A stretch of 64,000 bases of DNA from Methanobacteriota archaeon (GTDB taxonomy: Archaea > Thermoplasmatota > Poseidoniia > Poseidoniales > Thalassarchaeaceae). A program made the position numbers and the translations under genes. Within the stretch, counting starts at the first letter, position 1. Each line of letters opens with the position of its first letter. The notes under the pieces are model-generated. The model worked only from the letters and a program-made list of their open reading frames with translations, searched no databases and had not been told where the DNA came from. Where the stretch lies: NCBI GenBank assembly GCA_004195615.1, contig PSPW01000001.1, positions 765-64,764 of the forward strand, given 5' to 3'. This document shows, one piece after another, positions 1 to 64,000 of this stretch.

Positions 1-1883
1 TGCTCGTATGTCCTGAGGATGATTCCGACGGCCAGCAGTAGACCAGTCCCGGTAGCGTTACCCACCGTTCCGAGAAGATCGGCCCCCGCGGCCAAGAGTC
101 CCACGAAGGCACCGGAGAACAGGGTGACGGGTGGAATGTATCGTTCCAGTATCCTCTCTAGGACCACTGGGTTCTTCCTGAAACCGGGAATCTGCATTCC
201 GGTCCTCTCGATCTGCTTCGCCACGTCCTTGGCCCCCATGTTTGTGGTCTCAATCCAGAACTTCGCGAAGACCGTGGAACCCGCTGTCATGAAGAATACG
301 TATACGAACACGTGCATCATTATCTGTCCAAGTGAGTGTCCGTGGACGTCTCCCTGCTGTTCGAGTAGTGGAATCAACCAATCACCCACGCCGTTGATCA
401 TCGAGCTGTACCAGGCAAATCCGTCGTGCGGGGTGGTCGAACCCTCGTAGTAGGAGCCGAACCACTCTGATCGGCTGAAGGCCCCGTTGGAGCCCACGAT
501 CGGAACCGTGGAAAGGGTGGGATGGCTGTGGAATAGTAGCGTGAACATGTTGACGTTAGCCAGAAGGGCCGCCATCAGAATCACTGGGATGTTGCTGGCA
601 TAGACGAGTCTGATGGGGTACTGCCCCCTGTGACCTCGGACCTTCCCGTGTGTCAGAGGTAGCTCGAGCTTGCTTGACTCCGCGTAAGCGACGACCAGGA
701 ATACAAGGATCGATGACATCAGGGCGATGATCGGGTTTGCGTGCTCCAAGAGCATCATCTCGAAGCCGTTCTGACTGACTAATTGGGAGTTGCTTGCTGT
801 CCTGAGTGTGTAGAAAATCATCGGAAGGGTTCCCGAGGGGGGGTTGTCGAAGGACATTGGTTGCCCGGCCATGGTCGGCAGGGGTGAGAGGGTCCCGACG
901 AAGGTCGATTGGGCGACTCCAGCAGCGATGAAAAGCGAAATACCACTGCCTATTCCCCACTTGCTGACGAGCTCGTCCAGAAGGAAAACCAGTAGGGAGC
1001 CCAAGAAGAGTTGGACTACGATGACGGCGCCAGCCCACCCCTCTCCGTATTCAAGGATTAGTGATGGGGATGGGTCGAGGAACCCGTACACCTGTGGAAT
1101 TGACTCGATTGGAATCATGATAAGGACCAGGATCTTCTGCACCCCTTGGTACAGCTGCTTGTCCGCAGAGTCCTGGAGGTCTAGTTGGATTATCTTGGCT
1201 CCCGAGAATAGTTGCATTATGATCGAGCCGGTAACAATGGGGCCGATTCCCAGATGCATGATTGATCCTGATGCACCTGCCATGATGGCTCTGAAGGACG
1301 AGAAGACGTCTAGCGTCGTGTCCGAAAGACCATAGATCATCACATTGGTCATGATGAAGTAGATGATTAGGACCAGTGTGGTAGTCCAGAGCTTCTGATT
1401 GAATCTTACGTGTCCCTCTGGCTTGGAGATGCTTGGGTAGACGTCGACTAAGCGCTTCAGGCCGTAGAGCCTGCTGCCTCCGTCTCCGGAGTAGAGTAGG
1501 CACGATAGTGCCAGACCAACCGCCATACCGAAGAGCGCGACTCCGACGAGTAGAAATCCGAATGCTGCCTTGTCGACCCAACCCCAGTAAGAAAATGCAA
1601 GGACTATGGCCAACCAGGAGTAAGCCTTTGCGTACTTGCCAATTACTGGAATCTGGCTCACTTTTTCGGGTAGGTCGGCCATCGTGCCCCACAACACGAA
1701 GGCGATATATGGAATCGAAGTTGCAAGCAGAATCAGAGCCCAGCTCTGTTGTTCTCCACCTGCAGAGAATGGGTTTAGTGACCAAACTAGGTTCAGCTCA
1801 TCCTTTAGCCAGTAGTAGAGAGCCCCCCAGTACATCGCACACATGGCGATGACGCCGAACCAATTCGGACCCCTATTTACCAT
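1..1883 (-). CDS. secY: Preprotein translocase subunit SecY (C-terminal end runs off the window), with about 138 aa of extra hydrophobic N-terminus
   Basis: Absent from the ORF track because it has no stop inside the window. Hand translation from ATG 1883 stays open to position 1. It gives VDVYPSISKPEGHVRFNQKLWTTTLVLIIYFIMTNV, GIGPIVTGSIIMQLF, LDELVSKWGIGSGISLFIAAGV, YPIRLVYASNIPVILMAAL and RYIPPVTLFSGAFVGLLA, all classic SecY segments. It lies directly downstream of uL15. Confidence 0.9.
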   Translation of the reverse strand, partial: MVNRGPNWFGVIAMCAMYWGALYYWLKDELNLVWSLNPFSAGGEQQSWALILLATSIPYIAFVLWGTMADLPEKVSQIPVIGKYAKAYSWLAIVLAFSYWGWVDKAAFGFLLVGVALFGMAVGLALSCLLYSGDGGSRLYGLKRLVDVYPSISKPEGHVRFNQKLWTTTLVLIIYFIMTNVMIYGLSDTTLDVFSSFRAIMAGASGSIMHLGIGPIVTGSIIMQLFSGAKIIQLDLQDSADKQLYQGVQKILVLIMIPIESIPQVYGFLDPSPSLILEYGEGWAGAVIVVQLFLGSLLVFLLDELVSKWGIGSGISLFIAAGVAQSTFVGTLSPLPTMAGQPMSFDNPPSGTLPMIFYTLRTASNSQLVSQNGFEMMLLEHANPIIALMSSILVFLVVAYAESSKLELPLTHGKVRGHRGQYPIRLVYASNIPVILMAALLANVNMFTLLFHSHPTLSTVPIVGSNGAFSRSEWFGSYYEGSTTPHDGFAWYSSMINGVGDWLIPLLEQQGDVHGHSLGQIMMHVFVYVFFMTAGSTVFAKFWIETTNMGAKDVAKQIERTGMQIPGFRKNPVVLERILERYIPPVTLFSGAFVGLLAAGADLLGTVGNATGTGLLLAVGIILRTYE

Positions 1884-1906
1884 CCTCTAGCCTCCAATGG
1901 GAGAAG

Positions 1907-2326
1907 CTACTCGTCTTCCCACTCACCTCGATCTTCGCCTTCGCCAACCTCGATTGATCCTCCGGCTGCCTCAACTTTCTGGACAGCCTTGGCGCTTGCC
2001 TCACTGATCGTGATGGATAGGGGCCTGTCAATGCTGCCCCGTCCCAGAAGCTTGTCAAATCCCATCTCAGTGAGGTTGATTGAATCGCCGTCAGCGATCT
2101 CTGCTACCTGTCCGAGGTTGATTGAGGAGTTCACGACCCTTAGTCCGGGATGGCGGTTGAATCCATGCATCCCCCAGTGTCCCGGCATGTACTTCAGACG
2201 GGTCATCACCTTGTGCTTGTTCAGACCTGCGTTCCCTCTGCCGCCTCTCTTACCGGCACCTCTGCCAGCCTTCTTGCCGCGGCCGTGGTATCGGCTTCCT
2301 CTGAATTTGTTTGTTCTTGAAACCAT
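1907..2326 (-). CDS. rpl15: 50S ribosomal protein uL15
   Basis: ORF track. Gly/Arg/Lys-rich N-terminus RGSRYHGRGKKAGRGAGKRGGRGNAG. Sits between uL30 and SecY. Confidence 0.95.
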   Translation of the reverse strand: MVSRTNKFRGSRYHGRGKKAGRGAGKRGGRGNAGLNKHKVMTRLKYMPGHWGMHGFNRHPGLRVVNSSINLGQVAEIADGDSINLTEMGFDKLLGRGSIDRPLSITISEASAKAVQKVEAAGGSIEVGEGEDRGEWEDE

Positions 2327-2335
2327 GTTATCGCC

Positions 2336-2806
2336 TCAGTACATTCTTGCTGCTAGTTCGCCTATGTCGTCCCCGCGGAAGCCCAGTGCTCCGCCCACCG
2401 AGTATGCTCGTTTGATTCCACCCCATCCTTTCGAACCTCTTGGAGGATGTAGCCTGAAAACGGGCTTCATCCCCTCGACGTTCTTGGTGGTGGTTTCGCC
2501 AGAGGCGATGGCCTTCGAGAGTGACTTGATCGTGGAGTGCTCGCTCGCTGACTTAATCTCGGTATCAGTAACGTGCTTGTCTCCGACCATCCTGCCCCGC
2601 TCCTTGATCAGAGTGCTAATCGTATCTGCATCGACTTCACCCCACGTGACGTAGTCCTTGACCTTCTGCAGCATTCCGTCGTAGGATGCTGTCTTGGGTA
2701 CGAGGACTGCGTGGTTGACTCGAGTTAGGTTGAGCATTGCCATTGTGTCGCGGATCTTCTTTGTGACTCCCCGGTCACTGCGGGCTCTGATTACTAGGTA
2801 TGTCAT
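2336..2806 (-). CDS. rpl30: 50S ribosomal protein uL30
   Basis: ORF track, MTYLVIRARSDRGVTKKIRDTMAMLNLTRVNHAVLV. ATGA overlap with the uS5 stop. Confidence 0.93.
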   Translation of the reverse strand: MTYLVIRARSDRGVTKKIRDTMAMLNLTRVNHAVLVPKTASYDGMLQKVKDYVTWGEVDADTISTLIKERGRMVGDKHVTDTEIKSASEHSTIKSLSKAIASGETTTKNVEGMKPVFRLHPPRGSKGWGGIKRAYSVGGALGFRGDDIGELAARMY

Positions 2807-3567
2807 GCGTTTCTCCTCCCGATGGTGATGTGGAGCCTCTCTCGAACCTGGTCGTTGATCTTGGCGCGGCCAAGTACCTCAAGGGCGTTGAAGGTGGCCT
2901 TCGCGAAGTTGATTGTAGAACGAGTCTGCCCCGATGAGCGTGACCACACGTCTGCCACTCCCGCGAGTGTCAGAACCCTTCTTCCGTAATCGCCAATGAC
3001 CAGCCCCTTGCCTGATGGGGCTGGGAGTAGGGTCACCCTGGTGGATCCTGAGCGCCCTGTTGCCTTGAATGGGATGCTGTTTCCGGGACCCTCGGCGGAT
3101 TCCCAAGAGCCGTTGCCTCTGTACACTGGTATCAGGTTGAGTTTTGCCTGTGAAATTGCCTTCTGGATGGTGCTGGCCACCTCCTTGCCCTTGCAGATTG
3201 ATAGCCCGACGTATCCATCGCCGTTTCCTACTGCGCATAGTACGTTGAACCTCACACGTCGGCCCGAGTCGGTCATCCTCTGAATCATGTTGACACTAAG
3301 GACGTCGTCGTCCATCTCAGGGAGTAAGGCGTCGACTATCTCGACCTCTCTGATTGGGTATCCTGTTAAGAGGGCCTGCTCGTAGGTCAGTATCTCGCCG
3401 TTCATGACCATACGCCCCAGTCTAGTCCTAGGAGTCCAGTTCCTCAGAGCAGTTAGAGGGTCGGGGCCACGGCGCCTCGGAGCGTCTTCGTCCACTGGTA
3501 CTAGGGCCATTGCGAGGCCAGGGGCTATTTGCGTGACTTTCTCTTCTACATTAGGCTCCTCGGTCAT
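2803..3567 (-). CDS. rps5: 30S ribosomal protein uS5
   Basis: Internal ATG at 3567 of the 380-aa track ORF. It overlaps the uL18 stop by 1 nt, and the upstream part of the long ORF overlaps uL18 out of frame. Motifs: RVRFNVLCAVGNGDGYVGLSICKGKEV. Confidence 0.93.
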   Translation of the reverse strand: MTEEPNVEEKVTQIAPGLAMALVPVDEDAPRRRGPDPLTALRNWTPRTRLGRMVMNGEILTYEQALLTGYPIREVEIVDALLPEMDDDVLSVNMIQRMTDSGRRVRFNVLCAVGNGDGYVGLSICKGKEVASTIQKAISQAKLNLIPVYRGNGSWESAEGPGNSIPFKATGRSGSTRVTLLPAPSGKGLVIGDYGRRVLTLAGVADVWSRSSGQTRSTINFAKATFNALEVLGRAKINDQVRERLHITIGRRNA

Positions 3568-4082
3568 CACTTGCCACCTCCTATCGACTTCTTTGTTGCA
3601 GTCACTGCCTTGGAAATGCTCTCTCCGATGTGCTCTCCGTTGATTCTGTCGTCGGAGGGCAGTACATCTTCTGAATGTGGGATTTTCAATCCTGCTTCGA
3701 TCATTCCCCTCAGAGCCGCATAAGTTCTGTTGCCTGATGAGGATGCTGCCAGTCCGATGTCCAGGATGGCCTCTGAGTGCCCATTGGAGAGAGCTGACTT
3801 CGCCATTGCGTATCCTGCTAGGTAGCAGGCCGGCACTGACTTCCTTGATGCGTCGGTAGGCCACTTGTGTGAGTCCACCAGGGACTTTCCTGTGACTGAC
3901 TCGAGAACCCTGTCGCCATCTAGCTCGTAGGCCACTAGCTGGCAAGTCACTTGCGTGTTTGAGACTCTAACGACTGCTCTTGGAGACCCACCGCGAAGCA
4001 TCCGTGATCTGCGATGGTAGTCAGTCTCAGCGTTTCTCCGTCTCTTGAATCTAAGTCTTTGGTTTCTTCCCTTTGCCATCAC
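3567..4082 (-). CDS. rpl18: 50S ribosomal protein uL18
   Basis: ORF track, MAKGRNQRLRFKRRRNAETDYHRRSRML..AVVRVSNTQVTCQLV. Confidence 0.93.
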   Translation of the reverse strand: MMAKGRNQRLRFKRRRNAETDYHRRSRMLRGGSPRAVVRVSNTQVTCQLVAYELDGDRVLESVTGKSLVDSHKWPTDASRKSVPACYLAGYAMAKSALSNGHSEAILDIGLAASSSGNRTYAALRGMIEAGLKIPHSEDVLPSDDRINGEHIGESISKAVTATKKSIGGGK

Positions 4083-4555
4083 TCATCACCTCCTAGCGAT
4101 ATCCCATCCAGTTCGATGTTGCTCCTGAGGTGGGAAATGGAACGATAAGAGCCGCCCTTCGCCTTGCGGTAGAAGTACCGGTATTGTGAAGGTGTGATCG
4201 CTCCCCTCTCCCTGAGCTCCTTTAGCGTCCTTCTCTGGGACCTAATCTTAGACATCCACCTCTGCTTTCGAGGGGTTCGTGAATTCGCGCTACCGCTGCG
4301 GGAGCCATGCCCTTTTCTCCTTCCCTTGGACTTCTGGAATGCAGATTTTCGGGCTCTTGACCGGCTTGTCCCCTTGATTGGTTTGGCCTTGATTATTCCG
4401 TCCTCTATGAGGTTCCTGACGTCGTCCCTCTGGACTGCATCAGCGACTTCGCTCAAGTAGTCTGGATTGACCCAGATTCTGTGGATCCCCACTGGCTTTC
4501 CCTCCTTTCTGGAGATGATCTCAGATGCCATCCTCTTCTGATTTGAGATAAACAT
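4079..4555 (-). CDS. rpl19e: 50S ribosomal protein eL19
   Basis: ORF track, RIWVNPDYLSEVADAVQRDDVRNLIEDGIIKAKP plus a basic tail. Confidence 0.93.
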   Translation of the reverse strand: MFISNQKRMASEIISRKEGKPVGIHRIWVNPDYLSEVADAVQRDDVRNLIEDGIIKAKPIKGTSRSRARKSAFQKSKGRRKGHGSRSGSANSRTPRKQRWMSKIRSQRRTLKELRERGAITPSQYRYFYRKAKGGSYRSISHLRSNIELDGISLGGDE

Positions 4556-5256
4556 CAGAGATCACCTCTCTTGTCTATCTGGCGTCGGTTTAGGACCCTC
4601 AGCCCCAACTCGTCAGCCCTGTTGTGGATTCGTGATCTCTTCCTGTTGCCAACGCTGGATCCGATTCTTACTGCCTGTCTCTCCGGGTCGAGGCCATCTA
4701 GGTGGTCTGACTTGTGAACGAGGACTTCCTCGAATCCAGACGGGTGAAGTCCCCTAGCGGCTGCGACCTTGCCATATCCGACGCGAGCCATTGGTGAGCG
4801 ATACTTCCTATTCTTCCGCATGCTCGAGTCATCTCCCTTTGGCTTCCTGTAACCGGTCTTGGATAGTCGCCCGTACCTGAACCACTCTTGCCTGCGGAAT
4901 TTGGGTTGCTTCTTGCTCTGCTCCGAACGCATCTTGAGTGCTGACTTCGTGGATTCGTCCAGGACTGGCTTCTGCCTTGCCGTGTGAATTTCATCCCACT
5001 CTTCGAAGTCACCCTCCTCTTCGAAGTCACCCTCCTCTTCGTAATCTTCTTCATCATCTGGAGAATCATCTGCTGGGCTTACCTGCTCCACTTGTGGCTC
5101 CTCTTGGACCGTCTCCTCGGGAGGTTCCTCTGGGACCTCTTCGCCCTCACTGAGTCTTGCGATTAGATCTGCCTTCTTTCCAGAGACAGGGAGACCTCTC
5201 TCCCTGAGTAGTTCCTTCAACTCATTCACTGTCAGATTTTCGTATGCCATTCTCAT
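4555..5256 (-). CDS. rpl32e: 50S ribosomal protein eL32 with N-terminal SAP-like motif and acidic linker
   Basis: The C-terminal 130 aa carry the eL32 core (KFRRQEWFRYGRLSKTGYRKPKGDDSSMR..HPSGFEEVLVH). The N-terminus LTVNELKELLRERGLPVSGKKADLIARL looks like a SAP motif. Confidence 0.9.
   Translation of the reverse strand: MRMAYENLTVNELKELLRERGLPVSGKKADLIARLSEGEEVPEEPPEETVQEEPQVEQVSPADDSPDDEEDYEEEGDFEEEGDFEEWDEIHTARQKPVLDESTKSALKMRSEQSKKQPKFRRQEWFRYGRLSKTGYRKPKGDDSSMRKNRKYRSPMARVGYGKVAAARGLHPSGFEEVLVHKSDHLDGLDPERQAVRIGSSVGNRKRSRIHNRADELGLRVLNRRQIDKRGDL
5001..5041. repeat. Tandem 18-nt repeat (cttcgaagtcaccctcct x2 plus a partial copy) inside rpl32e
   Basis: Read directly from the DNA. It encodes the EEEGDFEEEGDFEE acidic repeat. 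Confidence 0.9.
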
Positions 5257-5804
5257 GCCCCCTTGGAAGTGATGTATACCCCGTCCTGGAATACCCTTGG
5301 ATCTCTCTTCTTGACCTTGCAGGCCTTCTCGATGTTGGCCGCCGACTGACCCACCTTTTCTCTGTCAGACCCTGTGATTATGACATCCGATTTGCCCTCA
5401 ATCTTGACTTGGACCTCGGACGGTGACCAAGGTAGCTTTGCCACCCTAGGGACCTTCTCGCCAAGCATATTGGTGATGGTGAACTTGTTTCCATCGACCT
5501 TGAGCGTCATCGGGAAGTGGCTGAATACTGCCTTGAGTCTGTACTCGAATCCCTCATCGAGGCCCTTGACCATGTTGCGGAGATGGGCTGCCCATGTTCC
5601 CGCTATCGCCTTCTCAGACCTCCGAGGTAGTTTGCAGTGCACCTCGATACTATCATCCAACTGCCTCACGGAGACGCTGTTGTGGGTGAATTCTCTGGAA
5701 AGGCTGTTGCCGTCCTTGGTGAGTGTCACGGCATTTCCATCCATGCTTGCACCCATTCCATCGGGCAGTGAGATTTGGTGAGATACGTTGGCTACTCTTG
5801 GCAT
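5253..5804 (-). CDS. rpl6: 50S ribosomal protein uL6
   Basis: ORF track, operon position and the typical two-domain uL6 sequence. Confidence 0.95.
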   Translation of the reverse strand: MPRVANVSHQISLPDGMGASMDGNAVTLTKDGNSLSREFTHNSVSVRQLDDSIEVHCKLPRRSEKAIAGTWAAHLRNMVKGLDEGFEYRLKAVFSHFPMTLKVDGNKFTITNMLGEKVPRVAKLPWSPSEVQVKIEGKSDVIITGSDREKVGQSAANIEKACKVKKRDPRVFQDGVYITSKGA

Positions 5805-5816
5805 TCTTAATCCTCC

Positions 5817-6206
5817 CTAGAAAACATATGCGAGCAGCCTTCCGCCCACCCTCTCCTTCTTTGCTTCTGAGTGATCCATTATCCCCTGGTTGGTAGTCAG
5901 GATAAGGAGGCCGAAGTCTCTTGCAGGGAGGTATCTGGACTCCCACTTGTCGAAATCCAACCTCTTTACTGAATGTCTTGGCTTGATGACTCCACACTTG
6001 TTGATTGCTCCGATAAGGGAGACTCGGAAGGCCCCTCCTCTACCGTCATCTAGCTTCTCAAACTCTCCGAGGTATCCAGAGGTCTTCATTATGGAAAGCA
6101 TGCTACCAAGGAGCTTGCTAGCGGGTCGCACCGTAACCTCGTACTTCCCTGCGCTCTCTGCGTTGTATATCGTCGTGAAGGCATCATTCAATGTGTCAAA
6201 CTGCAT
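5817..6206 (-). CDS. rps8: 30S ribosomal protein uS8
   Basis: ORF track, MQFDTLNDAFTTIYNAESAGK...GGRLLAYVF. Confidence 0.95.
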   Translation of the reverse strand: MQFDTLNDAFTTIYNAESAGKYEVTVRPASKLLGSMLSIMKTSGYLGEFEKLDDGRGGAFRVSLIGAINKCGVIKPRHSVKRLDFDKWESRYLPARDFGLLILTTNQGIMDHSEAKKERVGGRLLAYVF

Positions 6207-6217
6207 CTTTCATCACC

Positions 6218-6370
6218 TCATGAGTATTTCTTGAATCCTATTTCCGGCGCCACATCTCGGAAGCACTGTCGGCAAAGCCTCAGGCCGTGTCTTCGAATCA
6301 TCCCTCTCTTGCGACCGCAACGCCTGCAACCCGAGCTTCTTCCAATCCTCTCTCCATGATCGCGTGCCAT
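6218..6370 (-). CDS. rps14: 30S ribosomal protein uS14 (zinc-ribbon type, 50 aa)
   Basis: Too short for the ORF track. Hand translation gives [50 protein letters not shown] with CxxC...CxxC. It sits between uL5 and uS8. Confidence 0.88.
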
Positions 6371-6371
6371 A

Positions 6372-6902
6372 CTATTGCTCCTCCACAATTTTCAGATCGA
6401 ACTTACCGGTGAACCATTCTTTGGACTCGTCTCGTCCGACTCTATGAGGGACAGAAACCTTCGACTTCCTCCTCCTTCTCCTAGAAACTCTATGACCTGG
6501 CCTCTCAAGAACGACGTTCACGTCCATCCCGAAGATTCCAATGTCGGGATCGTACTTCTGATCGGGGAAGTCCGTGTAGTCGGATATGCCGAATGAAAGA
6601 TTACCAGAGATGTCGAAGTTGTATGCTGGCAGGGTGTGGTCACGAACCCAGAATGCGTCCTTGAGGAACGACTCGACCTTCTCCGAGCCGCGTATCGTTA
6701 CCTTGCATCCTATTGGTGCACCCTTCCTTGTTCCGAGGTCCCTGTTTGTCTTGGTGGAGAGTGTCCTTGATGGAGTCATTCCGGTTAGAACTTCCAGAAC
6801 TCGCTCGGCCAACTGGAGACGCCTCCCGCCCTCTCCGACACCGATGTTCACTGTCACCTTGGTGATTGAGGGGGAGAGCATTGGGTTCGATGCTTCACTC
6901 AT
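6372..6902 (-). CDS. rpl5: 50S ribosomal protein uL5
   Basis: ORF track, [21 protein letters not shown]. Confidence 0.95.
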
Positions 6903-7597
6903 GACTCAGCCTCCAGTGGTATATCGGTCTCCTTTCCGATGATGAAAACGTAGTCGGTAATCGTCCCGAATTCCTCGAATATTGTCTCGTTTGGCTTCGA
7001 GGATCTCTTGACGTCTTGATCCTTGATTACGGAGGTCTCGCCGATGTGGCTCCCTCCAGTCAGGTATGCCTTTGCACCCTTCTTCATCTTGATGTGGGAG
7101 GAAACTTCCTGACTCGGCAGGGAGATCACTAGAGAGTCCCCTGTCTTGTAGTCGGGAGACTTGTCCATGAGCATGTTCCGTCCATCGTGCAGGTGGACCT
7201 GCGTCTTGCCGCCCTTGACAGTGGTCTTCCCCATGACCCTGCAGATCTTGCTTCCTGTAGCCTTCTTTGAGATTGACCTGTATCGTAGCTTTCCGTTGGT
7301 GTCAAGGATGCATCGGTAATTCTCTTCGCCGACTGTCAGAACGTCCATCAGACCCACTCCACGAGCCCTGTCAGTCTCCACCTTTCCATCGACCATGACG
7401 CTTTGAGAGTGGAGTATTCTCTTCGCCTCCCTCATGTTGTGAGCCACTCCTAGGACATCTCTGAGGATGATTCCAAGTGGCATGCACATCTCAATCTGGT
7501 GACCACCCGGGTTTGGCTTCTGTGCCCAGATGTTGGTCTTCCTAGTAAGAGGCCATGTCCTTGGCATGACGAGCCTCTTGTGGTGGCTTCTACTCAT
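6899..7597 (-). CDS. rps4e: 30S ribosomal protein eS4
   Basis: ORF track, HHKRLVMPRTWPLTRK. ATGA overlaps at both ends. Confidence 0.95.
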   Translation of the reverse strand: MSRSHHKRLVMPRTWPLTRKTNIWAQKPNPGGHQIEMCMPLGIILRDVLGVAHNMREAKRILHSQSVMVDGKVETDRARGVGLMDVLTVGEENYRCILDTNGKLRYRSISKKATGSKICRVMGKTTVKGGKTQVHLHDGRNMLMDKSPDYKTGDSLVISLPSQEVSSHIKMKKGAKAYLTGGSHIGETSVIKDQDVKRSSKPNETIFEEFGTITDYVFIIGKETDIPLEAES

Positions 7598-8040
7598 TCG
7601 GAGACACCTCCTGCGGATCTGTCAACGATCCTCTTGATTCGTACTGGGTCACCCTCGAACAGTTTTGTCACTATGACGTTTGATGGGTTGACGGGGACGG
7701 CTTCTTCCTTACCATCAGCCGTGGTCTGAGTCAGCCCATCGATGAAGATGAAACCTCTCTTTGTGTCGACGGATGCGACCTTGGCCTTCACGCCGGCCCT
7801 CCCCCTTGGCTGTCCGAGCCTCTTTCCTCTGGCGTCTGCCTTGACACTATTCGGATGGCTGAAGTCCCCTCTGATTACTTCGACCTCGTCCCCGACCCTG
7901 ATAGTCACTGATCGGACCTGCCTGAGGTCAGAATCATCGGAGATAAGCCGGGCTCGCATTCTCTTCCTCTTTACGTGAGTAGGCGCATCCCTCTGGGACA
8001 TTCTCTGCTTTCCTGCTTTCTTGCTATCCATTCTAATCAC
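7594..8040 (-). CDS. rpl24: 50S ribosomal protein uL24
   Basis: ORF track, KOW-like VRVGDEVEVIRGDF. Confidence 0.9.
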   Translation of the reverse strand: MIRMDSKKAGKQRMSQRDAPTHVKRKRMRARLISDDSDLRQVRSVTIRVGDEVEVIRGDFSHPNSVKADARGKRLGQPRGRAGVKAKVASVDTKRGFIFIDGLTQTTADGKEEAVPVNPSNVIVTKLFEGDPVRIKRIVDRSAGGVSE

Positions 8041-8439
8041 CTACACAATCTGTTTGGCCGTAGCCGCTATCCTTGGCCATCTCTCGGCCGCTTCCCTGCT
8101 GACGGGCCCCTTGATATCGGAACCCTGGACGTCTCCCTTCTCGTTTGTGATGACGCAGGCGTTGTCCTCGAACTGTACCCACGTTCCATCCACCCGTCTG
8201 AAGGGCCTAGATTGGCGTACTATCACTGCAGTGAATATCTGGCGTCGCGTCTCCGGGGTGCCTCGTCTGACTGTGACTCTAATCATGTCTCCAACCCCGG
8301 CTGATGGGTACCTTCTGGCCACCCCTCCCTTCTTCAGAACGGTGATCAGTTGCACTACCTTTGCGCCTGTGTTGTCGACGCATTCCAATCGTGCCTGGGT
8401 TGGCAGTGCGGATGTCACTCTGCCGGCAATTCCCTTCAT
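8041..8439 (-). CDS. rpl14: 50S ribosomal protein uL14
   Basis: Internal ATG at 8439, preceded by GGAGG and overlapping the uS17 stop (ATGA). MKGIAGRVTSALPTQARLECVDNTGAK. Confidence 0.95.
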   Translation of the reverse strand: MKGIAGRVTSALPTQARLECVDNTGAKVVQLITVLKKGGVARRYPSAGVGDMIRVTVRRGTPETRRQIFTAVIVRQSRPFRRVDGTWVQFEDNACVITNEKGDVQGSDIKGPVSREAAERWPRIAATAKQIV

Positions 8440-8768
8440 TCGCTCGCCTCCTTCTCTATTACACAGAATTTCACAGTCTTGGAAAGTGGCCTGCATTCCA
8501 TGATGCGAACTCTATCACCGGGGTTTAGATCGCCTATGCAGGTGGGCAGATGGACCGAATAGCGTCTGGTGCGCTTCTCGTACCTCTCAAACTTCTTCAT
8601 GTAGCGAGTAGCCTCCCTCTGCACTACAACTGTGTCTGTCATCCCCTGTGAAGAGACCACTCCGCTGATAATCTGTCCACGAAGCCTTAGGGTGCCGTAG
8701 AACGGACAGTTCTTGTTCCCGTCCCACTCTCCTTCGGGCTTCTTGACGTCTACACCTATGTCTCTCAT
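8436..8768 (-). CDS. rps17: 30S ribosomal protein uS17
   Basis: Internal ATG at 8768, just after the Rpp29 stop. NCPFYGTLRLRGQIISGVVSSQGMTDTVVV. Confidence 0.92.
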   Translation of the reverse strand: MRDIGVDVKKPEGEWDGNKNCPFYGTLRLRGQIISGVVSSQGMTDTVVVQREATRYMKKFERYEKRTRRYSVHLPTCIGDLNPGDRVRIMECRPLSKTVKFCVIEKEASE

Positions 8769-8769
8769 T

Positions 8770-9024
8770 TCAGGACCTCCTGTATGTCTTGCCGATTCTG
8801 TCCTCGGGCCTCTGACCGACGGCAGAGCCGTCGATCTCCTCGTCTTCGATGGTGAATTTGATTGTGTCCTTGGCCATGATGATGTCTTTGCTTCCGGCAT
8901 GGACTCGTATAGTGCGCCTGGTTTCGTCCATCACCATGCCTGACACGCCAACTAGGGTTGGATCAGTTGAATCGATTACCTCCAGAGTTCTGGAGAGCCA
9001 AGGGAGGTTGATCATCTGGCTCAT
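8770..9024 (-). CDS. rnp1: RNase P protein component 1 (Rpp29/Pop4 homolog)
   Basis: 84 aa. LVGVSGMVMDETRRTIRV resembles the Rpp29 barrel motif. It holds the conserved slot between SUI1 and uS17 in euryarchaeal operons. Confidence 0.75.
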   Translation of the reverse strand: MSQMINLPWLSRTLEVIDSTDPTLVGVSGMVMDETRRTIRVHAGSKDIIMAKDTIKFTIEDEEIDGSAVGQRPEDRIGKTYRRS

Positions 9025-9330
9025 TCAGCGCACCTCCACCTGGTAGCCATTCTGCTCGAGCACCTTGGCTGCCTTCTTCTTGTGATTCCCCTGAAGTTCG
9101 ATGGTCCTGCCCTTGACCGTGCCGCCACTGGCGCATGCCCCCTTCAGAATCTTGGCCAGTTGGCCGATGTCGATTGCGGTGTCCTCTATTCCCTCGACCA
9201 TAGTGACCATCTTACCATATCTTCTCCTAACCACTGAAATCACTGCCTTCTGCTGTTCTTTGGCTATCTCCTGACAAATACATAGGTCATCTGGAAGTGC
9301 ACACATGTTACAAATTCCCGCCAAAATCAC
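9025..9330 (-). CDS. Translation initiation factor aSUI1/aIF1
   Basis: ICNMCALPDDLCICQEIAKEQQ...RRRYGKMVTMVEGI...ACASGGTVKGRTIELQGNH. The track start is GTG (GTGA overlap with the uL29 stop). ATG 9306 is an alternative start. Confidence 0.85.
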   Translation of the reverse strand: MILAGICNMCALPDDLCICQEIAKEQQKAVISVVRRRYGKMVTMVEGIEDTAIDIGQLAKILKGACASGGTVKGRTIELQGNHKKKAAKVLEQNGYQVEVR

Positions 9331-9530
9331 TCCTCCTTTTCCTGACTTGTCTTCGTGAGGAGTCTTGCAATGCTCCTTCGAGTCTGCTTGTAGGCTCCTG
9401 CATTGGACGTAGAGCCACCTAGTGCCTGCTGAGCCCTTAGTTGGAGCATCTCGTCTCTGAGTTCTCCCAGAGTGATCTCGCGCTGCTCCTGGTTCATCTC
9501 ATCGATTTCCTTAGAGCTGACGTGTGACAT
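9327..9530 (-). CDS. rpl29: 50S ribosomal protein uL29
   Basis: 67 aa, LGELRDEMLQLRAQQALGG...RRSIARLLT. Confidence 0.88.
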   Translation of the reverse strand: MSHVSSKEIDEMNQEQREITLGELRDEMLQLRAQQALGGSTSNAGAYKQTRRSIARLLTKTSQEKEE

Positions 9531-9531
9531 T

Positions 9532-10230
9532 TCACTCCTCCTCCTTTTTTGCTGCCCTCGCTAGGGCTTCCTCTAGATCTAGGGGTACGAATCCAGGTGC
9601 CTCCACTAGTTCGGGTAGTCCGGACTCGCTTCTTTCCTGGATTGTTATCTCATGTGGGAGCTTGGATCCTGGCCTCATTATTCTCACAGTGCAGCCTACT
9701 GTCCCGAGCTTCTTCACGGCCGTTGAGAATCCGACATCCATCAACTGTAAAGCAGTCTCGCCGCAGTACTTGATATGCCCCTTCTGGAACTTCTCGACTC
9801 GGTGCCTAGCACCGGTAATCTTGCCACTGAGTGTGACGATGCAACCCCTGGCACCGGCATCCATTATGTTCTGCACGGTGCTGTGGCCGGCTCTTCGGAA
9901 GAACCATCCCCTCTCGAGAGAGCTTGCGAGTCTGCTGGCCATAACCTGGGCATTGATTCGGGATTCCCCGATCTCCTCCACTTCTAGCTGTGGGTTGGTG
10001 AGGTTGAAGTCTTCCTGTAGTCGGCGTTGAAGTTCGTGGATGACCTTGCCCCTTCTTCCTATGACTCGTCCTACTTGCTCAGCTATCAGGGTGACCTTTG
10101 TCCCCTCTGGAGTCCTAGTGAAGGTTAGCCCGCCGAAGCCTGCCCTCTCGGTCTCCTTGAGCAGGTACTCTCGGACGAGTTGCCTCTCGACATTGCGGTT
10201 AATCATCTTCTGAATTGTGTTCTCCTTCAT
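9532..10230 (-). CDS. rps3: 30S ribosomal protein uS3
   Basis: KH-domain motif VGRVIGRRGKVIHELQ, plus operon position. Confidence 0.95.
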   Translation of the reverse strand: MKENTIQKMINRNVERQLVREYLLKETERAGFGGLTFTRTPEGTKVTLIAEQVGRVIGRRGKVIHELQRRLQEDFNLTNPQLEVEEIGESRINAQVMASRLASSLERGWFFRRAGHSTVQNIMDAGARGCIVTLSGKITGARHRVEKFQKGHIKYCGETALQLMDVGFSTAVKKLGTVGCTVRIMRPGSKLPHEITIQERSESGLPELVEAPGFVPLDLEEALARAAKKEEE

Positions 10231-10239
10231 GCGATCACC

Positions 10240-10773
10240 TCAGAACTCTTCGTCTCCCATTTCCTCATCATCGTCTCCGAAGTACTCTAGGAAAATTTCC
10301 AGATTGACCTGATAGTGGTTGCTGGGAGTTGCCCGGCCCATTGCTCGAGGCCTCATATTTGTGGCAACTTGTCCACGATGAGCAGCGACGTGTGTGATTA
10401 CCATGTCCTCGGCATCAATGTCATCGAATCGTTGCCTTGCGTTGTCCATGGCGCCGCTGATTAGTTTGATGAATTCACGGGAAGCCTTGTTTGGGAACTT
10501 TCCTGGTCCCATTTTCCCCTTCCTGTGCCCAGCCATTGTATTGCCGCCCCTTCCCTTTCGGGATCTGCGCTTGTAAGGAATTGCCCTCTTCTTGTCGACC
10601 ACGTCTTCCAAGTAATCTCTGGCGGATTCAGCGTTCATCCCTCGGATGGCCTTGGCAATGTGGTAGCAGTGCTTGTGATGGCAGTCTAAGTTCACAGCCC
10701 TAGCCGTAACTAGGTTTGAACCCTCGAGAAGCTGAGTGTATCCGCTCTGCGACTTTCCGGTTCTCCTACTCAT
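10240..10773 (-). CDS. rpl22: 50S ribosomal protein uL22
   Basis: ORF track and operon position, with an acidic C-terminal tail. Confidence 0.9.
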   Translation of the reverse strand: MSRRTGKSQSGYTQLLEGSNLVTARAVNLDCHHKHCYHIAKAIRGMNAESARDYLEDVVDKKRAIPYKRRSRKGRGGNTMAGHRKGKMGPGKFPNKASREFIKLISGAMDNARQRFDDIDAEDMVITHVAAHRGQVATNMRPRAMGRATPSNHYQVNLEIFLEYFGDDDEEMGDEEF

Positions 10774-10783
10774 TCATCTCACC

Positions 10784-11305
10784 TCACTTTAGTGCCACGT
10801 GCTGGGAAGATCTAGTTGCACCCACACCAGGTCCGGTGTGCGTTACAGACTTCCTAGTAACGGCGAATTCACCCAATGCATGACCAATCATTGGTGGTGT
10901 TATGTCCAAGTTGACGAATTTCTGACCGTTATGGACGCCTATTGTCTTGCCTACCATCTCGGGTAGAATGTACATCCCTCTGCAGTGAGTTCTCACAGCC
11001 TTCCCATTGCTGTTCCTGACGCTCTCGAGTAGTTTTTCGCACTCGATGCTTAGTCCCCTCTGTAATGACCTCTTGACTCTTGAAGGCATCAGGGTGGCGA
11101 TAGAGATTGTATCGGGGTCATATTCGTCGTTCTCAGGTTCACTACTGTTACCCCATGGGTACAGTGGGATGTCCTGTAGCTCGACAATCGTGTACCCCCT
11201 CCACAAGAATTCCTTCTTCCTCCTCTCGGAGATCTTCGATCGCCTCTTCCTTGCCTGACGCCTCGCCATCTTGGCTGTCCTGAACTGTTTCCTCTTCCTA
11301 GCCAT
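10784..11305 (-). CDS. rps19: 30S ribosomal protein uS19
   Basis: GVHNGQKFVNLDITPPMIGHALGEFAVTRK. Confidence 0.92.
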   Translation of the reverse strand: MARKRKQFRTAKMARRQARKRRSKISERRKKEFLWRGYTIVELQDIPLYPWGNSSEPENDEYDPDTISIATLMPSRVKRSLQRGLSIECEKLLESVRNSNGKAVRTHCRGMYILPEMVGKTIGVHNGQKFVNLDITPPMIGHALGEFAVTRKSVTHTGPGVGATRSSQHVALK

Positions 11306-11310
11306 ATTAT

Positions 11311-12027
11311 CTACTCCTTCTTCGACCTTCCACGACCGGTCCTTCTAGGTGCGATGTTCCCAACCTTCTGGCCGGGTGGTGAATTTCTGCTAACGGAGTT
11401 GGGGCCGTGGACGGCCTGGTGGTTTCCGCCACCATGCGGGTGGTCTACTGGATTCATTGCTACTCCACTGACTGTGGGGTACTGCTTTCCTCGTGCCCTG
11501 GCCCTGTGGTGAGCGGCCCCTGCCTTCATCAAGGGCTTCTCGGTCCTGCCGTGGCCACCGAGGACGCCGATGGTCGCCCTGCACTTGGCAGGCAGGTCCT
11601 TTGAGTGTCCGCTTGGTAGTATGACTCTGACGTATTTTCCCATCCTAGTATCAATCATAGCAGAGTTTCCACCGGATCTTGCTATCTTGCCGCCGTCTCC
11701 TGGGCGCAATTCAAGGTTGCAAATCTGAGTCCCCTCTGGAATCTGGCTTAGTGTGGTGACGTTGCCCGGCCTCAGGGAAACCTTGTCGCCGAATGCGACT
11801 GTCTGTCCCACGGAAACTCCCTCTGGTGCGCCCAAATGCGCGACTGCCCCGTCCTCGAACTTTACCTTGGCTAGCGGTGCAGTGTGAGCGGGGCTGTGAA
11901 CCAGATCGATAACCTCTGCAATCTCACCGCTGACCCTCGGGAGTCTATTTGCAGCAGGGAATCTGTGACTAGAAACTCGGTTCTTGGGGCTTGACCCCTG
12001 CCTCTGTGAACGTGTCCTCTTACCCAT
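11311..12027 (-). CDS. rpl2: 50S ribosomal protein uL2
   Basis: MNPVDHPHGGGNHQ motif. Confidence 0.95.
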   Translation of the reverse strand: MGKRTRSQRQGSSPKNRVSSHRFPAANRLPRVSGEIAEVIDLVHSPAHTAPLAKVKFEDGAVAHLGAPEGVSVGQTVAFGDKVSLRPGNVTTLSQIPEGTQICNLELRPGDGGKIARSGGNSAMIDTRMGKYVRVILPSGHSKDLPAKCRATIGVLGGHGRTEKPLMKAGAAHHRARARGKQYPTVSGVAMNPVDHPHGGGNHQAVHGPNSVSRNSPPGQKVGNIAPRRTGRGRSKKE

Positions 12028-12038
12028 GAAATCACCTT

Positions 12039-12332
12039 CTAGAACGCTCCGAGTTTGAGCGCTGCCTCCTCTGCATCGTATCCATCGGCGAGACGGATGC
12101 TGGCATGCTTGCCAGTTCTGTTGATTCTAACGTTGACCTTTGAGACCTTGACCTCGAGAAGAGTCTCTATTGCCGCCTTGATGTCTTTCTTTGTCGCCTC
12201 TCTTCGGACGATGAATTCAATCCTGTTGTTGTTCTCCGTGTGGCCGCCCGCTGGATCTGCAATCCTCCTTGCTTCGAGGGTCTTCTCTGTAATCCAAGGC
12301 ATGATTATCACGTCATATGGGTCCATCATCAA
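12039..12332 (-). CDS. rpl23: 50S ribosomal protein uL23
   Basis: ORF track and operon position. Confidence 0.9.
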   Translation of the reverse strand: MMMDPYDVIIMPWITEKTLEARRIADPAGGHTENNNRIEFIVRREATKKDIKAAIETLLEVKVSKVNVRINRTGKHASIRLADGYDAEEAALKLGAF

Positions 12333-13223
12333 TCACTCCAGAGCCCCTATTGCGGACTTCGTCCATACTGTGAGTCGTCCCATGTCTCCACCGGGTGCGA
12401 TGTCTTCGGCGCACAGGTCCTTGGCAGCGACTACATCCACGCCTGGGATGTTTCGAGCTGCCTTTTCTAGGCCATCTTTCTGAGCTACGACCAGTAGGAC
12501 GCTCTTTGGCGTCCTGTACTTACGTCCCCTCATTGTGCCCTTGCCGGCCCTGATTGACCTGCCGCTCTTGGAGCGGATCAAGTCTGCGGAGACGCCTAGG
12601 CCCTCCATCATGGCTACGAACTTGCGAGTAGAGTTCTGAGTAGGTATTGACTCGATGTCGTACTTCTCGTCCGAACCGTCCCTCGACTCGATGTAATCAT
12701 CGATGATGATCGGGAATCTGAGACCCTCCTCAAACCTGTGGCCTCGCGAAGAAACTGTGCTTGGGTCGCAGGACGCAGCGATGGCAGAGTCGCGAGCTAT
12801 CTTCCTCTCGCGAGAGTTCATCTTCTGTGACCACTCCTTGTCCACCTTTGGTCCATGGGCCCTTCTCCCGCCTCTGGTATGTGGGTTCTGAGCACCGGTT
12901 CTCTGACCTGCCTTCCTCATGATTCTGGAAACTCCACGACCCTTGCCCCACCATTCAACGGAGTGCTTCATACCTGGTTGTGGAGCACGCTTTCCGTCGT
13001 GTTCCCTGTGACCATAGGATTGCCTCCGGTTGGCCCTAGAAGCATGGACGGCAGCACGGACCAGGTCCTCTCTAATCTGTGAAGTGAATGGCGATGGTAG
13101 TTCGACAGCCTTGCCGTCCTTGGCCTCCACAGCGTATGTTTCTGCCAGAAGACCTGCATCCATCTCCTCTTGGGCGACCAAGTTGATCAGATTGTATGCC
13201 TTTGTCTTCATATTATCACACAC
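12333..13223 (-). CDS. rpl4: 50S ribosomal protein uL4
   Basis: ORF track and operon position. WGKGRGVSRIMRKAG. Confidence 0.92.
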   Translation of the reverse strand: MCDNMKTKAYNLINLVAQEEMDAGLLAETYAVEAKDGKAVELPSPFTSQIREDLVRAAVHASRANRRQSYGHREHDGKRAPQPGMKHSVEWWGKGRGVSRIMRKAGQRTGAQNPHTRGGRRAHGPKVDKEWSQKMNSRERKIARDSAIAASCDPSTVSSRGHRFEEGLRFPIIIDDYIESRDGSDEKYDIESIPTQNSTRKFVAMMEGLGVSADLIRSKSGRSIRAGKGTMRGRKYRTPKSVLLVVAQKDGLEKAARNIPGVDVVAAKDLCAEDIAPGGDMGRLTVWTKSAIGALE

Positions 13224-14295
13224 CCTGCTTGCTCGAGGTACTGACGTAGGTCACATCCACCTCTCCGAGAGTCTTCCTCGGACGAGTTGGGTCTCTGAAC
13301 CTGATGAGCCTCTTTGCTGGGCCCGGGAGGCTCCCCTCAATAATCATGTATGGATTGTGGACTTCCCCGTAGTTCAGGAAACCTCCTGCTGGGGTTATCT
13401 CTGATTCCTCGGGATTGGAGATCCTCAGGATCTTCTTGTTCAGCTCGGTTCTCTTGTGGTATCCGACCTGCCCGGCTTGCCTGATGGTCTTCCTAACGTA
13501 TCCAGTTCCAAAATCGCCCATGTTCCCGCCCTGACGCCTCCTCTTGCTGTTCTTATGGCTCAGAAGCTTTAGTCCGAACCTCTTGATGGATCCTTGCCAA
13601 CCCTTCCCTTTGGTGACGCCGACAACGTCGACCTCTTGTCCGACTTCGTAGACGTCTTCGAGACCGATTTGTCCGCCAAGACGTTCCAGTGCCCAGTCAA
13701 GTTTTGCATCTATGCCGCCCCCGTTCAATCCTATCTCCATTATCTCGGGAGTCTTCGATGGGACGCCCTTAACTCGGTCTGGTTGAGTGCAGACGATCAG
13801 GCGAACCTCGATAATGTCCTGTTCCCTCAGAGAGTTTACTGCATCCTCAGATGGTTGAGATGACCTCTTCGGGATTCTTCCGCCACGTGTTGCTGGTTTC
13901 CTGCCCTCCTCTACGTCCCTTTCTCCTCGGGTCTGGTTTGCGAAACGCGGGAATAGGTTGGTGGGCGAGTCTGCGGAGACGTCGGCCCAAACCTCGCCAG
14001 CCGTCTGCTTCCCATAGGGAGTCATCCTGTAGCCTCTTACGGCTAGAACGTTCAGTGGAGGAGCCTCGACGACGGTGACTGCCTTCCTAACTTCCTGGCC
14101 TGCAGAGGTTGATTTTGGGTTGGTGTCCCTCATCAGGATGTGAGTCATTCCAGCCTTCCAACCTGCGAATCCTTGGATACGGACCTCGGAAGACTCTGTT
14201 TCTGGCCATGAGGTGATTCTAGCGAATTGGCGGATTGCACGCTTTCTTGGACCATAGCCCATGCTACCACGGCGGGGTTTGGATCGGTCTGCCAT
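13216..14295 (-). CDS. rpl3: 50S ribosomal protein uL3
   Basis: Internal ATG at 14295, preceded by AGGAGG. MADRSKPRRGSMGYGPRKRA...KGKGWQGSIKRFG. Confidence 0.95.
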   Translation of the reverse strand: MADRSKPRRGSMGYGPRKRAIRQFARITSWPETESSEVRIQGFAGWKAGMTHILMRDTNPKSTSAGQEVRKAVTVVEAPPLNVLAVRGYRMTPYGKQTAGEVWADVSADSPTNLFPRFANQTRGERDVEEGRKPATRGGRIPKRSSQPSEDAVNSLREQDIIEVRLIVCTQPDRVKGVPSKTPEIMEIGLNGGGIDAKLDWALERLGGQIGLEDVYEVGQEVDVVGVTKGKGWQGSIKRFGLKLLSHKNSKRRRQGGNMGDFGTGYVRKTIRQAGQVGYHKRTELNKKILRISNPEESEITPAGGFLNYGEVHNPYMIIEGSLPGPAKRLIRFRDPTRPRKTLGEVDVTYVSTSSKQGV

Positions 14296-14578
14296 TGCAT
14301 TTCCTCCTGTATTCCGAAATTGGCCGCGAGCGGACAATGCCGGGCCAACCGCGCTATGGAAGCACCGTGACACCGGGCCGAATCCGCGAATGCAGATACG
14401 GTTTGTGGGATGCTAATCAGAGCCCTTTGGTGTCTGGTACCTCACGCAGTGAGCGGCCTTGCGACAAACATACCCTATTTGAACGAATCGGGGTGCCAAA
14501 TGCACACCTCTGTGGGATGATTGGGGCGAATATTGTCAATGCAACGATTTTGAACCCTGACTCCGGAGGTCTGGGTCC

Positions 14579-16324
14579 GTGTTCCCATATGTTGACCATC
14601 CAGGATTGGTTTCGGAAATGGTACAGGCCAGGGCATACCAACTCCAGGCCATAGACGATGCGATGGCTGGTTCGATGCTTCTAATCCTACCTACTGCTGC
14701 TGGAAAGACTGCAGTGGCATGGATGTCCATAGTAGAGAGATTGGAGAGAACCGGGGGTTGGGCATTGGTTATCGCCCCTACCGTTGCCCTTTCGAATCAA
14801 CATCTGGAAAATGCCCTGCCAGTCCTTTCCAATGCTTCTGAATTAAGTCCAATTGTGCTGAGTGGACAGCAAACTGCCTCTAAGAGGCCTGAACTCTGGA
14901 GTGGTTCACGATTGGTTTTTGCAACGCCACAGGTGGTGAGAAACGATGTGAGAAAAGGAGTTCTTTCATTGGAGGATTGTAGCCTACTTGTTGTCGACGA
15001 GGCTCATCACTGCACCGGAGAGCACGCAATGGCTGAGGTAGCTGAGATGTACATTTCTCAATCTGAGAATCCACTGATACTGGCCACTACGGCAAGCCCT
15101 GGTTCGAGGAGGGAACAAGTTCAGGAGATTTGCAGGAGGCTGGGGATTCAGAAGATTCATCTTCGTACCAGAGATGATCCGATGGTGGCAGAGTTCCTAT
15201 CGGAGCTAGATGTTGAGGAAGTGGGAGTTGAGGTTCCGAGTGAAATCCGGGACCTCGCAGAGCCATTCAGGATTTGGCAAGAGGGGATTGTAGACAGGGA
15301 GCGAAGGAGTGGCAGGTACGTGATGCCAGGGGCGGTGAATCAAGCGGGTCTATCGAATGCGATGGAAAGGGCTCAGGAGGCCATTAAGAGAGAAGATGTA
15401 AGCGGTTACAGGTCATCCTCTCAGATTGCCACGGCCATGAGGCTGCATCATCTGATTAACCACCTTCTCTGTCAGGGAATAGCAGCATCGAGGCATTTTC
15501 TATCAAGGATGGAGGATGAGGGAGGGAAGAGCAAATCTGCGAAGGACTTTCTCAGGGATCGGAGAGTCAGGAGGCTGACAGCCAGTCTAGAGGCCATGAA
15601 TGAGGTGCACTCCAAAGTTGGGGCAGTCAGAAGGCTAGTTCGTGAGAGGATTAGAAGAGATTCGGAATCTAGGGTAATTGTTTTCGCCAACTATCGAGAT
15701 ACAGTTGAAGCCCTCGAAGGCGCACTTTCAGAGCTCGAAGGGGTGAGGGCGCTCCAGTTCATCGGACAATCGAGTCGCTCTGGTTCTGGAGGGCTCACAG
15801 CAAAGCAGCAGATAGGTAGACTTTCCGAGTTCAGAGCAGGGTCAGCGAACGTTCTGATTGCCACATCAGTAGGGGAAGAAGGTCTAGACATCCCAAGCGC
15901 AGACCTTGTCATATTCTATGAGCCCGTCTCAAGCGAAATCAGGACCATTCAGAGGAGAGGCAGAACTGGAAGAAGGAGACAAGGAGAAGTGGTCGTCCTT
16001 GTTGCCGAGGGAACAAGGGACGAAAGAGCCAAGGATTCGGCAAAGAGGAAGGAAGAGTACATGCACAAGGCTGCGAGGAGAGTCTCGAGAGGACTTCCAG
16101 GGAGTCCTCACAAAGATTTGTCAAACTTGGCGAGGTTCTCGGTATCCTCAGAAAGCGGTATCTGCTCGGCTGCTGAATTCGTAACTGATGCCAGAGAACG
16201 CCATAGGCGCGATCTTGCAGGAACAGATACTACTCCGGCCAAGAGTGCTAAGGAAACTCACAGGGAAGACCTTTCTCCGAGTAATTTCAGACCCAGTGGG
16301 CAGACTGGCCTTGACCAGTTCTAG
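14579..16324 (+). CDS. Hef/FANCM-family SF2 helicase (helicase part only)
   Basis: GTG start with GGAGGT upstream. Motifs: LPTAAGKT, VVDEAHH, VLIATSVGEEGLDIPSADLVIFYEP, QRRGRTGR. I could not recognise an ERCC4 nuclease or HhH segment in the C-terminus. Confidence 0.8.
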   Translation: MFPYVDHPGLVSEMVQARAYQLQAIDDAMAGSMLLILPTAAGKTAVAWMSIVERLERTGGWALVIAPTVALSNQHLENALPVLSNASELSPIVLSGQQTASKRPELWSGSRLVFATPQVVRNDVRKGVLSLEDCSLLVVDEAHHCTGEHAMAEVAEMYISQSENPLILATTASPGSRREQVQEICRRLGIQKIHLRTRDDPMVAEFLSELDVEEVGVEVPSEIRDLAEPFRIWQEGIVDRERRSGRYVMPGAVNQAGLSNAMERAQEAIKREDVSGYRSSSQIATAMRLHHLINHLLCQGIAASRHFLSRMEDEGGKSKSAKDFLRDRRVRRLTASLEAMNEVHSKVGAVRRLVRERIRRDSESRVIVFANYRDTVEALEGALSELEGVRALQFIGQSSRSGSGGLTAKQQIGRLSEFRAGSANVLIATSVGEEGLDIPSADLVIFYEPVSSEIRTIQRRGRTGRRRQGEVVVLVAEGTRDERAKDSAKRKEEYMHKAARRVSRGLPGSPHKDLSNLARFSVSSESGICSAAEFVTDARERHRRDLAGTDTTPAKSAKETHREDLSPSNFRPSGQTGLDQF

Positions 16325-17181
16325 TCGCCGATTACAGCTATCCTTGTCCTGAGTTGGGCTAGTCGGTTGTTGTAGTGTCCAAATGCGAATGCGAGCATCT
16401 CTGTTAGATGGATTACCGGGATATTGGTGGATAGCCCGGTCGTCCTGCTAGCCTTGCCCTGATAGATATCGAGTGCGGTGTGGGAAAGGGTGCATGCGCT
16501 AACTATCATAGCCGCACCTTCCGACTTTGCGTCATTGATGGTTGAGGCGATTTGTCGGAGAACTGTTGCCTCCTCCGAGAATAAACCTGGGACTCCCACG
16601 CTTTGAGTTCTACTTTCCCACATTACAGGCTCGCCCCCTAAGGCTTTGATCAGGAGCTCCAGGTACTGTGGGTCGAAAACATCGTCTTCTCCACAAGCGC
16701 CCTCCTGCTGCATGTTGGGACCGTAGAATCCGGCAATTGGGAAGTCTATTGGGTTGCGGACCTTCTCGCTGACTTTGTCCAAGCCGATCTCGTCGACAAT
16801 TACGTGGAGGAGGTGATGTATGCTTAACTTGCCCGACATGGTGAGACCTGAAGTGCGCTGGAGAACTTCGTTAGTTTTGGCTAGTAATAGAGGGTCATCA
16901 TTCAGTCTGGCGAGGTCTTCGTTAAGATTTCCAGCCGTGGCGGCGCATGGAGTGATTATGTCCATGCCCATCGATTCTGCGATTGCGAAGTTTCGTGCGT
17001 TCAGAGTTACTTGCAGCAAGTCGTTGGCCTGTCTGATTATTCCCGCACCACAACTTGTTGCCCCGTTCATGGGTAAGAGTTCGATTCCCAGGGAACGAGC
17101 AGTGGGCTCCATAGTCTGGGAAACTTCAGTAGCACTGCTGTGAGCGATGTTGCCAGGGTGGTAAGCGTACTTCATGGCCAT
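16321..17181 (-). CDS. HdrB/SdhE-like double CCG-domain protein with most motif cysteines replaced
   Basis: Two CCG-like halves: YHPGN..SCGAG..TPCAATAGNL and FYGPN..SVGVPG..SACTLSHTAL. Only 4 Cys in total. The start overlaps the upstream stop (ATGA). Confidence 0.7.
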   Translation of the reverse strand: MAMKYAYHPGNIAHSSATEVSQTMEPTARSLGIELLPMNGATSCGAGIIRQANDLLQVTLNARNFAIAESMGMDIITPCAATAGNLNEDLARLNDDPLLLAKTNEVLQRTSGLTMSGKLSIHHLLHVIVDEIGLDKVSEKVRNPIDFPIAGFYGPNMQQEGACGEDDVFDPQYLELLIKALGGEPVMWESRTQSVGVPGLFSEEATVLRQIASTINDAKSEGAAMIVSACTLSHTALDIYQGKASRTTGLSTNIPVIHLTEMLAFAFGHYNNRLAQLRTRIAVIGD

Positions 17182-19361
17182 CAGAATCTACCATCCATCT
17201 CGTTGAAAATTGCCACGACCTCGTGGTGATTGTCCACCGATGAGTTGAACTGCTTGGGCATCTTTCCTATTCCTGCTGGTGGAGCCACCATCCCCAGCAT
17301 TCCGTTGAACACATTTCCACCTGTCCTGGTGAATCCAAAGACCATCCGTGCAGTTACTCCTGAGAAGAGGTTTCCAAGAAGTGCGAATGGACCCAGTGCC
17401 TGGCGATAGATCACTGTGTCGTTGACCATTCCGCTGCTCTTCACCGTCCAAGTGTACCACCACACGTGCTTGCCGTGTTTTCCGTTGAAGCCGTCTCCCG
17501 TTAGTACCGAGTTCTTTACCTCCAAAAGGGCCTCGGAGACAGCGCTTGGTACTGAGGATTGGCGCTTAATCGGAGCTAGGTCGGTTTCAGCCTTAATTCC
17601 ATTAGGAGAGGATAGTAATCTGTCTATTTCCTCTCCCTTCGAGGGAGAGGTCCGAGGATCGTTTCTCCTAGACCAAGATGATGCGATGACGGCTGGTCCT
17701 AGGTATCCGTTTGCGTGAGGGACGGCATCTGAGCTGGAATGGAGGATGTTCTGGCTACCGAAGTCTCTCATCGAGTGTATTCTCGCAGCTACTGCTGGAT
17801 CCATTGTCCCCATTGTCCCCTGTGGGGTATGTGCCCCTTCCCTTGTGGCGGCGACCATCCATGGATCGCTGGATTCCCTCTTCCTTTCTAGAGACCATGG
17901 GTCTATGGCTAAATCTCTGATTACTTCGAATCCGGGAAGGGGTTCGATTCTCAGAGAGATTGCCCCCTCTCTCATTGGTGCGACGGAATCTATCCGGGAC
18001 AGACCCGGTAATATCAGCCGGCCATTCACCGAAATGGCGGTGTTTGAATCATCTGCTGAGCCGTCACGGAATGTTAGAGACCCATCTTGAGATGACTTGA
18101 GTGTTCTCAGAACTTCAAGGACCGACATGTGCCCATGCAGTGAGCATATCCACGTGTCCGTGCCGGTGCTGGAAGTCTCTGGGTCGTACCTGAAGACAGT
18201 AACCCCGACCTGCACTGGTTCGGATCTAATCTTGGGTAGCGAAAACCCATCATCTCCCTCTGCTCCAGCTGAAGAGCCACTCACGTACATCTTGATCGAA
18301 TCCACCATTTCCTCGTGGAATTGCCCAGTGCTATCCACAGCAGCGAGAGCCGGGAGTGCTTCCAAGGTCCACTCCGCTGCGGGTGCATCGTAGTCAACGT
18401 CACAGTCCAGGCGAACTATGATGCGGGTCGCTCCGAGTCCCTCGAAACGGCCGTCCCAGTCCTTCCCGGACTGGCAGAAGAACTCGTAGCTCGTGTCGCC
18501 TAGTGCGCATATTGCGAAGTGGGTCCCTTCGAGCCGGGATGCTGAGTCGGAGATTGCGAATTGCCACAGATCCTCTGCGTTGTCGGGCATCTCGCCCTCC
18601 CCCCAAGTGGAGCAGATGATCATCACACGCTTCTTCCCCGATAGGGAGTTGAAGTCGAATCCATCCATATCGTGGACCTCCCCTACTAGGCCGTAGGACT
18701 TTGCATCCTTCGATATCTTCGCAGCGAGTTCCTCGGAGTTGCCAGATTGAGATCCGAATAGTATCACTAGTGATCGGTCTCCCGAGGAAATTAGCCCTTC
18801 CAAGTCACCGCTTGCCGTTTCATCCTGAGCTTTCTCTGATCCTGTTTCCTCCGAGGACTCCTCGGATTCTACAGATGTCTCTGCTGGCGAGAGAGCTTTC
18901 CCTCCGGCTCCTGCAGAGGCGATGAGTGTCAGAGCATTGGTGGTGAATTCTGCAGCTGGATCATCGTATTCAACATCGCAGTCGACTCGTTCGAGAAGTC
19001 TGGTTGCTCCCTGCTTCTCGAACCATCCGTCCCAGTCCTTCCCGGACTGGCAGAAGAACTCGTAGCTGGTATCGCCCAGTGCGCATACTGCAAAGTTGCA
19101 GCCAGACAAAGAAGGAGGAGAGTCCCCGTTTGCTGCTTCCCAGAGATCAACGGCGTTGTCGGGCATCTCGCCCTCCCCCCATGTGCTACAAAAAATCAGG
19201 ACGTTTTTAGCTCCGTCTAGATCTCCAATTTCCATTTCTTCCATCCCCTTTACCGAAGGTGACAGACCTAGAGATTTCGCCTGTTTCTCGGCTATGCTTG
19301 CTAGGTCTTCTGAGTTACCTGACTCGGAACCGAAGAGTATCAACAGAGTGGGGGCGGACAA
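17181..19361 (-). CDS. Fusion protein: two flavodoxin-like domains, a cysteine-free SdhB/FrdB-like domain and a 105-aa hydrophobic tail
   Basis: TTG start with AGGTGAT upstream. Flavodoxin motifs occur twice (ILFGS(E/Q)SGNSE, CSTWGEGEMPDNA, CALGDTSYEFFCQSGKDWDG). The SdhB-like part has VFRYDPE, IEPLPGFEVIRDLAIDPW and YLGPAVIASSWSRRNDPR. Confidence 0.75.
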   Translation of the reverse strand: MSAPTLLILFGSESGNSEDLASIAEKQAKSLGLSPSVKGMEEMEIGDLDGAKNVLIFCSTWGEGEMPDNAVDLWEAANGDSPPSLSGCNFAVCALGDTSYEFFCQSGKDWDGWFEKQGATRLLERVDCDVEYDDPAAEFTTNALTLIASAGAGGKALSPAETSVESEESSEETGSEKAQDETASGDLEGLISSGDRSLVILFGSQSGNSEELAAKISKDAKSYGLVGEVHDMDGFDFNSLSGKKRVMIICSTWGEGEMPDNAEDLWQFAISDSASRLEGTHFAICALGDTSYEFFCQSGKDWDGRFEGLGATRIIVRLDCDVDYDAPAAEWTLEALPALAAVDSTGQFHEEMVDSIKMYVSGSSAGAEGDDGFSLPKIRSEPVQVGVTVFRYDPETSSTGTDTWICSLHGHMSVLEVLRTLKSSQDGSLTFRDGSADDSNTAISVNGRLILPGLSRIDSVAPMREGAISLRIEPLPGFEVIRDLAIDPWSLERKRESSDPWMVAATREGAHTPQGTMGTMDPAVAARIHSMRDFGSQNILHSSSDAVPHANGYLGPAVIASSWSRRNDPRTSPSKGEEIDRLLSSPNGIKAETDLAPIKRQSSVPSAVSEALLEVKNSVLTGDGFNGKHGKHVWWYTWTVKSSGMVNDTVIYRQALGPFALLGNLFSGVTARMVFGFTRTGGNVFNGMLGMVAPPAGIGKMPKQFNSSVDNHHEVVAIFNEMDGRF
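18453..18520. repeat. Near-identical 68-nt DNA segment shared by the two flavodoxin domains (copy B)
   Basis: gtcccagtccttcccggactggcagaagaactcgtagct... matches 19029-19096 with only a few mismatches. Confidence 0.85.
19029..19096. repeat. Near-identical 68-nt DNA segment shared by the two flavodoxin domains (copy A)
   Basis: See 18453-18520. A second shared block gttgtcgggcatctcgccctcccccca occurs near 18575 and 19155. Confidence 0.85.
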
Positions 19362-19464
19362 GACATCACCTACCCAGTCTTGGCTGGGTATTCACCTCGA
19401 CCATAATCAGATTATTGAATATGCGCATCGGTCAAGGTGTTGACAGTGCCGAAAACTGGTCCGG

Positions 19465-21072
19465 TCACATGTCCATTGCATCGAAGTCTTCGGGCATTGG
19501 TCCAGCTCCCTTGCTGGAAATGACATCATCTATCCTCAGAATCATCACAGCAGTCTCAGAAGCACTCTGGATCGCCTGCTCGACCACACGGCTAGGCTCG
19601 AAGACCTTGGCCTTGGCCATGTCCACTACGCCGCCCTTGTAGACGTTCACCCCGTAGGTTGACTTGCCCTCGGAATGGGCCTTCCTCAGATCGATGATGG
19701 TATTTACGGGGTCGAGGCCGGCATTCTCGGCGAGAGTCCGTGGGATTACCTCCAGGGCACTGGAGAATGCCTCAATCGCCATCTGCTCCCTACCCCCTGT
19801 TGACTCTGCGAATAATCTAAGATCTCTGCTAAGTGCAGCGATTACTGAACCGCCGCCAGTGAGTACGACCCCATCCTCATGGGCCACAGCGACCACGCCA
19901 ATGGCATCCTCGAAGGCTCTCTTCACCTCATCTACTACGTGCTCCGTCCCTCCTCTTAGGAGGACAGAGACGCTCTTGGCTTGTGGGCATCCTTCCACGA
20001 ACACCATGTCGGAGTCTCCAATCTTCCTCTCCTCTACCTTTGAAGCGATGCCGAGATCCTCTTCAGAAAGATCGTCCAAGTTGTTCACTATCCTGCCGCC
20101 AGTAGCCTTCGATAGGGCCTCCATATCGCTCTTCTTCGCCCTCCGGATTGCAAAAATCCCCGACTTAGACATGTAGTGCTGAGCTAGATCATCGATCCCC
20201 TTCTGGCAGATTACCGTGTTTGCCCCGCTTTCCACAATCTTGTCGACTAGGGTTCGCAAGAATTTCTCCTCCTCATCGAGGAACTGAGAAAGCATGTTCG
20301 GGTCCGTAATCTGAATCTTCGCATCCACCTCGGTCTTCTTGACCTCTATGGCCGAGTTAACCAGTGCTATCTTCGCATTTGTCACGCTCCGAGGCATGCC
20401 ACTGTGAACCCTCTCTTTGTCGAGAATGATGCCGTCCACGAGAGTGCTGTCCTTAATCGAGCCTCCCTGTTTCTTCTGGACCTTGATGTCATCCAAATCA
20501 ACTATTGCACCCTCTGCATCTTCCTGTGCAACAGAGAGAACCGCCTTGACGCTAATGTCCGATAGGAATTCCTTCACAGCACCTGTGCTTTTCCCAGTCA
20601 GAGCTGTCTTGGCCACCTCAGTGAGCATCTTCTGGTCAACTCCTGTCCCATGAGTATCAATCAGCTCAACGGCCTTGTCTGAGGCCAGTCGGAACCCCTC
20701 GCAGATGACTGTCGGATGGACGTTCTGATCCACCAACTCTTCGCTCCTCTTCAGAAGCTCGCCTGCAATCACTACTGCGGTAGTTGTGCCATCGAAGCAG
20801 TGTTGCTCCTGCGTCTTTGCGATTTCGATGATCATCTTAGCTGCCGGATGCTCGATATCCATCTCCTTTAGGATGGTGGCGCCGTCGTTGGTGATGACAA
20901 CATCACCCATTGAGTCTACGAGCATCTTGTCCATGCCCTTCGGACCTAAGGTTGATCTCACAGCGTCGGCGACTGCCTTGGCTGCGGCGATATTGTTGCT
21001 CTGGGCCCCCTTCCCAGTAGTTCTTGTTGTTCCCTCTTTCAGAATGAAGATTGGTTGTTGTCCGTTATACAT
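19465..21072 (-). CDS. ths: Thermosome subunit (group II chaperonin)
   Basis: [55 protein letters not shown]. Confidence 0.95.
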
Positions 21073-21156
21073 GCAATCACTCGCCTTAGTTCGACGGACG
21101 GGGCATCAGAGGGGGGGTCATAAGGCCTCCCAATCGGCTTTCAAGCCTATGTAGGA

Positions 21157-24100
21157 CTACTCTTCCTTCTGAGATTCAAGCCACTGCTTTCCGTAGTACT
21201 GCCACTGCTCCATGGTCCACCCCTCTGGGAGTCCGCCTTCTGGAACGGGTGGCTCGGCTGATTCTTGTACAGCTTCAGATGGTTGTTCCATGGAGTTCGA
21301 TGGAGGTGGTGGCTGTTGAAAAAGCTCCTTCGAGCCCCCATACATTGAGTTGGCGATGTCGTCTGCCGATGGGAGTTGGCTGGTATCCTTCTTTTCCCCG
21401 CTCCATCCTTCGACAGTCATGCTGTAATCTCCCAATGATGAGTATTCTTCCAGAGGGGCGCGCGCGCTTCTCAGGACCCTGAAAGAGGAGAATAGGACCA
21501 CACCCATAATCGCCATACCAATTGCGACCAGGACAAAGTTGGCAGCGAGCCAGCCGACTTCCTTAACGTCCGTCCCTTCCGGAATGGGATCAGGCTTGTA
21601 GAGTGTGATCTGGGCCGTCTTTTTTGTCGTGTCCAAATCGCTGATTACGACTAGTGAGACATTGAAGTTGACGATGTTGGCTTCAAGGTTCTCCAGATTC
21701 TCGTCCCTGACATCAATATGGATGGTGACGTTCCTACTCTCCCCGGCAGACAGAATGAAGTTTCGGTCATCTTCGTCTACTCTTGCATCGTAGACTGTCC
21801 AGAGGTTGTCCAACTCGACATCTGCTCGTATCTGCTGTTCCAATTCTGGATGGGCGCTACGAATGGTGAAAACTAGAATGTAGTCGTCGCCTGATTCAGA
21901 TATTTCTGCCGCATTTGACTGTGAAGAGGGGGGGAGCACCAGGAGGAAACCGACCGTTCCCACCTCGAATCTTGCTTCGCCCTCTGCGGAGTTTCCTGAT
22001 TCGATGCTAGTGGCCCTAAGTTTGATTATCCGAGGACCCTCCACCCCGGCAGCGAAAGAGTAGCTCACGCTGAGGTTGTAATCCTCCCCGGGGGCTATGT
22101 ATGGCGTCCGCCCATCGGATAGGCCGGCTACGAAGGCAGTTACGTCTGATGGGAAATCTAGCTCTATTTCGAAGGCATCGTCCTCGTTTCCTGTATTGGA
22201 AATCTTCCACTTGAGGGTTCGTGGGTCGGTACCTGCAGCGAAGACCTCCTGAGAAAGGTCCCTGTCTTCGACTTCTACCAGGTATGTCTTTGGAACCGTG
22301 AGGTAGAAATTGGAGACAGACTGGTAACTAGGATTCGATTGACTGGTACCGATAATGGAAACCCTGTAAGTTCCGTTTTCTACCCCTTCAGGCATGGGTA
22401 AAATCAGTGAAAGAGTGATCTGTCCACCATTGGCCTCCAGAGTAACTTCTTCGGAACTGATATCAGCTTCTAGCTTCCAGTTATCAGTATCCACTCTGAT
22501 GTCGAAGGTATCCTCTGTGTTTCCGTAATTGAACAGGAAGACCTGAACTACCTGTAACTGGCCGTCAGCGGGAGCTAGCAACGCATTCTTCACTGGTGCG
22601 ATTGCTAAGTCATAGTACACCGGCACCTCGATATAAATTTTCGATTCGGCTTGGAATGTATTTGGTAGGCTAGGGTTTGCTCGAAGGTTCAACTCATATG
22701 TTCCCGGCTCCATCCCCTCTGGGATGGTAACTTCCACATTCAAAGACGCCTCTTCGACTGGAAGCATGTTGATGGTTGAGACCTCGCCTCCCCCGACCTC
22801 GTACCACTTTACATTGTCAGTGGAAAGTTTTCCTTCTAGCAAAGGATTAGGGAAGATTCCCCCGAGGCTCCACGAGGAGTACTGGTTTCCTGTATTCTTC
22901 AAGTCCATCGTTATGTTTGCTTTGCCTCCAGGCAATATTATTGCCGCTGGGTTTGCTAGTGTCTCTTGTTTCAGAGTCATCCTATATGTCGATTCGACGC
23001 TAACGGGAAGCTCGACGAAGTACTTCGTATCTTGGAAACCGAGGATTCCATCATTGATCCAAGTGTACCAGAACAGATCCTGAACCGGAGCTCCGTCAGG
23101 GATTGTCAGGTTGAACCATGCATTGGTGTATGTCCTGGCCTTGATTGTGTTTGTCTTAACCTCGTTATCGTGGTCATTGAAGTTGTTTGAGTCGATTCTG
23201 AGGGGGAATTGAGACATCCAAGAACTGTTTGAAACCTCGGTGAAGAATCTGAGAGTGGTGTCGATGTAACCCTTGTTGAAGATACGGCAGTGCAAAGACG
23301 GAGAGTTGGGGTCCGCCGCTTCGACGAGGATGGTATTGCCGCCCTCGGACTCGGGGTCGTAGACTGTCGAACCACCGAAATTGTCGGGGAAGTTGCACTG
23401 GGCGTCCAGGGTGTACTCCTCTCCGCGTTCTATAGCGAAAATGATGAATGAATCGATGTTGATTCCCTCATCGGAATAGGAGGAATTTGAACGGAAAAGG
23501 AAGGATACCGTGAAGCCTTCATTCTGGTGCATCCCGGTAGCATTCCAGACTAGCCTATTCCAGTTCCCCTCGGATGTGGATAGATTGCGTGAAGAGTAAT
23601 TCAGATACTCCACCCCCCCACCTGCTCCAGAGTCTGTCTCGAGCATGATGGTGTCGCCAGCACCCATTTGCCCCCAAGCGTCAGTTGCAATCTGTATCGA
23701 ATAGAGCAGTGGGCTATTCACCTTCACTAAGCAGAGATTTGCCCCGTGGATTGAGGACACAATGGGGTCGTGCTCCCCATAACCAAGACCATGACTATCA
23801 TCGTAGACCTGATCGGAGCATCCGTCGTTCGAGTTGTATCGTTGCCATGCCCACTTGAGTCTGTCGTATCGGTTCGAGGCATAGTTGTCGTTCTCGCCTG
23901 AGATCTTCCAATGCCAATCCCCTGTAGCACTGGATTGGTTGTCCATCCTCCATGTTCCAGTTGGGAAATTGTTTGTGTCAGGCTGGTAGCCGTCAGTGTA
24001 TCCGGCGGCGAACCACGTTGGTTCTCCGAAAGGCACTGCGTTATTCGTGCAGTACTTGCCCTCATTGGCCTCATCATTACAGAAACCATTCTCCATAGGG

Positions 24101-24699
24101 TCATACCAGAAGGCTATGGGTACATCCCGATCTAGAATGTCATTTGAGTCGTCGCCATCGATTCCAATTCCTGCATCAACAATCCCCCTGAATGTCACGC
24201 CACCGGTTAGCCACCCATCATCGCTGAGTGTGCTATGAGCAATCGAAGGAGTCCAGACGAAAGGCATTCTAATCGACTGCCCGGCGGCCAGAGTAATGTT
24301 GAATGTCCACTCTTGGATTATTGTTCCAATGGGATGCCAAATCTCTAGTTTGGCGTCTGCGGTTACTGGTGAAGGGTCGACACCTACTTGACGGAATGTG
24401 ACATTTACCTGAATTGACTCTCCCTTAGTCATGTACTCGAGTGTGCTAGAGTCAGGCTGGTCCCATACTCTTGGAGAATAGCTTGAGTTTCCAATCTCGA
24501 TCCCTGTAACTTCAAAATCGACGGGATTGTTCTTGGGGCCTACTTCTGATTGCTTTGAAGGGGCATCAGGAGCCTGAATTATGACATTAGAAAGACTCAC
24601 CGCAATAAGCAGCGAGGAAAGAAGGAGTGCGCGAATCGAACTCATTGACACCAAATTGGGGAAATAAACTGTGTAAGAAGGTTGGGGAGTGTGGTTCAT
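21157..24699 (-). CDS. Giant C-terminally anchored surface (S-layer/adhesin-like) protein
   Basis: 1180 aa. Signal peptide MSSIRALLLSSLLIAVSL (probable start 24645). Repeated CARDB/NEW3-like motifs (FNYGNTEDTFDIRVD, SNTGNEDDAFEIELD, KNTGNQYSSW). Many N-x-S/T sequons. One C-terminal TM (LAANFVLVAIGMAIMGVVLF) followed by a Pro/acidic tail. Confidence 0.7.
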   Translation of the reverse strand: MNHTPQPSYTVYFPNLVSMSSIRALLLSSLLIAVSLSNVIIQAPDAPSKQSEVGPKNNPVDFEVTGIEIGNSSYSPRVWDQPDSSTLEYMTKGESIQVNVTFRQVGVDPSPVTADAKLEIWHPIGTIIQEWTFNITLAAGQSIRMPFVWTPSIAHSTLSDDGWLTGGVTFRGIVDAGIGIDGDDSNDILDRDVPIAFWYDPMENGFCNDEANEGKYCTNNAVPFGEPTWFAAGYTDGYQPDTNNFPTGTWRMDNQSSATGDWHWKISGENDNYASNRYDRLKWAWQRYNSNDGCSDQVYDDSHGLGYGEHDPIVSSIHGANLCLVKVNSPLLYSIQIATDAWGQMGAGDTIMLETDSGAGGGVEYLNYSSRNLSTSEGNWNRLVWNATGMHQNEGFTVSFLFRSNSSYSDEGINIDSFIIFAIERGEEYTLDAQCNFPDNFGGSTVYDPESEGGNTILVEAADPNSPSLHCRIFNKGYIDTTLRFFTEVSNSSWMSQFPLRIDSNNFNDHDNEVKTNTIKARTYTNAWFNLTIPDGAPVQDLFWYTWINDGILGFQDTKYFVELPVSVESTYRMTLKQETLANPAAIILPGGKANITMDLKNTGNQYSSWSLGGIFPNPLLEGKLSTDNVKWYEVGGGEVSTINMLPVEEASLNVEVTIPEGMEPGTYELNLRANPSLPNTFQAESKIYIEVPVYYDLAIAPVKNALLAPADGQLQVVQVFLFNYGNTEDTFDIRVDTDNWKLEADISSEEVTLEANGGQITLSLILPMPEGVENGTYRVSIIGTSQSNPSYQSVSNFYLTVPKTYLVEVEDRDLSQEVFAAGTDPRTLKWKISNTGNEDDAFEIELDFPSDVTAFVAGLSDGRTPYIAPGEDYNLSVSYSFAAGVEGPRIIKLRATSIESGNSAEGEARFEVGTVGFLLVLPPSSQSNAAEISESGDDYILVFTIRSAHPELEQQIRADVELDNLWTVYDARVDEDDRNFILSAGESRNVTIHIDVRDENLENLEANIVNFNVSLVVISDLDTTKKTAQITLYKPDPIPEGTDVKEVGWLAANFVLVAIGMAIMGVVLFSSFRVLRSARAPLEEYSSLGDYSMTVEGWSGEKKDTSQLPSADDIANSMYGGSKELFQQPPPPSNSMEQPSEAVQESAEPPVPEGGLPEGWTMEQWQYYGKQWLESQKEE

Positions 24700-24800
24700 T
24701 TGGCATGATGTGGCGGTGGGGCGATTTCAGTACGCTAACGAGTCTTGTCGTGTTAGCTTTGAATGAAGTGCTTATGGTGCAATGCAGAACCGTAGATGAT

Positions 24801-25889
24801 ATGGCTGAGCGGGGAAAGGTGACCAAACAGTTAGCCCTAGTTCTGATGGTGATTTTACAAATCACGATGGCCCCCATAGTCCTCTTCTCTCTAACATACC
24901 TAATCCAAGTTGATTATGAGGCGGCGCAGATCAGCATCAGGACAGAGTTGATCCATTGGGTAGTCACTGCGGGATTGTCATATGGTGTGATTTCTATAGT
25001 CTTGGCACTGGTAGTAGGCGGTTTTAGGCCCTTCTTCATTGCCAATAATGGAGGTTTCCTGTCTTTTCTCAGGCTGAGTCCCAGAACTGGCGATCCCGAA
25101 TTGGTAGATAGGGCGAGACTGCACCTCCAGGGGACCCCTTATGGCAAGATGGCGAAGCTAGTGCACACGAAAACGAGTGATGGTGAATTCGACCTCATGG
25201 CGGTCCACGGCGGGCTTCAACTACTTGCTGTCCCAATGCAGGTGATTCTGATTGCAGTCCCTCTAGCAATTATGGAAGGTGTGCCTGACTCCATGATCAA
25301 GCCCAGTAGGGCTTTCGATCTTGGCATGGCGGGTTATCTGATTGCCCTCTGGATTGCGGTCAGAGTTCACCCCATCGTCTCATGGCAACTCGTGGGCATA
25401 GCAGCGATGTTCAGAAATGTTATCTGGAGAGTGTCAAGGCTCTCCTGGATTCTGCCGATCTTTCTCTATTGGTTAGTGGCAAGATTGGTGTTGCTCTTCT
25501 CGCTTGACATCCTCAACGTGAACTACGAACAGTGGCATGAGATGCAACTAGAGAGGATTGTACTAGAGATGATTGCGCCGGAAGCAGAAATGCCAGAAAC
25601 TGCGATCCTAGATTTCATCGTGGCGATTTCCGTTCTTCCTATGGCTACCTTCACCACAATTTCCGTCTTGGGTGGGTCGCAGACTATGCCCGAATGGATG
25701 TTCGGGCAAGAAGCCGGTCTAGAGTCACTGAGGACAAAGGAATTGGGGTCGGGGAGTGAGGACTCCATTCGGGAAGAATCGGGTGTGAAGATGCCGGAGG
25801 AGCAAGAGGATGTCGGATTGAACGAAGAGGATACTGAGAAAGAGAGCCGGATGATCGACATGCCATTCGATATTTTCGGAGACGACTAG
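24801..25889 (+). CDS. Polytopic membrane protein, function unknown
   Basis: The track ORF is 24627-25889. I prefer ATG 24801 (MAERGKV) because it leaves a divergent intergenic space. Several hydrophobic helices and an acidic C-terminus. Confidence 0.55.
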   Translation: MAERGKVTKQLALVLMVILQITMAPIVLFSLTYLIQVDYEAAQISIRTELIHWVVTAGLSYGVISIVLALVVGGFRPFFIANNGGFLSFLRLSPRTGDPELVDRARLHLQGTPYGKMAKLVHTKTSDGEFDLMAVHGGLQLLAVPMQVILIAVPLAIMEGVPDSMIKPSRAFDLGMAGYLIALWIAVRVHPIVSWQLVGIAAMFRNVIWRVSRLSWILPIFLYWLVARLVLLFSLDILNVNYEQWHEMQLERIVLEMIAPEAEMPETAILDFIVAISVLPMATFTTISVLGGSQTMPEWMFGQEAGLESLRTKELGSGSEDSIREESGVKMPEEQEDVGLNEEDTEKESRMIDMPFDIFGDD

Positions 25890-25917
25890 GTTTTCTCTTG
25901 GGCATGTGGGCGTGGGC

Positions 25918-27063
25918 TCATCCTCTTAGATCGCTCAGGACTCTTTCAACCCTGTCCATTCCCTTGGAAATGTCTTCCCGGGCAATTGTGTAAGCGAATC
26001 TTAGGTGTCCCTCTCCCGCATCGCCAAATGCAGTCCCTGGTGAGCATAGAACGCCACCCTCGAGAAGCTTTACGGCGATTTCCGCACTGTTCATTCCCGG
26101 GATCTCAACCTTTGGGAAAACATAGAATGCACCGGTAGGGGTGTGACATGAAACTCCCGGTATTGAGTTCAACCTCTCACAAATCAAATCTCGACGAGTC
26201 TTGAACTCGGCGCACATTTCCTCGGGATAGTTTGGGGATTTTACGAGCGCTTCCAGTACTGCATGCTGCATGGCATCATTAGAACATGCAGTTACGTAGT
26301 ATTGCATTTTGGTCAGTTCCCTCATCAAGCCAGGATCCGGAGAAAGGAGGTATCCAATCCTCCAGCCCGTCATAGCGAATGTCTTGGAGAATGATTGGAC
26401 CATCACCAGTTTATCGTAACCAGCCCCGAGGAAAGAGACGTGCGGAGCATCGTAAACAATTCGATCGTAAACCTCGTCTGTGATTAGCCACAGGTCATTT
26501 TCTCTCGCGAATTCGACAAGTTCGTCCCTTTGCTCCTCATTCACATTCCCGCCAGTTGGGTTACTTGGGAAGTTGTACAGTATGGCTACCGTTTTGTCGT
26601 CCACAATCTCCTCCAAGTCTGAGATCGTGGGTACGAAACCGTTCTCGAATTTGCACGGGTAGAATGATGGCTCCCCCCCACATATTACCACATCTGGAGG
26701 ATATAGTGGAAAGTATGGCTCCGGCATCATCACCTTGTCGCCGGGATTTACGATTGCTAGGAAGATGTCCAGCAGAGCATTCGTCCCACTCATAGTGATG
26801 CAGACGTTAGATACGTCCAAAGTTGGGATCCGATGATGCCACATTTCTGCGATCTTTTGCCGGAGCTCGGGCAACCCTGCAGTGGTCGTATACTTGTTTC
26901 TGCCATCCTTCATGGCGCGTGTGAATGCCTCGATTGCAATGTCGGGAGGCTGAAAGTCAGGTTCACCGAGACCGAATTGCACAGCATCGTCTCCTGCCAT
27001 GTCGAACATCCTCCGCACCCCCGTTGGACGAATGCTGTTCGAACGGTCGGAGAATCTCACCAT
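25918..27063 (-). CDS. Class I/II pyridoxal-phosphate aminotransferase (aspartate aminotransferase-like)
   Basis: PLP-lysine motif SFSKTFAMTGWRIGY, plus NFPSNPTG. Confidence 0.9.
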   Translation of the reverse strand: MVRFSDRSNSIRPTGVRRMFDMAGDDAVQFGLGEPDFQPPDIAIEAFTRAMKDGRNKYTTTAGLPELRQKIAEMWHHRIPTLDVSNVCITMSGTNALLDIFLAIVNPGDKVMMPEPYFPLYPPDVVICGGEPSFYPCKFENGFVPTISDLEEIVDDKTVAILYNFPSNPTGGNVNEEQRDELVEFARENDLWLITDEVYDRIVYDAPHVSFLGAGYDKLVMVQSFSKTFAMTGWRIGYLLSPDPGLMRELTKMQYYVTACSNDAMQHAVLEALVKSPNYPEEMCAEFKTRRDLICERLNSIPGVSCHTPTGAFYVFPKVEIPGMNSAEIAVKLLEGGVLCSPGTAFGDAGEGHLRFAYTIAREDISKGMDRVERVLSDLRG

Positions 27064-27135
27064 GACCTGCGGACTTGCGTTCTAGGATTTTAACAAGGCG
27101 GCTCGGAATACGCGGATTCCCAGATTGGAAGTGGA

Positions 27136-29256
27136 TTATTCGACAATTTCAGCATCGATAACTTGGTTATGCTGTCTTCTTAAGGAGGAGAGCATCCCCT
27201 CAATCTGATCATCTGAGCGGTATCTGATTAGCACCAGAGAACCTATCCAGGCAGAGGCCACTAGTACGACTAGACCAACCACTGCAGAGGGGGTGCCATT
27301 GGTCGATGGGCCGGATCCTAATCCAACTACTTCGAAGAAGACTGGAAGAGAGTGCGAACCCCCTGATACCGCATGGACTTCCACGGTGTGCTGCCCAATG
27401 GGAAGTTTCTCTGGATTAAGAAGAACGTGCCAAAGGAACGGAGTAAGGGCGCCTATTTCTTCGGGGGAGCTTGAGTAGGTAACCTCTTGCCATGCCCCGT
27501 CATCGATTCTGAAATCGACTCTTTCGATGGGTCCATCTTGCCCCCATGCATGACCAGTGATGTTGATGACCCCCTCGTTTGAGAAGTTTAGACCATGGTT
27601 CTGTAGTTTAGGATCAATTGACTCGGATTGCCCGGACTCATGAAGAAAGATTGCTAGTTCTACGGCAGCCAGTGCGTCAATCATCCCATAGCCGAAATCC
27701 CTATTCCAGTATGGGTCAACTTCGGGTGCACTAGGCTCACCTCTAAGCTCAGAGGTGTGCTTCAGCACCTCCTTAATCTGAAGAGGGGTGAGGTTTGAAT
27801 TTGCCTCCAATACCAGAGCAACAACCCCGCTGACTGATGGGGTCGCATAGGAGGTCCCACTGCCCCTTCCGGTGTAGGTGTTCTGGGATGCATCCCCTCC
27901 GATAAAATTGTTGCAAGAACCACTGCTGACACACCCCTCTGCCTGAACAATATTGGATCCCGGTGCACTAATTTCCGGGATCAGTTCATTGATTGGATTA
28001 CCATCGCCATTGTCCTTCCTAGGTCCTCTGGATGAGTAACTGGCGATTTCGTCATCTGTCCTATTGACCGTGTTCTTGTCATCCGTAGCGGCAACGGTTA
28101 TTGAAAGAGAAGAGGCACTCATCCCAGAAAGGCCATCGTTGTTTTCCCCATCGTTCCCAGCTGCGTTTAAGACTACTATGCCTGCCTCCATTGCCTCGTC
28201 CAATATTCGGCTGTGCATATCAGATCCGTCCGACCCCCCGTCTTCGTGACTGGTAATCCCCCAAGACAGTGAAATTATGTCGATACCATGGCTTTCCTCA
28301 TCAGCACCAGCCCATGCATCGTCCTTGTGATCGATTATCCACTGGAGACCGTTCATCGCCGACTCATAGGCCTCCTGCTCTAGCAAATAGTTCTCGAAAG
28401 GACCAGCGCCGACATCAGTACCAATCCTGACATCGACTAGGCCGGCATCTGGTGCAGAGCCGTAGAATTCGGATTGCGTTCCATCGGCCTCCAGGCCAGT
28501 GGCACTTGCCATCCCCATGCAAGCAGTCCCATGCTGGTTTCCGTCATCTGGGTCGAAGGAGCCATCGTCCTCGCGGCCACCGGCGAGGATGCATTGAGGA
28601 TCGCTATGCAGGTAGCAGACTGCATCATATCCAGCTACAAACTTCCCTACTAAACCAGGATGTTCGTTATCGACTCCAGTATCGACCATTGCGATATTGA
28701 TGCCCTTCCCGGATAGTCCGTAATCCCAAGCCCCAAAGGGATACTCGGAGGAGTTGCTAGCCTTCACTGCCGGAGTCTGCACGTCACCGTAGAAAACGAG
28801 CGAGCCATACCTCTCCACCATGACCACACCGTCAAGTTCTGCGAGTCCCCCAACCTGAGAGGTGTCGATATCTCCTAGCAGGATAGCATCAACGATAGGT
28901 AATTCGAGATGGATGTCGAAGCCCATTGATTTCAGCCCCTGTCTATCTTCATCAGAGACTTCCCGTGAGAATGAAAGTCCGATATTCACTGGACCCGAGG
29001 TAGACTGTATTGAGTCATGAATGCCATTCCTGTCTTCGTCGAGGGACGAAACCTCCCACCACTCAACTTGGGAGTCCCACCAGATGCCTGCCTGCGTCGG
29101 TACTTCGGCACTGTGACCGAGTTCAATCAGTTGAGGGCCGCTGAAATGAGTTGGAGATTCAGAAATGTTAGAGCTCGATGCAGCGATGCTCCCAGACAGG
29201 GGTGAGACCAATAAAATCACCAGTGCCAAAGCGACCGGACAACGATTCATCATCAT
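27136..29256 (-). CDS. Secreted, C-terminally anchored subtilisin-like serine protease (S8)
   Basis: Catalytic triad motifs IAMVDTGVDNEHPGL, HGTACMGMA and GSGTSYATPSVSGVVAL. N-terminal signal peptide and a C-terminal TM. Confidence 0.9.
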   Translation of the reverse strand: MMMNRCPVALALVILLVSPLSGSIAASSSNISESPTHFSGPQLIELGHSAEVPTQAGIWWDSQVEWWEVSSLDEDRNGIHDSIQSTSGPVNIGLSFSREVSDEDRQGLKSMGFDIHLELPIVDAILLGDIDTSQVGGLAELDGVVMVERYGSLVFYGDVQTPAVKASNSSEYPFGAWDYGLSGKGINIAMVDTGVDNEHPGLVGKFVAGYDAVCYLHSDPQCILAGGREDDGSFDPDDGNQHGTACMGMASATGLEADGTQSEFYGSAPDAGLVDVRIGTDVGAGPFENYLLEQEAYESAMNGLQWIIDHKDDAWAGADEESHGIDIISLSWGITSHEDGGSDGSDMHSRILDEAMEAGIVVLNAAGNDGENNDGLSGMSASSLSITVAATDDKNTVNRTDDEIASYSSRGPRKDNGDGNPINELIPEISAPGSNIVQAEGCVSSGSCNNFIGGDASQNTYTGRGSGTSYATPSVSGVVALVLEANSNLTPLQIKEVLKHTSELRGEPSAPEVDPYWNRDFGYGMIDALAAVELAIFLHESGQSESIDPKLQNHGLNFSNEGVINITGHAWGQDGPIERVDFRIDDGAWQEVTYSSSPEEIGALTPFLWHVLLNPEKLPIGQHTVEVHAVSGGSHSLPVFFEVVGLGSGPSTNGTPSAVVGLVVLVASAWIGSLVLIRYRSDDQIEGMLSSLRRQHNQVIDAEIVE

Positions 29257-29330
29257 GATGCGGACAGGCGTATGTCTTCAATCCAACCGAAATTAGAGCA
29301 TGGACGAGATGCTTAGCTAAAGGATCAATG

Positions 29331-29519
29331 TGGTGGGGGCACTGGGATTTGAACCCAGATCAGCGGGTTTCTTCCGCTTAGCGTGCACCCGGCTCGCGCA
29401 CGCTCTCGGTTTGCGACGGGTCGGTGCTCCAGTTGCTCATCAAAGCCATCAGAATACCTCCTCGTCGTCATTCCCGTGCAACTGGAGCCCGCGGTACTAC
29501 CAGGTTATACTATACCCCC
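29331..29519 (-). tRNA. tRNA-Trp(CCA) with a 113-nt intron (29369-29481) at the canonical 37/38 site; CCA encoded
   Basis: Hand fold: acceptor GGGGGTA/TGCCCCC, D arm GTAT..GTAC, anticodon stem GCGGG/CCCGC, loop CT-CCA-G|intron|A, T arm CTGGG-TTCAAAT-CCCAG. The mature length is 76 nt. Confidence 0.9.
29412..29480 (-). ncRNA. Box C/D guide RNA embedded in the tRNA-Trp intron
   Basis: C box ATGACGA, 12-nt spacer, D' CTGA, C' TGATGA, 12-nt spacer GCAACTGGAGCA, D-like CCGA. Terminal stem CACGGG/CCCGTCG. The second spacer is complementary to the anticodon loop GCTCCAGTT. Confidence 0.7.
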
Positions 29520-29574
29520 AAGGGTGGTTGAGAGAACGGTTTCCCTCTTATGATGCTCTCGGTCCGGAGATGTC

Positions 29575-31935
29575 TCAATAAGAAAATGCCAAAAGCCCCA
29601 TAAAGATACTTATTAGCGTCCAGAAGCCCATTATTGCGACTGAAACGCCCCATGCCCTCGGGCGGATTCCGACACTAAGCAGACCAATGATTGCGGTGTA
29701 CTTTCCAAGCAAGAGGGGTAGCGATCTAAATATAGAGACAGCCAATCCTGCTGAAATCCCGAATCCAATTAGCATCAACGGAGAGAGGGCCGTGCCAAGA
29801 ATGCCGGATCTTGCCATCGATCCGACACCCTGTGCAATCATCGAGGGATCGATGATCCAAGCAAGCCAAGCAAGCCATAATCCGAGGTAGACATCTTCGG
29901 AAAATCTCTTGCCCCCCCTCCAGACCCTGTATTTCCGACCCATTCGTGAATGGAGAAAACGAGAAAAGTGCTCAATTTCGATAATTCTACCTCGAGTCAG
30001 CATCGAAACTCCATGATACACCATGATTATGGACAATAATATCTCGAGGAAGATCCAATGAGAACCTAGACCAAGTGCCGAGAGTATTGCTATGGGTGCG
30101 GCCCATGCCAAGAATCCGGAAGATGAAGCGCCCATAGTCATGAAGATCCCAACACCGGGAATCAAAGCCTCTTCGGGAGCCTCGTACCTCTTCTCACTGG
30201 GCATTGAAAGGACCAGCAAAGGAAGGAGTGAAAGTCCTGTCACCATTGAAAGCAAATCCAAGGGTGATTTGCCAGAACCGAAGGATGCACCTTCGGAAGC
30301 TGATTGGATGTCCGAAGGAGACATTGAACCTGGAGACCAAGAGACAATGAATCCGGCCGAGTCGATGACAAACACGGAATCGGTCGGACCGCTTGGCAGA
30401 GAGTTTCCAACTGTCCCATCATCGAGTAGTAAGGGCCACGAGCCATTTATCTCCAATGAGAAATCATCCAAGTCGTAGGCCTTCACATCCTCTCCGGTTG
30501 CTATCTGAGCAAATGATGCGGACAGACCATCAATAGCCAAGATCTTCTCTGCTGACTCGAAGTCAGACATCTGCCTCTTGGCGTTGGGGGAGCCCGGAGT
30601 GAACAACCCGACCACTGCTACGTCTGAGTCGTCCAATAATCCAGACAGTGATTCTGCACCGGATTCTGGATTATGAGTAAGGAGAATAAAATTGGGTGCG
30701 GCAGAGCCCTCTCGAAAATTATTAGAGTCAATCTCAGGAAGGCTGAGGGCAGAAACAGAAGATGCTATGGCGAGGAGTAAAATCGCTCCGTAAGCGGGTA
30801 ATGGGAGTTGGCCGCCCCTCATCGAAACTCCCACCCATGCAATCATGCCAAGGAAGACGGATGCGGCTGCTGCTGCAGAACCTAGGATCGGGGATTTATC
30901 AGCAGGTACGCTGAATCGTAAAAGGACCCAGGAGTGGCAAGTCTCTCCCGGATCTTGGTCGGAAAGGACGAGACATGCATCAAGCATGTAGTCACCGGGC
31001 GAAAGGGGCCGATCGGTAATCCAATTGAGGACGGTTCTATTCCCTTCTCCCTTTGAGAAACCATCAGGCAACTCGAAGTGATCGACCCAAGTGTCCTCGT
31101 AGTGTTTTCCATGCCTCATTTCCGACCATGGCATCGGTCCGACTAACTCGATTGACTGTGTGGAAAAATCAGTGACCCCCCATGGGGAGAAAGGTGTGAA
31201 CTCTATCCTTGCCATCCTATTTTGATCCACGATCACATCCAATTCTGTCTCGACGATGTGCCCGTCGAATACCACTCCTGTTCTGGCATCGTATGTCCCC
31301 CACCACAGGGTCCCGGAGACGGCACATTCGTGTCTAACTTGTATGGATAGACGAATTTCCTCTCCCGAATTCATCGAGATGTTCACATTTTCTGCTCGGA
31401 CCTCAAAGATGTGAGGATCGGTCCTATCCTTGCTCATAACAATGGATTCGGTATCGGCACCAGAGATAGCAGATATCCCCCCCATTGTAAGGGAAATGGA
31501 GAACTGCGTCTCGGAACCGAGTGGACCCCCCACTGGAAGATCTGACATTAAGCAAATATTACTGGCCGACTCCAGAGACGCGAATAGTCTGACGGATATG
31601 TTCCCCTCGAACTTGAATGGTTCTTGAGTTTGCGAAGAGAAGGCATCCACGATGGTGGGAAGAGTGAACGAGCTTGACTTGGAAAATGACACACTTCCGG
31701 AGGGAAGGCCAGTGACTGTGGTCCAGTTCCTATCTAGAAACTGATTTTCTTCGCCCCCCTTGAGGAACATCATGTGTTGATCGGGGTACGAGAAGTCGAG
31801 ACCCGGCCCCTCGTAGGCGGTTTGGTTCTGGGCAATACCAGGAGATGATGCCACTAGGATAATTGTGAGAACGGCGGAGATGAAAAGTGGAATCCTTCGC
31901 AAATGCATTTTATCCACCATTGGTTTCTGCCTCAA
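29575..31935 (-). CDS. Large membrane protein: signal peptide, exodomain, CxxC-less thioredoxin-fold-like segment and polytopic C-terminal domain
   Basis: 786-aa track ORF. The segment VAVVGLFTPGSPNAKRQM...WPLLLDDG...VFVIDSAGFIVS resembles a TlpA fold without cysteines. There are many TM-like helices. Confidence 0.6.
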   Translation of the reverse strand: MRQKPMVDKMHLRRIPLFISAVLTIILVASSPGIAQNQTAYEGPGLDFSYPDQHMMFLKGGEENQFLDRNWTTVTGLPSGSVSFSKSSSFTLPTIVDAFSSQTQEPFKFEGNISVRLFASLESASNICLMSDLPVGGPLGSETQFSISLTMGGISAISGADTESIVMSKDRTDPHIFEVRAENVNISMNSGEEIRLSIQVRHECAVSGTLWWGTYDARTGVVFDGHIVETELDVIVDQNRMARIEFTPFSPWGVTDFSTQSIELVGPMPWSEMRHGKHYEDTWVDHFELPDGFSKGEGNRTVLNWITDRPLSPGDYMLDACLVLSDQDPGETCHSWVLLRFSVPADKSPILGSAAAAASVFLGMIAWVGVSMRGGQLPLPAYGAILLLAIASSVSALSLPEIDSNNFREGSAAPNFILLTHNPESGAESLSGLLDDSDVAVVGLFTPGSPNAKRQMSDFESAEKILAIDGLSASFAQIATGEDVKAYDLDDFSLEINGSWPLLLDDGTVGNSLPSGPTDSVFVIDSAGFIVSWSPGSMSPSDIQSASEGASFGSGKSPLDLLSMVTGLSLLPLLVLSMPSEKRYEAPEEALIPGVGIFMTMGASSSGFLAWAAPIAILSALGLGSHWIFLEILLSIIMVYHGVSMLTRGRIIEIEHFSRFLHSRMGRKYRVWRGGKRFSEDVYLGLWLAWLAWIIDPSMIAQGVGSMARSGILGTALSPLMLIGFGISAGLAVSIFRSLPLLLGKYTAIIGLLSVGIRPRAWGVSVAIMGFWTLISIFMGLLAFSY

Positions 31936-31963
31936 ACTGAATGTTCAATCCTTCGTCTCCATG

Positions 31964-32704
31964 CTACAGGAACCTCGTTGCGACGAAAAGCGCCATCAGG
32001 GACCCAGAAAGTGTGGAAATGAAGTTCACGCTATGCTTGCCGAGGAATCCCCTATTCTCCAGAATGGCACCTAGTATGGAATCCACTTGACACCCAAGCC
32101 AGCCAAACAATATTACTGCCGGGAAGAAGATTTCAAGTGGTAACCTGTCTCCGTTAATTGCACCCATTATCGAGGAAACTACGGCGATTAGGAGGGCGCC
32201 GTAGAAGGCGGCCAAAGTCCCAGTTGGCGACATCCCCCCGTTCGTCCCTGCAGGGACTGCCTCCAAGGTCGTGATAATTCGAGTCCTAGGATCCAGGCTG
32301 CCTATCTCCGAGGCTAGTGTATCCGACGCAGCCACGGAAACTGCTGAACAAAGAAGGAAGTATGACCATTCATGGCCGCCGACTAAATAATGGCCGATGG
32401 CAACGATACTGGCAATTCCGCCATTAGCCAAGACATTCTTCCACCCCCTGACTCCGTCGTTGGCTTCCTCGGCTGAGATTAGGGCCTTCTCATCAAACCT
32501 CCACTTGGTTGCCATTGAGCCAACTATTAGGAATGTCATTAGGACGACCAACCATGTCCAATGCCCCAGTAGAGAGATGGTCAGACCGACGACTAAGGCT
32601 GCCAATAGTCCGCCTTTGTCAAGGAGATCCTTCATCATAGAGATTAGCAGAAGTCCTGACACAAGCGCAAGCGAGATGGCGAGATCGACCCCGAGTTCTA
32701 CCAT
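31964..32704 (-). CDS. DUF92/TMEM19-family integral membrane protein
   Basis: GWKNVLANGG, SDTLASEIG and TNGGMSPTGTLAAF motifs typical of COG1836/DUF92. Confidence 0.75.
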   Translation of the reverse strand: MVELGVDLAISLALVSGLLLISMMKDLLDKGGLLAALVVGLTISLLGHWTWLVVLMTFLIVGSMATKWRFDEKALISAEEANDGVRGWKNVLANGGIASIVAIGHYLVGGHEWSYFLLCSAVSVAASDTLASEIGSLDPRTRIITTLEAVPAGTNGGMSPTGTLAAFYGALLIAVVSSIMGAINGDRLPLEIFFPAVILFGWLGCQVDSILGAILENRGFLGKHSVNFISTLSGSLMALFVATRFL

Positions 32705-32787
32705 ATTGACGAGTTGTCGTTCACAACTGCGGTCATGAAAGATTCGGAGTAGTTTTCGGGATTAGTTCGAATTTTCAGGCAGTTGGG

Positions 32788-34356
32788 TTACTCGAGAGAG
32801 TTTACACCTCTGATTACTCCTCTTGCAACAAGTAGAACGGAACAAATCAGAAAGATTACCCATGAGAGCATAATCAATGTCGCTCCTCCTTCTCCCATCC
32901 CGAGCCACGTTGGGGCATAGAATGACAAGAATGAGCTGCCGTTCCAGAAAGAGTGCCCGACTATTGAGAGGGCGATTGCCGCGGGAATTCTCTTTGGAGT
33001 TTGAATTCCTCTCGGAGTTTGTGAAACCGGAATCCTTTCGTAAGTTAGGGAGAAGTCTTCTATTCCCAGTTTGAGTCCTGTTTCTGCCACCCCCGTATCA
33101 TTTCCAAGGATAATCCATGGATTGATTTCGTCCATTTCTTCGAGGGATGCTTTGCTGATTGCCTCTTCAAGGGTGGGGTGAAAACCGTCGAATCCCGAGA
33201 GATCTCCATCTCCGTCGGTATCTATCCCTATTCCCTCTGCCATGTCGATTGCGGAAATGGCCATTGATTTGGCCTTCCATGAGAGTTTTGCTTTGAGTTC
33301 CTTGTCAGTGGCCATCCAACCAATTGCGGTCCCCGAAATCGCAGTCCAAACCGCATGTCCGGGAATCGATCCGATGCCCCTGACCAAGATTGTGATCGAG
33401 ACCGAGAGTGCACCGTCAAGAAGTGAGATTCCGATGTATTGGAAGTTCTCAATCAATGCGAATCCCAGTCCTACTGTGAAACCAACTTGGAAGCCATGCT
33501 TGGGACCTGTGATATATGGGAGGAACAAGGCAACCGCCATTGCTTTGAAAATCTCCTCGCAGAAGGGTGCTCCGGCTGCAAGGAGCAAAAACTCGTATGC
33601 CCATTGATCCGGTTCGAAAGGAATAATCTCGGGGACGATTAGTGAATTGAAGATGGAGGCAGGGAAGGCAGAGGCCATTCCAGCCATCAGCCATGCCTCG
33701 GCATCCCTCCTCCTAGTTGGCAGGCCCAGTAACTTGTTCGAAGTCCCCCACCATGCCAGAACGGGAAGGGAAAACCCGACGAACCAGATTGGAACCGCAA
33801 GTAGTAGGAAAAGGATGACTCCTCCGACTTCAGAAACTGTCAGCATCAATATCGAGATGCTTATTCCAGCCGAAACAACGGCAGCGAATAACCCCCATAG
33901 TTGCCTATTGGGGGGGACATCCAGAATCGAGTCGTCTTTCACTAAGAATCGAGTTAGCTTTGTCTTCATCGGGGTTCTCAGAGATCCCCCTTCTGGAAGT
34001 GCGTGGGCTTCGGAACCAGATGCGTCTGAAACCGCAAGACGAACGTGGACAAGCCGTGGTTTGTGGAGACTCAAGATCAAGAAAACCAGAGGTGCACTGC
34101 AGATTCCAGAAACTAGCACCAAACCGGGTTCAAGGCTGATTGCTCCGATTACTAGGAAATGTAGCACATACATCAAGAAGAACGCAGGGATTACCGTCCC
34201 CAACATTCTGAGGTAAACTCCCCAAGGCTTGCTGGTTCTTGCAATCCTGAGATTGCTAGGCGGCTCACTTAGGGGTTCTGGATGCTTAATCCGATACATA
34301 CGACCCATTTGATCGATGAATACTCTCTCGTCTTGCATGCTCTCACCCGGTGCCAC
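32788..34356 (-). CDS. PrsW-like intramembrane metalloprotease with long N-terminal membrane extension
   Basis: FCEEIFKAMAV (EExxK), GFALIENFQY, GHAVWTAISG and HSFWNG. Confidence 0.7.
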   Translation of the reverse strand: MAPGESMQDERVFIDQMGRMYRIKHPEPLSEPPSNLRIARTSKPWGVYLRMLGTVIPAFFLMYVLHFLVIGAISLEPGLVLVSGICSAPLVFLILSLHKPRLVHVRLAVSDASGSEAHALPEGGSLRTPMKTKLTRFLVKDDSILDVPPNRQLWGLFAAVVSAGISISILMLTVSEVGGVILFLLLAVPIWFVGFSLPVLAWWGTSNKLLGLPTRRRDAEAWLMAGMASAFPASIFNSLIVPEIIPFEPDQWAYEFLLLAAGAPFCEEIFKAMAVALFLPYITGPKHGFQVGFTVGLGFALIENFQYIGISLLDGALSVSITILVRGIGSIPGHAVWTAISGTAIGWMATDKELKAKLSWKAKSMAISAIDMAEGIGIDTDGDGDLSGFDGFHPTLEEAISKASLEEMDEINPWIILGNDTGVAETGLKLGIEDFSLTYERIPVSQTPRGIQTPKRIPAAIALSIVGHSFWNGSSFLSFYAPTWLGMGEGGATLIMLSWVIFLICSVLLVARGVIRGVNSLE

Positions 34357-34454
34357 TCAGATCGCCCATCACTCGCGATGCCCGAAGCATCCGGTACGAT
34401 TCCTCATCACTGTGGCGTCCCGTGGAAGACGGGGGGTAATATTGGGGTTTGGCA

Positions 34455-34640
34455 TTAACCGATTACTCCGCACGAGATACAGAAAGTCTCGCTTCTGACT
34501 TCGTCCCTCTTCATGCTCCATTGACCGCAGGATGGACAGCGTGGGAGCCTCCTTTTTTTCGAGGCTGCGGATCGGATGGACTTTGGTTTCCGAGACTTTG
34601 GGACGGCCCACCCCTTCTTCGGGCGCCTGACCTTTGGCAT
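34455..34640 (-). CDS. 61-aa basic protein ending in a TFB/TFIIB-type zinc ribbon
   Basis: Internal ATG of track ORF 34455-34748. MPKVRRPKKGWAVPKSRKPKSIRSAASKKRRLPRCPSCGQWSMKRDEVRSETFCISCGVIG. Confidence 0.45.
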   Translation of the reverse strand: MPKVRRPKKGWAVPKSRKPKSIRSAASKKRRLPRCPSCGQWSMKRDEVRSETFCISCGVIG

Positions 34641-34735
34641 GCACATGGAAGGGAGGGGGAACTCAAGAAATTGACTGATGAATGGTGGCGTCTTTTTCTG
34701 GACGCTAATCATAAGCCAGACGTATATCCGATGGC

Positions 34736-35677
34736 ATGCACTGCACAATTGTCGGAGCAGGAGTATCTGGACTATCTTCCGGAATTAGACTCATAGAGAG
34801 TGGCCATGATGTTCAGATTGTATCGGACAAGTTCAGCCCCGAGACGGTGTCTGATGTTGCCGCCGCAATTTGGTATCCCTTTCTGGTGAAACCGGCAGAC
34901 AAAGCCGGCACTTGGGGAATTGTGACCTATGGCGTTCTCGAGGAGCTTTGTGAGGGAGCTCCAGAAGCAGGCGTGAAAATGAGGGATGGGCGAGAATACC
35001 TGAGAGAGGTTGTTGACCTGCCTCCATGGAAGGATGACATAGTCGCATTCAGAATCCTGGAAGAAGGGGAAATCCCCGAGGGGTATGTCTTCGGTTGGGA
35101 GTTCAGAGCACCGGTTATTGAGATGCCATTGTATATGCCATGGCTGAATGCTAGGTTCGAAGAGAAAGGGGGCACATTCAAGCAAGGATTTGTCAAAAAC
35201 CTACAAGATCTGGAGGGAGATATCGTTGTGAACTGTGTTGGACTGGGTGCAAGAGAGCTATGCGATGACATGGAAATCAAACCAGCAAGAGGTCAAATCA
35301 TTTTCATCGACCAGGACCCTGGGATAGGCCATTTTGATCAGCAACCAGAGACTCTGACATACACCATTCCCAGGAGTGACGTAACCGTCCTTGGAGGTAC
35401 TGCGCAAGTAGATGATTGGGATCTAGAAATTAGAGATGAGGAAAATGATTTGATCCTGAGCAAGGTAGAGGCGATTTGGCCTGAATTGGATAGGAGCAAG
35501 ATTATCGGAGGGGCAGTCGGCCTGAGACCTTCAAGAACTGAAGTTAGGTTGGAAGAAGAGAATATTGACGGTGTCCGAGTCATCCACAACTACGGCCACG
35601 GGGGTGCTGGAGTCACTTTGTCATGGGGATGCGCTGACGAGGTAGTTTCAATTGCTGAGAGCAGAAAGGAATCGTGA
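34736..35677 (+). CDS. D-amino-acid oxidase family FAD oxidoreductase
   Basis: N-terminal IVGAGVSGLSSG dinucleotide fold. VIHNYGHGGAGVTLSWGCA fits the DAAO signature as I remember it. Confidence 0.85.
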   Translation: MHCTIVGAGVSGLSSGIRLIESGHDVQIVSDKFSPETVSDVAAAIWYPFLVKPADKAGTWGIVTYGVLEELCEGAPEAGVKMRDGREYLREVVDLPPWKDDIVAFRILEEGEIPEGYVFGWEFRAPVIEMPLYMPWLNARFEEKGGTFKQGFVKNLQDLEGDIVVNCVGLGARELCDDMEIKPARGQIIFIDQDPGIGHFDQQPETLTYTIPRSDVTVLGGTAQVDDWDLEIRDEENDLILSKVEAIWPELDRSKIIGGAVGLRPSRTEVRLEEENIDGVRVIHNYGHGGAGVTLSWGCADEVVSIAESRKES

Positions 35678-35765
35678 TGGAGGCAATCTCGGAAGCTAGG
35701 CTATAGGTTGGGCTGGCCCTCAAGCAGACTGAGGACAACGTCATCCCTCATCTGCTCTCTAAAGA

Positions 35766-36908
35766 TCACTCGATCTCTAGGGTTGGGGGGGCTTCCTCCT
35801 GCTCCTCAGTTTGTGCTGTTTCAGACTCATCGATGTCCTCGGTGACTTCCTCAGTGCGTCCCCTGAGGCTCTGAAGACCCTCTCCCTCGGGCTCGAGAAT
35901 GTTGTAGGCGGCTTTGGTTGTGGATATCACTATGGCTCCGATCTTGTATGGATCTCCGTTCGAAGACGGCCTTCTGTCTTCCAGCCTTCCGCACCATCCA
36001 TCTTCGACTGTTCCGATTGGAATCCTAATCGAGGCACCTCTATCTGAAACACCATAGGAAAACTCGTGGATTGATTGCGTCTCATGCAGTCCGGTTAGCC
36101 TCTGTTCGTTATGGGCACCATAGACATCCATATGTTTCTTGATGTTCTTTCCGAATTCCTCGCAGACCTTGTTGAATATCGCCTCGTCGCCACAAGTCCT
36201 CAGAGTGGTGTCGGAGAAGTTGACGTGCATTCCAGAACCATTCCAGTCGGTTGCCCCGAGTGGCTTGGGGTGCAACTCTATCGTAAGTCCGTACTTCTCA
36301 GCGTTCCTCTCTGCTAGGTACCTGGCGACCCAAACCTCGTCTCCGGCATTCTTTGCTCCCTTGGCGAAGATCTGGAACTCCCATTGCCCAGGAGCCACTT
36401 CTGCATTAATCCCCTCGACATTGATTCCCGCCTCAAGGCACATGTCTAGGTGAGTCTCGATAACCTCTCTACCGTATGCGTTCTCTGCACCCACAGAGCA
36501 GTAGAACTGTCCTTGGCCTGTTGCATCATTGGGGAATCCCAGTGGGAGATTCGTCTCGGGGTCCCATAGGAAGTACTCCTGTTCGTAACCGAACCAGAAG
36601 TCAACGTCATCCTCCTCAATAGTGGCTCGACCGTTAGTGGGGTGCGGAGTGCCATCGGCACCGAACACCTCGCACATCACGAGAAATCCATTAATTCGAT
36701 CTGGGTCGGAATATATCGCTACTGGCTTCAGGAGGCAATCTGATGAGGCACCCTCAGCTTGTTTAGTGGAGCTGCCGTCGAATGACCACATCTTACAATC
36801 ATCCAGTTTCCCTGAGAAATCTGTCTCCACCATTGTCTTGCTCCTCAAGCTCTGCGTTGGTTCAAAACCATCCAGCCATATGTACTCTAATTTCGACTTA
36901 GTTGCCAT
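35766..36908 (-). CDS. glnII: Glutamine synthetase type II (eukaryote-like GSII) with acidic C-terminal tail
   Basis: LEYIWLDG..LRSKT, FDGSST, FGYEQEYFLW, EVAPGQWEFQI, HPKPLGATDWNGSGMHVNFS, NEQRLTGLHET, VSDRGASIRIP, LEDRRPSSNGDPY. Confidence 0.9.
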   Translation of the reverse strand: MATKSKLEYIWLDGFEPTQSLRSKTMVETDFSGKLDDCKMWSFDGSSTKQAEGASSDCLLKPVAIYSDPDRINGFLVMCEVFGADGTPHPTNGRATIEEDDVDFWFGYEQEYFLWDPETNLPLGFPNDATGQGQFYCSVGAENAYGREVIETHLDMCLEAGINVEGINAEVAPGQWEFQIFAKGAKNAGDEVWVARYLAERNAEKYGLTIELHPKPLGATDWNGSGMHVNFSDTTLRTCGDEAIFNKVCEEFGKNIKKHMDVYGAHNEQRLTGLHETQSIHEFSYGVSDRGASIRIPIGTVEDGWCGRLEDRRPSSNGDPYKIGAIVISTTKAAYNILEPEGEGLQSLRGRTEEVTEDIDESETAQTEEQEEAPPTLEIE

Positions 36909-36930
36909 ATCCCTTTGCCGGGTAAAGGTA

Positions 36931-37075
36931 GTTTATAGTCTGAACGTTTGAACATTAATATCTCAATATTCTGACTGATTTCATTATATTATTAATATTT
37001 ATTATACAATTGTTTTATTATTCTATAGATTAGTTGTCATTTGAGTAATAATTATTGTACTGAGTTGAAAAATCC
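36931..37075. promoter_or_regulatory. Extremely AT-rich divergent promoter region (glnII <-> MFS)
   Basis: Almost pure A/T for about 145 nt in an otherwise GC-balanced window. On the minus strand TATAAA lies about 27 nt upstream of the glnII ATG. TGAAC(G/A)TT occurs twice at 36941-36956, and TTGAACA recurs near 37080. Confidence 0.5.
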
Positions 37076-37159
37076 GCTCAATTGAACACTTGCGCAAGGG
37101 ACATTTTCCTCTAGGCCTAGGTATGTGACATTGAATAGGATGAGTCGCGAGGTGTTTCC

Positions 37160-38392
37160 ATGGGGATGTCGGATGCATGGGCGATCCCTGATTTCAGGAA
37201 ACTGGTCATCGGCAATGGCGTCAACCAGCTTGGAACCTCGATTTTCATTATTGGGATGGGTTGGACAGTGTCGCAAATCGGTGGGCCAAAGGCATACGGG
37301 ATGATATTCACTGCATATTTCCTCGGCCACCTCCCCCTGCTCCTATATGGTGGGATGGTAGTTGACCGGATGCCGAGAAGAACGGTGGCACTAGTAGCAG
37401 ATTTTGCCCAGGCTCTTATGGTCACCTTGGGAGTAATCGTCCTAGCAGTTGGATTTGGAGAAATCAAAACACTACTGGTTGTTGCTTTCTTCACCGGAGG
37501 TGCGGGGGCATTCTCGATTCCAGCGATAGGGGCACTGGTTCCAGACCTAGTTGAAGAGGAGTTACTGCCCCAAGCCAATGCCATCAGAGGAGTGGCTATG
37601 ACTGGAGCATGGATGCTCGGACCTCTGATTGGAGGTTTCTCAGTTGCATCCTGGGGGATCGAGGCATGTCTGATCCTAGATGTTTTGACTTTCGTGTTCA
37701 GCGGATTTCTCCTATTGACCATCCCAGAGATCTCGGTTGACAGGGAAGAGAGTGGTGATCTTCGAGAAGAGATCTCGGAGGCATGGGCCTTCGTGAAGAC
37801 CCAACCGTGGTTATTTGCCGGAATCGTGATGTTCATGATTTGGCACATTGGGGAATCTGCGATCGAGATTGGGATCCCATTCATCATCGAGAACAATGGG
37901 TTAGGTGCAAAGGAGTTCGGAATCTTCGGTGCGATTGGGGCTGGTGGGGCGATGATCGGCTCTGTCATTGGAGGCATTAGGCCAGTCTCGAAAGAAGTTC
38001 GAGGACTGGTATTCTATGTCTTCGTTGGAGGGATGGCCTGGTGCATGCTGATGTGGGCGATGCCCATTCCCTTCCTGCTGATTCTCGTTTTCGTATTCCT
38101 AGAGGGAGTTCTCGGTGGGACCTTGGGGGTGATTTGGCGAACCACGATGTCGGATAGCGTTGACCAGCACCTAAGGGGACGAGTGAACTCGCTGGATGCC
38201 ATAGGTTCATTGATCTTCATCCCCCTTTCTCCACTAATGGGCGGTTGGATGATCGAGGAGACCAATATCATAACCACATTTGCAATCGCAGTCTCGATCA
38301 TGCTCCTCACAACCATGGCTGGATTGGTCGTCCCCTCTTTCAGGAAATTCGAGAGGGTGGATTCAGAGCTATTCCCTATAGGGGTCGATTGA
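37160..38392 (+). CDS. MFS transporter
   Basis: 410 aa with about 12 hydrophobic helices. The N-terminus FRKLVIGNGVNQLGTSIFIIGMGW is typical of the MFS_3/EntS-like group. Confidence 0.8.
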   Translation: MGMSDAWAIPDFRKLVIGNGVNQLGTSIFIIGMGWTVSQIGGPKAYGMIFTAYFLGHLPLLLYGGMVVDRMPRRTVALVADFAQALMVTLGVIVLAVGFGEIKTLLVVAFFTGGAGAFSIPAIGALVPDLVEEELLPQANAIRGVAMTGAWMLGPLIGGFSVASWGIEACLILDVLTFVFSGFLLLTIPEISVDREESGDLREEISEAWAFVKTQPWLFAGIVMFMIWHIGESAIEIGIPFIIENNGLGAKEFGIFGAIGAGGAMIGSVIGGIRPVSKEVRGLVFYVFVGGMAWCMLMWAMPIPFLLILVFVFLEGVLGGTLGVIWRTTMSDSVDQHLRGRVNSLDAIGSLIFIPLSPLMGGWMIEETNIITTFAIAVSIMLLTTMAGLVVPSFRKFERVDSELFPIGVD

Positions 38393-38747
38393 AGTCAATC
38401 TGTCTGATGTCTACTACGAACCATCTGCTATACAGGCGACTCTGTAGGCTGAATGCTACTGCAAGAACGAAAAAGTAGAGGAACCACGAGAAGGTGGTCT
38501 TGCCCATTGAAACTGGTATTTCAGTCAGAATCACGCCATCAAAATATAGACAGGCGCAGATGTATGACACCCTTCCCAAGGTGGTCAACAGGCTCTCCTC
38601 CTCTTGTGCCATCACCCTCTTCAAGCGATTCTCCCGCCAACCGTCTGATGCCCTCTTTAGACGCCAGAATGATGTCTCAGCCTCCTTCTTCCTGTCGAAG
38701 AACGGTGGCTTCTCTCGGTCATCGGGGCTATCGATGTCCCTAGGCAT
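38376..38747 (-). CDS. Small 2-TM protein apparently co-transcribed after oppF
   Basis: The ATG lies 15 nt after the oppF stop, with GAGGGG upstream. The C-terminal half has two hydrophobic helices. Confidence 0.4.
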   Translation of the reverse strand: MPRDIDSPDDREKPPFFDRKKEAETSFWRLKRASDGWRENRLKRVMAQEEESLLTTLGRVSYICACLYFDGVILTEIPVSMGKTTFSWFLYFFVLAVAFSLQSRLYSRWFVVDIRQIDFNRPL

Positions 38748-38762
38748 TCATTCCCCTCTTGC

Positions 38763-39803
38763 TCATTCCGGAGTTTCCGAACTCCCCTTGGATTGAATTG
38801 GGTCTAGTTCCTCGATGACCTGATCGGAGAGATCTTTGGTGCAGCAGGGGCACGGTTGAACCCAGTGTCCTGGAGAAACCTCTCTGAGAGAGAGATCCAT
38901 GTCGACGCTCTTCTCCCATTCTGGATGCTGCAAGCGATGACCGAATGCACAACCCGGAGGTGGGTCGATAGGAGATGGCACGTCCCCCTCGACTAGGATG
39001 CTATCTCTCTTGGCAGACGGATCCGGCTTGGGGATGGCTGAGATTAGGACCTTGGTGTATGCATGCCTTGGGTTCCGATAAATCTCATCGGCATCGGCTA
39101 ACTCGACAATCTTTCCCAGGTACATGACTGCTACCCTGTCCGAGATATGGCGGACGACCGCTAGGTCATGGGAGATGAAAACAAAAGTAAGATTCATGCT
39201 CCTCTGTATACTCTGCAGCAGGTTCAGCACCTGGGCCTGTACGGAGACGTCCAATGCACTGGTTGGCTCATCGAGCAAGATGAATTCTGGATTCAAAGAA
39301 AGAGCCCTTGCGAGGGCTATTCTCTGCTTCTGTCCTCCTGAGAACTCGTGGGGAAATCTGGTCATGTGTTCTCTCTTCAAACCGACAGAGTCTAGGAGCT
39401 CTTCTACCTTATGAGTCAAATCGACACCATCGGAAATCCCATTCACCAGCAGGGGTTCGCCGACGATTGAGCGAACGGACATCCTGGGATTCATCGAACC
39501 ACCGGGGTCTTGGAATACTATCTGCATCTTTCGTCTGATCTCCTTGTTCGGGATCTTCCTGATGTCCTCTCCCGAATAACGAACGGAACCGCTTGTGATT
39601 GGGATCAGCCCCATTAGGACTCTTCCCAGGGTAGTCTTTCCGCATCCGGACTCGCCGACAATGCCGAGTGTCTCACCACGAGTGACATTCAGACTGACGC
39701 CGTCAACTGCCCTGACATATCTCCTAGTCTGCGACAGTAGCCCCTCCTTGATTGGGAACCATTTCTTCAGATTGGTTATCTCTAGAAGCAATTCATCTGA
39801 CAT
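38763..39803 (-). CDS. oppF: Peptide ABC transporter ATPase (OppF/DppF type)
   Basis: Start ATG 39803, 5 nt after the oppD stop. GESGCGKTT, FSGGQKQR, FILLDEPTSALD, FISHDL. Confidence 0.9.
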   Translation of the reverse strand: MSDELLLEITNLKKWFPIKEGLLSQTRRYVRAVDGVSLNVTRGETLGIVGESGCGKTTLGRVLMGLIPITSGSVRYSGEDIRKIPNKEIRRKMQIVFQDPGGSMNPRMSVRSIVGEPLLVNGISDGVDLTHKVEELLDSVGLKREHMTRFPHEFSGGQKQRIALARALSLNPEFILLDEPTSALDVSVQAQVLNLLQSIQRSMNLTFVFISHDLAVVRHISDRVAVMYLGKIVELADADEIYRNPRHAYTKVLISAIPKPDPSAKRDSILVEGDVPSPIDPPPGCAFGHRLQHPEWEKSVDMDLSLREVSPGHWVQPCPCCTKDLSDQVIEELDPIQSKGSSETPE

Positions 39804-39807
39804 TTTC

Positions 39808-41583
39808 TCACTCCCACTTATCCTCATCGGCATCCAAACAAATCGGGCATGCCTCGACCCAGTGTCCAGCACTATGCTCGATCATCTCTGGCCGGATTGT
39901 CACAGTCTCGCCCGTCCTCTCCATTCGCTGGCAGAAGCGGCAGCCATTGACGAAATCGGATGGGTTTGCAACCTGCCCGGGGATGGCCGGAAGAATTGAC
40001 TTCCGAGTGGATTCGATGTTCGGGGTGCATGCTATGAGCCCCCTTGTGTAGGCGTGTAACGGGTTTGCGAAGAGTTCGTCGACAGATGCCCTCTCAACCA
40101 CCCTTCCCGCGTACATCACCGTCACCTCATCGCACATCCCAGCTATCACCCCAAGATCATGGGTGATTAGGAGTATCGAGGTTTCCATCTCATCACGAAG
40201 GTCACGCATCAACTTGAGGATCTGCGCTTGGATTGTCACATCGAGTGCGGTAGTGGGCTCATCCGCAATCAGTAGCTTGGGTTCGCAGGACATCATCATC
40301 CCTATCATGACCCTCTGACGCATCCCTCCCGAGAGTTCGTGGGGGTACATCTTCACGACTTCCGCTGGATTGGGAATCCGGACGTCTTCGAGAATTTCAC
40401 TGACCTGTCGGGAATGTGCTGGATCCAGCCTTAGGAAGTCGAGATAAATTATCACTGGGAGTGCGAGGAGTGTGCAAACAACTGCCAACCCCATTAGCGA
40501 AGAGAATGGCATCCATAGCATCAGATAGACGACGAGAGAGACTGCACCCCCCACAAAGACTCCAGGCATGGAGTAAATCGTCCCTTTCCATAAGGAATTG
40601 ACAAAGATGCCAGGCATGCTCACGTACTCGGATTCCTTGGTGCCGGAAATCGGGTTGATTCGGTCCATGGTGACGCCGGCGCTCAATTCTCCCTCCATTG
40701 GGCCCAGCATTGCTTTTTCAGCCCCACCAATGTCCTCACCAGATGTCCCGAAAGTGATCAAGTAGTAAATGGGGAAAACCGCAATGAAGGCGAGCGAGAG
40801 GGGTTTCGCGGATTCGGCGAAACCAAGACGGTGCGCTGCGACGACGAATGCCAAGATTGAGATAATCAACGTCGTGGATTTCGGTTTAGCCTCGATTGTT
40901 CGGTAGAACAGAGTGAACGGACTGACGAGTGCCTGCCCTATACGGTTCATCATTGGCGTTTCTGGTTCCACGAGCCTGTTATGCTCACGCATCACCTCTG
41001 AGATCTGCTTTTCGACAGAGTAAAGGGGATTCAATGCAGTCATAGGCTCTTGGAAAATCATGCTTATCTCGTTCCCCCGGACCCAGCGCATGAACCTCTC
41101 ATGCTTGCGGGAGTCCGAGGAATAGTAGAAGCCCCCTCCCCATGCAGCAGCAGATACGAGCAATGAACCGAGAAACAGGTCCATACCATGGAGGGGATTG
41201 ATGAGGATCATCCAAAAGAACCCGAAAATGGACATCAGGACGGAGATGACGACGATTGAGCTGGAAATCCTCTTGATGCGCTTGGTAGATTCCGGTTCTT
41301 GGAAAACCAACTCTTCGCCCTCGTACTTGACGCTCCCCTCATCGACCTCGCAGGTGGCCAGTCCGATGGTGACAAGGGAGGTTACTGATTTACCACATCC
41401 AGACTCGCCGACTAGTCCCATGACTTGCTTCCTTTTCACATCCAAGTCTACTGAGTTTAGCGCCTCTACCGGGCCGTCAAGGGTGTCGAAGTGGACTTTG
41501 AGGCCCCTAATTTCTAGCAAGTTCTCCGACACACCTTCACCTCCTGTTCTTTGGATCAGCCACATCCCTAATGCCGTCGCCAA
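39808..41583 (-). CDS. oppD: Peptide ABC transporter ATPase (OppD/DppD type) carrying two hydrophobic insertions inside the NBD
   Basis: GESGCGKS, IFQEPMTALNP, LSGGMRQR, LLIADEPTTALD, ITHDLGV, NPLHAYTRGL. The likely true start is GTG 41532 (GGAGGTGA upstream, 5 nt after the oppC stop). Confidence 0.85.
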   Translation of the reverse strand: MATALGMWLIQRTGGEGVSENLLEIRGLKVHFDTLDGPVEALNSVDLDVKRKQVMGLVGESGCGKSVTSLVTIGLATCEVDEGSVKYEGEELVFQEPESTKRIKRISSSIVVISVLMSIFGFFWMILINPLHGMDLFLGSLLVSAAAWGGGFYYSSDSRKHERFMRWVRGNEISMIFQEPMTALNPLYSVEKQISEVMREHNRLVEPETPMMNRIGQALVSPFTLFYRTIEAKPKSTTLIISILAFVVAAHRLGFAESAKPLSLAFIAVFPIYYLITFGTSGEDIGGAEKAMLGPMEGELSAGVTMDRINPISGTKESEYVSMPGIFVNSLWKGTIYSMPGVFVGGAVSLVVYLMLWMPFSSLMGLAVVCTLLALPVIIYLDFLRLDPAHSRQVSEILEDVRIPNPAEVVKMYPHELSGGMRQRVMIGMMMSCEPKLLIADEPTTALDVTIQAQILKLMRDLRDEMETSILLITHDLGVIAGMCDEVTVMYAGRVVERASVDELFANPLHAYTRGLIACTPNIESTRKSILPAIPGQVANPSDFVNGCRFCQRMERTGETVTIRPEMIEHSAGHWVEACPICLDADEDKWE

Positions 41584-43297
41584 GTAGATTGAATCCGAGG
41601 ACTGTTGCTGCTATCGCTAGTCCGGGGTATAGCATCAAGTGTGGGTGGTACAGGAAATCGTCACGGCTCTCGGAGACGAGGATTCCCCACTCCGCCGTAC
41701 CGGGGTTGGCTCCGAGTCCGATGAACGATAACCCGGATGCGGAAAGTATCGTCCCACCTATATCGAGAGTAAATGCAACAAGCAACGGGGCCCATGCGTT
41801 TGGCAGGATGTGCCTGAACATTATCCGTCCAGGAGGCGCCCCTACGCTTCTGGCGGCTTCGACGAAGTTCATCTCCTTCACGTAGAGCACTTGACCCCTG
41901 ATCAGCCTGGCGTATCCGGGCCATCCGGTGATAATCAGAGCAGCTTGGATCTTCCAAAGTCTATCGAAGTCCTTGATCAGGACGATTTCGTCTCCACTGC
42001 CATTGGAGAAGCGAAAAAGGACCACTATGGCTACGAAAATAGCCAGAGTCCTGATAGATAGATAACGCAAAGGGTTGGTCCAGTCAAACGAATCAGCGAG
42101 TCTCTCACTGGCTCCTTCGAAATCCCAGTTCTGGATGAACTTCCTATCTGCCAGTGTGATAGCCCCGATCACCACTATGATTCCAAGCGCGGCACCGAGC
42201 CTCCAACCGAGGCTCTCGGAAATCCCGAAGAACTCAGGCCAGGCTGGAGCGGGCAGTAAACCGACGAAGAAGAAGAAGCAGAGCAAGGAGAGAAGGGGGC
42301 CACGGTATTGCATGACGATATTCATCGTTCTATCGCTAATCCTATCGCCGTCCAGAACCGTAGACAGGAGGTAAGACTGCGTGACCGTGACCAGGAATAG
42401 TATTGGAACAAGGACTCCGAACCAGACTGGGATGGTTAGGCTCATGACAGAACCGAGAGCAGCTACAAAAGCCATGGCCAGAATTAATCCGGGGACGGCA
42501 AAGAAGATGTCGCAAAACCTCATTATAACCTCGTCCACCCTACCTCCATAGTATCCACTGATGCTACCTACAATAGTGCCAATGGTAACAGTAAGGGTGG
42601 CGACGGTAAAGCCAATCTTCAGAGACACCCTAGAGCCGTAAAGCACCTTGCTGAACAGGTCCTGTCCCGTGTCGGTCGTCCCGAAGATGCAAACATCATA
42701 GCCATCTGGGAGCCATGAGTGGTGCATTGCTTCGTTGTTGAATTCGTAAGTCACCCATACCCCTAGGTTCAGAGTTGAGTTGTTGTATAGCTCGGGAGTC
42801 AGTATCAGAATGGACGAGTTTGCCGGGTCGATGTAGAGCAACGATGAGTTCAGATCGTACCCCTTAGAGTCCTCAATCTTGATAATTCGGATGACTGAGA
42901 GGGTGTCTTTGTAGTATCTATTATCCTCTCCGACCTTGTTGTGCGACTCCGCTACGACCTCTTCCAAGAAAAACTTCGACCTGGTGTTAGTGATAATCTT
43001 CTGCTCGTGCCAATCGCACTCCTCGGAGCGGGGTTCCTTCATCCTCGGCTCCCAGTCAATGACCCACTCATCCTCGGTGTCCTGGAGGTTCCTGTATGGG
43101 TGCTCGACGGCTATTTCATCAGCGAATATTGAGATCGTTGTAACGAAAATGACCATTATTAGCCCGGCTACTGCCAAAAGAGATCGGCGATAGACCTTCC
43201 ATCCCCTCCACAAATCGCTCCTAGACTGGGAAAGTGCCTGCCTTAGCCTCCTGAGGCTCTCCTTGCGATCCCCTTTCCCATCGTCCCAACTCCTCAT
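41537..43297 (-). CDS. oppC: Peptide ABC transporter permease (OppC/DppC type), enlarged
   Basis: EAARSVGAPPGRIMFRHILPNAW, GWPGYARLIRG. A large exoloop follows TM1, and there is an extra block of about 165 aa with 4 TM-like segments. Confidence 0.85.
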   Translation of the reverse strand: MRSWDDGKGDRKESLRRLRQALSQSRSDLWRGWKVYRRSLLAVAGLIMVIFVTTISIFADEIAVEHPYRNLQDTEDEWVIDWEPRMKEPRSEECDWHEQKIITNTRSKFFLEEVVAESHNKVGEDNRYYKDTLSVIRIIKIEDSKGYDLNSSLLYIDPANSSILILTPELYNNSTLNLGVWVTYEFNNEAMHHSWLPDGYDVCIFGTTDTGQDLFSKVLYGSRVSLKIGFTVATLTVTIGTIVGSISGYYGGRVDEVIMRFCDIFFAVPGLILAMAFVAALGSVMSLTIPVWFGVLVPILFLVTVTQSYLLSTVLDGDRISDRTMNIVMQYRGPLLSLLCFFFFVGLLPAPAWPEFFGISESLGWRLGAALGIIVVIGAITLADRKFIQNWDFEGASERLADSFDWTNPLRYLSIRTLAIFVAIVVLFRFSNGSGDEIVLIKDFDRLWKIQAALIITGWPGYARLIRGQVLYVKEMNFVEAARSVGAPPGRIMFRHILPNAWAPLLVAFTLDIGGTILSASGLSFIGLGANPGTAEWGILVSESRDDFLYHPHLMLYPGLAIAATVLGFNLLGDGIRDVADPKNRR

Positions 43298-44448
43298 TCT
43301 AACCTCACCCTTGGATCAATTATGGCGTACGTGATGTCGACTATGAGGTTCGAAAGGAGGAAGATTATCGATGTAACGAGGGTCACGCCCATGATTACCG
43401 TGTAGTCGATGGAAGTGATCGACGTCACTGCGACCCTCCCCATCCCGTTGAAAGCGAAGATTGTCTCGGTCAGGACCGCCCCCCCGATGGCACCTCCGAT
43501 GGAGAATCCAAGGATAGTGACAATGGGGACCAATGCGTTCCTGCAAGCGTGAACCAGGATCACTCTGGATTCGGCTAGTCCCTTCGCGCGCGCAGTCCTG
43601 ACGTAGTCCTCGTGCAGAACCTCTAGCAGGCTGGCCCTCATGTACCTCAGGAGAGATCCAGCTGACGAGACGCCGAGTGCGATGCAAGGAAGGGCTAGAT
43701 GGAGCAAGGTGTCCTTGAAGAGTAGCCATCTAGTATTCCACTCGTCAGGTATGGTGGAAAGCTTCGCATCAGACACAAACCAGCTATCGACCAAGTGGAA
43801 CCCAGTGCCACCTTCAGGGAAGAACCACACGAATCCATCTTCGGGATACGTGAAGCCCGTATCGTGCCTGCCATAGACTGGAAAGCAACCGCCATCGGTG
43901 CCGAAGATCGGATCGCACACCCCGCCCATCGCGGAACCGGTTGCGAAGTATAGCTGAAGCATCATGGCGAACCAGAAGATGGGGAGGCTGACGAAGGCGA
44001 TTCCGAAGAATCTCATGACGTGGTCGAACATCTTATCCTGCCTCACTGCACTGAGGATACCCAGGGTGATGCCCACCGGGTAGGCTATCATCAGAGCGAA
44101 GAAGGACATCTCCAGGGTAATCGGGGCGGCATCCTTGACGACATCCAAGACTGGTCTGTTGTAAGTCTCAGACTCCCCCCAATCCCCTTCGAACAGCCGG
44201 GTTACGTATTTCTTGAACTGCACGTCTACACCTTCGTTCATCCCCAGCCTCTCCCTATTGGCCTGATATGCAGTGATAGGCTCGCCATCATCGGTGTAAT
44301 CGATGATGATGCCGCACTTGTCGCCGCATTGCGTTGCAGCAGGATCAGCGGGAATCAGATGAGCAACGGAGAATGTGAAAATTACCACTCCCACAATTAC
44401 TGGGATTAGCAGAAGCAAGCGTCGGACGACGAACTCGTGCAGCTTCAT
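43294..44448 (-). CDS. oppB: Peptide ABC transporter permease (OppB/DppB type)
   Basis: YVRTARAKGLAESRVILVHACRNALVPIVT. Confidence 0.9.
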   Translation of the reverse strand: MKLHEFVVRRLLLLIPVIVGVVIFTFSVAHLIPADPAATQCGDKCGIIIDYTDDGEPITAYQANRERLGMNEGVDVQFKKYVTRLFEGDWGESETYNRPVLDVVKDAAPITLEMSFFALMIAYPVGITLGILSAVRQDKMFDHVMRFFGIAFVSLPIFWFAMMLQLYFATGSAMGGVCDPIFGTDGGCFPVYGRHDTGFTYPEDGFVWFFPEGGTGFHLVDSWFVSDAKLSTIPDEWNTRWLLFKDTLLHLALPCIALGVSSAGSLLRYMRASLLEVLHEDYVRTARAKGLAESRVILVHACRNALVPIVTILGFSIGGAIGGAVLTETIFAFNGMGRVAVTSITSIDYTVIMGVTLVTSIIFLLSNLIVDITYAIIDPRVRLE

Positions 44449-44598
44449 GTTGACTCCCCGGCGCCGGTCCGGACACCGCCCTATGACAGTTGCCGCACAC
44501 CATGTTCAAAACAGGTTTGCGATGAATTTGATTCGGCTCGACGGCGGGCTCCCGTAGGAGCCCGCCGCCGGCCTTACGTTACTCTAAGCTAGGCTTTC

Positions 44599-46869
44599 CT
44601 AGCAGGAGCCGACTAGTGCGCCGTCGACCATTGGCAGCTTGTCGTAGTCGAACCAGTGGGCCGACCCGATAGCAGCGTATGGTGGGCTGCAGACATCGTC
44701 GTGCTTTACGCCGATTCCGTTGTACTGTCCGATGATGATCATGTTCGGATCATCGGTCCATGCTGCGAAGGCGTCGACGTACGCCTGCTCGCGCGTAGCG
44801 TCGTCCTGAGAGGTCCTGCCGATTACGAGGGCGGCGTTGACTGCCGAGTTCTCGTATCCGGTACCATAGGCGTCTCCGCCAATGGAGTCGCCGCCCGCGA
44901 ACGGTGACCAATAGTTGTCAGGGTCCAAGTAATCAGGTGCCCATCCGCTGAAGCGGATGTCCCAGGTCTTTGTGTAGTACATCGTCAGGTACTCGGCCCA
45001 TGGCTTTGCGTCACCCTCAGTGGCGACTCCGATGGTGCCCAGAGCCTCTGCGATCTGGCCTGCCATAGCAATTCGGTAGTCGTTCCCCTCATTGGCCATG
45101 ACACGTAGAACGTTCGGAAGGCGGCACTCGTTGCCTGTCCTGTCACCTACGGCGACCACATCGGGTGTGCCACTGACGGATAGCGAAGTGCAGTCGTACT
45201 GGCGGATGAATCCTGCAGCCTCCAGTATTGCCTCGGCGTTTGTCAGATCGTAGGTGAAGGTCTCGGTCTGAGTGTCAGCATACAGGAAACCGGTTGGAAT
45301 CGGTCCGTACTGTGGGGCCAACGAGTTGTCGTAGGTCTCCCTTCGGTGCGTCTCGTAGTCGAATGCGTACGAGATCGCCTCTCGCAGAGCAGCCGTCTCC
45401 ATGACGTTCATGTCCATGGTGCCATCTGCGTTCGAATCGTGGTTCAGCACGAGTGACGAGTTTGCGTCCGTGTTGGAGGTGTCCTCACCAGCGTCTAGAG
45501 CGTTCGGGTTTAGGTTGAAGGCTGCTAGGGTTGTTGTGAAGGTCTCCCTGTAGGAGCAGATGTACCCATCTTTGCTGGCTACGTTCGGCTTGTCGTCGAG
45601 TGCTGAATCCTCTCCGGAGTCTAGTGCCCCGTTGCTGTTCTCGTCGATGTAGCAGAAGTTGACCAGATCCTCGATGTTGATGCTGCCGAAGTCGACCTCG
45701 CCATCGGTGAAGGCCAGTAGCCTCGTCGATGCCTCAGTGACTATCGAGACAGTGTGGCGGTTGATGTTGTAGTCGCCGCTCTCCCAGTACATCCAGTTTG
45801 GTACGAGGACAAGTCTGTCCTCACGGACCCATGACTGCACCAGGTAAGCGTTGGTTCCAGCGCCGAATGGTGCCTCGTCCATCCAAGCATGGCAGTAGTC
45901 ATCGGAGGTGACGTTTCCGTCAGTATCCAACTCGATAACTCGGTTAGCCTCGCAAAGGTCAGCGTTAATCACTGCGCCCACAGTGTAGGCGATGGTAGAG
46001 ATGAACGCAGACGATGGTGCGAACAGGGTCACGGAGAAAGAGGTGGAGCTGATAGCCGTGAGGTTTAGTCCACCGTTGTCATCGTGGTTTCCATCTGCAT
46101 CGTTGCAGTCGAAGCTCTGCTCCAGAATCCATCCAACGTGGCTGTCAGGGGATCCGTATCCTAGAACACGGCACCATGAGTAGACGACGTCGGAGGCCTC
46201 CATCTTGTCACCGTTGCTGAAGTAAACATCGTCACGTAGAGTGAAGGTGTAGGTTAGGCTATCAGCACTGACAGTGAATCCTGTTGCGAGCCTTGGCTCG
46301 ATGATGGCGTTACCCGTGCCATCGCCAGCATACCTGTACAGAGTGTCGTAGACCTGTTCTATCACGTCACCAGAAGCTGAGTCGTAGGCGTCGTGAGGGT
46401 CGATTGTCGAGGCATCACCAATGGACATCTCAACAACCTCGCAGGGGTTGTTTGATCCCTGCTCACGACACTTTCTGGACTTCTCAAGCTCGTATGAGGC
46501 GTTACCGAAGTCCATGGTTCCTGCAGAATAGGCAGACATGATGGCTGCCTGTGTCATTCCGTATTCACAGGAGTTGTCGTTTTCCTCTGCAGCAGCATCG
46601 TAGTTGTTTGCTGCCATGTCGGTACATCCTGGAACCTTTACTACAGTCTCCGTTACGGTCTCCGTTACGGTCTCCGTTACGGTCTCAGTCACAGTTTCGG
46701 TTACAGTCAGGACACATGCGTTGTTGCCGCTGTCTAGCGTGTAACCGTCTCCGATTGCGTCGCAGTCAGCTTGTGTCAGCGTCCTTTCCACATCGTCCCC
46801 AGCGCATCCCGCTAGGGTCGATGCAATCATTAGTGTGCATAAAAGAAGAGCGTTTGCTTTAGCTTTCAT
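44599..46869 (-). CDS. oppA: Peptide-binding lipoprotein (ABC family-5 solute-binding protein)
   Basis: Start ATG 46869 (MKAKANALLLCTLMIASTLAGCAGDD, with lipobox LAGC). (TETV)n linker. VYDTLYRY and PDYLDPDNYW are family-5-like. It heads the opp operon. Confidence 0.8.
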   Translation of the reverse strand: MKAKANALLLCTLMIASTLAGCAGDDVERTLTQADCDAIGDGYTLDSGNNACVLTVTETVTETVTETVTETVTETVVKVPGCTDMAANNYDAAAEENDNSCEYGMTQAAIMSAYSAGTMDFGNASYELEKSRKCREQGSNNPCEVVEMSIGDASTIDPHDAYDSASGDVIEQVYDTLYRYAGDGTGNAIIEPRLATGFTVSADSLTYTFTLRDDVYFSNGDKMEASDVVYSWCRVLGYGSPDSHVGWILEQSFDCNDADGNHDDNGGLNLTAISSTSFSVTLFAPSSAFISTIAYTVGAVINADLCEANRVIELDTDGNVTSDDYCHAWMDEAPFGAGTNAYLVQSWVREDRLVLVPNWMYWESGDYNINRHTVSIVTEASTRLLAFTDGEVDFGSINIEDLVNFCYIDENSNGALDSGEDSALDDKPNVASKDGYICSYRETFTTTLAAFNLNPNALDAGEDTSNTDANSSLVLNHDSNADGTMDMNVMETAALREAISYAFDYETHRRETYDNSLAPQYGPIPTGFLYADTQTETFTYDLTNAEAILEAAGFIRQYDCTSLSVSGTPDVVAVGDRTGNECRLPNVLRVMANEGNDYRIAMAGQIAEALGTIGVATEGDAKPWAEYLTMYYTKTWDIRFSGWAPDYLDPDNYWSPFAGGDSIGGDAYGTGYENSAVNAALVIGRTSQDDATREQAYVDAFAAWTDDPNMIIIGQYNGIGVKHDDVCSPPYAAIGSAHWFDYDKLPMVDGALVGSC
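46646..46705. repeat. Tandem 12-nt repeat (gtctccgttacg x3 plus 2 degenerate units) inside oppA
   Basis: Read directly from the DNA. It encodes TVTETVTETVTETVTETVTETV immediately after the lipobox. Confidence 0.9.
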
Positions 46870-46904
46870 CGCTCTACTGAGACTAAGGTCTGTATTTAGT
46901 ATCA

Positions 46905-46914
46905 CCCTATAAAT
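46905..46914 (-). promoter_or_regulatory. Candidate TATA box (TTTATAGGG) of the opp operon
   Basis: Lies about 40 nt upstream of oppA ATG 46869 on the minus strand. Confidence 0.4.
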
Positions 46915-46935
46915 TGGACCTTTTGGCCATTCTGA

Positions 46936-46957
46936 TGGATTGATAGTGGATTGATAG
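46936..46957. repeat. Perfect tandem 11-mer tggattgatag x2 upstream of the opp promoter
   Basis: Read directly from the DNA. It lies about 25-45 nt upstream of the candidate TATA box. Confidence 0.8.
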
Positions 46958-47015
46958 TCAATAATAACCTAAAGAAACTGATTGTTGAGCCCTTTCTCTC
47001 AGAATCGGAGATTAC

Positions 47016-47092
47016 TGGTGGACGTGCCGAGATTTGAACTCGGGGCCTCTTCCATGCCAAGGAAGCGCGCTTCCAAGCTGCGCCACACGCCC
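47016..47092 (-). tRNA. tRNA-Ala(GGC), CCA encoded
   Basis: Hand fold: acceptor GGGCGTG/CACGTCC with the G3:U70 identity pair, anticodon loop TT-GGC-AT, T loop TTCAAAT. Confidence 0.9.
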
Positions 47093-47138
47093 AGTGGGCA
47101 GACGAACTGCGACGCTCATTTAAGGGGGACGTGGGGGA

Positions 47139-47684
47139 GTGGTTGATGTGTCACGCGAGGAAGAGGACGGGAGCGTGCCCGCGATCCCGGATGGATTACT
47201 GGAAGACCTGGTTAAGGAGTTGGAGGGGGAAGATGCGCCTTTCGTCAAACACCTCGGGAGAGATTTGGAACTGAAGTGGCTCGAGGAGGATGAGTCGAGG
47301 CTGGGTTTCACAAAATTCGAATGCGACCATCACGAGATCTACCGGAGGCGAAGGCTCGGTGTGCCCCGGGGCCCGGTAACCATTGCCATGAACCCAATAT
47401 TGACCAATGACTCCGCACTATTCCGCCACACTCTGGCGCATGAACTTCTACATGCTGCTGGACTTCTGGATCACGATGGTTTGCATGCAGAGATAGTTGG
47501 CAAGGTTGCCCCTGCTCCCAAACTAAGGGACTCCCCTGTCCTGATGAGGCTACGTGAACAAGTGCTGGAAGGACTCCCCGAGGAGCAGTGGATATGTGGC
47601 AAATGCGGTCACGCTTGGGAAAGAAGGAGAGTGACAAGGCCAACACGGTGCCCGAAGTGCGCAAGCAGGTTTGAGACGAAGTGA
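47139..47684 (+). CDS. SprT-like zinc metalloprotease with C-terminal zinc ribbon
   Basis: GTG start. HTLAHELLHAAG (HExxH). The C-terminus has CGKCG...17 aa...CPKC. Confidence 0.65.
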   Translation: MVDVSREEEDGSVPAIPDGLLEDLVKELEGEDAPFVKHLGRDLELKWLEEDESRLGFTKFECDHHEIYRRRRLGVPRGPVTIAMNPILTNDSALFRHTLAHELLHAAGLLDHDGLHAEIVGKVAPAPKLRDSPVLMRLREQVLEGLPEEQWICGKCGHAWERRRVTRPTRCPKCASRFETK

Positions 47685-47719
47685 GGGTTCATCTAAGTGA
47701 GACCCCCGGAGAGGGTCAC

Positions 47720-47796
47720 GGGCGATTGGTGTAGTCTGGATATCATGCTGGCCTTCTAAGCCGGTGACACGGGTTCGAATCCTGTATTGCCCACCA
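47720..47796 (+). tRNA. tRNA-Arg(TCT), CCA encoded
   Basis: Hand fold: acceptor GGGCGAT/ATTGCCC, anticodon stem CTGGC/GCCGG, loop CT-TCT-AA, T arm ACGGG-TTCGAAT-CCTGT. Confidence 0.88.
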
Positions 47797-47908
47797 CCAT
47801 TCCCTTCGCGATAGCCTCATCGAGAAGCGAAACCGATGCTCCGATTATTTCGGTTGAGCCATCAACATCAACGACAACATCAATGCCTAACTCCGGGGTG
47901 GAGACCCC

Positions 47909-48265
47909 ATGGGATTCAAGTCGAGGGCCCGAAAGCGCCGCGGAGACACGGACGAGGACAAAGTCACCTCAGAGGACGGAGATTCCGAGGAGTACGAGGG
48001 CAAGATCAGATGCGACATCATCGAATGCGACAACTGGGCCGACAAGAAGATCGGGGGCCGCAAGATGGCTTATGACCGGGCAGTGGAGGTATGGGGAGTT
48101 TCGGGAGTTTCCCGCAAGGTACGCAAGGTGTCCCTGTGCAAGCCCTGCTACCGGGCATGGAAGAAGGAGAAGAAGAACGAGCCCAAGGAATGGGCATCGA
48201 AAGCAATGGGATCATCAGGCAATGCCCCCACTTCCACGCCAGTCAGGAGTTTTGATCAGCCGTGA
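47909..48265 (+). CDS. Small charged protein with C-x4-C ... C-x2-C putative zinc finger
   Basis: 118 aa. GGTGGAG lies 6 nt before the ATG. Its composition looks more coding-like than the overlapping 173-aa ORF. Confidence 0.45.
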   Translation: MGFKSRARKRRGDTDEDKVTSEDGDSEEYEGKIRCDIIECDNWADKKIGGRKMAYDRAVEVWGVSGVSRKVRKVSLCKPCYRAWKKEKKNEPKEWASKAMGSSGNAPTSTPVRSFDQP

Positions 48266-48416
48266 GGATACTTTGACGCTACTAGGGGTCCATGTTGGTG
48301 AAATGTAGTCGACGCACCCCCAAGCGAGAGAGAAGACTGAGGACACAGCGCACCGAGCTAATGTCTCCGGCGTCGAGTGCGGTCGTGGCTACTTCGGAAA
48401 CGAGATCCCCGACTCG

Positions 48417-48448
48417 TGTCACAAATTCGAATCCTGTATTGCCCGCCA
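48417..48448 (+). repeat. Degenerate copy of the 3' half of tRNA-Arg(TCT) (att-like direct repeat)
   Basis: tgtcacaaattcgaatcctgtattgcccgcca matches 47765-47796 tgacacgggttcgaatcctgtattgcccacca at 27 of 32 positions, including a 19-nt perfect core. Its T stem is destroyed and no 5' half lies upstream. Confidence 0.8.
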
Positions 48449-48528
48449 TCTAATCTAGATATGTATCACGAATCGCTCATATACGCGAGGCAGGTCGGAA
48501 GGACTCGCAAACTGGAGTGTGATTCACA

Positions 48529-48639
48529 GTGAAGAGAGGTTCCCGTGCTTGGAAGAAACAGGGGAAGCAACGCTGGAAGTGGCGAAAGAAGAAGCTCCGA
48601 AGGCGGAAGGCGGCCAGAAAGCGGGCCAAGCAACAATAA
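48529..48639 (+). CDS. rpl41e: 50S ribosomal protein eL41 (36 aa, GTG start)
   Basis: Too short for the ORF track. An in-frame stop sits 7 nt upstream of the GTG. The translation VKRGSRAWKKQGKQRWKWRKKKLRRRKAARKRAKQQ matches the archaeal eL41 pattern (RKWKKKGRMRWKW.KKR.RRLKR) as I remember it. Confidence 0.6.
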   Translation: MKRGSRAWKKQGKQRWKWRKKKLRRRKAARKRAKQQ

Positions 48640-48680
48640 CACTGGGTCAGCGTGAATAGGGGTCGCCTCGTCTCGATGTT

Positions 48681-50285
48681 ATGGTCGAGCGGGGCCCTAT
48701 CGATGCGGAGATTGTCGGCGAGCCTGCGGGTCGCCGAATTCTGATGATGTACAAATCTGGCTCGGCAGCCATTTTGGTAGTTGCGATACTCATCATCGCA
48801 GCATTCCAATCGATTGTGGCATCGCCCAAATCCGGATCTAGCGGCGGTGAAGATAGCAGGAACGTCGTTGCCGTGTGGAATCAAAGCGTATACATGCCCA
48901 GGCACGAGGAATGCATTGACGAGAGCAACGGGCAGGACTTGCCTGAATTTGGAATCGGATACGAGCCTAGCATCTCAATCACCAGCAATGGGAACATGTT
49001 CATCACGGCACACAAGGACCTGAGATGGGGGGGAGAGGATTCCCCGATCCCGATAATCTTAGATCCCGATGACCCGGGACCTTGGTGGGCCTGCACGGAT
49101 GAGAGGGAGACGACTTGGGACTACTGGGCATCTTGGTTCTGGGCCTCATACGACAATGGTACCACCTGGGGGCATGGGGAGAATTTCGAGCCGACACCTG
49201 GAAACATGCTCTTCGCAAACTACCTAGCCGGAGGTTCGGAGTGCCTAGGGGACGAGGGTGATATCTCCGTAGACGCGATGGACACTGTGTACTATCTAGA
49301 CACTACTCTGGAAGACAACTGGTGGCACACTCTGGAAGACCATGGTACGGAATACTCCACAGGTATCTGTCAGAGAATGAACACCATGGCAGCGGATGAC
49401 CGACCCTGGGTCGCGGCCCAGGGAGATGGCATCATTCACTACCTCGGCAACTCTGGCGCATCCCCCCCCGAATGCACTGGCGACTCTGGGAGGTACTGGT
49501 ACTACCACTCTGAGGATGGTGGGAACACATTCTCACAGTGCTACTCGGTACCTGGTGGGTGGAGCACGATTGCCAGCCAGAGGCATGGATCGTACGTCTA
49601 CATAGCCCAGGAGAATGCGGACACCCAATCGGGTACCGTCATAGTCAGAATCAGCGATGAGTATGGCAGAGGAACGGGTTTCGGCGATGGCACATGGGAC
49701 CCCCCAATAGACGTCGGACCGAGGGAGGGGAACTGTCCCGAGGGGTACCCAGTGGTGAACAACAACGAGGGAGGCACCGTTGCAGTTGTGTGGGCCGACT
49801 GCCCGAACGGAAGCACAGGTCCATGGGAAATCAGGTTCGCCATCTCATACGACCACGGGACGAACTGGTCCACGTGGAACGTCTCTCACATCAATGGGAT
49901 CCAGATGTACCCGTTCGTCAGCATCAGCGATGGCGACATGGTCTCACTGGCATTCTACGGTCTGGACTTCGATGATGGGGACCTGGATGGCGACTACGTG
50001 GAAGGAGAGGAATGGTTCCTGTACGCAGGTGCACTGCAATCACCAGAAGAGGGAGACAGCTGGGATTTTACGATTGCAGACCAGGAGCCATTGCATGTGG
50101 TCACTGGTTACGAGGAGCAGTCCGGTGACGTCCATGCGCTGCACGACTTCTTTGAGACCGTCCTGAGTCCAGATGGCTCGTGGATGGGGATTGCCTACCA
50201 ACAGAACATGGGGCAGCATCCGTTCGAGGAGAACGAGGAGCAGAGGTACATCAAGTTCGTCAGAGGTGACTTCTCAACCGCCTGA
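48681..50285 (+). CDS. Signal-anchored BNR/Asp-box beta-propeller (sialidase-fold) exoprotein
   Basis: Asp-boxes SYDNGTTW, SEDGGNTF and SYDHGTNW. N-terminal anchor SAAILVVAILIIAAF. ATG 48744 is an alternative start. Confidence 0.75.
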   Translation: MVERGPIDAEIVGEPAGRRILMMYKSGSAAILVVAILIIAAFQSIVASPKSGSSGGEDSRNVVAVWNQSVYMPRHEECIDESNGQDLPEFGIGYEPSISITSNGNMFITAHKDLRWGGEDSPIPIILDPDDPGPWWACTDERETTWDYWASWFWASYDNGTTWGHGENFEPTPGNMLFANYLAGGSECLGDEGDISVDAMDTVYYLDTTLEDNWWHTLEDHGTEYSTGICQRMNTMAADDRPWVAAQGDGIIHYLGNSGASPPECTGDSGRYWYYHSEDGGNTFSQCYSVPGGWSTIASQRHGSYVYIAQENADTQSGTVIVRISDEYGRGTGFGDGTWDPPIDVGPREGNCPEGYPVVNNNEGGTVAVVWADCPNGSTGPWEIRFAISYDHGTNWSTWNVSHINGIQMYPFVSISDGDMVSLAFYGLDFDDGDLDGDYVEGEEWFLYAGALQSPEEGDSWDFTIADQEPLHVVTGYEEQSGDVHALHDFFETVLSPDGSWMGIAYQQNMGQHPFEENEEQRYIKFVRGDFSTA

Positions 50286-50483
50286 CGATACCACCACCAA
50301 CTCTAGCGTTGTGTCACCCTTGATAATCGAAGTATGGGGGACGATTGTCTCCCCGTGGACTGCGAGGACGGTAGATGGGAGGACGCCCATCTTCTCAAGG
50401 ATCTCGTTGACCGAAATGGGCTTGCTTGATTCGACTTGGACGGACTCTCCCAGATGCTCAACTCGAATGATCACGAAGGGCAT
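50274..50483 (-). CDS. ThiS/MoaD/SAMP-like ubiquitin-fold protein ending in Gly-Gly
   Basis: 69 aa with beta-grasp-like length. The C-terminus is ...LELVVVSSGG followed by the stop. Confidence 0.65.
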   Translation of the reverse strand: MPFVIIRVEHLGESVQVESSKPISVNEILEKMGVLPSTVLAVHGETIVPHTSIIKGDTTLELVVVSSGG

Positions 50484-50529
50484 GAGGTCGGGTCAGCCTT
50501 ATGTCTGATTCGCAGGTGGCCGTTTCGCT

Positions 50530-50615
50530 GCCGAGATCGCATAGCCCGGTATTGCGGTGGATTCGAAATCCACTGTCCATTGGACGCGGGGGTTCAAATC
50601 CCTCTCTCGGCGCCA
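50530..50615 (+). tRNA. tRNA-Ser(CGA), long variable arm, CCA encoded
   Basis: Hand fold: acceptor GCCGAGA/TCTCGGC, anticodon stem GTGGA/TCCAC, loop TT-CGA-AA, variable arm TGTCCATTGGACG, T arm GGGGG-TTCAAAT-CCCTC. Confidence 0.88.
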
Positions 50616-51271
50616 TCATCCCCTTCCCACCAGCCTACCTCTTCGGATGGTTCCTCGGTGGTTTCTGGCCCTTCGTCGTCTGGCTCCTTCGAGTATTCCG
50701 CCGGTGGCTCTTCTGGATCCTCGAGGTGAATGCCGATCCCCTCCAGCATGGTACCTCTCATTGCGATCCTTGCACCGATCATAAATATCGCCACGAGGTT
50801 GAAGCACGAGAGAATTGCGATGTTGGTGAATGCACCTGAACCGATGGAGAAACCGGTGATTAGGACGCTTCTGTCGGAGTCATTGGGGTCGACGAACACA
50901 TCTATGGAAGATCCCTTTGGGTGCTTCCTCTCGAAGTCCTCCTTCCACTCAAGGCTGGAGTCACTGGAGTCCTCCCAGTCTACTAGTGAAAGCTGGTCGC
51001 TTCGGTAGACCGTGTCATCGACCTCGTAACTGTAATCGACTTCCAGCCTAGAGGAACACCCATCGTCACCGCAGGTCTCCCAGATGTAGATCTTCTCGAC
51101 GGTGCCCTGAGTGCGGTCCCAGTTCTTTGTTTGCCACTGCTCGTAGTGTAATGGGGCGGCGAATATATCGATGGCAAAAACGATGGCAAAGAAAACTATG
51201 GTAATGACCAAAACAATAGTGTTTGATTGGGTGGGATTGCCGATTCTGTTAGTGTCCTCATCGAAGGGCAT
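50594..51271 (-). CDS. DUF3592-like membrane protein (TM, beta-rich domain, TM, acidic tail)
   Basis: Track ORF. The architecture and the W..TQGTV segment after TM1 resemble DUF3592. The last 22 nt overlap tRNA-Ser on the opposite strand. Confidence 0.5.
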   Translation of the reverse strand: MPFDEDTNRIGNPTQSNTIVLVITIVFFAIVFAIDIFAAPLHYEQWQTKNWDRTQGTVEKIYIWETCGDDGCSSRLEVDYSYEVDDTVYRSDQLSLVDWEDSSDSSLEWKEDFERKHPKGSSIDVFVDPNDSDRSVLITGFSIGSGAFTNIAILSCFNLVAIFMIGARIAMRGTMLEGIGIHLEDPEEPPAEYSKEPDDEGPETTEEPSEEVGWWEGDDGAERGI

Positions 51272-51352
51272 AGAAAGGCCACCGACAGATGTCTATTCTT
51301 TCTTTGGTGTGATCTCAAAAAAGATTATAGAGATTTCTTTTGTCAGATACCC

Positions 51353-52057
51353 ATGGAAATCGAAAGCGAATACGGACCTGCATTTACGCTAATGACTGCA
51401 AATCTCTCACCGGGAGAGCAAATTAAAGTCGAGCCTGGAGCCATGGTTGCCCAGTCTGAGGGGATGGAGATGAAGACTGGGATGGGAAGTGGCGGGGGCC
51501 TTGGTGGATTCATGAAGAGCATGGTCAGGAGCGCGCTTGGCGGTGAGTCCTTCTTCGTTAACACGTACACTGCTAGCCCATCAGGAGGATGGCTCGCCAT
51601 GGCACCATCTGCCCCAGGGGATATCGAGACGTTTGACCTTGCTCCGGGTCAGGCTTTCTACATGCAAGGAGGGGCATTCATGGCTTCTACCATCAACGTG
51701 GAAACCTCGACAAAGTTCCAGGGCTCGAAGGCCCTCTTTTCGAGAGAGGGGTTCTTCTTCCTGAGGGCTGAGGCATCTGAAGTCCCGGGCAAGGTCTTCT
51801 ACACGTCATACGGTGCTATGAAGAAGTACGAAGTAACGCCAGACAAGCCCATCAAGATCGATAACGGCCATGTGGTGGCATTCACAGAGGGTCTCCATTA
51901 CAATATCTCTAAAGTAAAGGGGCTCGGTTCCTTCCTGTTCGGGGGAGAGGGTTTCACCCTGGACTTCAATGGTTCTGGGTCAGTTTGGATTCAGACTAGG
52001 AACATCCAGGCACTCGCGACTCAGATGATCCCATTCCTCCCGAAGGGAAGTCAGTAG
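51353..52057 (+). CDS. AIM24/DUF124 (TIGR00266) family protein
   Basis: Internal ATG 51353. LSPGEQIKVEPGAMVAQSEGMEM...GESFFVNTY...LAPGQAFYMQGGAFMAS...FSREGFFFLR. Confidence 0.75.
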   Translation: MEIESEYGPAFTLMTANLSPGEQIKVEPGAMVAQSEGMEMKTGMGSGGGLGGFMKSMVRSALGGESFFVNTYTASPSGGWLAMAPSAPGDIETFDLAPGQAFYMQGGAFMASTINVETSTKFQGSKALFSREGFFFLRAEASEVPGKVFYTSYGAMKKYEVTPDKPIKIDNGHVVAFTEGLHYNISKVKGLGSFLFGGEGFTLDFNGSGSVWIQTRNIQALATQMIPFLPKGSQ

Positions 52058-52060
52058 GAA

Positions 52061-53926
52061 TTAGAAGTCAGTGGTGTCCTCGGAGTGCCTGAGAATAACT
52101 ACACGGGCACCCGGACCAATCCGAACCTGCGGCCTACCGGCCCATTCGCCGACCTCGCCGTTCAGTATTGCAATCTCATCCCCTCGGCAGATGGCAGCGG
52201 CCGATACTGGGATGAACTGCTTGAAGGCAACGGAGGCGGCCGTGCCCGTCTTGTCCATCAGAGTGATTGACCAACGGCGTACGTTGGCCCCATCTGGATA
52301 GGCATCGATGGACCACACTCGGCCCACTACGCTGACCCTGGTCTCCACCTCGACCACGGGGGCGACATCATCCTCCGTTGCAATGGATACCGACGATCTT
52401 TCGTCCAAATCGAACTGTAGCTGGCCCCTCCAGATGGATGGCATCCCCTCATCCACTCGTACACGGGAGCCTTCGGAGATCCCTCTGGTGACGTTACGTG
52501 GATTGCCCTGCCTGGAGGGTCTGACGCGTGCTCTGTCATAACCATCCTGGAGGGTAAACTGGAGGCTAATTGATCCGTCATCCAGAAGTTCTGGGCCTTG
52601 TAGGCCGACGACGTCGCCGACGATGCTAGTCCTGGTGACTATCTCTCCGATGGAAGTCACTGGCCATGCATGCCCGAATTTCTCGATCCTGCTCTCCAGG
52701 GGGAGGTTCAACTCGTAATCCGAGCCCTCGCAGATGCCCCTGTAGTCGCAACGAACACATCGCGCTCTCTCGTTAGGATGGGTTTTGGTCTTGGCAGGTA
52801 TCCCGCCCCGGTCGAAGAATCGCAGTGGTGATGGTTCGGGAGGGCACATTGAGATATCTGGATCTTGGGCGTGAATCTGGTTGTAGAGTTCCTCTAGCTC
52901 GTCGTTCAGAGAGTCCATCTCCTCCTCTGTTAGAAGGTTTACTTGTTTCACCGTGCCAGTTCCCAGGTACCAAATCTCGAGCCCCTCGACCATCTCTTCC
53001 CTAGCATGGGTCTCCCACCACAGCCAGCCGTACATCCTGAGTTGATCCAGATAGTCGCCCGATCTGTCACCCTTCCCCACTGAGGCCTTCAGATCGACGA
53101 TAGTGGGATTCCCGGACCAACGGTAGACGAGATCGTACTCTCCTTGAAACCATTCACCGGGATGTGCACTGGTCTGGGTGAACGACTTGGCATCTGGGTC
53201 GACGAACCATGGCCTAGCGACCTCCCATGCCTCGGCCCATGTTATCGGACCGCTACCGGCTGCTGGGTGTGGATTTTCCCACTCTCGGGGAAAACCATCG
53301 GGTGCTGGCCAGTAGTTCCGGTGCCCTGATCTCCATTCATCGATGCCGGGACCTCCACTGGAGTCAATGCATTCCTGCACTTGATCCAAGTGCAGAGAGA
53401 TTGCCGATTCGACCATCTGCCTCCCCTCTTCTTTGTCAACTTCTTCTGCGGAGCCGACCCGATTTGGGCTAGACTTCCAGTCACTAATCGCAGACTCCCA
53501 ACATCGGTCGAAGTGTACATCCGCCCTAGAAGTAGCCCATGCATGGAAAGATTCCCTGTCGTTTGGGATCGGTTCTCCAGGCAGAGGGCTGAGCCCAGGA
53601 CCGACCCAGAAGTCCTGATTGTCCCAGTCCGGAGAGCCATCATCGGTCAGGGGAGTGGTCATTGAGGAACGGGAGTCTCTGGCCACCAGAGTCGGTGACT
53701 CCCGAAGGACCCGGCAGACGCATTCTTCGACTGCATTACCCCTCAAAATCTGAGGTGGCAAGGGAGACTTGAGGCGGATCATCCATCCGTAGTACCACAG
53801 TCTGGGGCATTTCTTCCATGCATTGACCTGGGATGCAGATAGTCTCCGGTATGGGTTGACCTTAGAGTTCTCCGAGTCTGGCTTCCTAACCGGCACGACA
53901 CCAATTGGAAGTCGGGGACATATCAA
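52061..53926 (-). CDS. RecB/Cas4-family PD-(D/E)XK nuclease (4-Cys) fused to two C-terminal OB-fold-like domains
   Basis: LSASQVNAWKKCPRLWYY; EYDLVY...IVDLK; DQLRMYGW; CVRCDYRGIC. The C-terminal IVGDVVGL... and VSVVGRVWSI...ITLMDKTGTAASVAF look RPA/OB-like. Confidence 0.65.
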   Translation of the reverse strand: MICPRLPIGVVPVRKPDSENSKVNPYRRLSASQVNAWKKCPRLWYYGWMIRLKSPLPPQILRGNAVEECVCRVLRESPTLVARDSRSSMTTPLTDDGSPDWDNQDFWVGPGLSPLPGEPIPNDRESFHAWATSRADVHFDRCWESAISDWKSSPNRVGSAEEVDKEEGRQMVESAISLHLDQVQECIDSSGGPGIDEWRSGHRNYWPAPDGFPREWENPHPAAGSGPITWAEAWEVARPWFVDPDAKSFTQTSAHPGEWFQGEYDLVYRWSGNPTIVDLKASVGKGDRSGDYLDQLRMYGWLWWETHAREEMVEGLEIWYLGTGTVKQVNLLTEEEMDSLNDELEELYNQIHAQDPDISMCPPEPSPLRFFDRGGIPAKTKTHPNERARCVRCDYRGICEGSDYELNLPLESRIEKFGHAWPVTSIGEIVTRTSIVGDVVGLQGPELLDDGSISLQFTLQDGYDRARVRPSRQGNPRNVTRGISEGSRVRVDEGMPSIWRGQLQFDLDERSSVSIATEDDVAPVVEVETRVSVVGRVWSIDAYPDGANVRRWSITLMDKTGTAASVAFKQFIPVSAAAICRGDEIAILNGEVGEWAGRPQVRIGPGARVVILRHSEDTTDF

Positions 53927-53938
53927 CTTGAGGAGTGT

Positions 53939-54514
53939 TCAGAGGCCAAACAACCATCTTGGTTGTGCGAAAAACCATCCCTTCCTAGTCTTGCAGGCAT
54001 GAAACAGATTCACTCTGCGTCGACCTACTCGAACTAGTTCAACACCCGCTGACTCGAACCTCGAACCCCACTCGTTGCGGACATCATCGGGGAAGCTCTT
54101 GGCAAACCTGATTGGGGTTGCCATCGCCTTCGAATTGGCCATCTTCGAGATTGTGCCCAAAACTTCTGACCGCGCCTGCTCGGTCTCCAGATGCTTGATT
54201 TCCACCATCACTAGCTCTTCCCGATCCCCGAGCTGATCGCAGACCTCCGAGAAAAGTGGGATGGAGATTCCTTTCTGCAGCCCCGCCTCCCTGATCTCAG
54301 AGAATGTCATTTCGGATGTGTCGGAAGGTGACCCATTCACCGTGATAGTGTCATCATGGAAAACAAAGATGATGCCGTCGGAAGACTCCCGGATGTCGAA
54401 CTCCCAATACCTAAAGTCACCCCTCGAAGGATTTCCGGTGGATCTCATTAATCCCTCTATGGTGTTCTCTGTGAGGGTGCCCGATGCCCCCAAACGATGA
54501 CCAGAGTTCTTCAT
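53939..54514 (-). CDS. Short glycerophosphodiester phosphodiesterase (GDPD)-like protein
   Basis: GHRLGASGTLTENT and EFDIRESSDGIIFVFHDDTI. Confidence 0.65.
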   Translation of the reverse strand: MKNSGHRLGASGTLTENTIEGLMRSTGNPSRGDFRYWEFDIRESSDGIIFVFHDDTITVNGSPSDTSEMTFSEIREAGLQKGISIPLFSEVCDQLGDREELVMVEIKHLETEQARSEVLGTISKMANSKAMATPIRFAKSFPDDVRNEWGSRFESAGVELVRVGRRRVNLFHACKTRKGWFFAQPRWLFGL

Positions 54515-55665
54515 TCCGAACCAAACCCATTGTTCTCAGGGGTATTCAGACAGACCATGGTGACCTCTAGCCTTTCGTGAGTGGGGAGGACCTCAACCAT
54601 GAAGACAGGGTCTTCGATTTCCCCAGCTATGTCCTCGGCTACAACTAGAGGCATCTCGATTCTTTCATTCTGCTCGTCCCACAGGAGGAATCTACGAGGC
54701 AGGCCCGTCTCATCAACGAGTTCGTCCATCCAATCGTCCTTGGAATCGGAATCAGCATCAATGGCTCCGAAGATCAGCGTGCCATCCTCCGTGAGGACCT
54801 CATGAGGAGCGATGACAGACTCACCTCTCCTGAGAAAGCGTCTCCTTAGCTGCCCTGCGTCCTTGAATACAGATGTGCAGAACTTCAGGTGGAAGCCATA
54901 GGGTTCGCGAGTAATTCCGTCGGAGTGGTCCGGAAGGCCCTGCTCAGCGGCCATCACTCGAGACTTCATTTCGTAAGCCAGCTCGTTCGAGCCAGCAGCC
55001 CCGGCAGTTATCTCAGTGGAGAGGTTGAATCCCCTCAACTCCATGTTATCGTGGTTTCCGACCGTGATCTCGAGCTCGTTCACATTGAGAAAGGAGATGT
55101 CGAAAGTCCGGAGGTCGTCAAGTAGTGCGAGAAGCTCATCCCTCTTGTCTGGCTCGCAGGGAATCTCCACCCCAGTGAGGATGCCCGCCTCGGCGCATGC
55201 CGAAATCGTCAATCGGTACCTCTCCGAATCCAGTCCGAGCAGATGGAATCGGATCTCGTCCAGACCTGCATCGGCAAATTCACTGGCCACTTCCGGTCGG
55301 AAGGGTATGCTGGTGTACATATGTAGATGGAATCCGGATCCGAACTCGGACTTGAGTCTAGATATTCCCTCTAGCGTGCGTTCCTTCGCCATCAGAGGAT
55401 CGCCGCCGGTAATCCCGGCTCCAGTGGCCCTCATAGCGCGAGCCTCTTCTATGACCTCATCGAAAGTCTCGCACCTCCTCTCGTTGGCGAACATCCAGTC
55501 GACGTCGCGCCGAGTCTCAGAGAGGGGGCAATAGTCGCATTGCCAGTGGCAGTTTCCAGTGATGAACAGAACTAGCTTGCTCCCCATCTGGCACTGGATG
55601 CAACCCTCCGTGTCAGAGAGGTCGGGTGCCTCGGCTAGATCTGGGACCTGTGGGAGTGAGAACAT
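54511..55665 (-). CDS. Radical SAM protein (PflA-related archaeal type)
   Basis: CHWQCDYC (Cx3Cx2C) preceded by CIQC; GITGGDPL. A 4-nt overlap with the GDPD gene, and it abuts the pdxT stop. Confidence 0.8.
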   Translation of the reverse strand: MFSLPQVPDLAEAPDLSDTEGCIQCQMGSKLVLFITGNCHWQCDYCPLSETRRDVDWMFANERRCETFDEVIEEARAMRATGAGITGGDPLMAKERTLEGISRLKSEFGSGFHLHMYTSIPFRPEVASEFADAGLDEIRFHLLGLDSERYRLTISACAEAGILTGVEIPCEPDKRDELLALLDDLRTFDISFLNVNELEITVGNHDNMELRGFNLSTEITAGAAGSNELAYEMKSRVMAAEQGLPDHSDGITREPYGFHLKFCTSVFKDAGQLRRRFLRRGESVIAPHEVLTEDGTLIFGAIDADSDSKDDWMDELVDETGLPRRFLLWDEQNERIEMPLVVAEDIAGEIEDPVFMVEVLPTHERLEVTMVCLNTPENNGFGSE

Positions 55666-56292
55666 CTACGCCTCCACCCATTGTTCGGCTGCCGTCTCCA
55701 GAAGCCATTCGTGGAAGCCAGAATCCTGCGACAGCTCTGGGTGGAAAGTGAGTGCCATCCGATTCTGAGTCCGGACCCCCACAACCTCGTCACCCAGTTT
55801 CGCCATTATCTGTGCACCGTCACCAGTTTCGACGAATCGAGGTGCTCGGATGAAGACGCCGGGGAATTCCCTGCCTAGAGCAATGGCCTCGATCTCGGAT
55901 TGGAATGAGTCGGCTTGTGACCCAAAACCGTTCCTCTCGACGGAAGCGTCAATCAGGGGTCCACCCCCATCGCCGGGCTCTGCAAGGAGAATCGCTCCAG
56001 CGCAAGTACCCAGAACCGGTCGTCTCTGGTCCTCCCTTATCCACTCGAAAATAGCAGGCAGGAGGGCGGAAATTGCATCGTTTCCCGTTAGCCTCATGGT
56101 TGTCGACTCACCTCCGGGCATCACAATAGCATGCAGTTCGACGGAGCCGAGGTCCGAGGCCTTCCTAAGTTCGTGCACCTCGATGTTGATTCCAGTCTCT
56201 CTGGATGCCCTCTCGAGAGCGGAAATATGGGAGTGACGGGCCCCCTGAAGCATTACCAGACCAATGCGTAGCACAAACCTCCGGCTTGACAA
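55666..56292 (-). CDS. pdxT: PLP synthase glutaminase subunit PdxT
   Basis: IGLVMLQGARHSH, VMPGGESTTM, GTCAGAILL, FHPE. Confidence 0.85.
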   Translation of the reverse strand: MSSRRFVLRIGLVMLQGARHSHISALERASRETGINIEVHELRKASDLGSVELHAIVMPGGESTTMRLTGNDAISALLPAIFEWIREDQRRPVLGTCAGAILLAEPGDGGGPLIDASVERNGFGSQADSFQSEIEAIALGREFPGVFIRAPRFVETGDGAQIMAKLGDEVVGVRTQNRMALTFHPELSQDSGFHEWLLETAAEQWVEA

Positions 56293-56354
56293 AGAGAAAT
56301 GAACCCTATTGCTGCTCCGATGGACTCAAAGACCGCCCGCAACTCCACGCGGAC

Positions 56355-57446
56355 GTGGGGGCCTTGGGTCGCATTCACAACTTTGGGGGTGGCCCCGCCG
56401 TTCTCCCTCTCGAAGTGGTGACTGAGGTTGCAGAATCGCTGCCCAATATGAACGGCAGTGGCGTTGGAGTGATGGAAGTCTCCCACAGGAGCTCGGTATT
56501 CCAAGAAGTGATTGACTCAGCCATGGACAGGATGAGGAGGATACTTGCAATCCCCGAAGACTACGAGATTCTATTCCTCCAAGGGGGCGCAACGACCCAG
56601 TTCTACATGACTGCACTGAACCTCATGAGTCAAAATGGCATGGCGGACTTCCTAGTGACTGGCATTTGGGCCAAGAAGGCCCTGGCTGAGGCAAACAGAA
56701 TCGGAGACGGGAATGCGGTCTGGGATGGCTCCGATAATGATTTCAAGACCGTTCCGAATGACGGGGACTACTCGATCCGAGAGGATGCCGCGTACCTCCA
56801 CTACACTTCCAACAACACGCTCTTCGGAACCCAGTTCCATCACCTCCCAGATAGTGGGGGGAAGCCCAGAGTCGTAGATGCCAGCTCGGATATCTGTGGG
56901 GCGCCTCTAGACGTTTCGGAGCATGACCTGATCTACGCGGGGGCCCAGAAGAATCTCGGGCCCAGTGGCGTGACGGTGGTCATCCTCTCTCCCTGGGCTG
57001 CCAGCAGAAGGAAGGAGGGACTTCCGACCATGATGGATTACCACATCCACCTCTCCAAGAGGTCGATGCTCAACACGCCCAACACCTACGGAATCTTCGT
57101 CTTGGACAGGATGCTCTCCTGGGTCGAGAGGAATGGCGGCCTGGAAGGCGCCATCCAGAGGAACAAGGTAAAGTCCGAGATGCTTTATAGCGTGCTGGAC
57201 GGAAGTGAATTCTGGAGCCCCCATGCGGAAGAAGGCTCCAGATCGATGATGAATGTCACATGGAATCTCGCTGAGGAGAGCCTCGAGCCGACTTTCCTCG
57301 CAGAAGCGACGGAAAACGAGATGGGTGGTCTGAAGGGGCACCGTTACATTGGAGGAATCAGGGCCAGCCTGTACAATGGATGCCCCGTCGAGAGTGTGGA
57401 GGCCCTCGCTTCATTCATGACAGGATTCGAGAGTCGCCACGGATGA
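56355..57446 (+). CDS. serC: Phosphoserine aminotransferase
   Basis: HNFGGGPAVLPLEVV, EVSHRSSVF, ILFLQGGATTQF. The track ORF starts at 56205, inside pdxT. GTG 56355 is my preferred start, but it is uncertain. Confidence 0.85.
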   Translation: MGALGRIHNFGGGPAVLPLEVVTEVAESLPNMNGSGVGVMEVSHRSSVFQEVIDSAMDRMRRILAIPEDYEILFLQGGATTQFYMTALNLMSQNGMADFLVTGIWAKKALAEANRIGDGNAVWDGSDNDFKTVPNDGDYSIREDAAYLHYTSNNTLFGTQFHHLPDSGGKPRVVDASSDICGAPLDVSEHDLIYAGAQKNLGPSGVTVVILSPWAASRRKEGLPTMMDYHIHLSKRSMLNTPNTYGIFVLDRMLSWVERNGGLEGAIQRNKVKSEMLYSVLDGSEFWSPHAEEGSRSMMNVTWNLAEESLEPTFLAEATENEMGGLKGHRYIGGIRASLYNGCPVESVEALASFMTGFESRHG

Positions 57447-58174
57447 GTGACTCCATGAAAACGAGGAAAATCCTCGATCTGCTAGATTTGACGCTATTGA
57501 GGATGGATGCTAGCGAGAGTGATTTGGCCAAGGTCTGTGAACAGGCGAACAAGCATCGAACCGCGGCAGTCTGCGTATTCCCAAGGCACGCTGGATTTGT
57601 GAGAGATCACCTAGAAGAGGGGATTTCGATGGCCTTGGTTGCAGGGGGCTTCCCCCGGGGTAGCGATTCCCCGGCGGAGATCTTCGATGCTGTGGAAGAC
57701 GCCGTATCCAAGGGGGCGGATGAGATAGACTGCGTATTGGAGCCAAGGGACGATAACTCATTCCCGGGAGAATTGGAGTTGGCCAAGCTGATTGCCATGC
57801 GAGAGGCAGCCCAAGGACGCATCCTGAAGGTTATTCTCGAAGCCCCATTGCTGGGGGAACGCCAACTCAGGGCGGCGACTAGGATGGCTCTGTCGACTGG
57901 AGCCGACTTCGTAAAATCGTGTACGGGGCAGAGGGGTGGATGTAGTGACGAGACGGCTACCATCCTGGCCGAAGAGGTCAGTAGGCATTGCCTTTCCTTT
58001 GAAGGGGAGCCCGGAGTGAAGATGTCGGGAGGCATCTCGAAGAGGAGGGATGCGGAGAGGCTGATTGCCTTGGTGAATGAAGAGGACGGGTCAATCTCAG
58101 GTAGTGGCCGACTGCGAATAGGAGCATCATCCCTACTGGCGGATTTGGTTGATGGTGGGCTCGGCAGGAATTGA
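57443..58174 (+). CDS. deoC: Deoxyribose-phosphate aldolase
   Basis: The ATG overlaps the serC stop (ATGA). LLDLTLL, AAVCVFPRH, GADEIDCVLE, LKVILEAPLL, GADFVKSCTG, VKMSGGI. Confidence 0.85.
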   Translation: MSDSMKTRKILDLLDLTLLRMDASESDLAKVCEQANKHRTAAVCVFPRHAGFVRDHLEEGISMALVAGGFPRGSDSPAEIFDAVEDAVSKGADEIDCVLEPRDDNSFPGELELAKLIAMREAAQGRILKVILEAPLLGERQLRAATRMALSTGADFVKSCTGQRGGCSDETATILAEEVSRHCLSFEGEPGVKMSGGISKRRDAERLIALVNEEDGSISGSGRLRIGASSLLADLVDGGLGRN

Positions 58175-58228
58175 ACCTGCGATCTTCGCCATGTGAAGGC
58201 GACGTCATAACCCCTAGACCACGAGCCC
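58153..58228 (-). tRNA. tRNA-Val(CAC), CCA encoded
   Basis: Hand fold: acceptor GGGCTCG/CGAGCCC, anticodon stem TCGCC/GGCGA, loop TT-CAC-AT, T arm GCAGG-TTCAATT-CCTGC. Confidence 0.9.
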
Positions 58229-58308
58229 GGCCTATTTGCCAGCAATCTCCTGCGGATAAGATTGGTTACAATCGAACATCATGGTCCCGCCGGTGTCAAA
58301 AGAGGCAG

Positions 58309-59772
58309 ATGTCTCCGAAACCCGTGGCAGAGGGCATCGATCTGAGAGTATTGCACGAGCAAGATACCTGGAAGGCCTTCGGAATCGGCATTGTCCTGTT
58401 CTGCATGATAGCCTATGCATCGCTAGGGATTTTCGGCGTCTCGTCATCGCTTTACGGAGTCTCGGATGAGGTTGAACGGGTGCCTGACTTCGAGGTGATG
58501 ACCATGAACAGGACGGGTATAGATGACTCCATTGCAGGTGAAGATGGCGCGGTAAGGCTATCCGACTTGCAAGGAAGCGTAGTCATCCTCGACTTCATGG
58601 CAGTGGACTGCGCAAACTGCCACTACGTTCAGGGGCACATCGAAGATAGTCTCGACGCATGGCAGGAATCGGGGTCGGAGTACCCGGTCGTGGCATTATC
58701 GATCGCATCTTGGTACGGGTACGAGTCATTTGACTGGATAAATGAGACATTCGGAGATTCGGGGTCTGACAAGCACATGCGTTGGCCTGTGGCGAACGGT
58801 GCATCGGACGCAGTTATCCTAGAGGATGAATCTCGAGGAGACTTAGTAGAGTATTATGCTGCCCAGAACCTCCCTCTCGTGTATGTGATAGACCACGAAG
58901 GATACGTGGTAGCCAAGGAGGGGACCGGCACCCCACTTGACGGGTGGTCATCATTCGATAGAGCTGTGGAGCGGGCGAGTGAGGGGGATGCGGAGGACCT
59001 TCAATTCGGAATCGAGAAGGCAGGCAGGTCCTTCTCCGGGGTCTTCATCATCGGGCTCTTCCTAGGAGTCCTTGTCTACTTCTCACCCTGCGCATTCCCG
59101 GTACTCCCATCCTACATCAGCTACTGCCTCAGTCTCGGGGTCAGAGAAGACGAACTCCGCGAGACGGGAAAGCTAGAGGGAAGGGTCCCCGGGACTCTCG
59201 AGATAGGGGCATTCGCAGCACTAGGGCAACTCACCTTCTTCGGAACTGTGGGAGTGGTGATTTTCGGACTGGATGGGGTGCTGAACCTGTCTGGGGTCCT
59301 GCATGACATATCCGTGGGAATCGCGCTTCTCCTGATAGTCCTCGGAGCGTTGATGTTGATGGGATGGACCTCGAACGTCCTAGCCCGGGTGCAGGGCCTC
59401 CTCGACAGACACATGACTACGGAGGACGATGAGAGATTCACGCCTCGCAGGAACATGTACCTGTGGGGCATCGGTTACAGTGCTGCTTCGGTCGACTGCA
59501 CTGCGGCTGCAGTTTTCCCCTTCGTGGCATGGCTGGCAGTGGTCGGAGAGGGTGCCCTCGTCATGGGTATGGGGGGGCTGATGCTCTCGGTCTCCCTTCT
59601 GATGATAGGGGTGACTGCCCTGGTTGGGATTGGCAGAGGCGCGCTAATCGACACCCTCAGGAGGAACTCGTCGATTGTGAAGGCGACTGGTTCTTGGATG
59701 ATGATATTCGCTGGGATCGGACTCTTCGCATACCTGAATCAACCGGAAATGGTAGCTGGAATTCTGGGCTAG
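58309..59772 (+). CDS. Fusion of a membrane-anchored TlpA/ResA-like thioredoxin domain (CANC) with a CcdA/DsbD-like transmembrane domain
   Basis: Internal ATG 58309. VVILDFMAVDCANCHY; FSPCAFPVLPSYISY; multiple TM helices. Confidence 0.75.
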   Translation: MSPKPVAEGIDLRVLHEQDTWKAFGIGIVLFCMIAYASLGIFGVSSSLYGVSDEVERVPDFEVMTMNRTGIDDSIAGEDGAVRLSDLQGSVVILDFMAVDCANCHYVQGHIEDSLDAWQESGSEYPVVALSIASWYGYESFDWINETFGDSGSDKHMRWPVANGASDAVILEDESRGDLVEYYAAQNLPLVYVIDHEGYVVAKEGTGTPLDGWSSFDRAVERASEGDAEDLQFGIEKAGRSFSGVFIIGLFLGVLVYFSPCAFPVLPSYISYCLSLGVREDELRETGKLEGRVPGTLEIGAFAALGQLTFFGTVGVVIFGLDGVLNLSGVLHDISVGIALLLIVLGALMLMGWTSNVLARVQGLLDRHMTTEDDERFTPRRNMYLWGIGYSAASVDCTAAAVFPFVAWLAVVGEGALVMGMGGLMLSVSLLMIGVTALVGIGRGALIDTLRRNSSIVKATGSWMMIFAGIGLFAYLNQPEMVAGILG

Positions 59773-60443
59773 TTCCCACCTATCGGCTGGAGCATATGCT
59801 CTACAACGGGAATGACTGATTCCCATATCCTGTCATGGACCTCTTCGACGGTGTGCCTAGTTGGAATCAGTGTCGCGTCTGCCTTCTTTCCAGCCTCCTG
59901 GAACTTCTGCCTGAGGATCTTCTGGTACTGCAGGAAGGAGGAGGTGATGGACGTCGATAGCGCAAGGTCCATGCCGGCCTCGAAGTGATTCAAAGCCTCC
60001 AGCCTCTCACCGAACATGATGCGGTTCAGGAGGCGTCGTGGTCCTGCGTGTAGGACAATCATGGCATCGGGTTCAGGAGTATTCGTGTAGAGGGAATCTA
60101 TCCAGTCCCCATCGCCTCCTCGAACCTGCTCCCTGATCCGGGGAGTGAGGGTGTAGCGATCGGCGATGACCACGAATCCGGCACCTAGGAGGGGTTCGGC
60201 CTCGTGCTTAATCTGATCATGCAAGTCTGTGGCATAGAGGAGAGACCTAGTGCGCCAGTTTAGCTGGTGGATGTCCGCGGTTCGTGACTTGACAAGGCCC
60301 CCCATCAGATCGGAACGAGCCAACCCAATTGTGTGAGTGGCTATCCCATTTGCCTTCAGTCTGGCAGAGAGAAGCCTAGCATGGAGGGTCCGACCCACGT
60401 GGTCGGGACCCTCGATGACAATCAGCTTCCCCACGTGACTCAT
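59769..60443 (-). CDS. Thymidylate-kinase-like paralog with degenerate P-loop
   Basis: VIEGPDHVGRT replaces GxDGxGKxT (Lys to Arg). ADRY is retained. A 4-nt overlap with tmk. Confidence 0.65.
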   Translation of the reverse strand: MSHVGKLIVIEGPDHVGRTLHARLLSARLKANGIATHTIGLARSDLMGGLVKSRTADIHQLNWRTRSLLYATDLHDQIKHEAEPLLGAGFVVIADRYTLTPRIREQVRGGDGDWIDSLYTNTPEPDAMIVLHAGPRRLLNRIMFGERLEALNHFEAGMDLALSTSITSSFLQYQKILRQKFQEAGKKADATLIPTRHTVEEVHDRIWESVIPVVEHMLQPIGGN

Positions 60444-61177
60444 TGCCCGCCCCCTCCCGAGTAGGAGAGCCAGTCAATGCCCGACTCGCTCAGATTCTGC
60501 GCAAGTCTGTCTGACTGATCGATAACTTGTGTGGATGACAGGTCGATGTGCTTGTCGAAAGTTTTCCTCACCCTGGACTGTACCTCTGCAACTGACCCCT
60601 GAGCATCCAGGCGTACGATTCGCCCATCATCGACGAGCCCTGCATAAATCTCAGAAACCTTGCCTTGGAATATCCTGTAAGACTCGAATGGATCAGTGGT
60701 CCATCCCATGTCCATCCCAGCCTCGTAGAACTTCAGCTTGGGTCTGCCCTTGGTGATTCGATCGAAGCTGACGTCGACGGGAACGTCGAAGTACAGAGTA
60801 AGGTCTGGCTCCCTGGCGAATGAGTAAGTGTCCTCGATAACCTCCTGGGGCACATCTCGAGACCCGTCCCTCGCCATAGCGGTGTACTTGTAACGGTCGC
60901 AAATGACAATCCCCCCGATCTCCAGGACCGGTTCTATCTGCTGGGCCCACCTATCGGCGAAGTCGGCAGCGTGAATCATGTGGAATGTAATGGGTAGGAG
61001 ACGTCGAGAGTTCTTACCAATCTTCGTGGCCTCCTTCACGATCTTGCTGGAGTTCCACTCGGTATGGAAAACGGGTAGCCCCTTGGCTCGAAGCCAGTGG
61101 TAGAGTAGCTTGGCTTGAGTGCTCTTCCCCGAGCCGTCCATGCCCTCTACTGCAATCAGAATTCCCCTTTTTGCCAA
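60440..61177 (-). CDS. tmk: Thymidylate kinase
   Basis: VEGMDGSGKSTQ P-loop and CDRY motif. Confidence 0.85.
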   Translation of the reverse strand: MAKRGILIAVEGMDGSGKSTQAKLLYHWLRAKGLPVFHTEWNSSKIVKEATKIGKNSRRLLPITFHMIHAADFADRWAQQIEPVLEIGGIVICDRYKYTAMARDGSRDVPQEVIEDTYSFAREPDLTLYFDVPVDVSFDRITKGRPKLKFYEAGMDMGWTTDPFESYRIFQGKVSEIYAGLVDDGRIVRLDAQGSVAEVQSRVRKTFDKHIDLSSTQVIDQSDRLAQNLSESGIDWLSYSGGGGQ

Positions 61178-61536
61178 TCAATCACAACCCCCATAATTAC
61201 GCCTTGGCGCAGTTTTGGGGGGGGGAAGGGACGTATTAGAGTGTGGTTGAGCGATAATTGACTAATTGACCCGGGGGCCGCCAGTCATGTATTGCGCAAC
61301 CAGACCGTACTGCGCTAGTCCAGAAAGCAAGGCAAGAGCTCCCTTCATTGCACCCATCTCTGAGCTAGAGAGAATCAACTCTGCCTCTTGGGCCCATGAA
61401 AGTACAGCGAACATTATGCCGAAAGCAGAGAGTACTAACCCAGAGTACGAACAGAGGTTCCCTTGACTCAGAGTTAATTGTTGAATCCTACAAAATGGCG
61501 GTGAAATAGGATTGTAATGGTTGCCAGATTGGGATC

Positions 61537-62574
61537 TCAGTATCTCCTAATGGAGTCGTATGCAAGCATGTTTAACAAAATTTCACCGAAATCTCTTGCA
61601 TATGCGCATAGTCTACGAGTCGATTCAGATATCCTATCCTCGAAGAGCAGCGGTGCTGCCTTGCGCTTCCCAGACCAGAGGCCTTCCTCGTGTTTCTCTA
61701 GTTCCAGTTGGGCTGCTTTGAGTGAGTTTCGAGCAGCCTCGATCTGATGGGCGTCTCGCTCCCTCAAGTTGATCATTAGGGTCTTAATCGAATCTAACCA
61801 TATTGGAAGGACTGAGAGGGGCATTTCTTCTAGTGAGAGTTTCGGTATCGATTCTGTCTCTAATGTTAGTTTTGCCATCTGATTCGCATGATCCATCATC
61901 CTCTCCAAGGAGCGGGCTAGGTTTGCATGCTCCACTCCCTGTTTGCGACTAAGCCCTAGTGACTTGGCAATCTGAGATGATGAGAGCATTGCCCCGACCT
62001 GCCTCTCAATGAGATACTGAAGGCCGTCAACCTCCCTCTCACGCTCTTCGTGGTCAGAGATCATCTCTCCGTCCCCGCCCCTAAGAACTTCCAAGATGTC
62101 CCTGACTAGTGAGGAGAGTAGCAGGTACATCCTGTTGAGACTGGCGTTCAGCGGGAGTTCTCCGGTATTCAGGAGACTGATTAGACGTGCGCTGACGTCG
62201 TTCTGCTCACCTATTTCGAAACCACGGGTAGAACGCAGGAAGCGTCGGACTACGCTACGAGTTTTTCTGCCCAACGAACTCTCGCTAAGGACGAGTATCT
62301 CCTGCACCCCTGAGATGTATGCTCCCATGAGATGATCGTAAAGCGCACCCTCAGGGAGATAATCAATTTGGATAGTGAGTTCGGTTCTTCTTTCTTCAAC
62401 ATTATCCAAAGGAGAGAGTATCAATTCACCACTATTCCTCCAATCAACGCGAATGCTGTCACGAGCAGAGAGATTGTTTGCAGTCACCCATGGCTTGGGT
62501 AGGCTCAGAGTGAATGTTGCCCCTCCCGTTAGTTGCAGTCTACGCACATCATGCTCCCCTGGACCAATGGGCAT
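61537..62574 (-). CDS. phoU: Archaeal PhoU-type phosphate uptake regulator (AbrB/SpoVT-like N-terminus plus PhoU repeats)
   Basis: RRLQLTGGATFTLSLPKPWVTANNL (swapped-hairpin type) followed by helical repeats EREVDGLQYLIERQ... It is adjacent to pit. Confidence 0.75.
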   Translation of the reverse strand: MPIGPGEHDVRRLQLTGGATFTLSLPKPWVTANNLSARDSIRVDWRNSGELILSPLDNVEERRTELTIQIDYLPEGALYDHLMGAYISGVQEILVLSESSLGRKTRSVVRRFLRSTRGFEIGEQNDVSARLISLLNTGELPLNASLNRMYLLLSSLVRDILEVLRGGDGEMISDHEEREREVDGLQYLIERQVGAMLSSSQIAKSLGLSRKQGVEHANLARSLERMMDHANQMAKLTLETESIPKLSLEEMPLSVLPIWLDSIKTLMINLRERDAHQIEAARNSLKAAQLELEKHEEGLWSGKRKAAPLLFEDRISESTRRLCAYARDFGEILLNMLAYDSIRRY

Positions 62575-62588
62575 GACGTTGCGAATCT

Positions 62589-62604
62589 AATTATTAATAT
62601 ATAG
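62589..62604. promoter_or_regulatory. AT-rich TATA-like element in the phoU <-> pit divergent intergenic region
   Basis: aattattaatatatag lies about 30 nt from both start codons, which suggests short or absent leaders. Confidence 0.4.
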
Positions 62605-62633
62605 ATTACCAAAGTTCTCTATCAAATACTCCA

Positions 62634-64000
62634 ATGGAATGGCCACTCCTTGTGGAACTCACAGGATTGATGTGGCTAGTACTGTTTGTTTCTCTAGCTG
62701 TTTGTGCCTACATGGCATGGAACATTGGTGCCAACGATGTTGCGAATGCGATGGGGACTTCAGTCGGATCCCGTGCTCTGACCCTAAAACAAGCAGTAAT
62801 CATCGCAGCCGTCTTCGAGTTTGCGGGGGCAATGATTGCAGGAGATGCAGTCACTGACACGGTTCGAAAGGGGATCCTAGTTGTCGATTTCGAGAATCGT
62901 GAGATGGTTGACGCTATTTCTGATGATCTAATGTACGGATTTATTGCGGCCATGATGGCAGCTGCCCTTTGGCTCACCACTGCGACAAGATATGGCCTTC
63001 CTGTGTCCACCACTCACAGCATAATCGGCGGAATTGTTGGAGTTGGCCTAGTCCTCGAGGTTCAACATGATGCGTCTCTAATTGACTGGGACGTAGTCGA
63101 GAAGGTGGCTATGTCTTGGGTGGTTAGCCCAGTGATGGGGGGGCTGTTCGCTTTCTTCACTTTCTGGATAATTAGGGAGACAATCCTTGAAGCCCCCGAA
63201 CCTGAGGCCCGGGCTCGCTGGATGGCTCCAATTCTAGCTATTCCAACATTCTTTGTCCTTGGGCTGGCACTTCAGTTCAAGGCCCTAAAGGGACTATTCA
63301 GCAGGCTCGACAGATCAGATTTTCTCGAAAAGGGAGACTGGTTGCCTGCCAACGAGAACGGGGTCTGGAACCCAATGGAAGCCAATGCGTGGTTTCCAAT
63401 CAACAGCCTCATCCTCGCAGTAGTCGTATCCATCATCGCTTCATTGGCACTGGCCTATGTCCTGCGAAATTACGACTTCAAGGGTGAGAAGGATGGATTC
63501 CATGGGGTTGAGAGGATTTTCGTATGGTTGCAAATCATCGCAGCTGCCTACATCGCCTTCGCTCACGGGGCCAATGACAGGTCAAATGCAATCGGCCCGA
63601 TGGCGGCTGTTTGGCAGGTTCTGTCTAGTAACGACGGGAAACTAGGTGCGGTGGCTGATGTACCATTCTGGCTCGTACTTCTGGGAAGCGCAGGCATAGT
63701 CATCGGCGTGGTAACGTGGGGGTGGAGAGTAATGGAAACGATTGGAAGCAAGATTACTGATATCACTCCTACTCGAGGTTTCGCTGCAACATTCGGTGGT
63801 GCGACGACTGTCCTAATCTTCTCAATGCCTTTCCTAGCTGTACCAGTTTCTACTACCCACACCCTAGTCGGGGCTGTGGTTGGAGTTGGTTTAGCTGGTG
63901 GTGCCAAAGCTGTCGATTTCAGAGTATTCGGGAAAATCATAGCCTCTTGGTTGGCGAGTCTTCCAGCTGCAGGGTTTGGTTCAATAGTGTTCTACGTCGC
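62634..64000 (+). CDS. pit: Inorganic phosphate transporter PiT family (3' end runs off the window)
   Basis: Absent from the ORF track because it has no stop in the window. Hand translation gives MEWPLLVELTGLMWLVLF..AWNIGANDVANAMGTSVGSRAL and, in the same frame at 63558, FAHGANDRSNAIGP (the second PiT repeat). Confidence 0.88.
   Translation, partial: MEWPLLVELTGLMWLVLFVSLAVCAYMAWNIGANDVANAMGTSVGSRALTLKQAVIIAAVFEFAGAMIAGDAVTDTVRKGILVVDFENREMVDAISDDLMYGFIAAMMAAALWLTTATRYGLPVSTTHSIIGGIVGVGLVLEVQHDASLIDWDVVEKVAMSWVVSPVMGGLFAFFTFWIIRETILEAPEPEARARWMAPILAIPTFFVLGLALQFKALKGLFSRLDRSDFLEKGDWLPANENGVWNPMEANAWFPINSLILAVVVSIIASLALAYVLRNYDFKGEKDGFHGVERIFVWLQIIAAAYIAFAHGANDRSNAIGPMAAVWQVLSSNDGKLGAVADVPFWLVLLGSAGIVIGVVTWGWRVMETIGSKITDITPTRGFAATFGGATTVLIFSMPFLAVPVSTTHTLVGAVVGVGLAGGAKAVDFRVFGKIIASWLASLPAAGFGSIVFYV

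What the first reader, a model, noticed from the sequence alone, without database searches (positions are those of the whole stretch)
16321..19361. SdhB/SdhE (TfrB-like) module stripped of Fe-S cysteine ligands and fused to two flavodoxin domains
The 726-aa protein starts with two flavodoxin-like domains (aa 5-144 and 197-336). Next comes a region (aa ~385-620) that aligns by eye along the whole length of the succinate dehydrogenase/fumarate reductase iron-sulfur subunit. Examples: VFRYDPE against IYRYNPD, LTFRDGSADDSNTAISVNG against LSFRRSCREGVCGSDGLNMNG, IEPLPGFEVIRDLAIDPW against IRPLPGLPVIRDLVVDM, SQNILHSSSDAVP against ECILCACCSTSCP, and YLGPAVIASSWSRRNDPR against FIGPAGLLAAYRFLIDSRD. This region contains a single Cys, and none sits at a cluster-ligand position, whereas canonical SdhB has 11 ligand Cys for 3 clusters. 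A 105-aa hydrophobic tail of unknown nature follows. The next gene overlaps it by ATGA, so the two are translationally coupled. It is a double CCG-domain HdrB/SdhE-like protein in which most CCG-motif cysteines are also gone: PGC becomes PGN, CCG becomes SCG or SVG, and CxxC becomes CAAT or CTLS. SdhB plus a CCG protein is the pairing seen in type-E succinate dehydrogenases and in TfrB. No flavoprotein (SdhA/TfrA) gene lies nearby. Hypothesis: this is either an iron-sparing electron-transfer module in which FMN domains replace Fe-S clusters, which would be attractive for an Fe-limited marine organism, or a redox-dead scaffold with a new function. I do not know of a described family with this architecture.
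Basis: partly seen in the sequence, partly recalled or inferred. Interest (0 to 1): 0.8.

Follow-up and report, generated by a model that had tools for sequence, protein, structure and literature searches.

The report
Iron-sulfur-free SdhB/SdhE pair with flavodoxins
Marine Group II archaea carry a conserved two-gene remnant of a succinate dehydrogenase whose iron-sulfur-binding cysteines are gone and whose first protein is fused to swappable ferredoxin or flavodoxin domains (two flavodoxins here); this looks like stepwise removal of iron from an electron-transfer module, but its actual function is untested.

Summary
The 726-aa protein (17181..19361, minus strand) has two CysJ-type flavodoxin domains, then a full-length homolog of the long-form SdhB of type-E-like succinate dehydrogenases. 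All 12 cluster-ligand columns are substituted. The 'tail of unknown nature' is that subclass's own C-terminal extension plus an MGII-specific insert. The coupled 286-aa gene is an HdrB/SdhE-like CCG protein with 3 of 10 ligand cysteines left.

It is not an artefact. The exact pair recurs in independent assemblies, over 1000 homologs exist, and synteny (thermosome > fusion > CCG < Hef > ribosomal operon) holds across Poseidoniia. The nearest canonical relatives sit in sdhA-sdhB-CCG operons, so this is a detached sdhB-sdhE remnant.

New findings: the N-terminal carrier varies (Fd-Fld, Fld-Fld, Fld, Fd-Fd, Fd); flavodoxin replaced ferredoxin several times independently; and the partner's first CCG motif is intact in basal clades but decayed at least twice in parallel.

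Best reading (confidence about 0.45): a still redox-active module in which tethered carriers replaced the fixed Fe-S wire, and this window holds its most iron-free form. The substrate and partner are unknown, and a separate canonical sdhB probably exists in MGII. No prior description was found; databases label the pair 'cysJ' and 'sdhC'. I rate it a new variant of a known kind, interest 0.65.

The parts
19366..19370 (-). Shine-Dalgarno-like GGTGA, 5 nt upstream of the TTG start codon (19359..19361) of the fusion gene
   Evidence: Read directly from the sequence. The first in-frame start after an upstream TGA is this TTG, and the N-terminus matches homologs P0001 and P0241.
18930..19349 (-). 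Flavodoxin domain 1 (aa 5-144), CysJ/MioC-like FMN domain. It occupies the position where most relatives carry a Fer4_13/Fer4_15 ferredoxin domain.
   Evidence: Pfam Flavodoxin_1 with 2 stretches, E 1.2e-62. NCBIfam flavodoxin/MioC models match aa 6-135. It is 62% identical to domain 2. Relatives carry PF13370/PF13459 at this position.
18774..18929 (-). Acidic Ser/Glu/Ala-rich linker (aa 145-196) between the two flavodoxin domains
   Evidence: Sequence composition. The region is variable and gappy in the family alignments.
18342..18773 (-). Flavodoxin domain 2 (aa 197-340), the resident FMN domain shared by most of the family
   Evidence: PDB 1ykg_A (E. coli CysJ FMN domain) E 1.5e-30, with LGDTSYEFFCQSGKD identical. 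TIGR01931 cysJ matches only profile positions 59-206 of 597, so there is no FAD/NADPH part.
18228..18341 (-). Linker (aa 341-378) with the conserved DGF..P motif, preceding the SdhB-like core
   Evidence: Conservation profile. The model shows a helix at fragment residues 5-15 with low pLDDT afterwards.
17892..18227 (-). SdhB-like N-terminal domain (aa 379-490): Fer2_3 fold without [2Fe-2S] ligands (S435, deletion, T441, G453)
   Evidence: Pfam Fer2_3 E 4e-9. PDB 1nek_B alignment. Ligand-column table. pLDDT 72-90 and SdhB fold hits.
17502..17891 (-). SdhB-like C-terminal domain (aa 491-620): the former two-cluster ferredoxin-like domain, with ligand columns now F534, Q537, L540, S544 and E592, L595, I598, S602
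   Evidence: Profile A4 against PDB FrdB 1kf6_B, E 1.5e-18. Collinear alignment with canonical long-form SdhB. S544 and E592 invariant in 199/199.
17184..17501 (-). C-terminal extension (aa 621-726): homolog of the long-form SdhB extension, plus an MGII-specific insert (GFTRTGG...PPAGIG). It is the most conserved part of the protein.
   Evidence: MAFFT alignment. hhalign of tail-only against canonical-extension-only profiles: probability 84.9%, E 6.4e-6, 68 columns. Many invariant columns. No Pfam or PDB match. Predicted helical with pLDDT 36-67.
16321..17181 (-). CCG-protein gene (286 aa): HdrB/SdhE-like, with both CCG motifs degenerate (N11, S43, C44, C79, T82 / P155, S194, V195, C230, S233) and an extra conserved C163. 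Its start codon shares one base with the fusion gene's stop codon.
   Evidence: TIGR03288 E 1.4e-37 and NF042965 (MFR SdhE) E 5.9e-34. PDB HdrB E 1e-30 with residue-by-residue alignment. Cys conservation. Ligand-column comparison. Junction sequence.

Best explanation
The two genes encode a heterodimeric remnant of the SdhB-SdhE (iron-sulfur subunit plus CCG subunit) half of a type-E-like succinate dehydrogenase.

Shown:
- In the ancestor of the Poseidoniia (Marine Group II and relatives), this half was separated from sdhA.
- The SdhB part lost all three cluster sites. The cavity positions are now filled by hydrophobic or polar side chains, plus an invariant Ser and an invariant Glu.
- One or two small electron-carrier domains were fused to the SdhB N-terminus through flexible linkers.
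- The CCG subunit lost its second cluster motif at the origin of the family, and its first motif later, in several lineages independently.

Inferred:
- The SdhB-like body and its conserved C-terminal extension now serve as a rigid adaptor that holds the CCG subunit.
- The tethered carriers (ferredoxin and/or flavodoxin; two FMN domains in this window) do the electron transfer that the fixed Fe-S wire used to do. They would swing between an external redox partner and an acceptor site on or near the CCG subunit.
- This window's version needs no iron by any recognisable motif. A canonical SdhB+SdhE pair needs about 17-18 Fe (counted from the established cluster content of these families).

Most likely partner (weakest step): the SdhA/SdhB succinate dehydrogenase core encoded elsewhere in MGII genomes, for which this CCG protein is the only 'SdhC/E'-type subunit that annotation pipelines detect. 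An independent ferredoxin/flavodoxin-dependent reductase is almost as likely.
For: Homology and ligand loss.

The tail is the long-form SdhB extension.

The nearest canonical relatives are long-form SdhB (PRK12577/PRK12576/MFR SdhB). They lie in sdhA-sdhB-CCG operons: 39 of 80 loci, and also the two closest outgroups, L096 and L097. Their CCG genes are Cys-rich (median 10 Cys) and sit immediately downstream, in L050 with the same 1-nt overlap.

The pair is a core, vertically inherited unit: more than 1000 homologs and identical synteny in all clades examined.

The carriers look functional. FMN motifs are intact, with about 50% identity to the E. coli CysJ FMN domain. The ferredoxin domains of relatives keep CxxCxxC...CP. 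The carrier module varies (Fd-Fld 129, Fld-Fld 43, Fld 26, Fd-Fd 1, and an Fd-only form) on a constant core. Flavodoxin replaced ferredoxin by at least 3-5 independent duplications, as expected for interchangeable working carriers.

The module was redox-active at its origin and eroded stepwise. Basal clades keep a complete first CCG motif (5 Cys), while the SdhB part is already Cys-free. The first motif then decayed in different ways: N-S-C-C-T, N-S-D-C-S and D-C-C-S-C.

Purifying selection is strong: the C-terminal 381 aa are 65-88% identical across MGII, and the tail has dozens of invariant residues.

Link to complex II: IMG names the CCG protein with the K00241 'sdhC' title. Tully 2019 (PMC6336850, suppl. 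file 12) lists a single sdhC gene cluster, no sdhD, a single separate sdhB cluster and a core 'cysJ'.
Against: - No experiment exists, and the electron donor, acceptor and substrate are all unknown.
- The pair is never next to sdhA/sdhB in Poseidoniia. It sits between housekeeping genes.
- In derived clades the CCG subunit keeps only 2-4 scattered conserved Cys, and only C230 is conserved in all clades, so no acceptor site can be named.
- I could not retrieve an MGII canonical sdhAB locus to see whether it has its own anchor.
- The tail-CCG contact and the mobility of the carriers are inferred. No complex model could be made, and the tail is modelled with low confidence.
- Membrane association is unsupported.
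Confidence: 0.45

Rival explanations
1. Independent ferredoxin/flavodoxin-dependent reductase. The carrier domains took the place of SdhA as the electron entry point. The complex would take electrons from ferredoxin-reducing enzymes (for example 2-oxoacid:ferredoxin oxidoreductases) or from an FNR-type reductase, and deliver them to a thiol/disulfide, a quinone or another small acceptor at the CCG subunit. It would have no link to succinate oxidation.
For: - The pair forms its own two-gene unit away from any sdhA.
- The carriers are fused at the N-terminus of SdhB, where sdhA lies immediately upstream in canonical operons.
- Basal forms have Fd or Fd-Fd only.
- CCG proteins act on thiols in HdrB and TfrB (established knowledge; weak TfrB model hits).
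- A separate K00240 sdhB cluster exists in MGII pangenomes.
Against: - No candidate substrate.
- The CCG cluster sites that do this chemistry in HdrB are gone in most clades.
- No FNR-like or other partner gene is conserved nearby.
Confidence: 0.25
2. Redox-dead scaffold or pseudoenzyme. The SdhB-like and CCG-like bodies have a structural or regulatory role, and the flavodoxin/ferredoxin domains are vestigial or act as generic soluble carriers that merely happen to be tethered.
For: - All SdhB ligands and most CCG ligands are lost.
- The remaining CCG cysteines are not conserved across clades, except C230.
- The neighbourhood is housekeeping (chaperonin, helicase, ribosomal operon).
Against: - Vestigial carriers would decay or be lost. 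Instead they are kept with intact cofactor motifs and repeatedly rebuilt by duplication.
- Basal clades keep a full CCG cluster motif.
- The sequence conservation is that of a protein under tight functional constraint.
Confidence: 0.17
3. These two proteins are themselves the only SdhB and SdhC/E of MGII complex II, making it a succinate dehydrogenase that works entirely without Fe-S clusters, with SdhA passing electrons straight to the tethered FMN domains.
For: - Ancestry from sdhABE operons.
- MGII reconstructions report complex II from KEGG calls only.
- The CCG protein is what gets called sdhC.
Against: - Tully 2019's pangenome lists an sdhB (K00240) gene cluster in 92%/90% of genomes. 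This is distinct from the four 'cysJ' clusters (100%/99%) that fit the fusion.
- IMG does not give the fusion the K00240 name.
Confidence: 0.08
4. Sequencing, assembly or frameshift artefact, or a decaying pseudogene pair.
For: None found.
Against: - Intact ORFs with conserved length in over 1000 homologs.
- The identical protein occurs on at least 22 contigs from independent assemblies.
- Substitutions at ligand columns are themselves conserved: S544 and E592 in 199/199.
Confidence: 0.01

Closest known systems
Type-E-like succinate dehydrogenase / fumarate reductase with long-form SdhB and a CCG-domain subunit (SdhE/SdhC). Examples: NCBIfam PRK12576/PRK12577, and the Campylobacter MFR SdhB/SdhE models NF042952/NF042965.
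   Same: - The domain order of the SdhB part, including its C-terminal extension.
- A CCG gene immediately downstream, with overlapping or near-overlapping stop and start codons.
- Sequence and fold homology of both proteins.
   Different: - No adjacent sdhA.
- All 11-12 SdhB ligand Cys are replaced, and 7 of 10 CCG ligand Cys are replaced in this window.
- N-terminal carrier domains have been added.
- There is an insert of about 25 aa in the extension.
- Scores lie far below the curated family cut-offs (49.8 vs 344 bits; 117.9 vs 500 bits).
Thiol:fumarate reductase subunit TfrB (NF004898) and heterodisulfide reductase HdrBC
   Same: An SdhB/HdrC-type ferredoxin-like module works with an HdrB-type double-CCG module. 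The CCG protein aligns over its full length with solved HdrB structures (E 1e-30).
   Different: - TfrB is a single fused polypeptide and HdrBC is two, but both are rich in Fe-S clusters, including two noncubane [4Fe-4S] clusters on the CCG domains. Here the ligand sets are gone.
- Matches to the TfrB model are marginal (E 1e-4 and 0.029).
- The tail shows no detectable sequence similarity to HdrC.
FMN (flavodoxin-like) domain of diflavin reductases: CysJ, cytochrome P450 reductase, MioC
   Same: Both flavodoxin domains match it strongly and keep the FMN-binding motifs. As in CysJ and CPR, the domain is tethered by a flexible linker and would act as a mobile shuttle.
   Different: There is no FAD/NADPH (FNR-like) domain. 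The cysJ model is matched only over positions 59-206 of 597. The 'cysJ / sulfite reductase flavoprotein' database label is therefore a domain-level mis-annotation.
Ferredoxin-to-flavodoxin substitution in iron-limited marine microbes (isiB/fldA-type replacement; from general knowledge)
   Same: A [4Fe-4S]-type ferredoxin module and an FMN flavodoxin module alternate at the same functional position. The switch is recurrent among closely related lineages.
   Different: Here the swap happens inside one polypeptide, by duplication of a resident domain. It is not regulated expression of separate genes. No link to iron availability has been measured.

Membership tests
SdhB/FrdB iron-sulfur subunit (TIGR00384, PRK12576/12577) | Two-domain fold: an N-terminal plant-ferredoxin-like domain (Fer2_3) plus a C-terminal bacterial-ferredoxin-like domain | tested here: met
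   Pfam Fer2_3 E 4e-9. Profile against PDB FrdB E 1.5e-18 for the C-terminal domain. The top 32 Foldseek hits are all SdhB/FrdB, aligned over the full target length.
SdhB/FrdB iron-sulfur subunit (TIGR00384, PRK12576/12577) | Eleven or twelve conserved Cys that bind the [2Fe-2S], [4Fe-4S] and [3Fe-4S]/[4Fe-4S] clusters | tested here: not met
   None of the 12 ligand columns holds Cys in the window protein. Across 199 family members, Cys occurs at only one column, in 28 members.
SdhB/FrdB iron-sulfur subunit (TIGR00384, PRK12576/12577) | Score above the curated family cut-off | tested here: not met
   PRK12576 49.8 bits against a cut-off of 344; TIGR00384 44.8 against 88.
SdhB/FrdB iron-sulfur subunit (TIGR00384, PRK12576/12577) | Encoded with, and bound to, an SdhA/FrdA flavoprotein | tested here: not met
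   No FAD_binding_2/Succ_DH_flav_C gene anywhere in the 64-kb window or within 10 kb in eight relatives. Physical binding cannot be tested with these tools.
Long-form (type-E-like) SdhB subclass | C-terminal extension of about 100 aa after the last cluster motif, and a CCG gene immediately downstream | tested here: met
   Extension homology: hhalign probability 84.9%, E 6.4e-6, and collinear alignments. The CCG gene is downstream with a 1-nt overlap. Canonical loci show the same layout.
HdrB / SdhE CCG-domain proteins (PF02754, TIGR03288, NF042965) | Two CCG domains in an HdrB-like fold, matching over the full length | tested here: met
   TIGR03288 aa 4-276, E 1.4e-37. PDB HdrB 8rvv_B aa 4-269, E 1e-30. 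Pfam detects only the first CCG domain (E 2.5e-8).
HdrB / SdhE CCG-domain proteins (PF02754, TIGR03288, NF042965) | Two CX(31-39)CCX(35-36)CXXC motifs, i.e. 10 Cys binding two noncubane [4Fe-4S] clusters | tested here: not met
   Window: N-S-C-C-T and P-S-V-C-S, so 3 of 10 remain. Canonical partners keep 9-10 of 10. Basal Poseidoniia keep motif 1 only.
HdrB / SdhE CCG-domain proteins (PF02754, TIGR03288, NF042965) | Score above the curated equivalog cut-off | tested here: not met
   129.6 bits against 345 (TIGR03288); 117.9 against 500 (NF042965).
Flavodoxin (PF00258) | Flavodoxin fold with an FMN phosphate-binding loop and flavin-contacting loops | tested here: met
   Two domains, E 1.2e-62, above the gathering score. 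The motifs GS(E/Q)SGNSE, STWGEGEMPDNA and LGDTSYEFFCQSGK align with the CysJ FMN domain 1ykg_A. Actual FMN binding was not tested.
CysJ, the assimilatory sulfite reductase flavoprotein (TIGR01931). This is the database/KEGG label for the fusion. | FMN domain plus FAD-binding and NADPH-binding (FNR-like) domains, and pairing with CysI | tested here: not met
   Only profile positions 59-206 of 597 are matched, at 275.8 bits against a cut-off of 668. No FAD_binding_1/NAD_binding_1 hit.
TfrB thiol:fumarate reductase subunit B (NF004898) | A single polypeptide fusing the SdhB-like and HdrB-like parts, with full Cys complements | tested here: not met
   There are two separate genes here. The model E-values are only 1.1e-4 and 0.029, and the ligand cysteines are absent.

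The most novel reading that the evidence does not exclude
Marine Group II archaea, among the most abundant archaea of the surface ocean, run a respiratory-type electron-transfer step (succinate- or ferredoxin-linked reduction of a membrane or thiol acceptor) through an SdhB/SdhE-derived complex. In this complex the entire fixed iron-sulfur wire has been replaced by tethered, swinging carrier domains, and in lineages like this one the complex contains no iron at all. The repeated ferredoxin-to-flavodoxin swaps and the parallel loss of CCG clusters would then record ongoing selection by iron scarcity and/or oxidative stress. This would be the first Fe-S-free descendant of a complex II module, and a natural example of replacing an electron wire with a shuttle.
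Probability: 0.18. Interest if true: 0.9.

Novelty: new variant of a known kind. Interest (0 to 1): 0.65.

Why it matters
SdhB and HdrB/SdhE-type proteins are textbook iron-sulfur proteins, and a conserved core family that has discarded every cluster ligand yet remains under strong selection is unexpected. If it is still redox-active, it shows a fixed Fe-S relay being replaced by tethered mobile carriers. It also gives a clear, lineage-resolved record of iron removal from an enzyme in an organism that lives in iron-poor, oxygen-rich water.

There is also a practical consequence. The pair is annotated as 'cysJ / sulfite reductase flavoprotein', 'succinate dehydrogenase cytochrome b subunit' or 'heterodisulfide reductase iron-sulfur subunit B family'. 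These labels feed into MGII metabolic reconstructions (complex II, sulfite assimilation) and are wrong at the level of cofactors, and probably of function.

Finally, the alternation between Fd and Fld architectures could serve as a metagenomic marker to test against iron and oxygen gradients.

Tried and rejected
1. Tail as an HdrC-like clamp (my own recollection of a GRLNE-type motif in HdrC). A PDB profile search with the tail alone found nothing. The broader profile matched HdrC only over a cluster motif, upstream of the tail. There is no Pfam family for the tail. Rejected as unsupported.

2. First AlphaFold run with a shallow alignment (65-88% identity). Mean pLDDT was 44.5, which is unusable. 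It was redone with divergent clades added. The tail remained low-confidence, so nothing structural is claimed for it.

3. Tail as a transmembrane or amphipathic anchor. Maximum KD19 is 1.36 and helix hydrophobic moments are only 0.2-0.4. Inconclusive, so not claimed.

4. Search for MGII's own canonical SdhB or sdhAB locus. Cluster names of 20 outgroup representatives were bacterial or unnamed. The one genome-collection scan returned Nitrospira and Dehalococcoidia/SAR202 only. Evidence for a separate sdhB therefore rests on Tully 2019's supplementary table.

5. C79 + C230 as a universal redox dithiol replacing the clusters. This is weakened because C79 is Ser in the partner of P0438, so only C230 is universal.

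6. Strict coupling between loss of the Fd domain and loss of CCG motif 1. Not found: Fd-Fld fusions coexist with degenerate partners (L001, L008).

7. A first attempt at the genome scan with 20 canonical sequences failed for lack of a conserved stretch. One literature query was rejected for syntax.

8. L050 ORF 6157-7977 was a spurious overlapping frame in a high-GC genome. It was replaced by a systematic analysis of upstream ORFs.

Full report
**1. What is in the window**

Two minus-strand ORFs occupy 16321..19361. The upstream one is 726 aa at 17181..19361. It starts at a TTG that is preceded by a Shine-Dalgarno-like GGTGA. Its stop codon shares one base with the ATG of the downstream 286-aa ORF (TTC TGA TGG, i.e. 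TGATG).

The pair lies between a thermosome gene upstream on the same strand and a convergent Hef-type helicase gene. Beyond that is the large ribosomal-protein operon. The names given to homologs place the organism in Marine Group II archaea (Thalassarchaeaceae / Poseidoniales).

**2. Check of the observation**

- *Flavodoxin domains.* Pfam finds two Flavodoxin_1 domains (E 1.2e-62) and a Fer2_3 domain at aa 387-487 (E 4e-9). The second flavodoxin domain matches the solved FMN domain of E. coli CysJ at E 1.5e-30, with the flavin-contact motifs intact. The cysJ model is matched only over its FMN part, so there is no FAD/NADPH domain.
- *SdhB-like region.* NCBIfam SdhB models match aa 379-571 (E 3e-13) but far below their curated cut-offs.
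- *Neighbour.* It matches HdrB and the MFR SdhE model over its full length (E 1.4e-37 and 5.9e-34) and solved HdrB structures at E 1e-30. The printed alignment shows PGC>PGN, CC>SC, CxxC>CxxT in the first CCG motif. In the second motif it shows C>P, CC>SV, CxxC>CxxS.
- *Structure.* With a diverse alignment, AlphaFold models the SdhB-like core at pLDDT 72-90. All of the 32 best Foldseek matches in the PDB are SdhB/FrdB chains, aligned over their whole length.
- *Ligand columns.* I aligned 199 family members with ten canonical relatives. Eleven of the twelve ligand columns never contain Cys, and the twelfth contains Cys in 28 members. In the window the columns read S435/deletion/T441/G453, F534/Q537/L540/S544, and E592/L595/I598/S602. 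S544 and E592 are invariant.

**3. Not an artefact; a core family**

- The C-terminal 381 aa have hundreds of homologs at 65-88% identity, and the neighbour has hundreds at 70-99%. A profile of divergent members finds over 1100 more.
- The identical CCG protein lies next to a 726- or 720-aa two-flavodoxin fusion on at least 22 contigs from independent assemblies, including two NCBI MAGs.
- An exhaustive profile search of 1.84 billion representative proteins finds only about ten full-length clusters at 50% identity. There is then a gap, from E 1e-76 to E 1e-18, before ordinary Cys-rich SdhB proteins appear.
- Every clade examined shows the same synteny, including the most divergent ones named Poseidoniia: thermosome > fusion > CCG protein < Hef helicase > ribosomal operon.

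**4. Where it comes from**

The nearest canonical proteins are 'long-form' SdhB of about 310-330 aa. They match PRK12577, PRK12576 and the Campylobacter MFR SdhB model end to end.

The MGII core aligns collinearly with them from the first strand to the C-terminus. A profile-profile comparison restricted to the extension gives 85% probability and E 6e-6 over 68 columns. It also shows an MGII-specific insert (GFTRTGG...PPAGIG). Of the complete canonical outgroups, 39 carry such an extension and 3 do not.

I scanned one genome per species with the canonical long-form alignment. In 39 of the 80 best loci, a 559-aa SdhA (FAD_binding_2 E 3.7e-109 plus Succ_DH_flav_C) lies immediately upstream, and a CCG gene with a median of 10 cysteines lies immediately downstream. 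In L050 the junction has the same one-base overlap as in the window. The two canonical proteins closest to the MGII core also sit in sdhA-sdhB-CCG operons, one of them next to succinyl-CoA synthetase genes.

The MGII pair is therefore the sdhB-sdhE half of a type-E-like succinate dehydrogenase operon. It has been detached from sdhA and remodelled.

**5. What the relatives add**

(a) *The N-terminal module is variable on a constant core.* Among complete members in my sample there are 129 ferredoxin-flavodoxin, 43 flavodoxin-flavodoxin, 26 flavodoxin-only and one ferredoxin-ferredoxin form, plus a ferredoxin-only form. The ferredoxin domains keep CxxCxxC...CP.

(b) *The window's first flavodoxin is a duplicate of the second.* They are 62% identical.
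- On a tree of the core, Fd-Fld and Fld-Fld forms are interleaved. The window's protein is sister to an Fd-Fld protein.
- On a tree of flavodoxin domains, first-position domains fall into at least two separate clades. In two further cases they group with their own second domain: P0442 at 79% and P0423 at 71% to own Fld2, against 65% to any other first-position domain.
- So ferredoxin was replaced by a duplicated flavodoxin at least three to five times. Within the window's larger lineage, the two kinds of N-terminus appear to have been exchanged between close relatives.
- These are neighbour-joining trees on short domains, so the exact number of events is uncertain.

(c) *The CCG partner shows stepwise and parallel decay.*

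| Group | Motif 1 ligand columns | Motif 2 ligand columns |
|---|---|---|
| Canonical partners (L097, L059) | 4-5 of 5 Cys | 5 of 5 Cys |
| Three basal Poseidoniia clades (partners of P0243, P0450, P0254) | C-C-C-C-C | one Cys kept |
| Window's clade | N-S-C-C-T | one Cys kept |
| Second large clade (partners of P0404, P0393) | N-S-D-C-S | one Cys kept |
| Flavodoxin-flavodoxin lineage within the basal group (partner of P0438) | D-C-C-S-C | one Cys kept |

Only C230 is conserved everywhere. The SdhB part is Cys-free in all of these groups. The order of events was therefore: the SdhB wire and the second CCG site were lost first, with carriers already attached. The first CCG site and the ferredoxin were lost later, and more than once.

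**6. Mechanism: what is shown and what is inferred**

*Shown:*
- homology of both proteins to the SdhB and CCG families;
- loss of the ligand cysteines;
- the identity of the tail;
- ancestry from sdhA-sdhB-CCG operons;
- intact cofactor motifs in the carrier domains;
- recurrent carrier swaps;
- strong purifying selection, especially on the tail.

*Inferred:*
- that the two proteins still form a complex through the tail;
- that the carriers, on their long acidic linkers, act as mobile shuttles in place of the lost wire;
- that the module is still redox-active.

The recurrent rebuilding of the carrier position, and the intact CCG motif in basal clades, argue for activity. A dead scaffold would be expected to lose these domains.

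Counting from the established cluster content of these families, a canonical SdhB+SdhE pair holds about 17-18 Fe. A basal Poseidoniia pair holds about 8-12. The window's version holds none by recognisable motifs, or at most one cluster if its four cysteines were to bind one. That possibility cannot be tested here.

*The partner.* IMG gives the CCG protein the K00241 'sdhC' name. Tully et al. 2019 (PMC6336850, supplementary file 12) list sdhA in 98% of genomes, a single sdhB cluster in 92%/90%, a single sdhC cluster in 96%/92%, no sdhD, and 'cysJ' in 100%/99%.

The simplest reading is that the fusion is their cysJ, the CCG protein is their sdhC, and a separate canonical SdhB exists. That leaves the canonical SdhAB without any other recognised anchor, which is why I rank 'acceptor module of complex II' slightly first. 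However, the pair is never near sdhA, so an independent ferredoxin/flavodoxin-dependent reductase is almost as likely. I could not retrieve the MGII sdhAB locus with the tools available.

**7. Literature**

- No paper in the searchable library describes this family. None of the main MGII genomics papers contains the word flavodoxin.
- Pereira et al. 2019 (PMC6741140) noted the pair beside the ribosomal operon by its automatic names only.
- Tully 2019 calls MGII complex II 'canonical' on the basis of KEGG annotation.
- A metatranscriptome study does not mention the pair.
- One paper (PMC10783094) reports that MGII clades alternate between Fe/Mn- and Ni-superoxide dismutases, and links this to oxygen and metal history. 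This is only context for metal-related swaps in the group.

**8. Verdict**

However, 'FMN replaces the clusters' is too simple, and the tail is not new.

This is a new variant of a known kind: a type-E SdhB/SdhE pair that lacks Fe-S ligands and carries fused carrier domains. It is conserved across an abundant marine archaeal lineage, mis-annotated in databases, and of unproven function. Interest 0.65.

Noticed in passing
window 14579..16324 (+): The Hef-type helicase next to the pair is 581 aa and has helicase domains only (DEAD, Helicase_C, RNA_helicase_helical). In relatives, the gene at the same position is 753-886 aa with an ERCC4 nuclease or HHH domains (L001, L006, L008, L011), or is split into helicase + ERCC4 genes (L007). 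The nuclease part therefore seems to be lost or relocated in this lineage and in L004/L005.
   Followed up: partly
P0001 (534 aa homolog, 87% identical): This relative has a single flavodoxin whose N-terminal half resembles the window's first flavodoxin and whose C-terminal half resembles the second. That is what recombination between the two repeats, or an assembly collapse of the repeat, would produce.
   Followed up: no
window 4555..5256 (-) and 2803..3945 (-): Ribosomal protein L32e carries an N-terminal SAP domain (Pfam SAP E 5e-15). The S5 ORF is 380 aa, with about 200 residues ahead of the S5 domains. This could be a real extension or an over-long ORF call from an upstream alternative start.
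   Followed up: no
window 21157..24699 (-): An 1180-aa protein with no Pfam hit in relatives (it is listed with '-'). It has an N-terminal hydrophobic segment, many N-x-S/T sites and a C-terminal transmembrane stretch, so it is probably a large glycosylated surface protein. Its position next to the thermosome gene is conserved across MGII.
   Followed up: no
L012-L048 (Nitrospira loci): In Nitrospira genomes the canonical long-form sdhB stands alone, between an M24 peptidase gene and archease/RtcB genes. There is no adjacent sdhA or CCG gene. So separation of long-form sdhB from its operon partners is not unique to MGII.
   Followed up: partly
window 34736..35677 (+): A 313-aa DAO-family FAD-dependent oxidoreductase is the only other flavoenzyme-like gene found in the window. 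It lies about 15 kb from the pair and there is no evidence of linkage.
   Followed up: no
window 9524..10030, 12055..12483, 17416..18393 and others: There are many long ORFs on the strand opposite to real genes, for example four ORFs of about 100 aa antisense to the fusion gene. These look like the usual shadow ORFs of a moderately GC-rich genome, not genes.
   Followed up: no

Follow-up and report, generated by a model that had tools for sequence, protein, structure and literature searches.

The oppD gene in the window (the whole 64,000-nucleotide stretch of DNA analysed here, from whose first letter all positions are counted) encodes an ABC ATPase whose nucleotide-binding domain (NBD) is interrupted at two sites by hydrophobic segments that are kept in frame under purifying selection. 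ABC transporter ATPases are classically described as soluble or peripheral subunits that touch the membrane domain only via a short coupling helix. The present one is apparently threaded through the membrane six times, entering at two loops that flank moving parts. The reading that I consider probable, though some way short of certain, is that of an active-type OppD whose six membrane-spanning helices lie beside OppB and act as an anchor or accessory belt. That the segments are transmembrane hairpins is a prediction, made without any experiment or dedicated topology predictor, and the insertion of these helices into the membrane, their packing against OppB and their role are inferred.

An OppD-type ATPase interrupted at two sites

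The operon (Table 1) encodes an SBP_bac_5 protein, two BPD_transp_1 permeases and two ATPases, the set that characterizes a type I Opp/Dpp importer. The EAA coupling helix expected of such a system is also present, since RTARAKG of OppB aligns with the coupling helix of DppB, and OppC aligns with DppC. That the substrate is a peptide rests on homology only, and uptake activity is likewise inferred. The likeness to the OppD/DppD proteins of type I peptide importers (TC 3.A.1.5; E. coli OppBCDF 8z21 and DppBCDF 8z1v, M. tuberculosis OppABCD 8j5q) extends to the motifs, the oligo_HPY region with its four cysteines, the fold, the E196/K289 pair described below and the operon set. Unlike in those systems, the NBD is broken twice, OppC carries an insertion and an ectodomain, and a sixth, small membrane protein is encoded.

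Table 1. Features of the opp locus; residue numbers refer to the proteins, q to the query residue in alignments
Feature	Position	Strand	Remark
oppA, substrate-binding protein, 768 aa	44599..46905	-	Pfam SBP_bac_5 E = 2.6e-54
oppB, permease, 384 aa, canonical helix set	43294..44448	-	Pfam BPD_transp_1
oppC, permease, 586 aa	41537..43297	-	BPD_transp_1 in two stretches + OppC_N
OppC extra extracellular domain, predicted, aa 74-193, between TM1 and TM2	42719..43078	-	without DppC counterpart (gap q73 to q194)
OppC insertion, aa 284-451, between core TM3 and TM4	41945..42448	-	DppC 159 to 166 = q283 to q452
oppD ORF, OppD-type ABC ATPase, 591 aa as listed	39808..41583	-	
OppD Walker A GESGCGKS, aa 59-66	41386..41409	-	
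OppD insertion 1, aa 94-164, loop before Q-loop strand	41092..41304	-	gap q93 to q165
OppD Q-loop block MIFQEP (Q178) to QISEVM	40990..41061	-	aligned to 8z1v_C residues 83-120
OppD insertion 2, aa 204-389, alpha2-alpha3 loop of helical subdomain	40417..40974	-	gap q203 to q390
OppD signature LSGGMRQR aa 417-424, Walker B LLIADEP 437-443, H-loop ITHDL 473-477	40153..40335	-	
OppD oligo_HPY C-terminal cysteines C548-x2-C551 ... C579-x2-C582	39838..39945	-	PF08352 E = 7.2e-13
oppF, canonical second ATPase, ~346 aa from ATG 39803	38763..39803	-	ABC_tran 57-205 unbroken + oligo_HPY
small membrane protein, predicted, 123 aa	38376..38747	-	after oppF

The OppD open reading frame does not describe the soluble, contiguous protein of about 320-350 residues usual for this family: it is 591 residues long, its NBD lies in three blocks and it contains six TM-like segments. 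The set of NBD motifs is complete (Walker A at 59-66, Q178, LSGGM at 417-421, Walker B at 437-443 and H475), these motifs are invariant in 50 sequences, and Pfam ABC_tran matches the protein in two stretches (E = 1.9e-23). Phmmer matches to PDB chains, namely M. tuberculosis OppD and E. coli DppD/OppD, are confined to q22-93, q165-203 and q390-575, and it is the gaps between these three blocks that delimit the two insertions, of about 70 and 186 residues. The AlphaFold2 (AF2) model of OppD (pLDDT 84.7, pTM 0.72) matches E. coli OppD (8z21_C) in Foldseek with E = 2.7e-24 and a TM-score of 0.89 when normalised on the target and 0.50 when normalised on the query. OppD is a complete ABC ATPase and presumably an active one. 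Its four-cysteine cluster is presumed to be a metal or Fe-S site; in E. coli DppD a [4Fe-4S] cluster is held by C284, C290, C297 and C315 (PMC12136057), with a spacing of Cx5Cx6Cx17C as against CxxC...CxxC here.

The initial annotation had described just such a protein, of 591 residues with a full motif set and two hydrophobic interruptions of two and four helices, and the PDB alignment and the Hessa sums given below bear it out; the open reading frames, the coordinates and every hydrophobic peptide that it quoted are all present. Aligning the protein with canonical OppD/DppD, as it had suggested, located the insertions in the gaps of the three-block match, so that the two sites stand while their limits move from 95-165 and 205-395 to about 94-164 and 204-389. 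The duplicated Q-loop motif (LVFQEP ... ILINPL) that it had seen around the first insertion has to be abandoned, as it is not conserved: there the consensus reads F-R-D-S/T, with F94, L127 and P130 as the sole invariant residues.

Translation of oppD probably starts at GTG 41532 (preceded by AGGAGGTGA) or ATG 41565 and not at TTG 41583, and that of oppF probably at ATG 39803; OppF homologues align only from about residue 24.

Predicted membrane character of the inserted segments

Insertion energies were estimated by summing Hessa-scale values. On this scale the inserted segments of OppD range from -3.5 to +3.5 kcal/mol and the helices of OppB and OppC from -2.9 to +2.7 kcal/mol, while no 19-residue window in the NBD parts of OppD falls under 4 kcal/mol. 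The same threshold and window length reveal no hydrophobic segment in OppF, which has no insertion either. Insertion 1 forms a putative hairpin of TM1 (residues 108-128, -3.5 kcal/mol) and TM2 (134-154, +3.5 kcal/mol), modelled by AF2 as helices 98-127 and 130-154 with pLDDT 94-97. Insertion 2 lies in the alpha2-alpha3 loop of the NBD helical subdomain, the so-called structurally diverse region. It consists, in order, of an amphipathic helix (211-232), TM3 (236-256), TM4 (260-280), a variable loop (281-338), TM5 (339-358) and TM6 (362-383), with sums for TM3 to TM6 of 2.5, 1.7, 1.6 to 2.7 and -1.3 kcal/mol; AF2 places helices at 211-232, 234-253, 256-279, 330-357 and 360-383, and leaves the loop 283-329 below pLDDT 50. 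Overall the inserted helices are modelled as 25-30 residues long at pLDDT 84-97, with the NBD fold intact. AF2 tends, however, to give helices to hydrophobic stretches whatever their environment.

The distribution of charges follows that of inserted hairpins. In 38 sequences, charged residues are essentially absent from TM1, TM2, TM5 and TM6 (a single K/R in TM5 of one sequence), and the positive-inside rule is obeyed, with 0-0.4 K+R in the predicted outer loops and 3.3-5.7 in the predicted inner flanks; for insertion 1 the values are 3.3 and 5.7 in the flanks and 0.4 in the loop. The helices are paired through charge-poor turns of 3-7 residues, and K/R-rich flanks lie outside the pairs. Segments of about 20 residues, in even number in each insertion and with a positive-inside bias, are what is expected of integral-membrane hairpins. 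A chance origin of the hydrophobic pattern is excluded. In all of about 100 retrieved bacterial canonical or fused OppD-like proteins, the stretch from Walker A to the signature is free of TM-like segments; the only exceptions lie elsewhere in the chain, in P0214 through a permease fused to the N-terminus and in the fragment P0253 behind the signature.

The weak point of the prediction is that TM2 (+3.5 kcal/mol), TM3 (which contains H and R) and TM5 are individually marginal and would thus need partner helices for insertion. This leaves room for a reading in which the hydrophobic helices, rather than crossing the membrane, form a compact cytoplasmic or monotopic membrane-surface domain, for instance a dimerisation or regulatory module. 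TM2, TM3 and TM5, at +2.5 to +3.5 kcal/mol, the presence of about 0.8 K/R per sequence in TM3 and the amphipathic nature of the conserved helix 211-232 all speak for such a domain, as does the frequency of regulatory domains on ABC importer ATPases (MalK, MetN). I nevertheless hold it to be unlikely, because four segments of at least 19 residues are essentially uncharged in 38 sequences, with TM1 at -3.5 and TM6 at -1.3 kcal/mol, because short charge-poor turns with K/R-rich flanks are the signature of inserted hairpins, and because soluble-domain families give no match. For insertion 1, the proximity of the host loop to the membrane was judged from linker lengths alone, and that the helices leave the NBD on its membrane-facing side is inferred.

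Conservation of the insertions and extra helices in other subunits

Marine Group II (MGII) archaea are abundant, uncultured ocean heterotrophs. An oligopeptide transporter shared among them is reported from most of their genomes (PMC6336850). The OppD insertions are found in over 120 protein clusters, which align with 96-99% of the query at 57-98% identity, and 14 species-level MGII (Poseidoniales) genomes have oppABCDF in the same order with an insertion-bearing OppD, so that an assembly error is ruled out. When 1.84 billion representatives were searched with a profile built on the insertion region, only about 20 clusters matched the insertions themselves. The dN/dS values are 0.01-0.04 for the OppD NBD core, 0.14-0.32 for the inserted helices and, by insertion, 0.12-0.38 for insertion 1, 0.04-0.43 for the helical parts of insertion 2 and 0.19-0.72 for its middle loop.

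These data bear on whether the insertions might be an artefact or be absent from the mature protein, through misassembly, a frameshifted fusion, an intein or a mobile insertion. No support for this was found, the unusual length being the sole anomaly, and it is scarcely conceivable given that independent assemblies show the same architecture, in over 120 clusters as well as in the 14 species-level genomes, that GC content is flat across oppD, which contains no repeats, and that the insertions are under in-frame purifying selection. An intein in particular was rejected, as no Pfam or NCBIfam family matches the insertions, those of Hint domains, inteins and transposases included, and the predicted structure is all-helical, not a Hint fold; the junctions (...ELVF/QEP and ...DPAH/SRQ) also lack the splice residues of inteins (N-terminal C/S, C-terminal HN followed by C/S/T). 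None of the outcomes that the initial annotation had named as fatal to it has thus materialized: orthologues keep the insertions, there is no signature of an intein or mobile element, base composition is flat and the segments score as transmembrane. The search of related genomes that it had called for found the insertions conserved and co-occurring with extra helices in other subunits.

Orthologues form a graded series, with OppD lengths of 412-429, 535-560, 570-594 and 651 residues, and the number of helices varies from 2 to 8 between lineages, the series running from one hairpin to three and then to four or more. Loci that share downstream glutamine synthetase and DAO genes, and mostly MFS and PrsW genes too, are orthologous and have OppD proteins of 412, 429, 548 and 651 residues. 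OppC aligns with E. coli DppC in blocks q29-73, q194-283 and q452-584. Its insertion, of about 168 residues between TM3 and TM4, contains four TM-like segments (about 293-311, 335-353, 365-383 and 410-428; Hessa sums 1.4 to 2.7 kcal/mol), in agreement with the four-segment insertion first noted in this subunit. It is found in every locus whose OppD has both insertions and is missing from both type-A loci; where OppD carries just one hairpin, OppC instead has N-terminal extra helices. The co-occurrence of OppD and OppC insertions may reflect common descent from one or two events rather than functional coupling. In one locus (L087), OppB has two short hydrophobic segments extra. The ectodomain of OppC, absent from the initial annotation, is hydrophilic.

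The small open reading frame after oppF, already proposed to encode two TM segments behind its own Shine-Dalgarno (SD) sequence, was found by tblastn in 13 of 14 related GTDB genomes (42-69% identity) and is thus conserved. It follows oppF in L081, L085 and L087, and is present but uncalled in L086. Its ATG is preceded, at a distance of about 7 nt, by an SD-like GAGGGG. The product has a charged N-terminal tail, hydrophobic segments at 63-79 and 84-102 and a motif LFDG-ILTEI; no Pfam or NCBIfam family matches it, and it may be a sixth subunit. The oppA product has an N-terminal signal, a lipobox-like LAGC and a TVTE repeat linker. A tandem repeat lies at 46642-46708 within the gene, which is kept at 53-91% identity in 13 MGII loci.

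Inferred placement of the helices and comparison with other ABC proteins

By homology with E. coli DppBCDF, OppD should dock under OppB (PMC12136057). A salt bridge between DppB K243 and DppD E114 has been reported (PMC12136057); the equivalent residues are OppB K289, within the coupling helix RTARAKG (alignment to 8z1v_A), and OppD E196 (alignment to 8z1v_C), the latter invariant in 50 sequences. Insertion 2 begins 8 residues past E196, next to this contact site, which makes it probable that the helices extend up into the membrane alongside OppB. Since OppD is expected under OppB and not OppC, its helices and the OppC insertion are probably on opposite halves of the complex and not packed together. 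The inserted segments of OppD showed no resemblance in sequence to either OppB or OppC.

The explanation that I favour is that two surface loops of OppD would have been expanded into membrane-spanning hairpins, one before the Q-loop strand and two, together with an amphipathic helix, in the alpha2-alpha3 loop. The even number of helices and the positive flanks imply that the three NBD pieces stay cytoplasmic and reassemble into a normal OppD fold, and six membrane-crossing helices would make OppD an integral membrane protein. The four-helix insertion of OppC would add bulk to the other half of the complex, and the small two-helix protein would contribute further to the assembly. The extra helices would constitute an accessory membrane belt locking the ATPase permanently to the translocator, and through this belt the mobile helical subdomain and the Q-loop region may be mechanically connected to the membrane domain at a second point, apart from the coupling helix. 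A more far-reaching version makes the OppD helices a working part of the transporter rather than a passive anchor: with the four OppC helices and the small protein they would form a second membrane module round the canonical 12-helix core, and when ATP turns the helical subdomain, the movement would reach the membrane domain directly through helices covalently joined to the NBD as well as via the coupling helix. This is doubtful, but if true such covalent-helix coupling would be a route not described for any ABC transporter.

Alternatively, the helices could span the membrane but mainly regulate or sense: a signal from the membrane, from the small protein or from anchored OppA would reach the Q-loop and the helical subdomain and so gate ATP hydrolysis. 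The insertions do flank these two elements, the very parts of the NBD that shift when ATP binds, and a conserved, co-transcribed small membrane protein of unknown role is at hand. Gating is moreover a family property, as E. coli DppBCDF is inactive without DppA (PMC12136057). Lineages and subunits differ freely, however, in how many helices they have and where (2 to 8 in OppD, N-terminal or internal in OppC), and the middle of insertion 2 is under weak constraint; a structural belt fits this better than a precise sensor, and I regard a mainly sensory role as improbable.

No description was found, for any ABC transporter, of an ATPase with membrane hairpins in its NBD loops. Large NBD-internal domains are known in other ABC proteins, such as the coiled coils of Rad50/SMC, the insertion domains of UvrA and the regulatory insertion of CFTR NBD1. 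OppD resembles these in that the NBD tolerates big excursions between Walker A and the signature and still forms one domain. Their insertions are soluble, however (coiled coils, zinc modules, disordered loops), whereas those of OppD are predicted membrane-crossing hydrophobic hairpins in an importer ATPase. Fused TMD-NBD transporters (half-transporters, MacB, ABCG types) likewise combine TM helices and an NBD in one polypeptide, but there a contiguous membrane domain before or after the NBD forms the transport path, while the OppD helices sit inside the NBD. That OppD is itself such a fusion was rejected, as its helices are nested at two NBD sites and separate OppB and OppC are present. The Mollicutes OppD/OppF models (NCBIfam NF043079, 561 positions; NF043078, 649 positions) are far longer than canonical ones, and the block of OppD from signature to C-terminus maps to their positions 348-508 and 485-599, respectively, which points to a long additional stretch ahead of the signature in these proteins; it has not, to my knowledge, been described as transmembrane.

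If confirmed, the arrangement would mean that the NBD fold can assemble from three pieces split by membrane hairpins, would provide a natural case in which to see what tethering of the helical subdomain does to the ATP cycle, and would require altered annotation and modelling of the core MGII peptide-uptake system; the graded orthologue series offers ready-made constructs for experiments. Peripheral helices added to a type I importer core, like those of the OppC insertion, are also seen in MalF, which has 8 helices, and in a Verrucomicrobial OppC with N-terminal extra helices (L029), but in both of these they belong to the permease and never, unlike in OppD, to the ATPase.

Delimitation and conservation of the OppD insertions

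Every sequence and fold criterion that was tested places the opp system among the Opp/Dpp type I importers, and its OppF is canonical. In contrast to such importers, however, its D-type ATPase is interrupted and is predicted not to be soluble. In a phmmer comparison with all PDB chains, three separate blocks of OppD (aa 22-93, 165-203 and 390-575 of the 591-aa ORF) matched OppD of M. tuberculosis and both DppD and OppD of E. coli, and the gaps between these blocks essentially reproduce the limits that the initial annotation had assigned to two insertions in the nucleotide-binding domain (NBD). The full set of catalytic motifs is present, but the duplicated Q-loop motif reported in the same place is not conserved in the family. 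GTG 41532 is the more likely start codon, because AGGAGGTGA lies upstream of it and because it fits the N-termini of the homologues; ATG 41565 is an alternative, and TTG 41583 is unlikely.

Features of the opp operon and its surroundings (nucleotide positions in the window)
Feature	Position (nt)	Strand	Residues	Family or remark
opp operon: oppA, oppB, oppC, oppD, oppF, 123-aa ORF	38376-46905	minus		
OppA				SBP_bac_5 (Pfam)
OppB, OppC				BPD_transp_1 (Pfam)
OppD, OppF				ABC_tran + oligo_HPY (Pfam)
OppD insertion 1			94-164	gap between PDB-aligned blocks
OppD insertion 2			204-389	gap between PDB-aligned blocks
Small ORF	38376-38747			no Pfam or NCBIfam family found
OppA TVTE repeat	46642-46708		~66-88	12-nt unit, TVTE x5-6
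OppC extra ectodomain	42719-43078		74-193	120 aa, between TM1 and TM2
OppD C-terminal cysteines	39838-39945		547-582	CxxC...(27)...CxxC
Conserved downstream neighbourhood	32788-38392			

AlphaFold2 gave a pLDDT of only 46.6 from an alignment of 38 close homologues, and 84.7 (pTM 0.72) once forms with one hairpin and trimmed canonical OppD had been added (50 sequences). Insertion 1 was modelled as helices 98-127 and 130-154 (pLDDT 94-97) and insertion 2 as helices 211-232, 234-253, 256-279, 330-357 and 360-383, with a disordered loop at 283-329. Foldseek TM-scores to E. coli OppD (8z21_C) were 0.89 when normalised to the target and 0.50 when normalised to the query, which indicates that, in the model, the three NBD pieces rebuild the full OppD fold and the remainder is extra.

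An intein, a mobile element or a misassembly would each account for such insertions, and all three were rejected: GC content is level along the whole operon, oppD contains no repeats (the sole tandem repeat of the operon being the TVTE linker of oppA), and the insertions match no Pfam or NCBIfam family. The insertions are also conserved in related genomes, as the initial annotation had proposed to verify. A protein search with OppD returned more than 120 clusters (57-98% identity over 96-99% of the query, 541-594 aa), those with names being Thalassarchaeaceae or Marine Group II (MGII) euryarchaeota, and a scan of 185,579 species-representative genomes found the long form at 14 archaeal loci. 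Alignments of OppC cover its whole length at all 14; at 13 of them the order oppA-B-C-D-F plus small ORF is retained, the remaining one differing only by the lack of a small-ORF match. When a profile of the insertion region was run against 1.84 billion representatives, the insertions themselves were matched in only about 20 clusters; beyond about rank 20, matches cover only the 40-residue Q-loop core and give no indication of insertions. Verrucomicrobial scan matches of about 2 kb, considered as long OppDs, proved to be a canonical 360-aa OppD gene followed by OppF (66 loci). One of the 14 loci, on a contig labelled Acidiferrobacteraceae bacterium (PBOB01000032.1), carries a complete MGII-type oppABCDF with the small ORF (56-80% identity), and is probably an archaeal contig placed in the wrong genome bin.

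Transmembrane character of the inserted segments

Hydrophobicity was assessed by summing the Hessa biological scale over 19 residues. The sums for the putative helices TM1 and TM2 (insertion 1) and TM3 to TM6 (insertion 2) were -3.5, +3.5, +2.5, +1.7, +1.6 to +2.7 and -1.3 kcal/mol, and those for accepted helices of OppB and OppC ranged from -2.9 to +2.7 kcal/mol; no 19-residue segment below +4 kcal/mol was present in OppF or in the NBD blocks of OppD. Helix counts per protein are crude and noisy, odd numbers being a threshold effect and not topology. Across 38 family members, TM1, TM2, TM5 and TM6 are uncharged, save for one K/R in TM5 of a single sequence, and the short hairpin turns contain 0-0.4 Lys+Arg, as against 3.3-5.7 in the predicted cytoplasmic flanks. 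Judged from sequence, this charge distribution is a positive-inside pattern. Pairwise dN/dS between close genomes was 0.01-0.04 for the NBD core, 0.14-0.32 for the inserted helices and 0.19-0.72 for the variable middle loop; as far as coding sequence can tell, the insertions are therefore translated and constrained. OppD is thus a complete OppD-type NBD with nested hairpins that are transmembrane-like, conserved and under selection. That its helices are truly embedded in the membrane is a prediction with no experiment behind it, and one that I consider quite probable. In none of about 100 bacterial OppD-like proteins that were retrieved does the stretch from Walker A to the signature motif contain a segment of this kind. 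No significant similarity that would point to an origin by duplication was found between the inserted helices and OppB, OppC or the small protein, nor among the helices themselves.

Extra helices across orthologues and subunits

The orthologues form a graded series, in which types B to D are distinguished by the length of insertion 2, and the amphipathic N-terminal part of this insertion and its C-terminal junction LD-x-x-H are common to all types.

OppD types and accompanying extra segments in OppC and OppB
Type or locus	OppD length	Insertion 1	Insertion 2	OppC TM3-TM4 insertion	Other extra hydrophobic segments
Type A	411-429 aa	absent	~85 aa, one hairpin		
Type B	535-560 aa	present	present, shorter		
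Type C (window)	570-594 aa	present	present		
Type D	651 aa	present	longest		
Loci with types B-D				present, 4 helices	none noted
L081 (type A)				absent	4 at OppC N-terminus
L087 (type A)				absent	~3 at OppC N-terminus, 2 short in OppB

The orthology of the divergent operons is supported by downstream glutamine synthetase and DAO genes common to the three loci whose contigs extend far enough; most of these loci also have an MFS gene and a PrsW or Rce1-like protease; shorter orthologous contigs end before these markers. More generally, the neighbourhood kept downstream across MGII loci comprises an MFS_3 transporter, a glutamine synthetase (335-380 aa), a DAO-family oxidoreductase and a PrsW-like membrane protease.

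Parallel extra helices are present in OppC and in some cases in OppB, as well as in a dedicated small protein. The alignment of window OppC with E. coli DppC falls into three blocks (29-73, 194-283 and 452-584) and bears out the claimed OppC insertion, which adds about 168 aa between helices 3 and 4 of the core. Where window OppC has its extra ectodomain, OppC of L081 (975-3275, 766 aa) has one of about 380 aa that is Asp-rich and very acidic. OppB of L087 (3356-4774, 472 aa), a locus whose OppD has one hairpin only, carries its two short segments in an insertion of about 63 aa, where window OppB has a hydrophilic loop. The two-helix small protein is encoded at all loci of this comparison, including L086, where gene calls had missed it (~9700-10040). 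It has a motif LFDG-ILTEI and a charged N-terminal tail, and is kept in nearly all MGII opp operons examined.

Position of the helices, possible role and relation to known systems

E. coli DppBCDF is built of a DppB-DppD and a DppC-DppF pair, and K243 in the coupling-helix region of DppB is salt-bridged to E114 of DppD (PMC12136057). Alignment equates these residues with OppB K289 and with OppD E196, the latter being invariant across the family. On the strength of this match, OppD most likely docks under OppB and not under OppC; with this correction and that of the Q-loop motif, the overall observation of the initial annotation is confirmed and its interpretation supported. Insertion 2 starts 8 residues past E196, and its end lies 4-6 residues short of the next canonical helix; it would thus exit and re-enter the NBD beside the surface in which the coupling helix rests. 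The coupling helix of type I importers lies at the membrane boundary, and the equivalent MalK loop (around K106) presumably cross-links to the EAA loops of MalF/G. Insertion 1 is attached via charged helical stalks of about 10-16 residues each, which are long enough for contact with the bilayer; the orientation of its host loop is not established.

It is inferred that the hairpins would insert into the membrane co-translationally while the NBD pieces remain cytoplasmic. The six OppD helices would then lie beside OppB and the OppC insertion would widen the opposite half, so that the canonical core of 12 helices would grow to about 24. Any specific function can be assigned with much less confidence than membrane embedding. 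Since helix number and location vary freely across lineages and subunits, and since parts of insertion 2 evolve fast, a structural role is favoured, the extra helices possibly serving as a permanent anchor and a peripheral belt, and a precise sensor role is hard to reconcile with the same variability. Regulation or direct coupling is not ruled out as a role, and this is the more interesting reading, since the elements that both insertions flank, namely the Q-loop and the helical subdomain, move in the ATP cycle.

Large insertions inside ABC NBDs are found in Rad50/SMC (coiled coils), UvrA and CFTR (regulatory insertion); these, however, are soluble, whereas those of OppD are transmembrane-like. 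Fused TMD-NBD transporters differ in having their membrane domain outside the NBD, not within it. The literature, the coverage of which was incomplete, yielded no account of an ABC NBD that contains membrane helices, nor of this feature in MGII, so that this is weak evidence of novelty; Tully 2019 (PMC6336850) notes only an oligopeptide transporter common to most MGII genomes. In the Mollicutes-specific NCBIfam models for OppD (NF043079, 561 positions) and OppF (NF043078, 649 positions), the block from signature to C-terminus is shifted by about 220 and 350 positions towards the end relative to canonical models, respectively, which implies extra sequence upstream of the signature motif. Mycoplasma Opp ATPases may thus have large NBD insertions, of undetermined nature.

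The OppA repeat directly follows a lipobox-like LAGCAG and probably tethers a membrane-anchored binding protein flexibly. The C-terminal half of this archaeal OppD is 50-67% (mostly 60-67%) identical to OppD of marine Verrucomicrobia (L015-L080, e.g. L029 5923-7005), whose gene order is oppB-C-A-D-F, and OppF is 51-60% identical to its counterpart there. These identities suggest inter-domain transfer, the loci, chosen via pattern matching, being a biased sample. The C-terminal cysteine pattern of window OppD, unlike the Cx5Cx6Cx17C [4Fe-4S] pattern of E. coli DppD, is common to Verrucomicrobial OppD (L029), and sister long OppDs (P0120, P0126-P0128, P0295) have a canonical-type GCRFHPRCPF..C....C.
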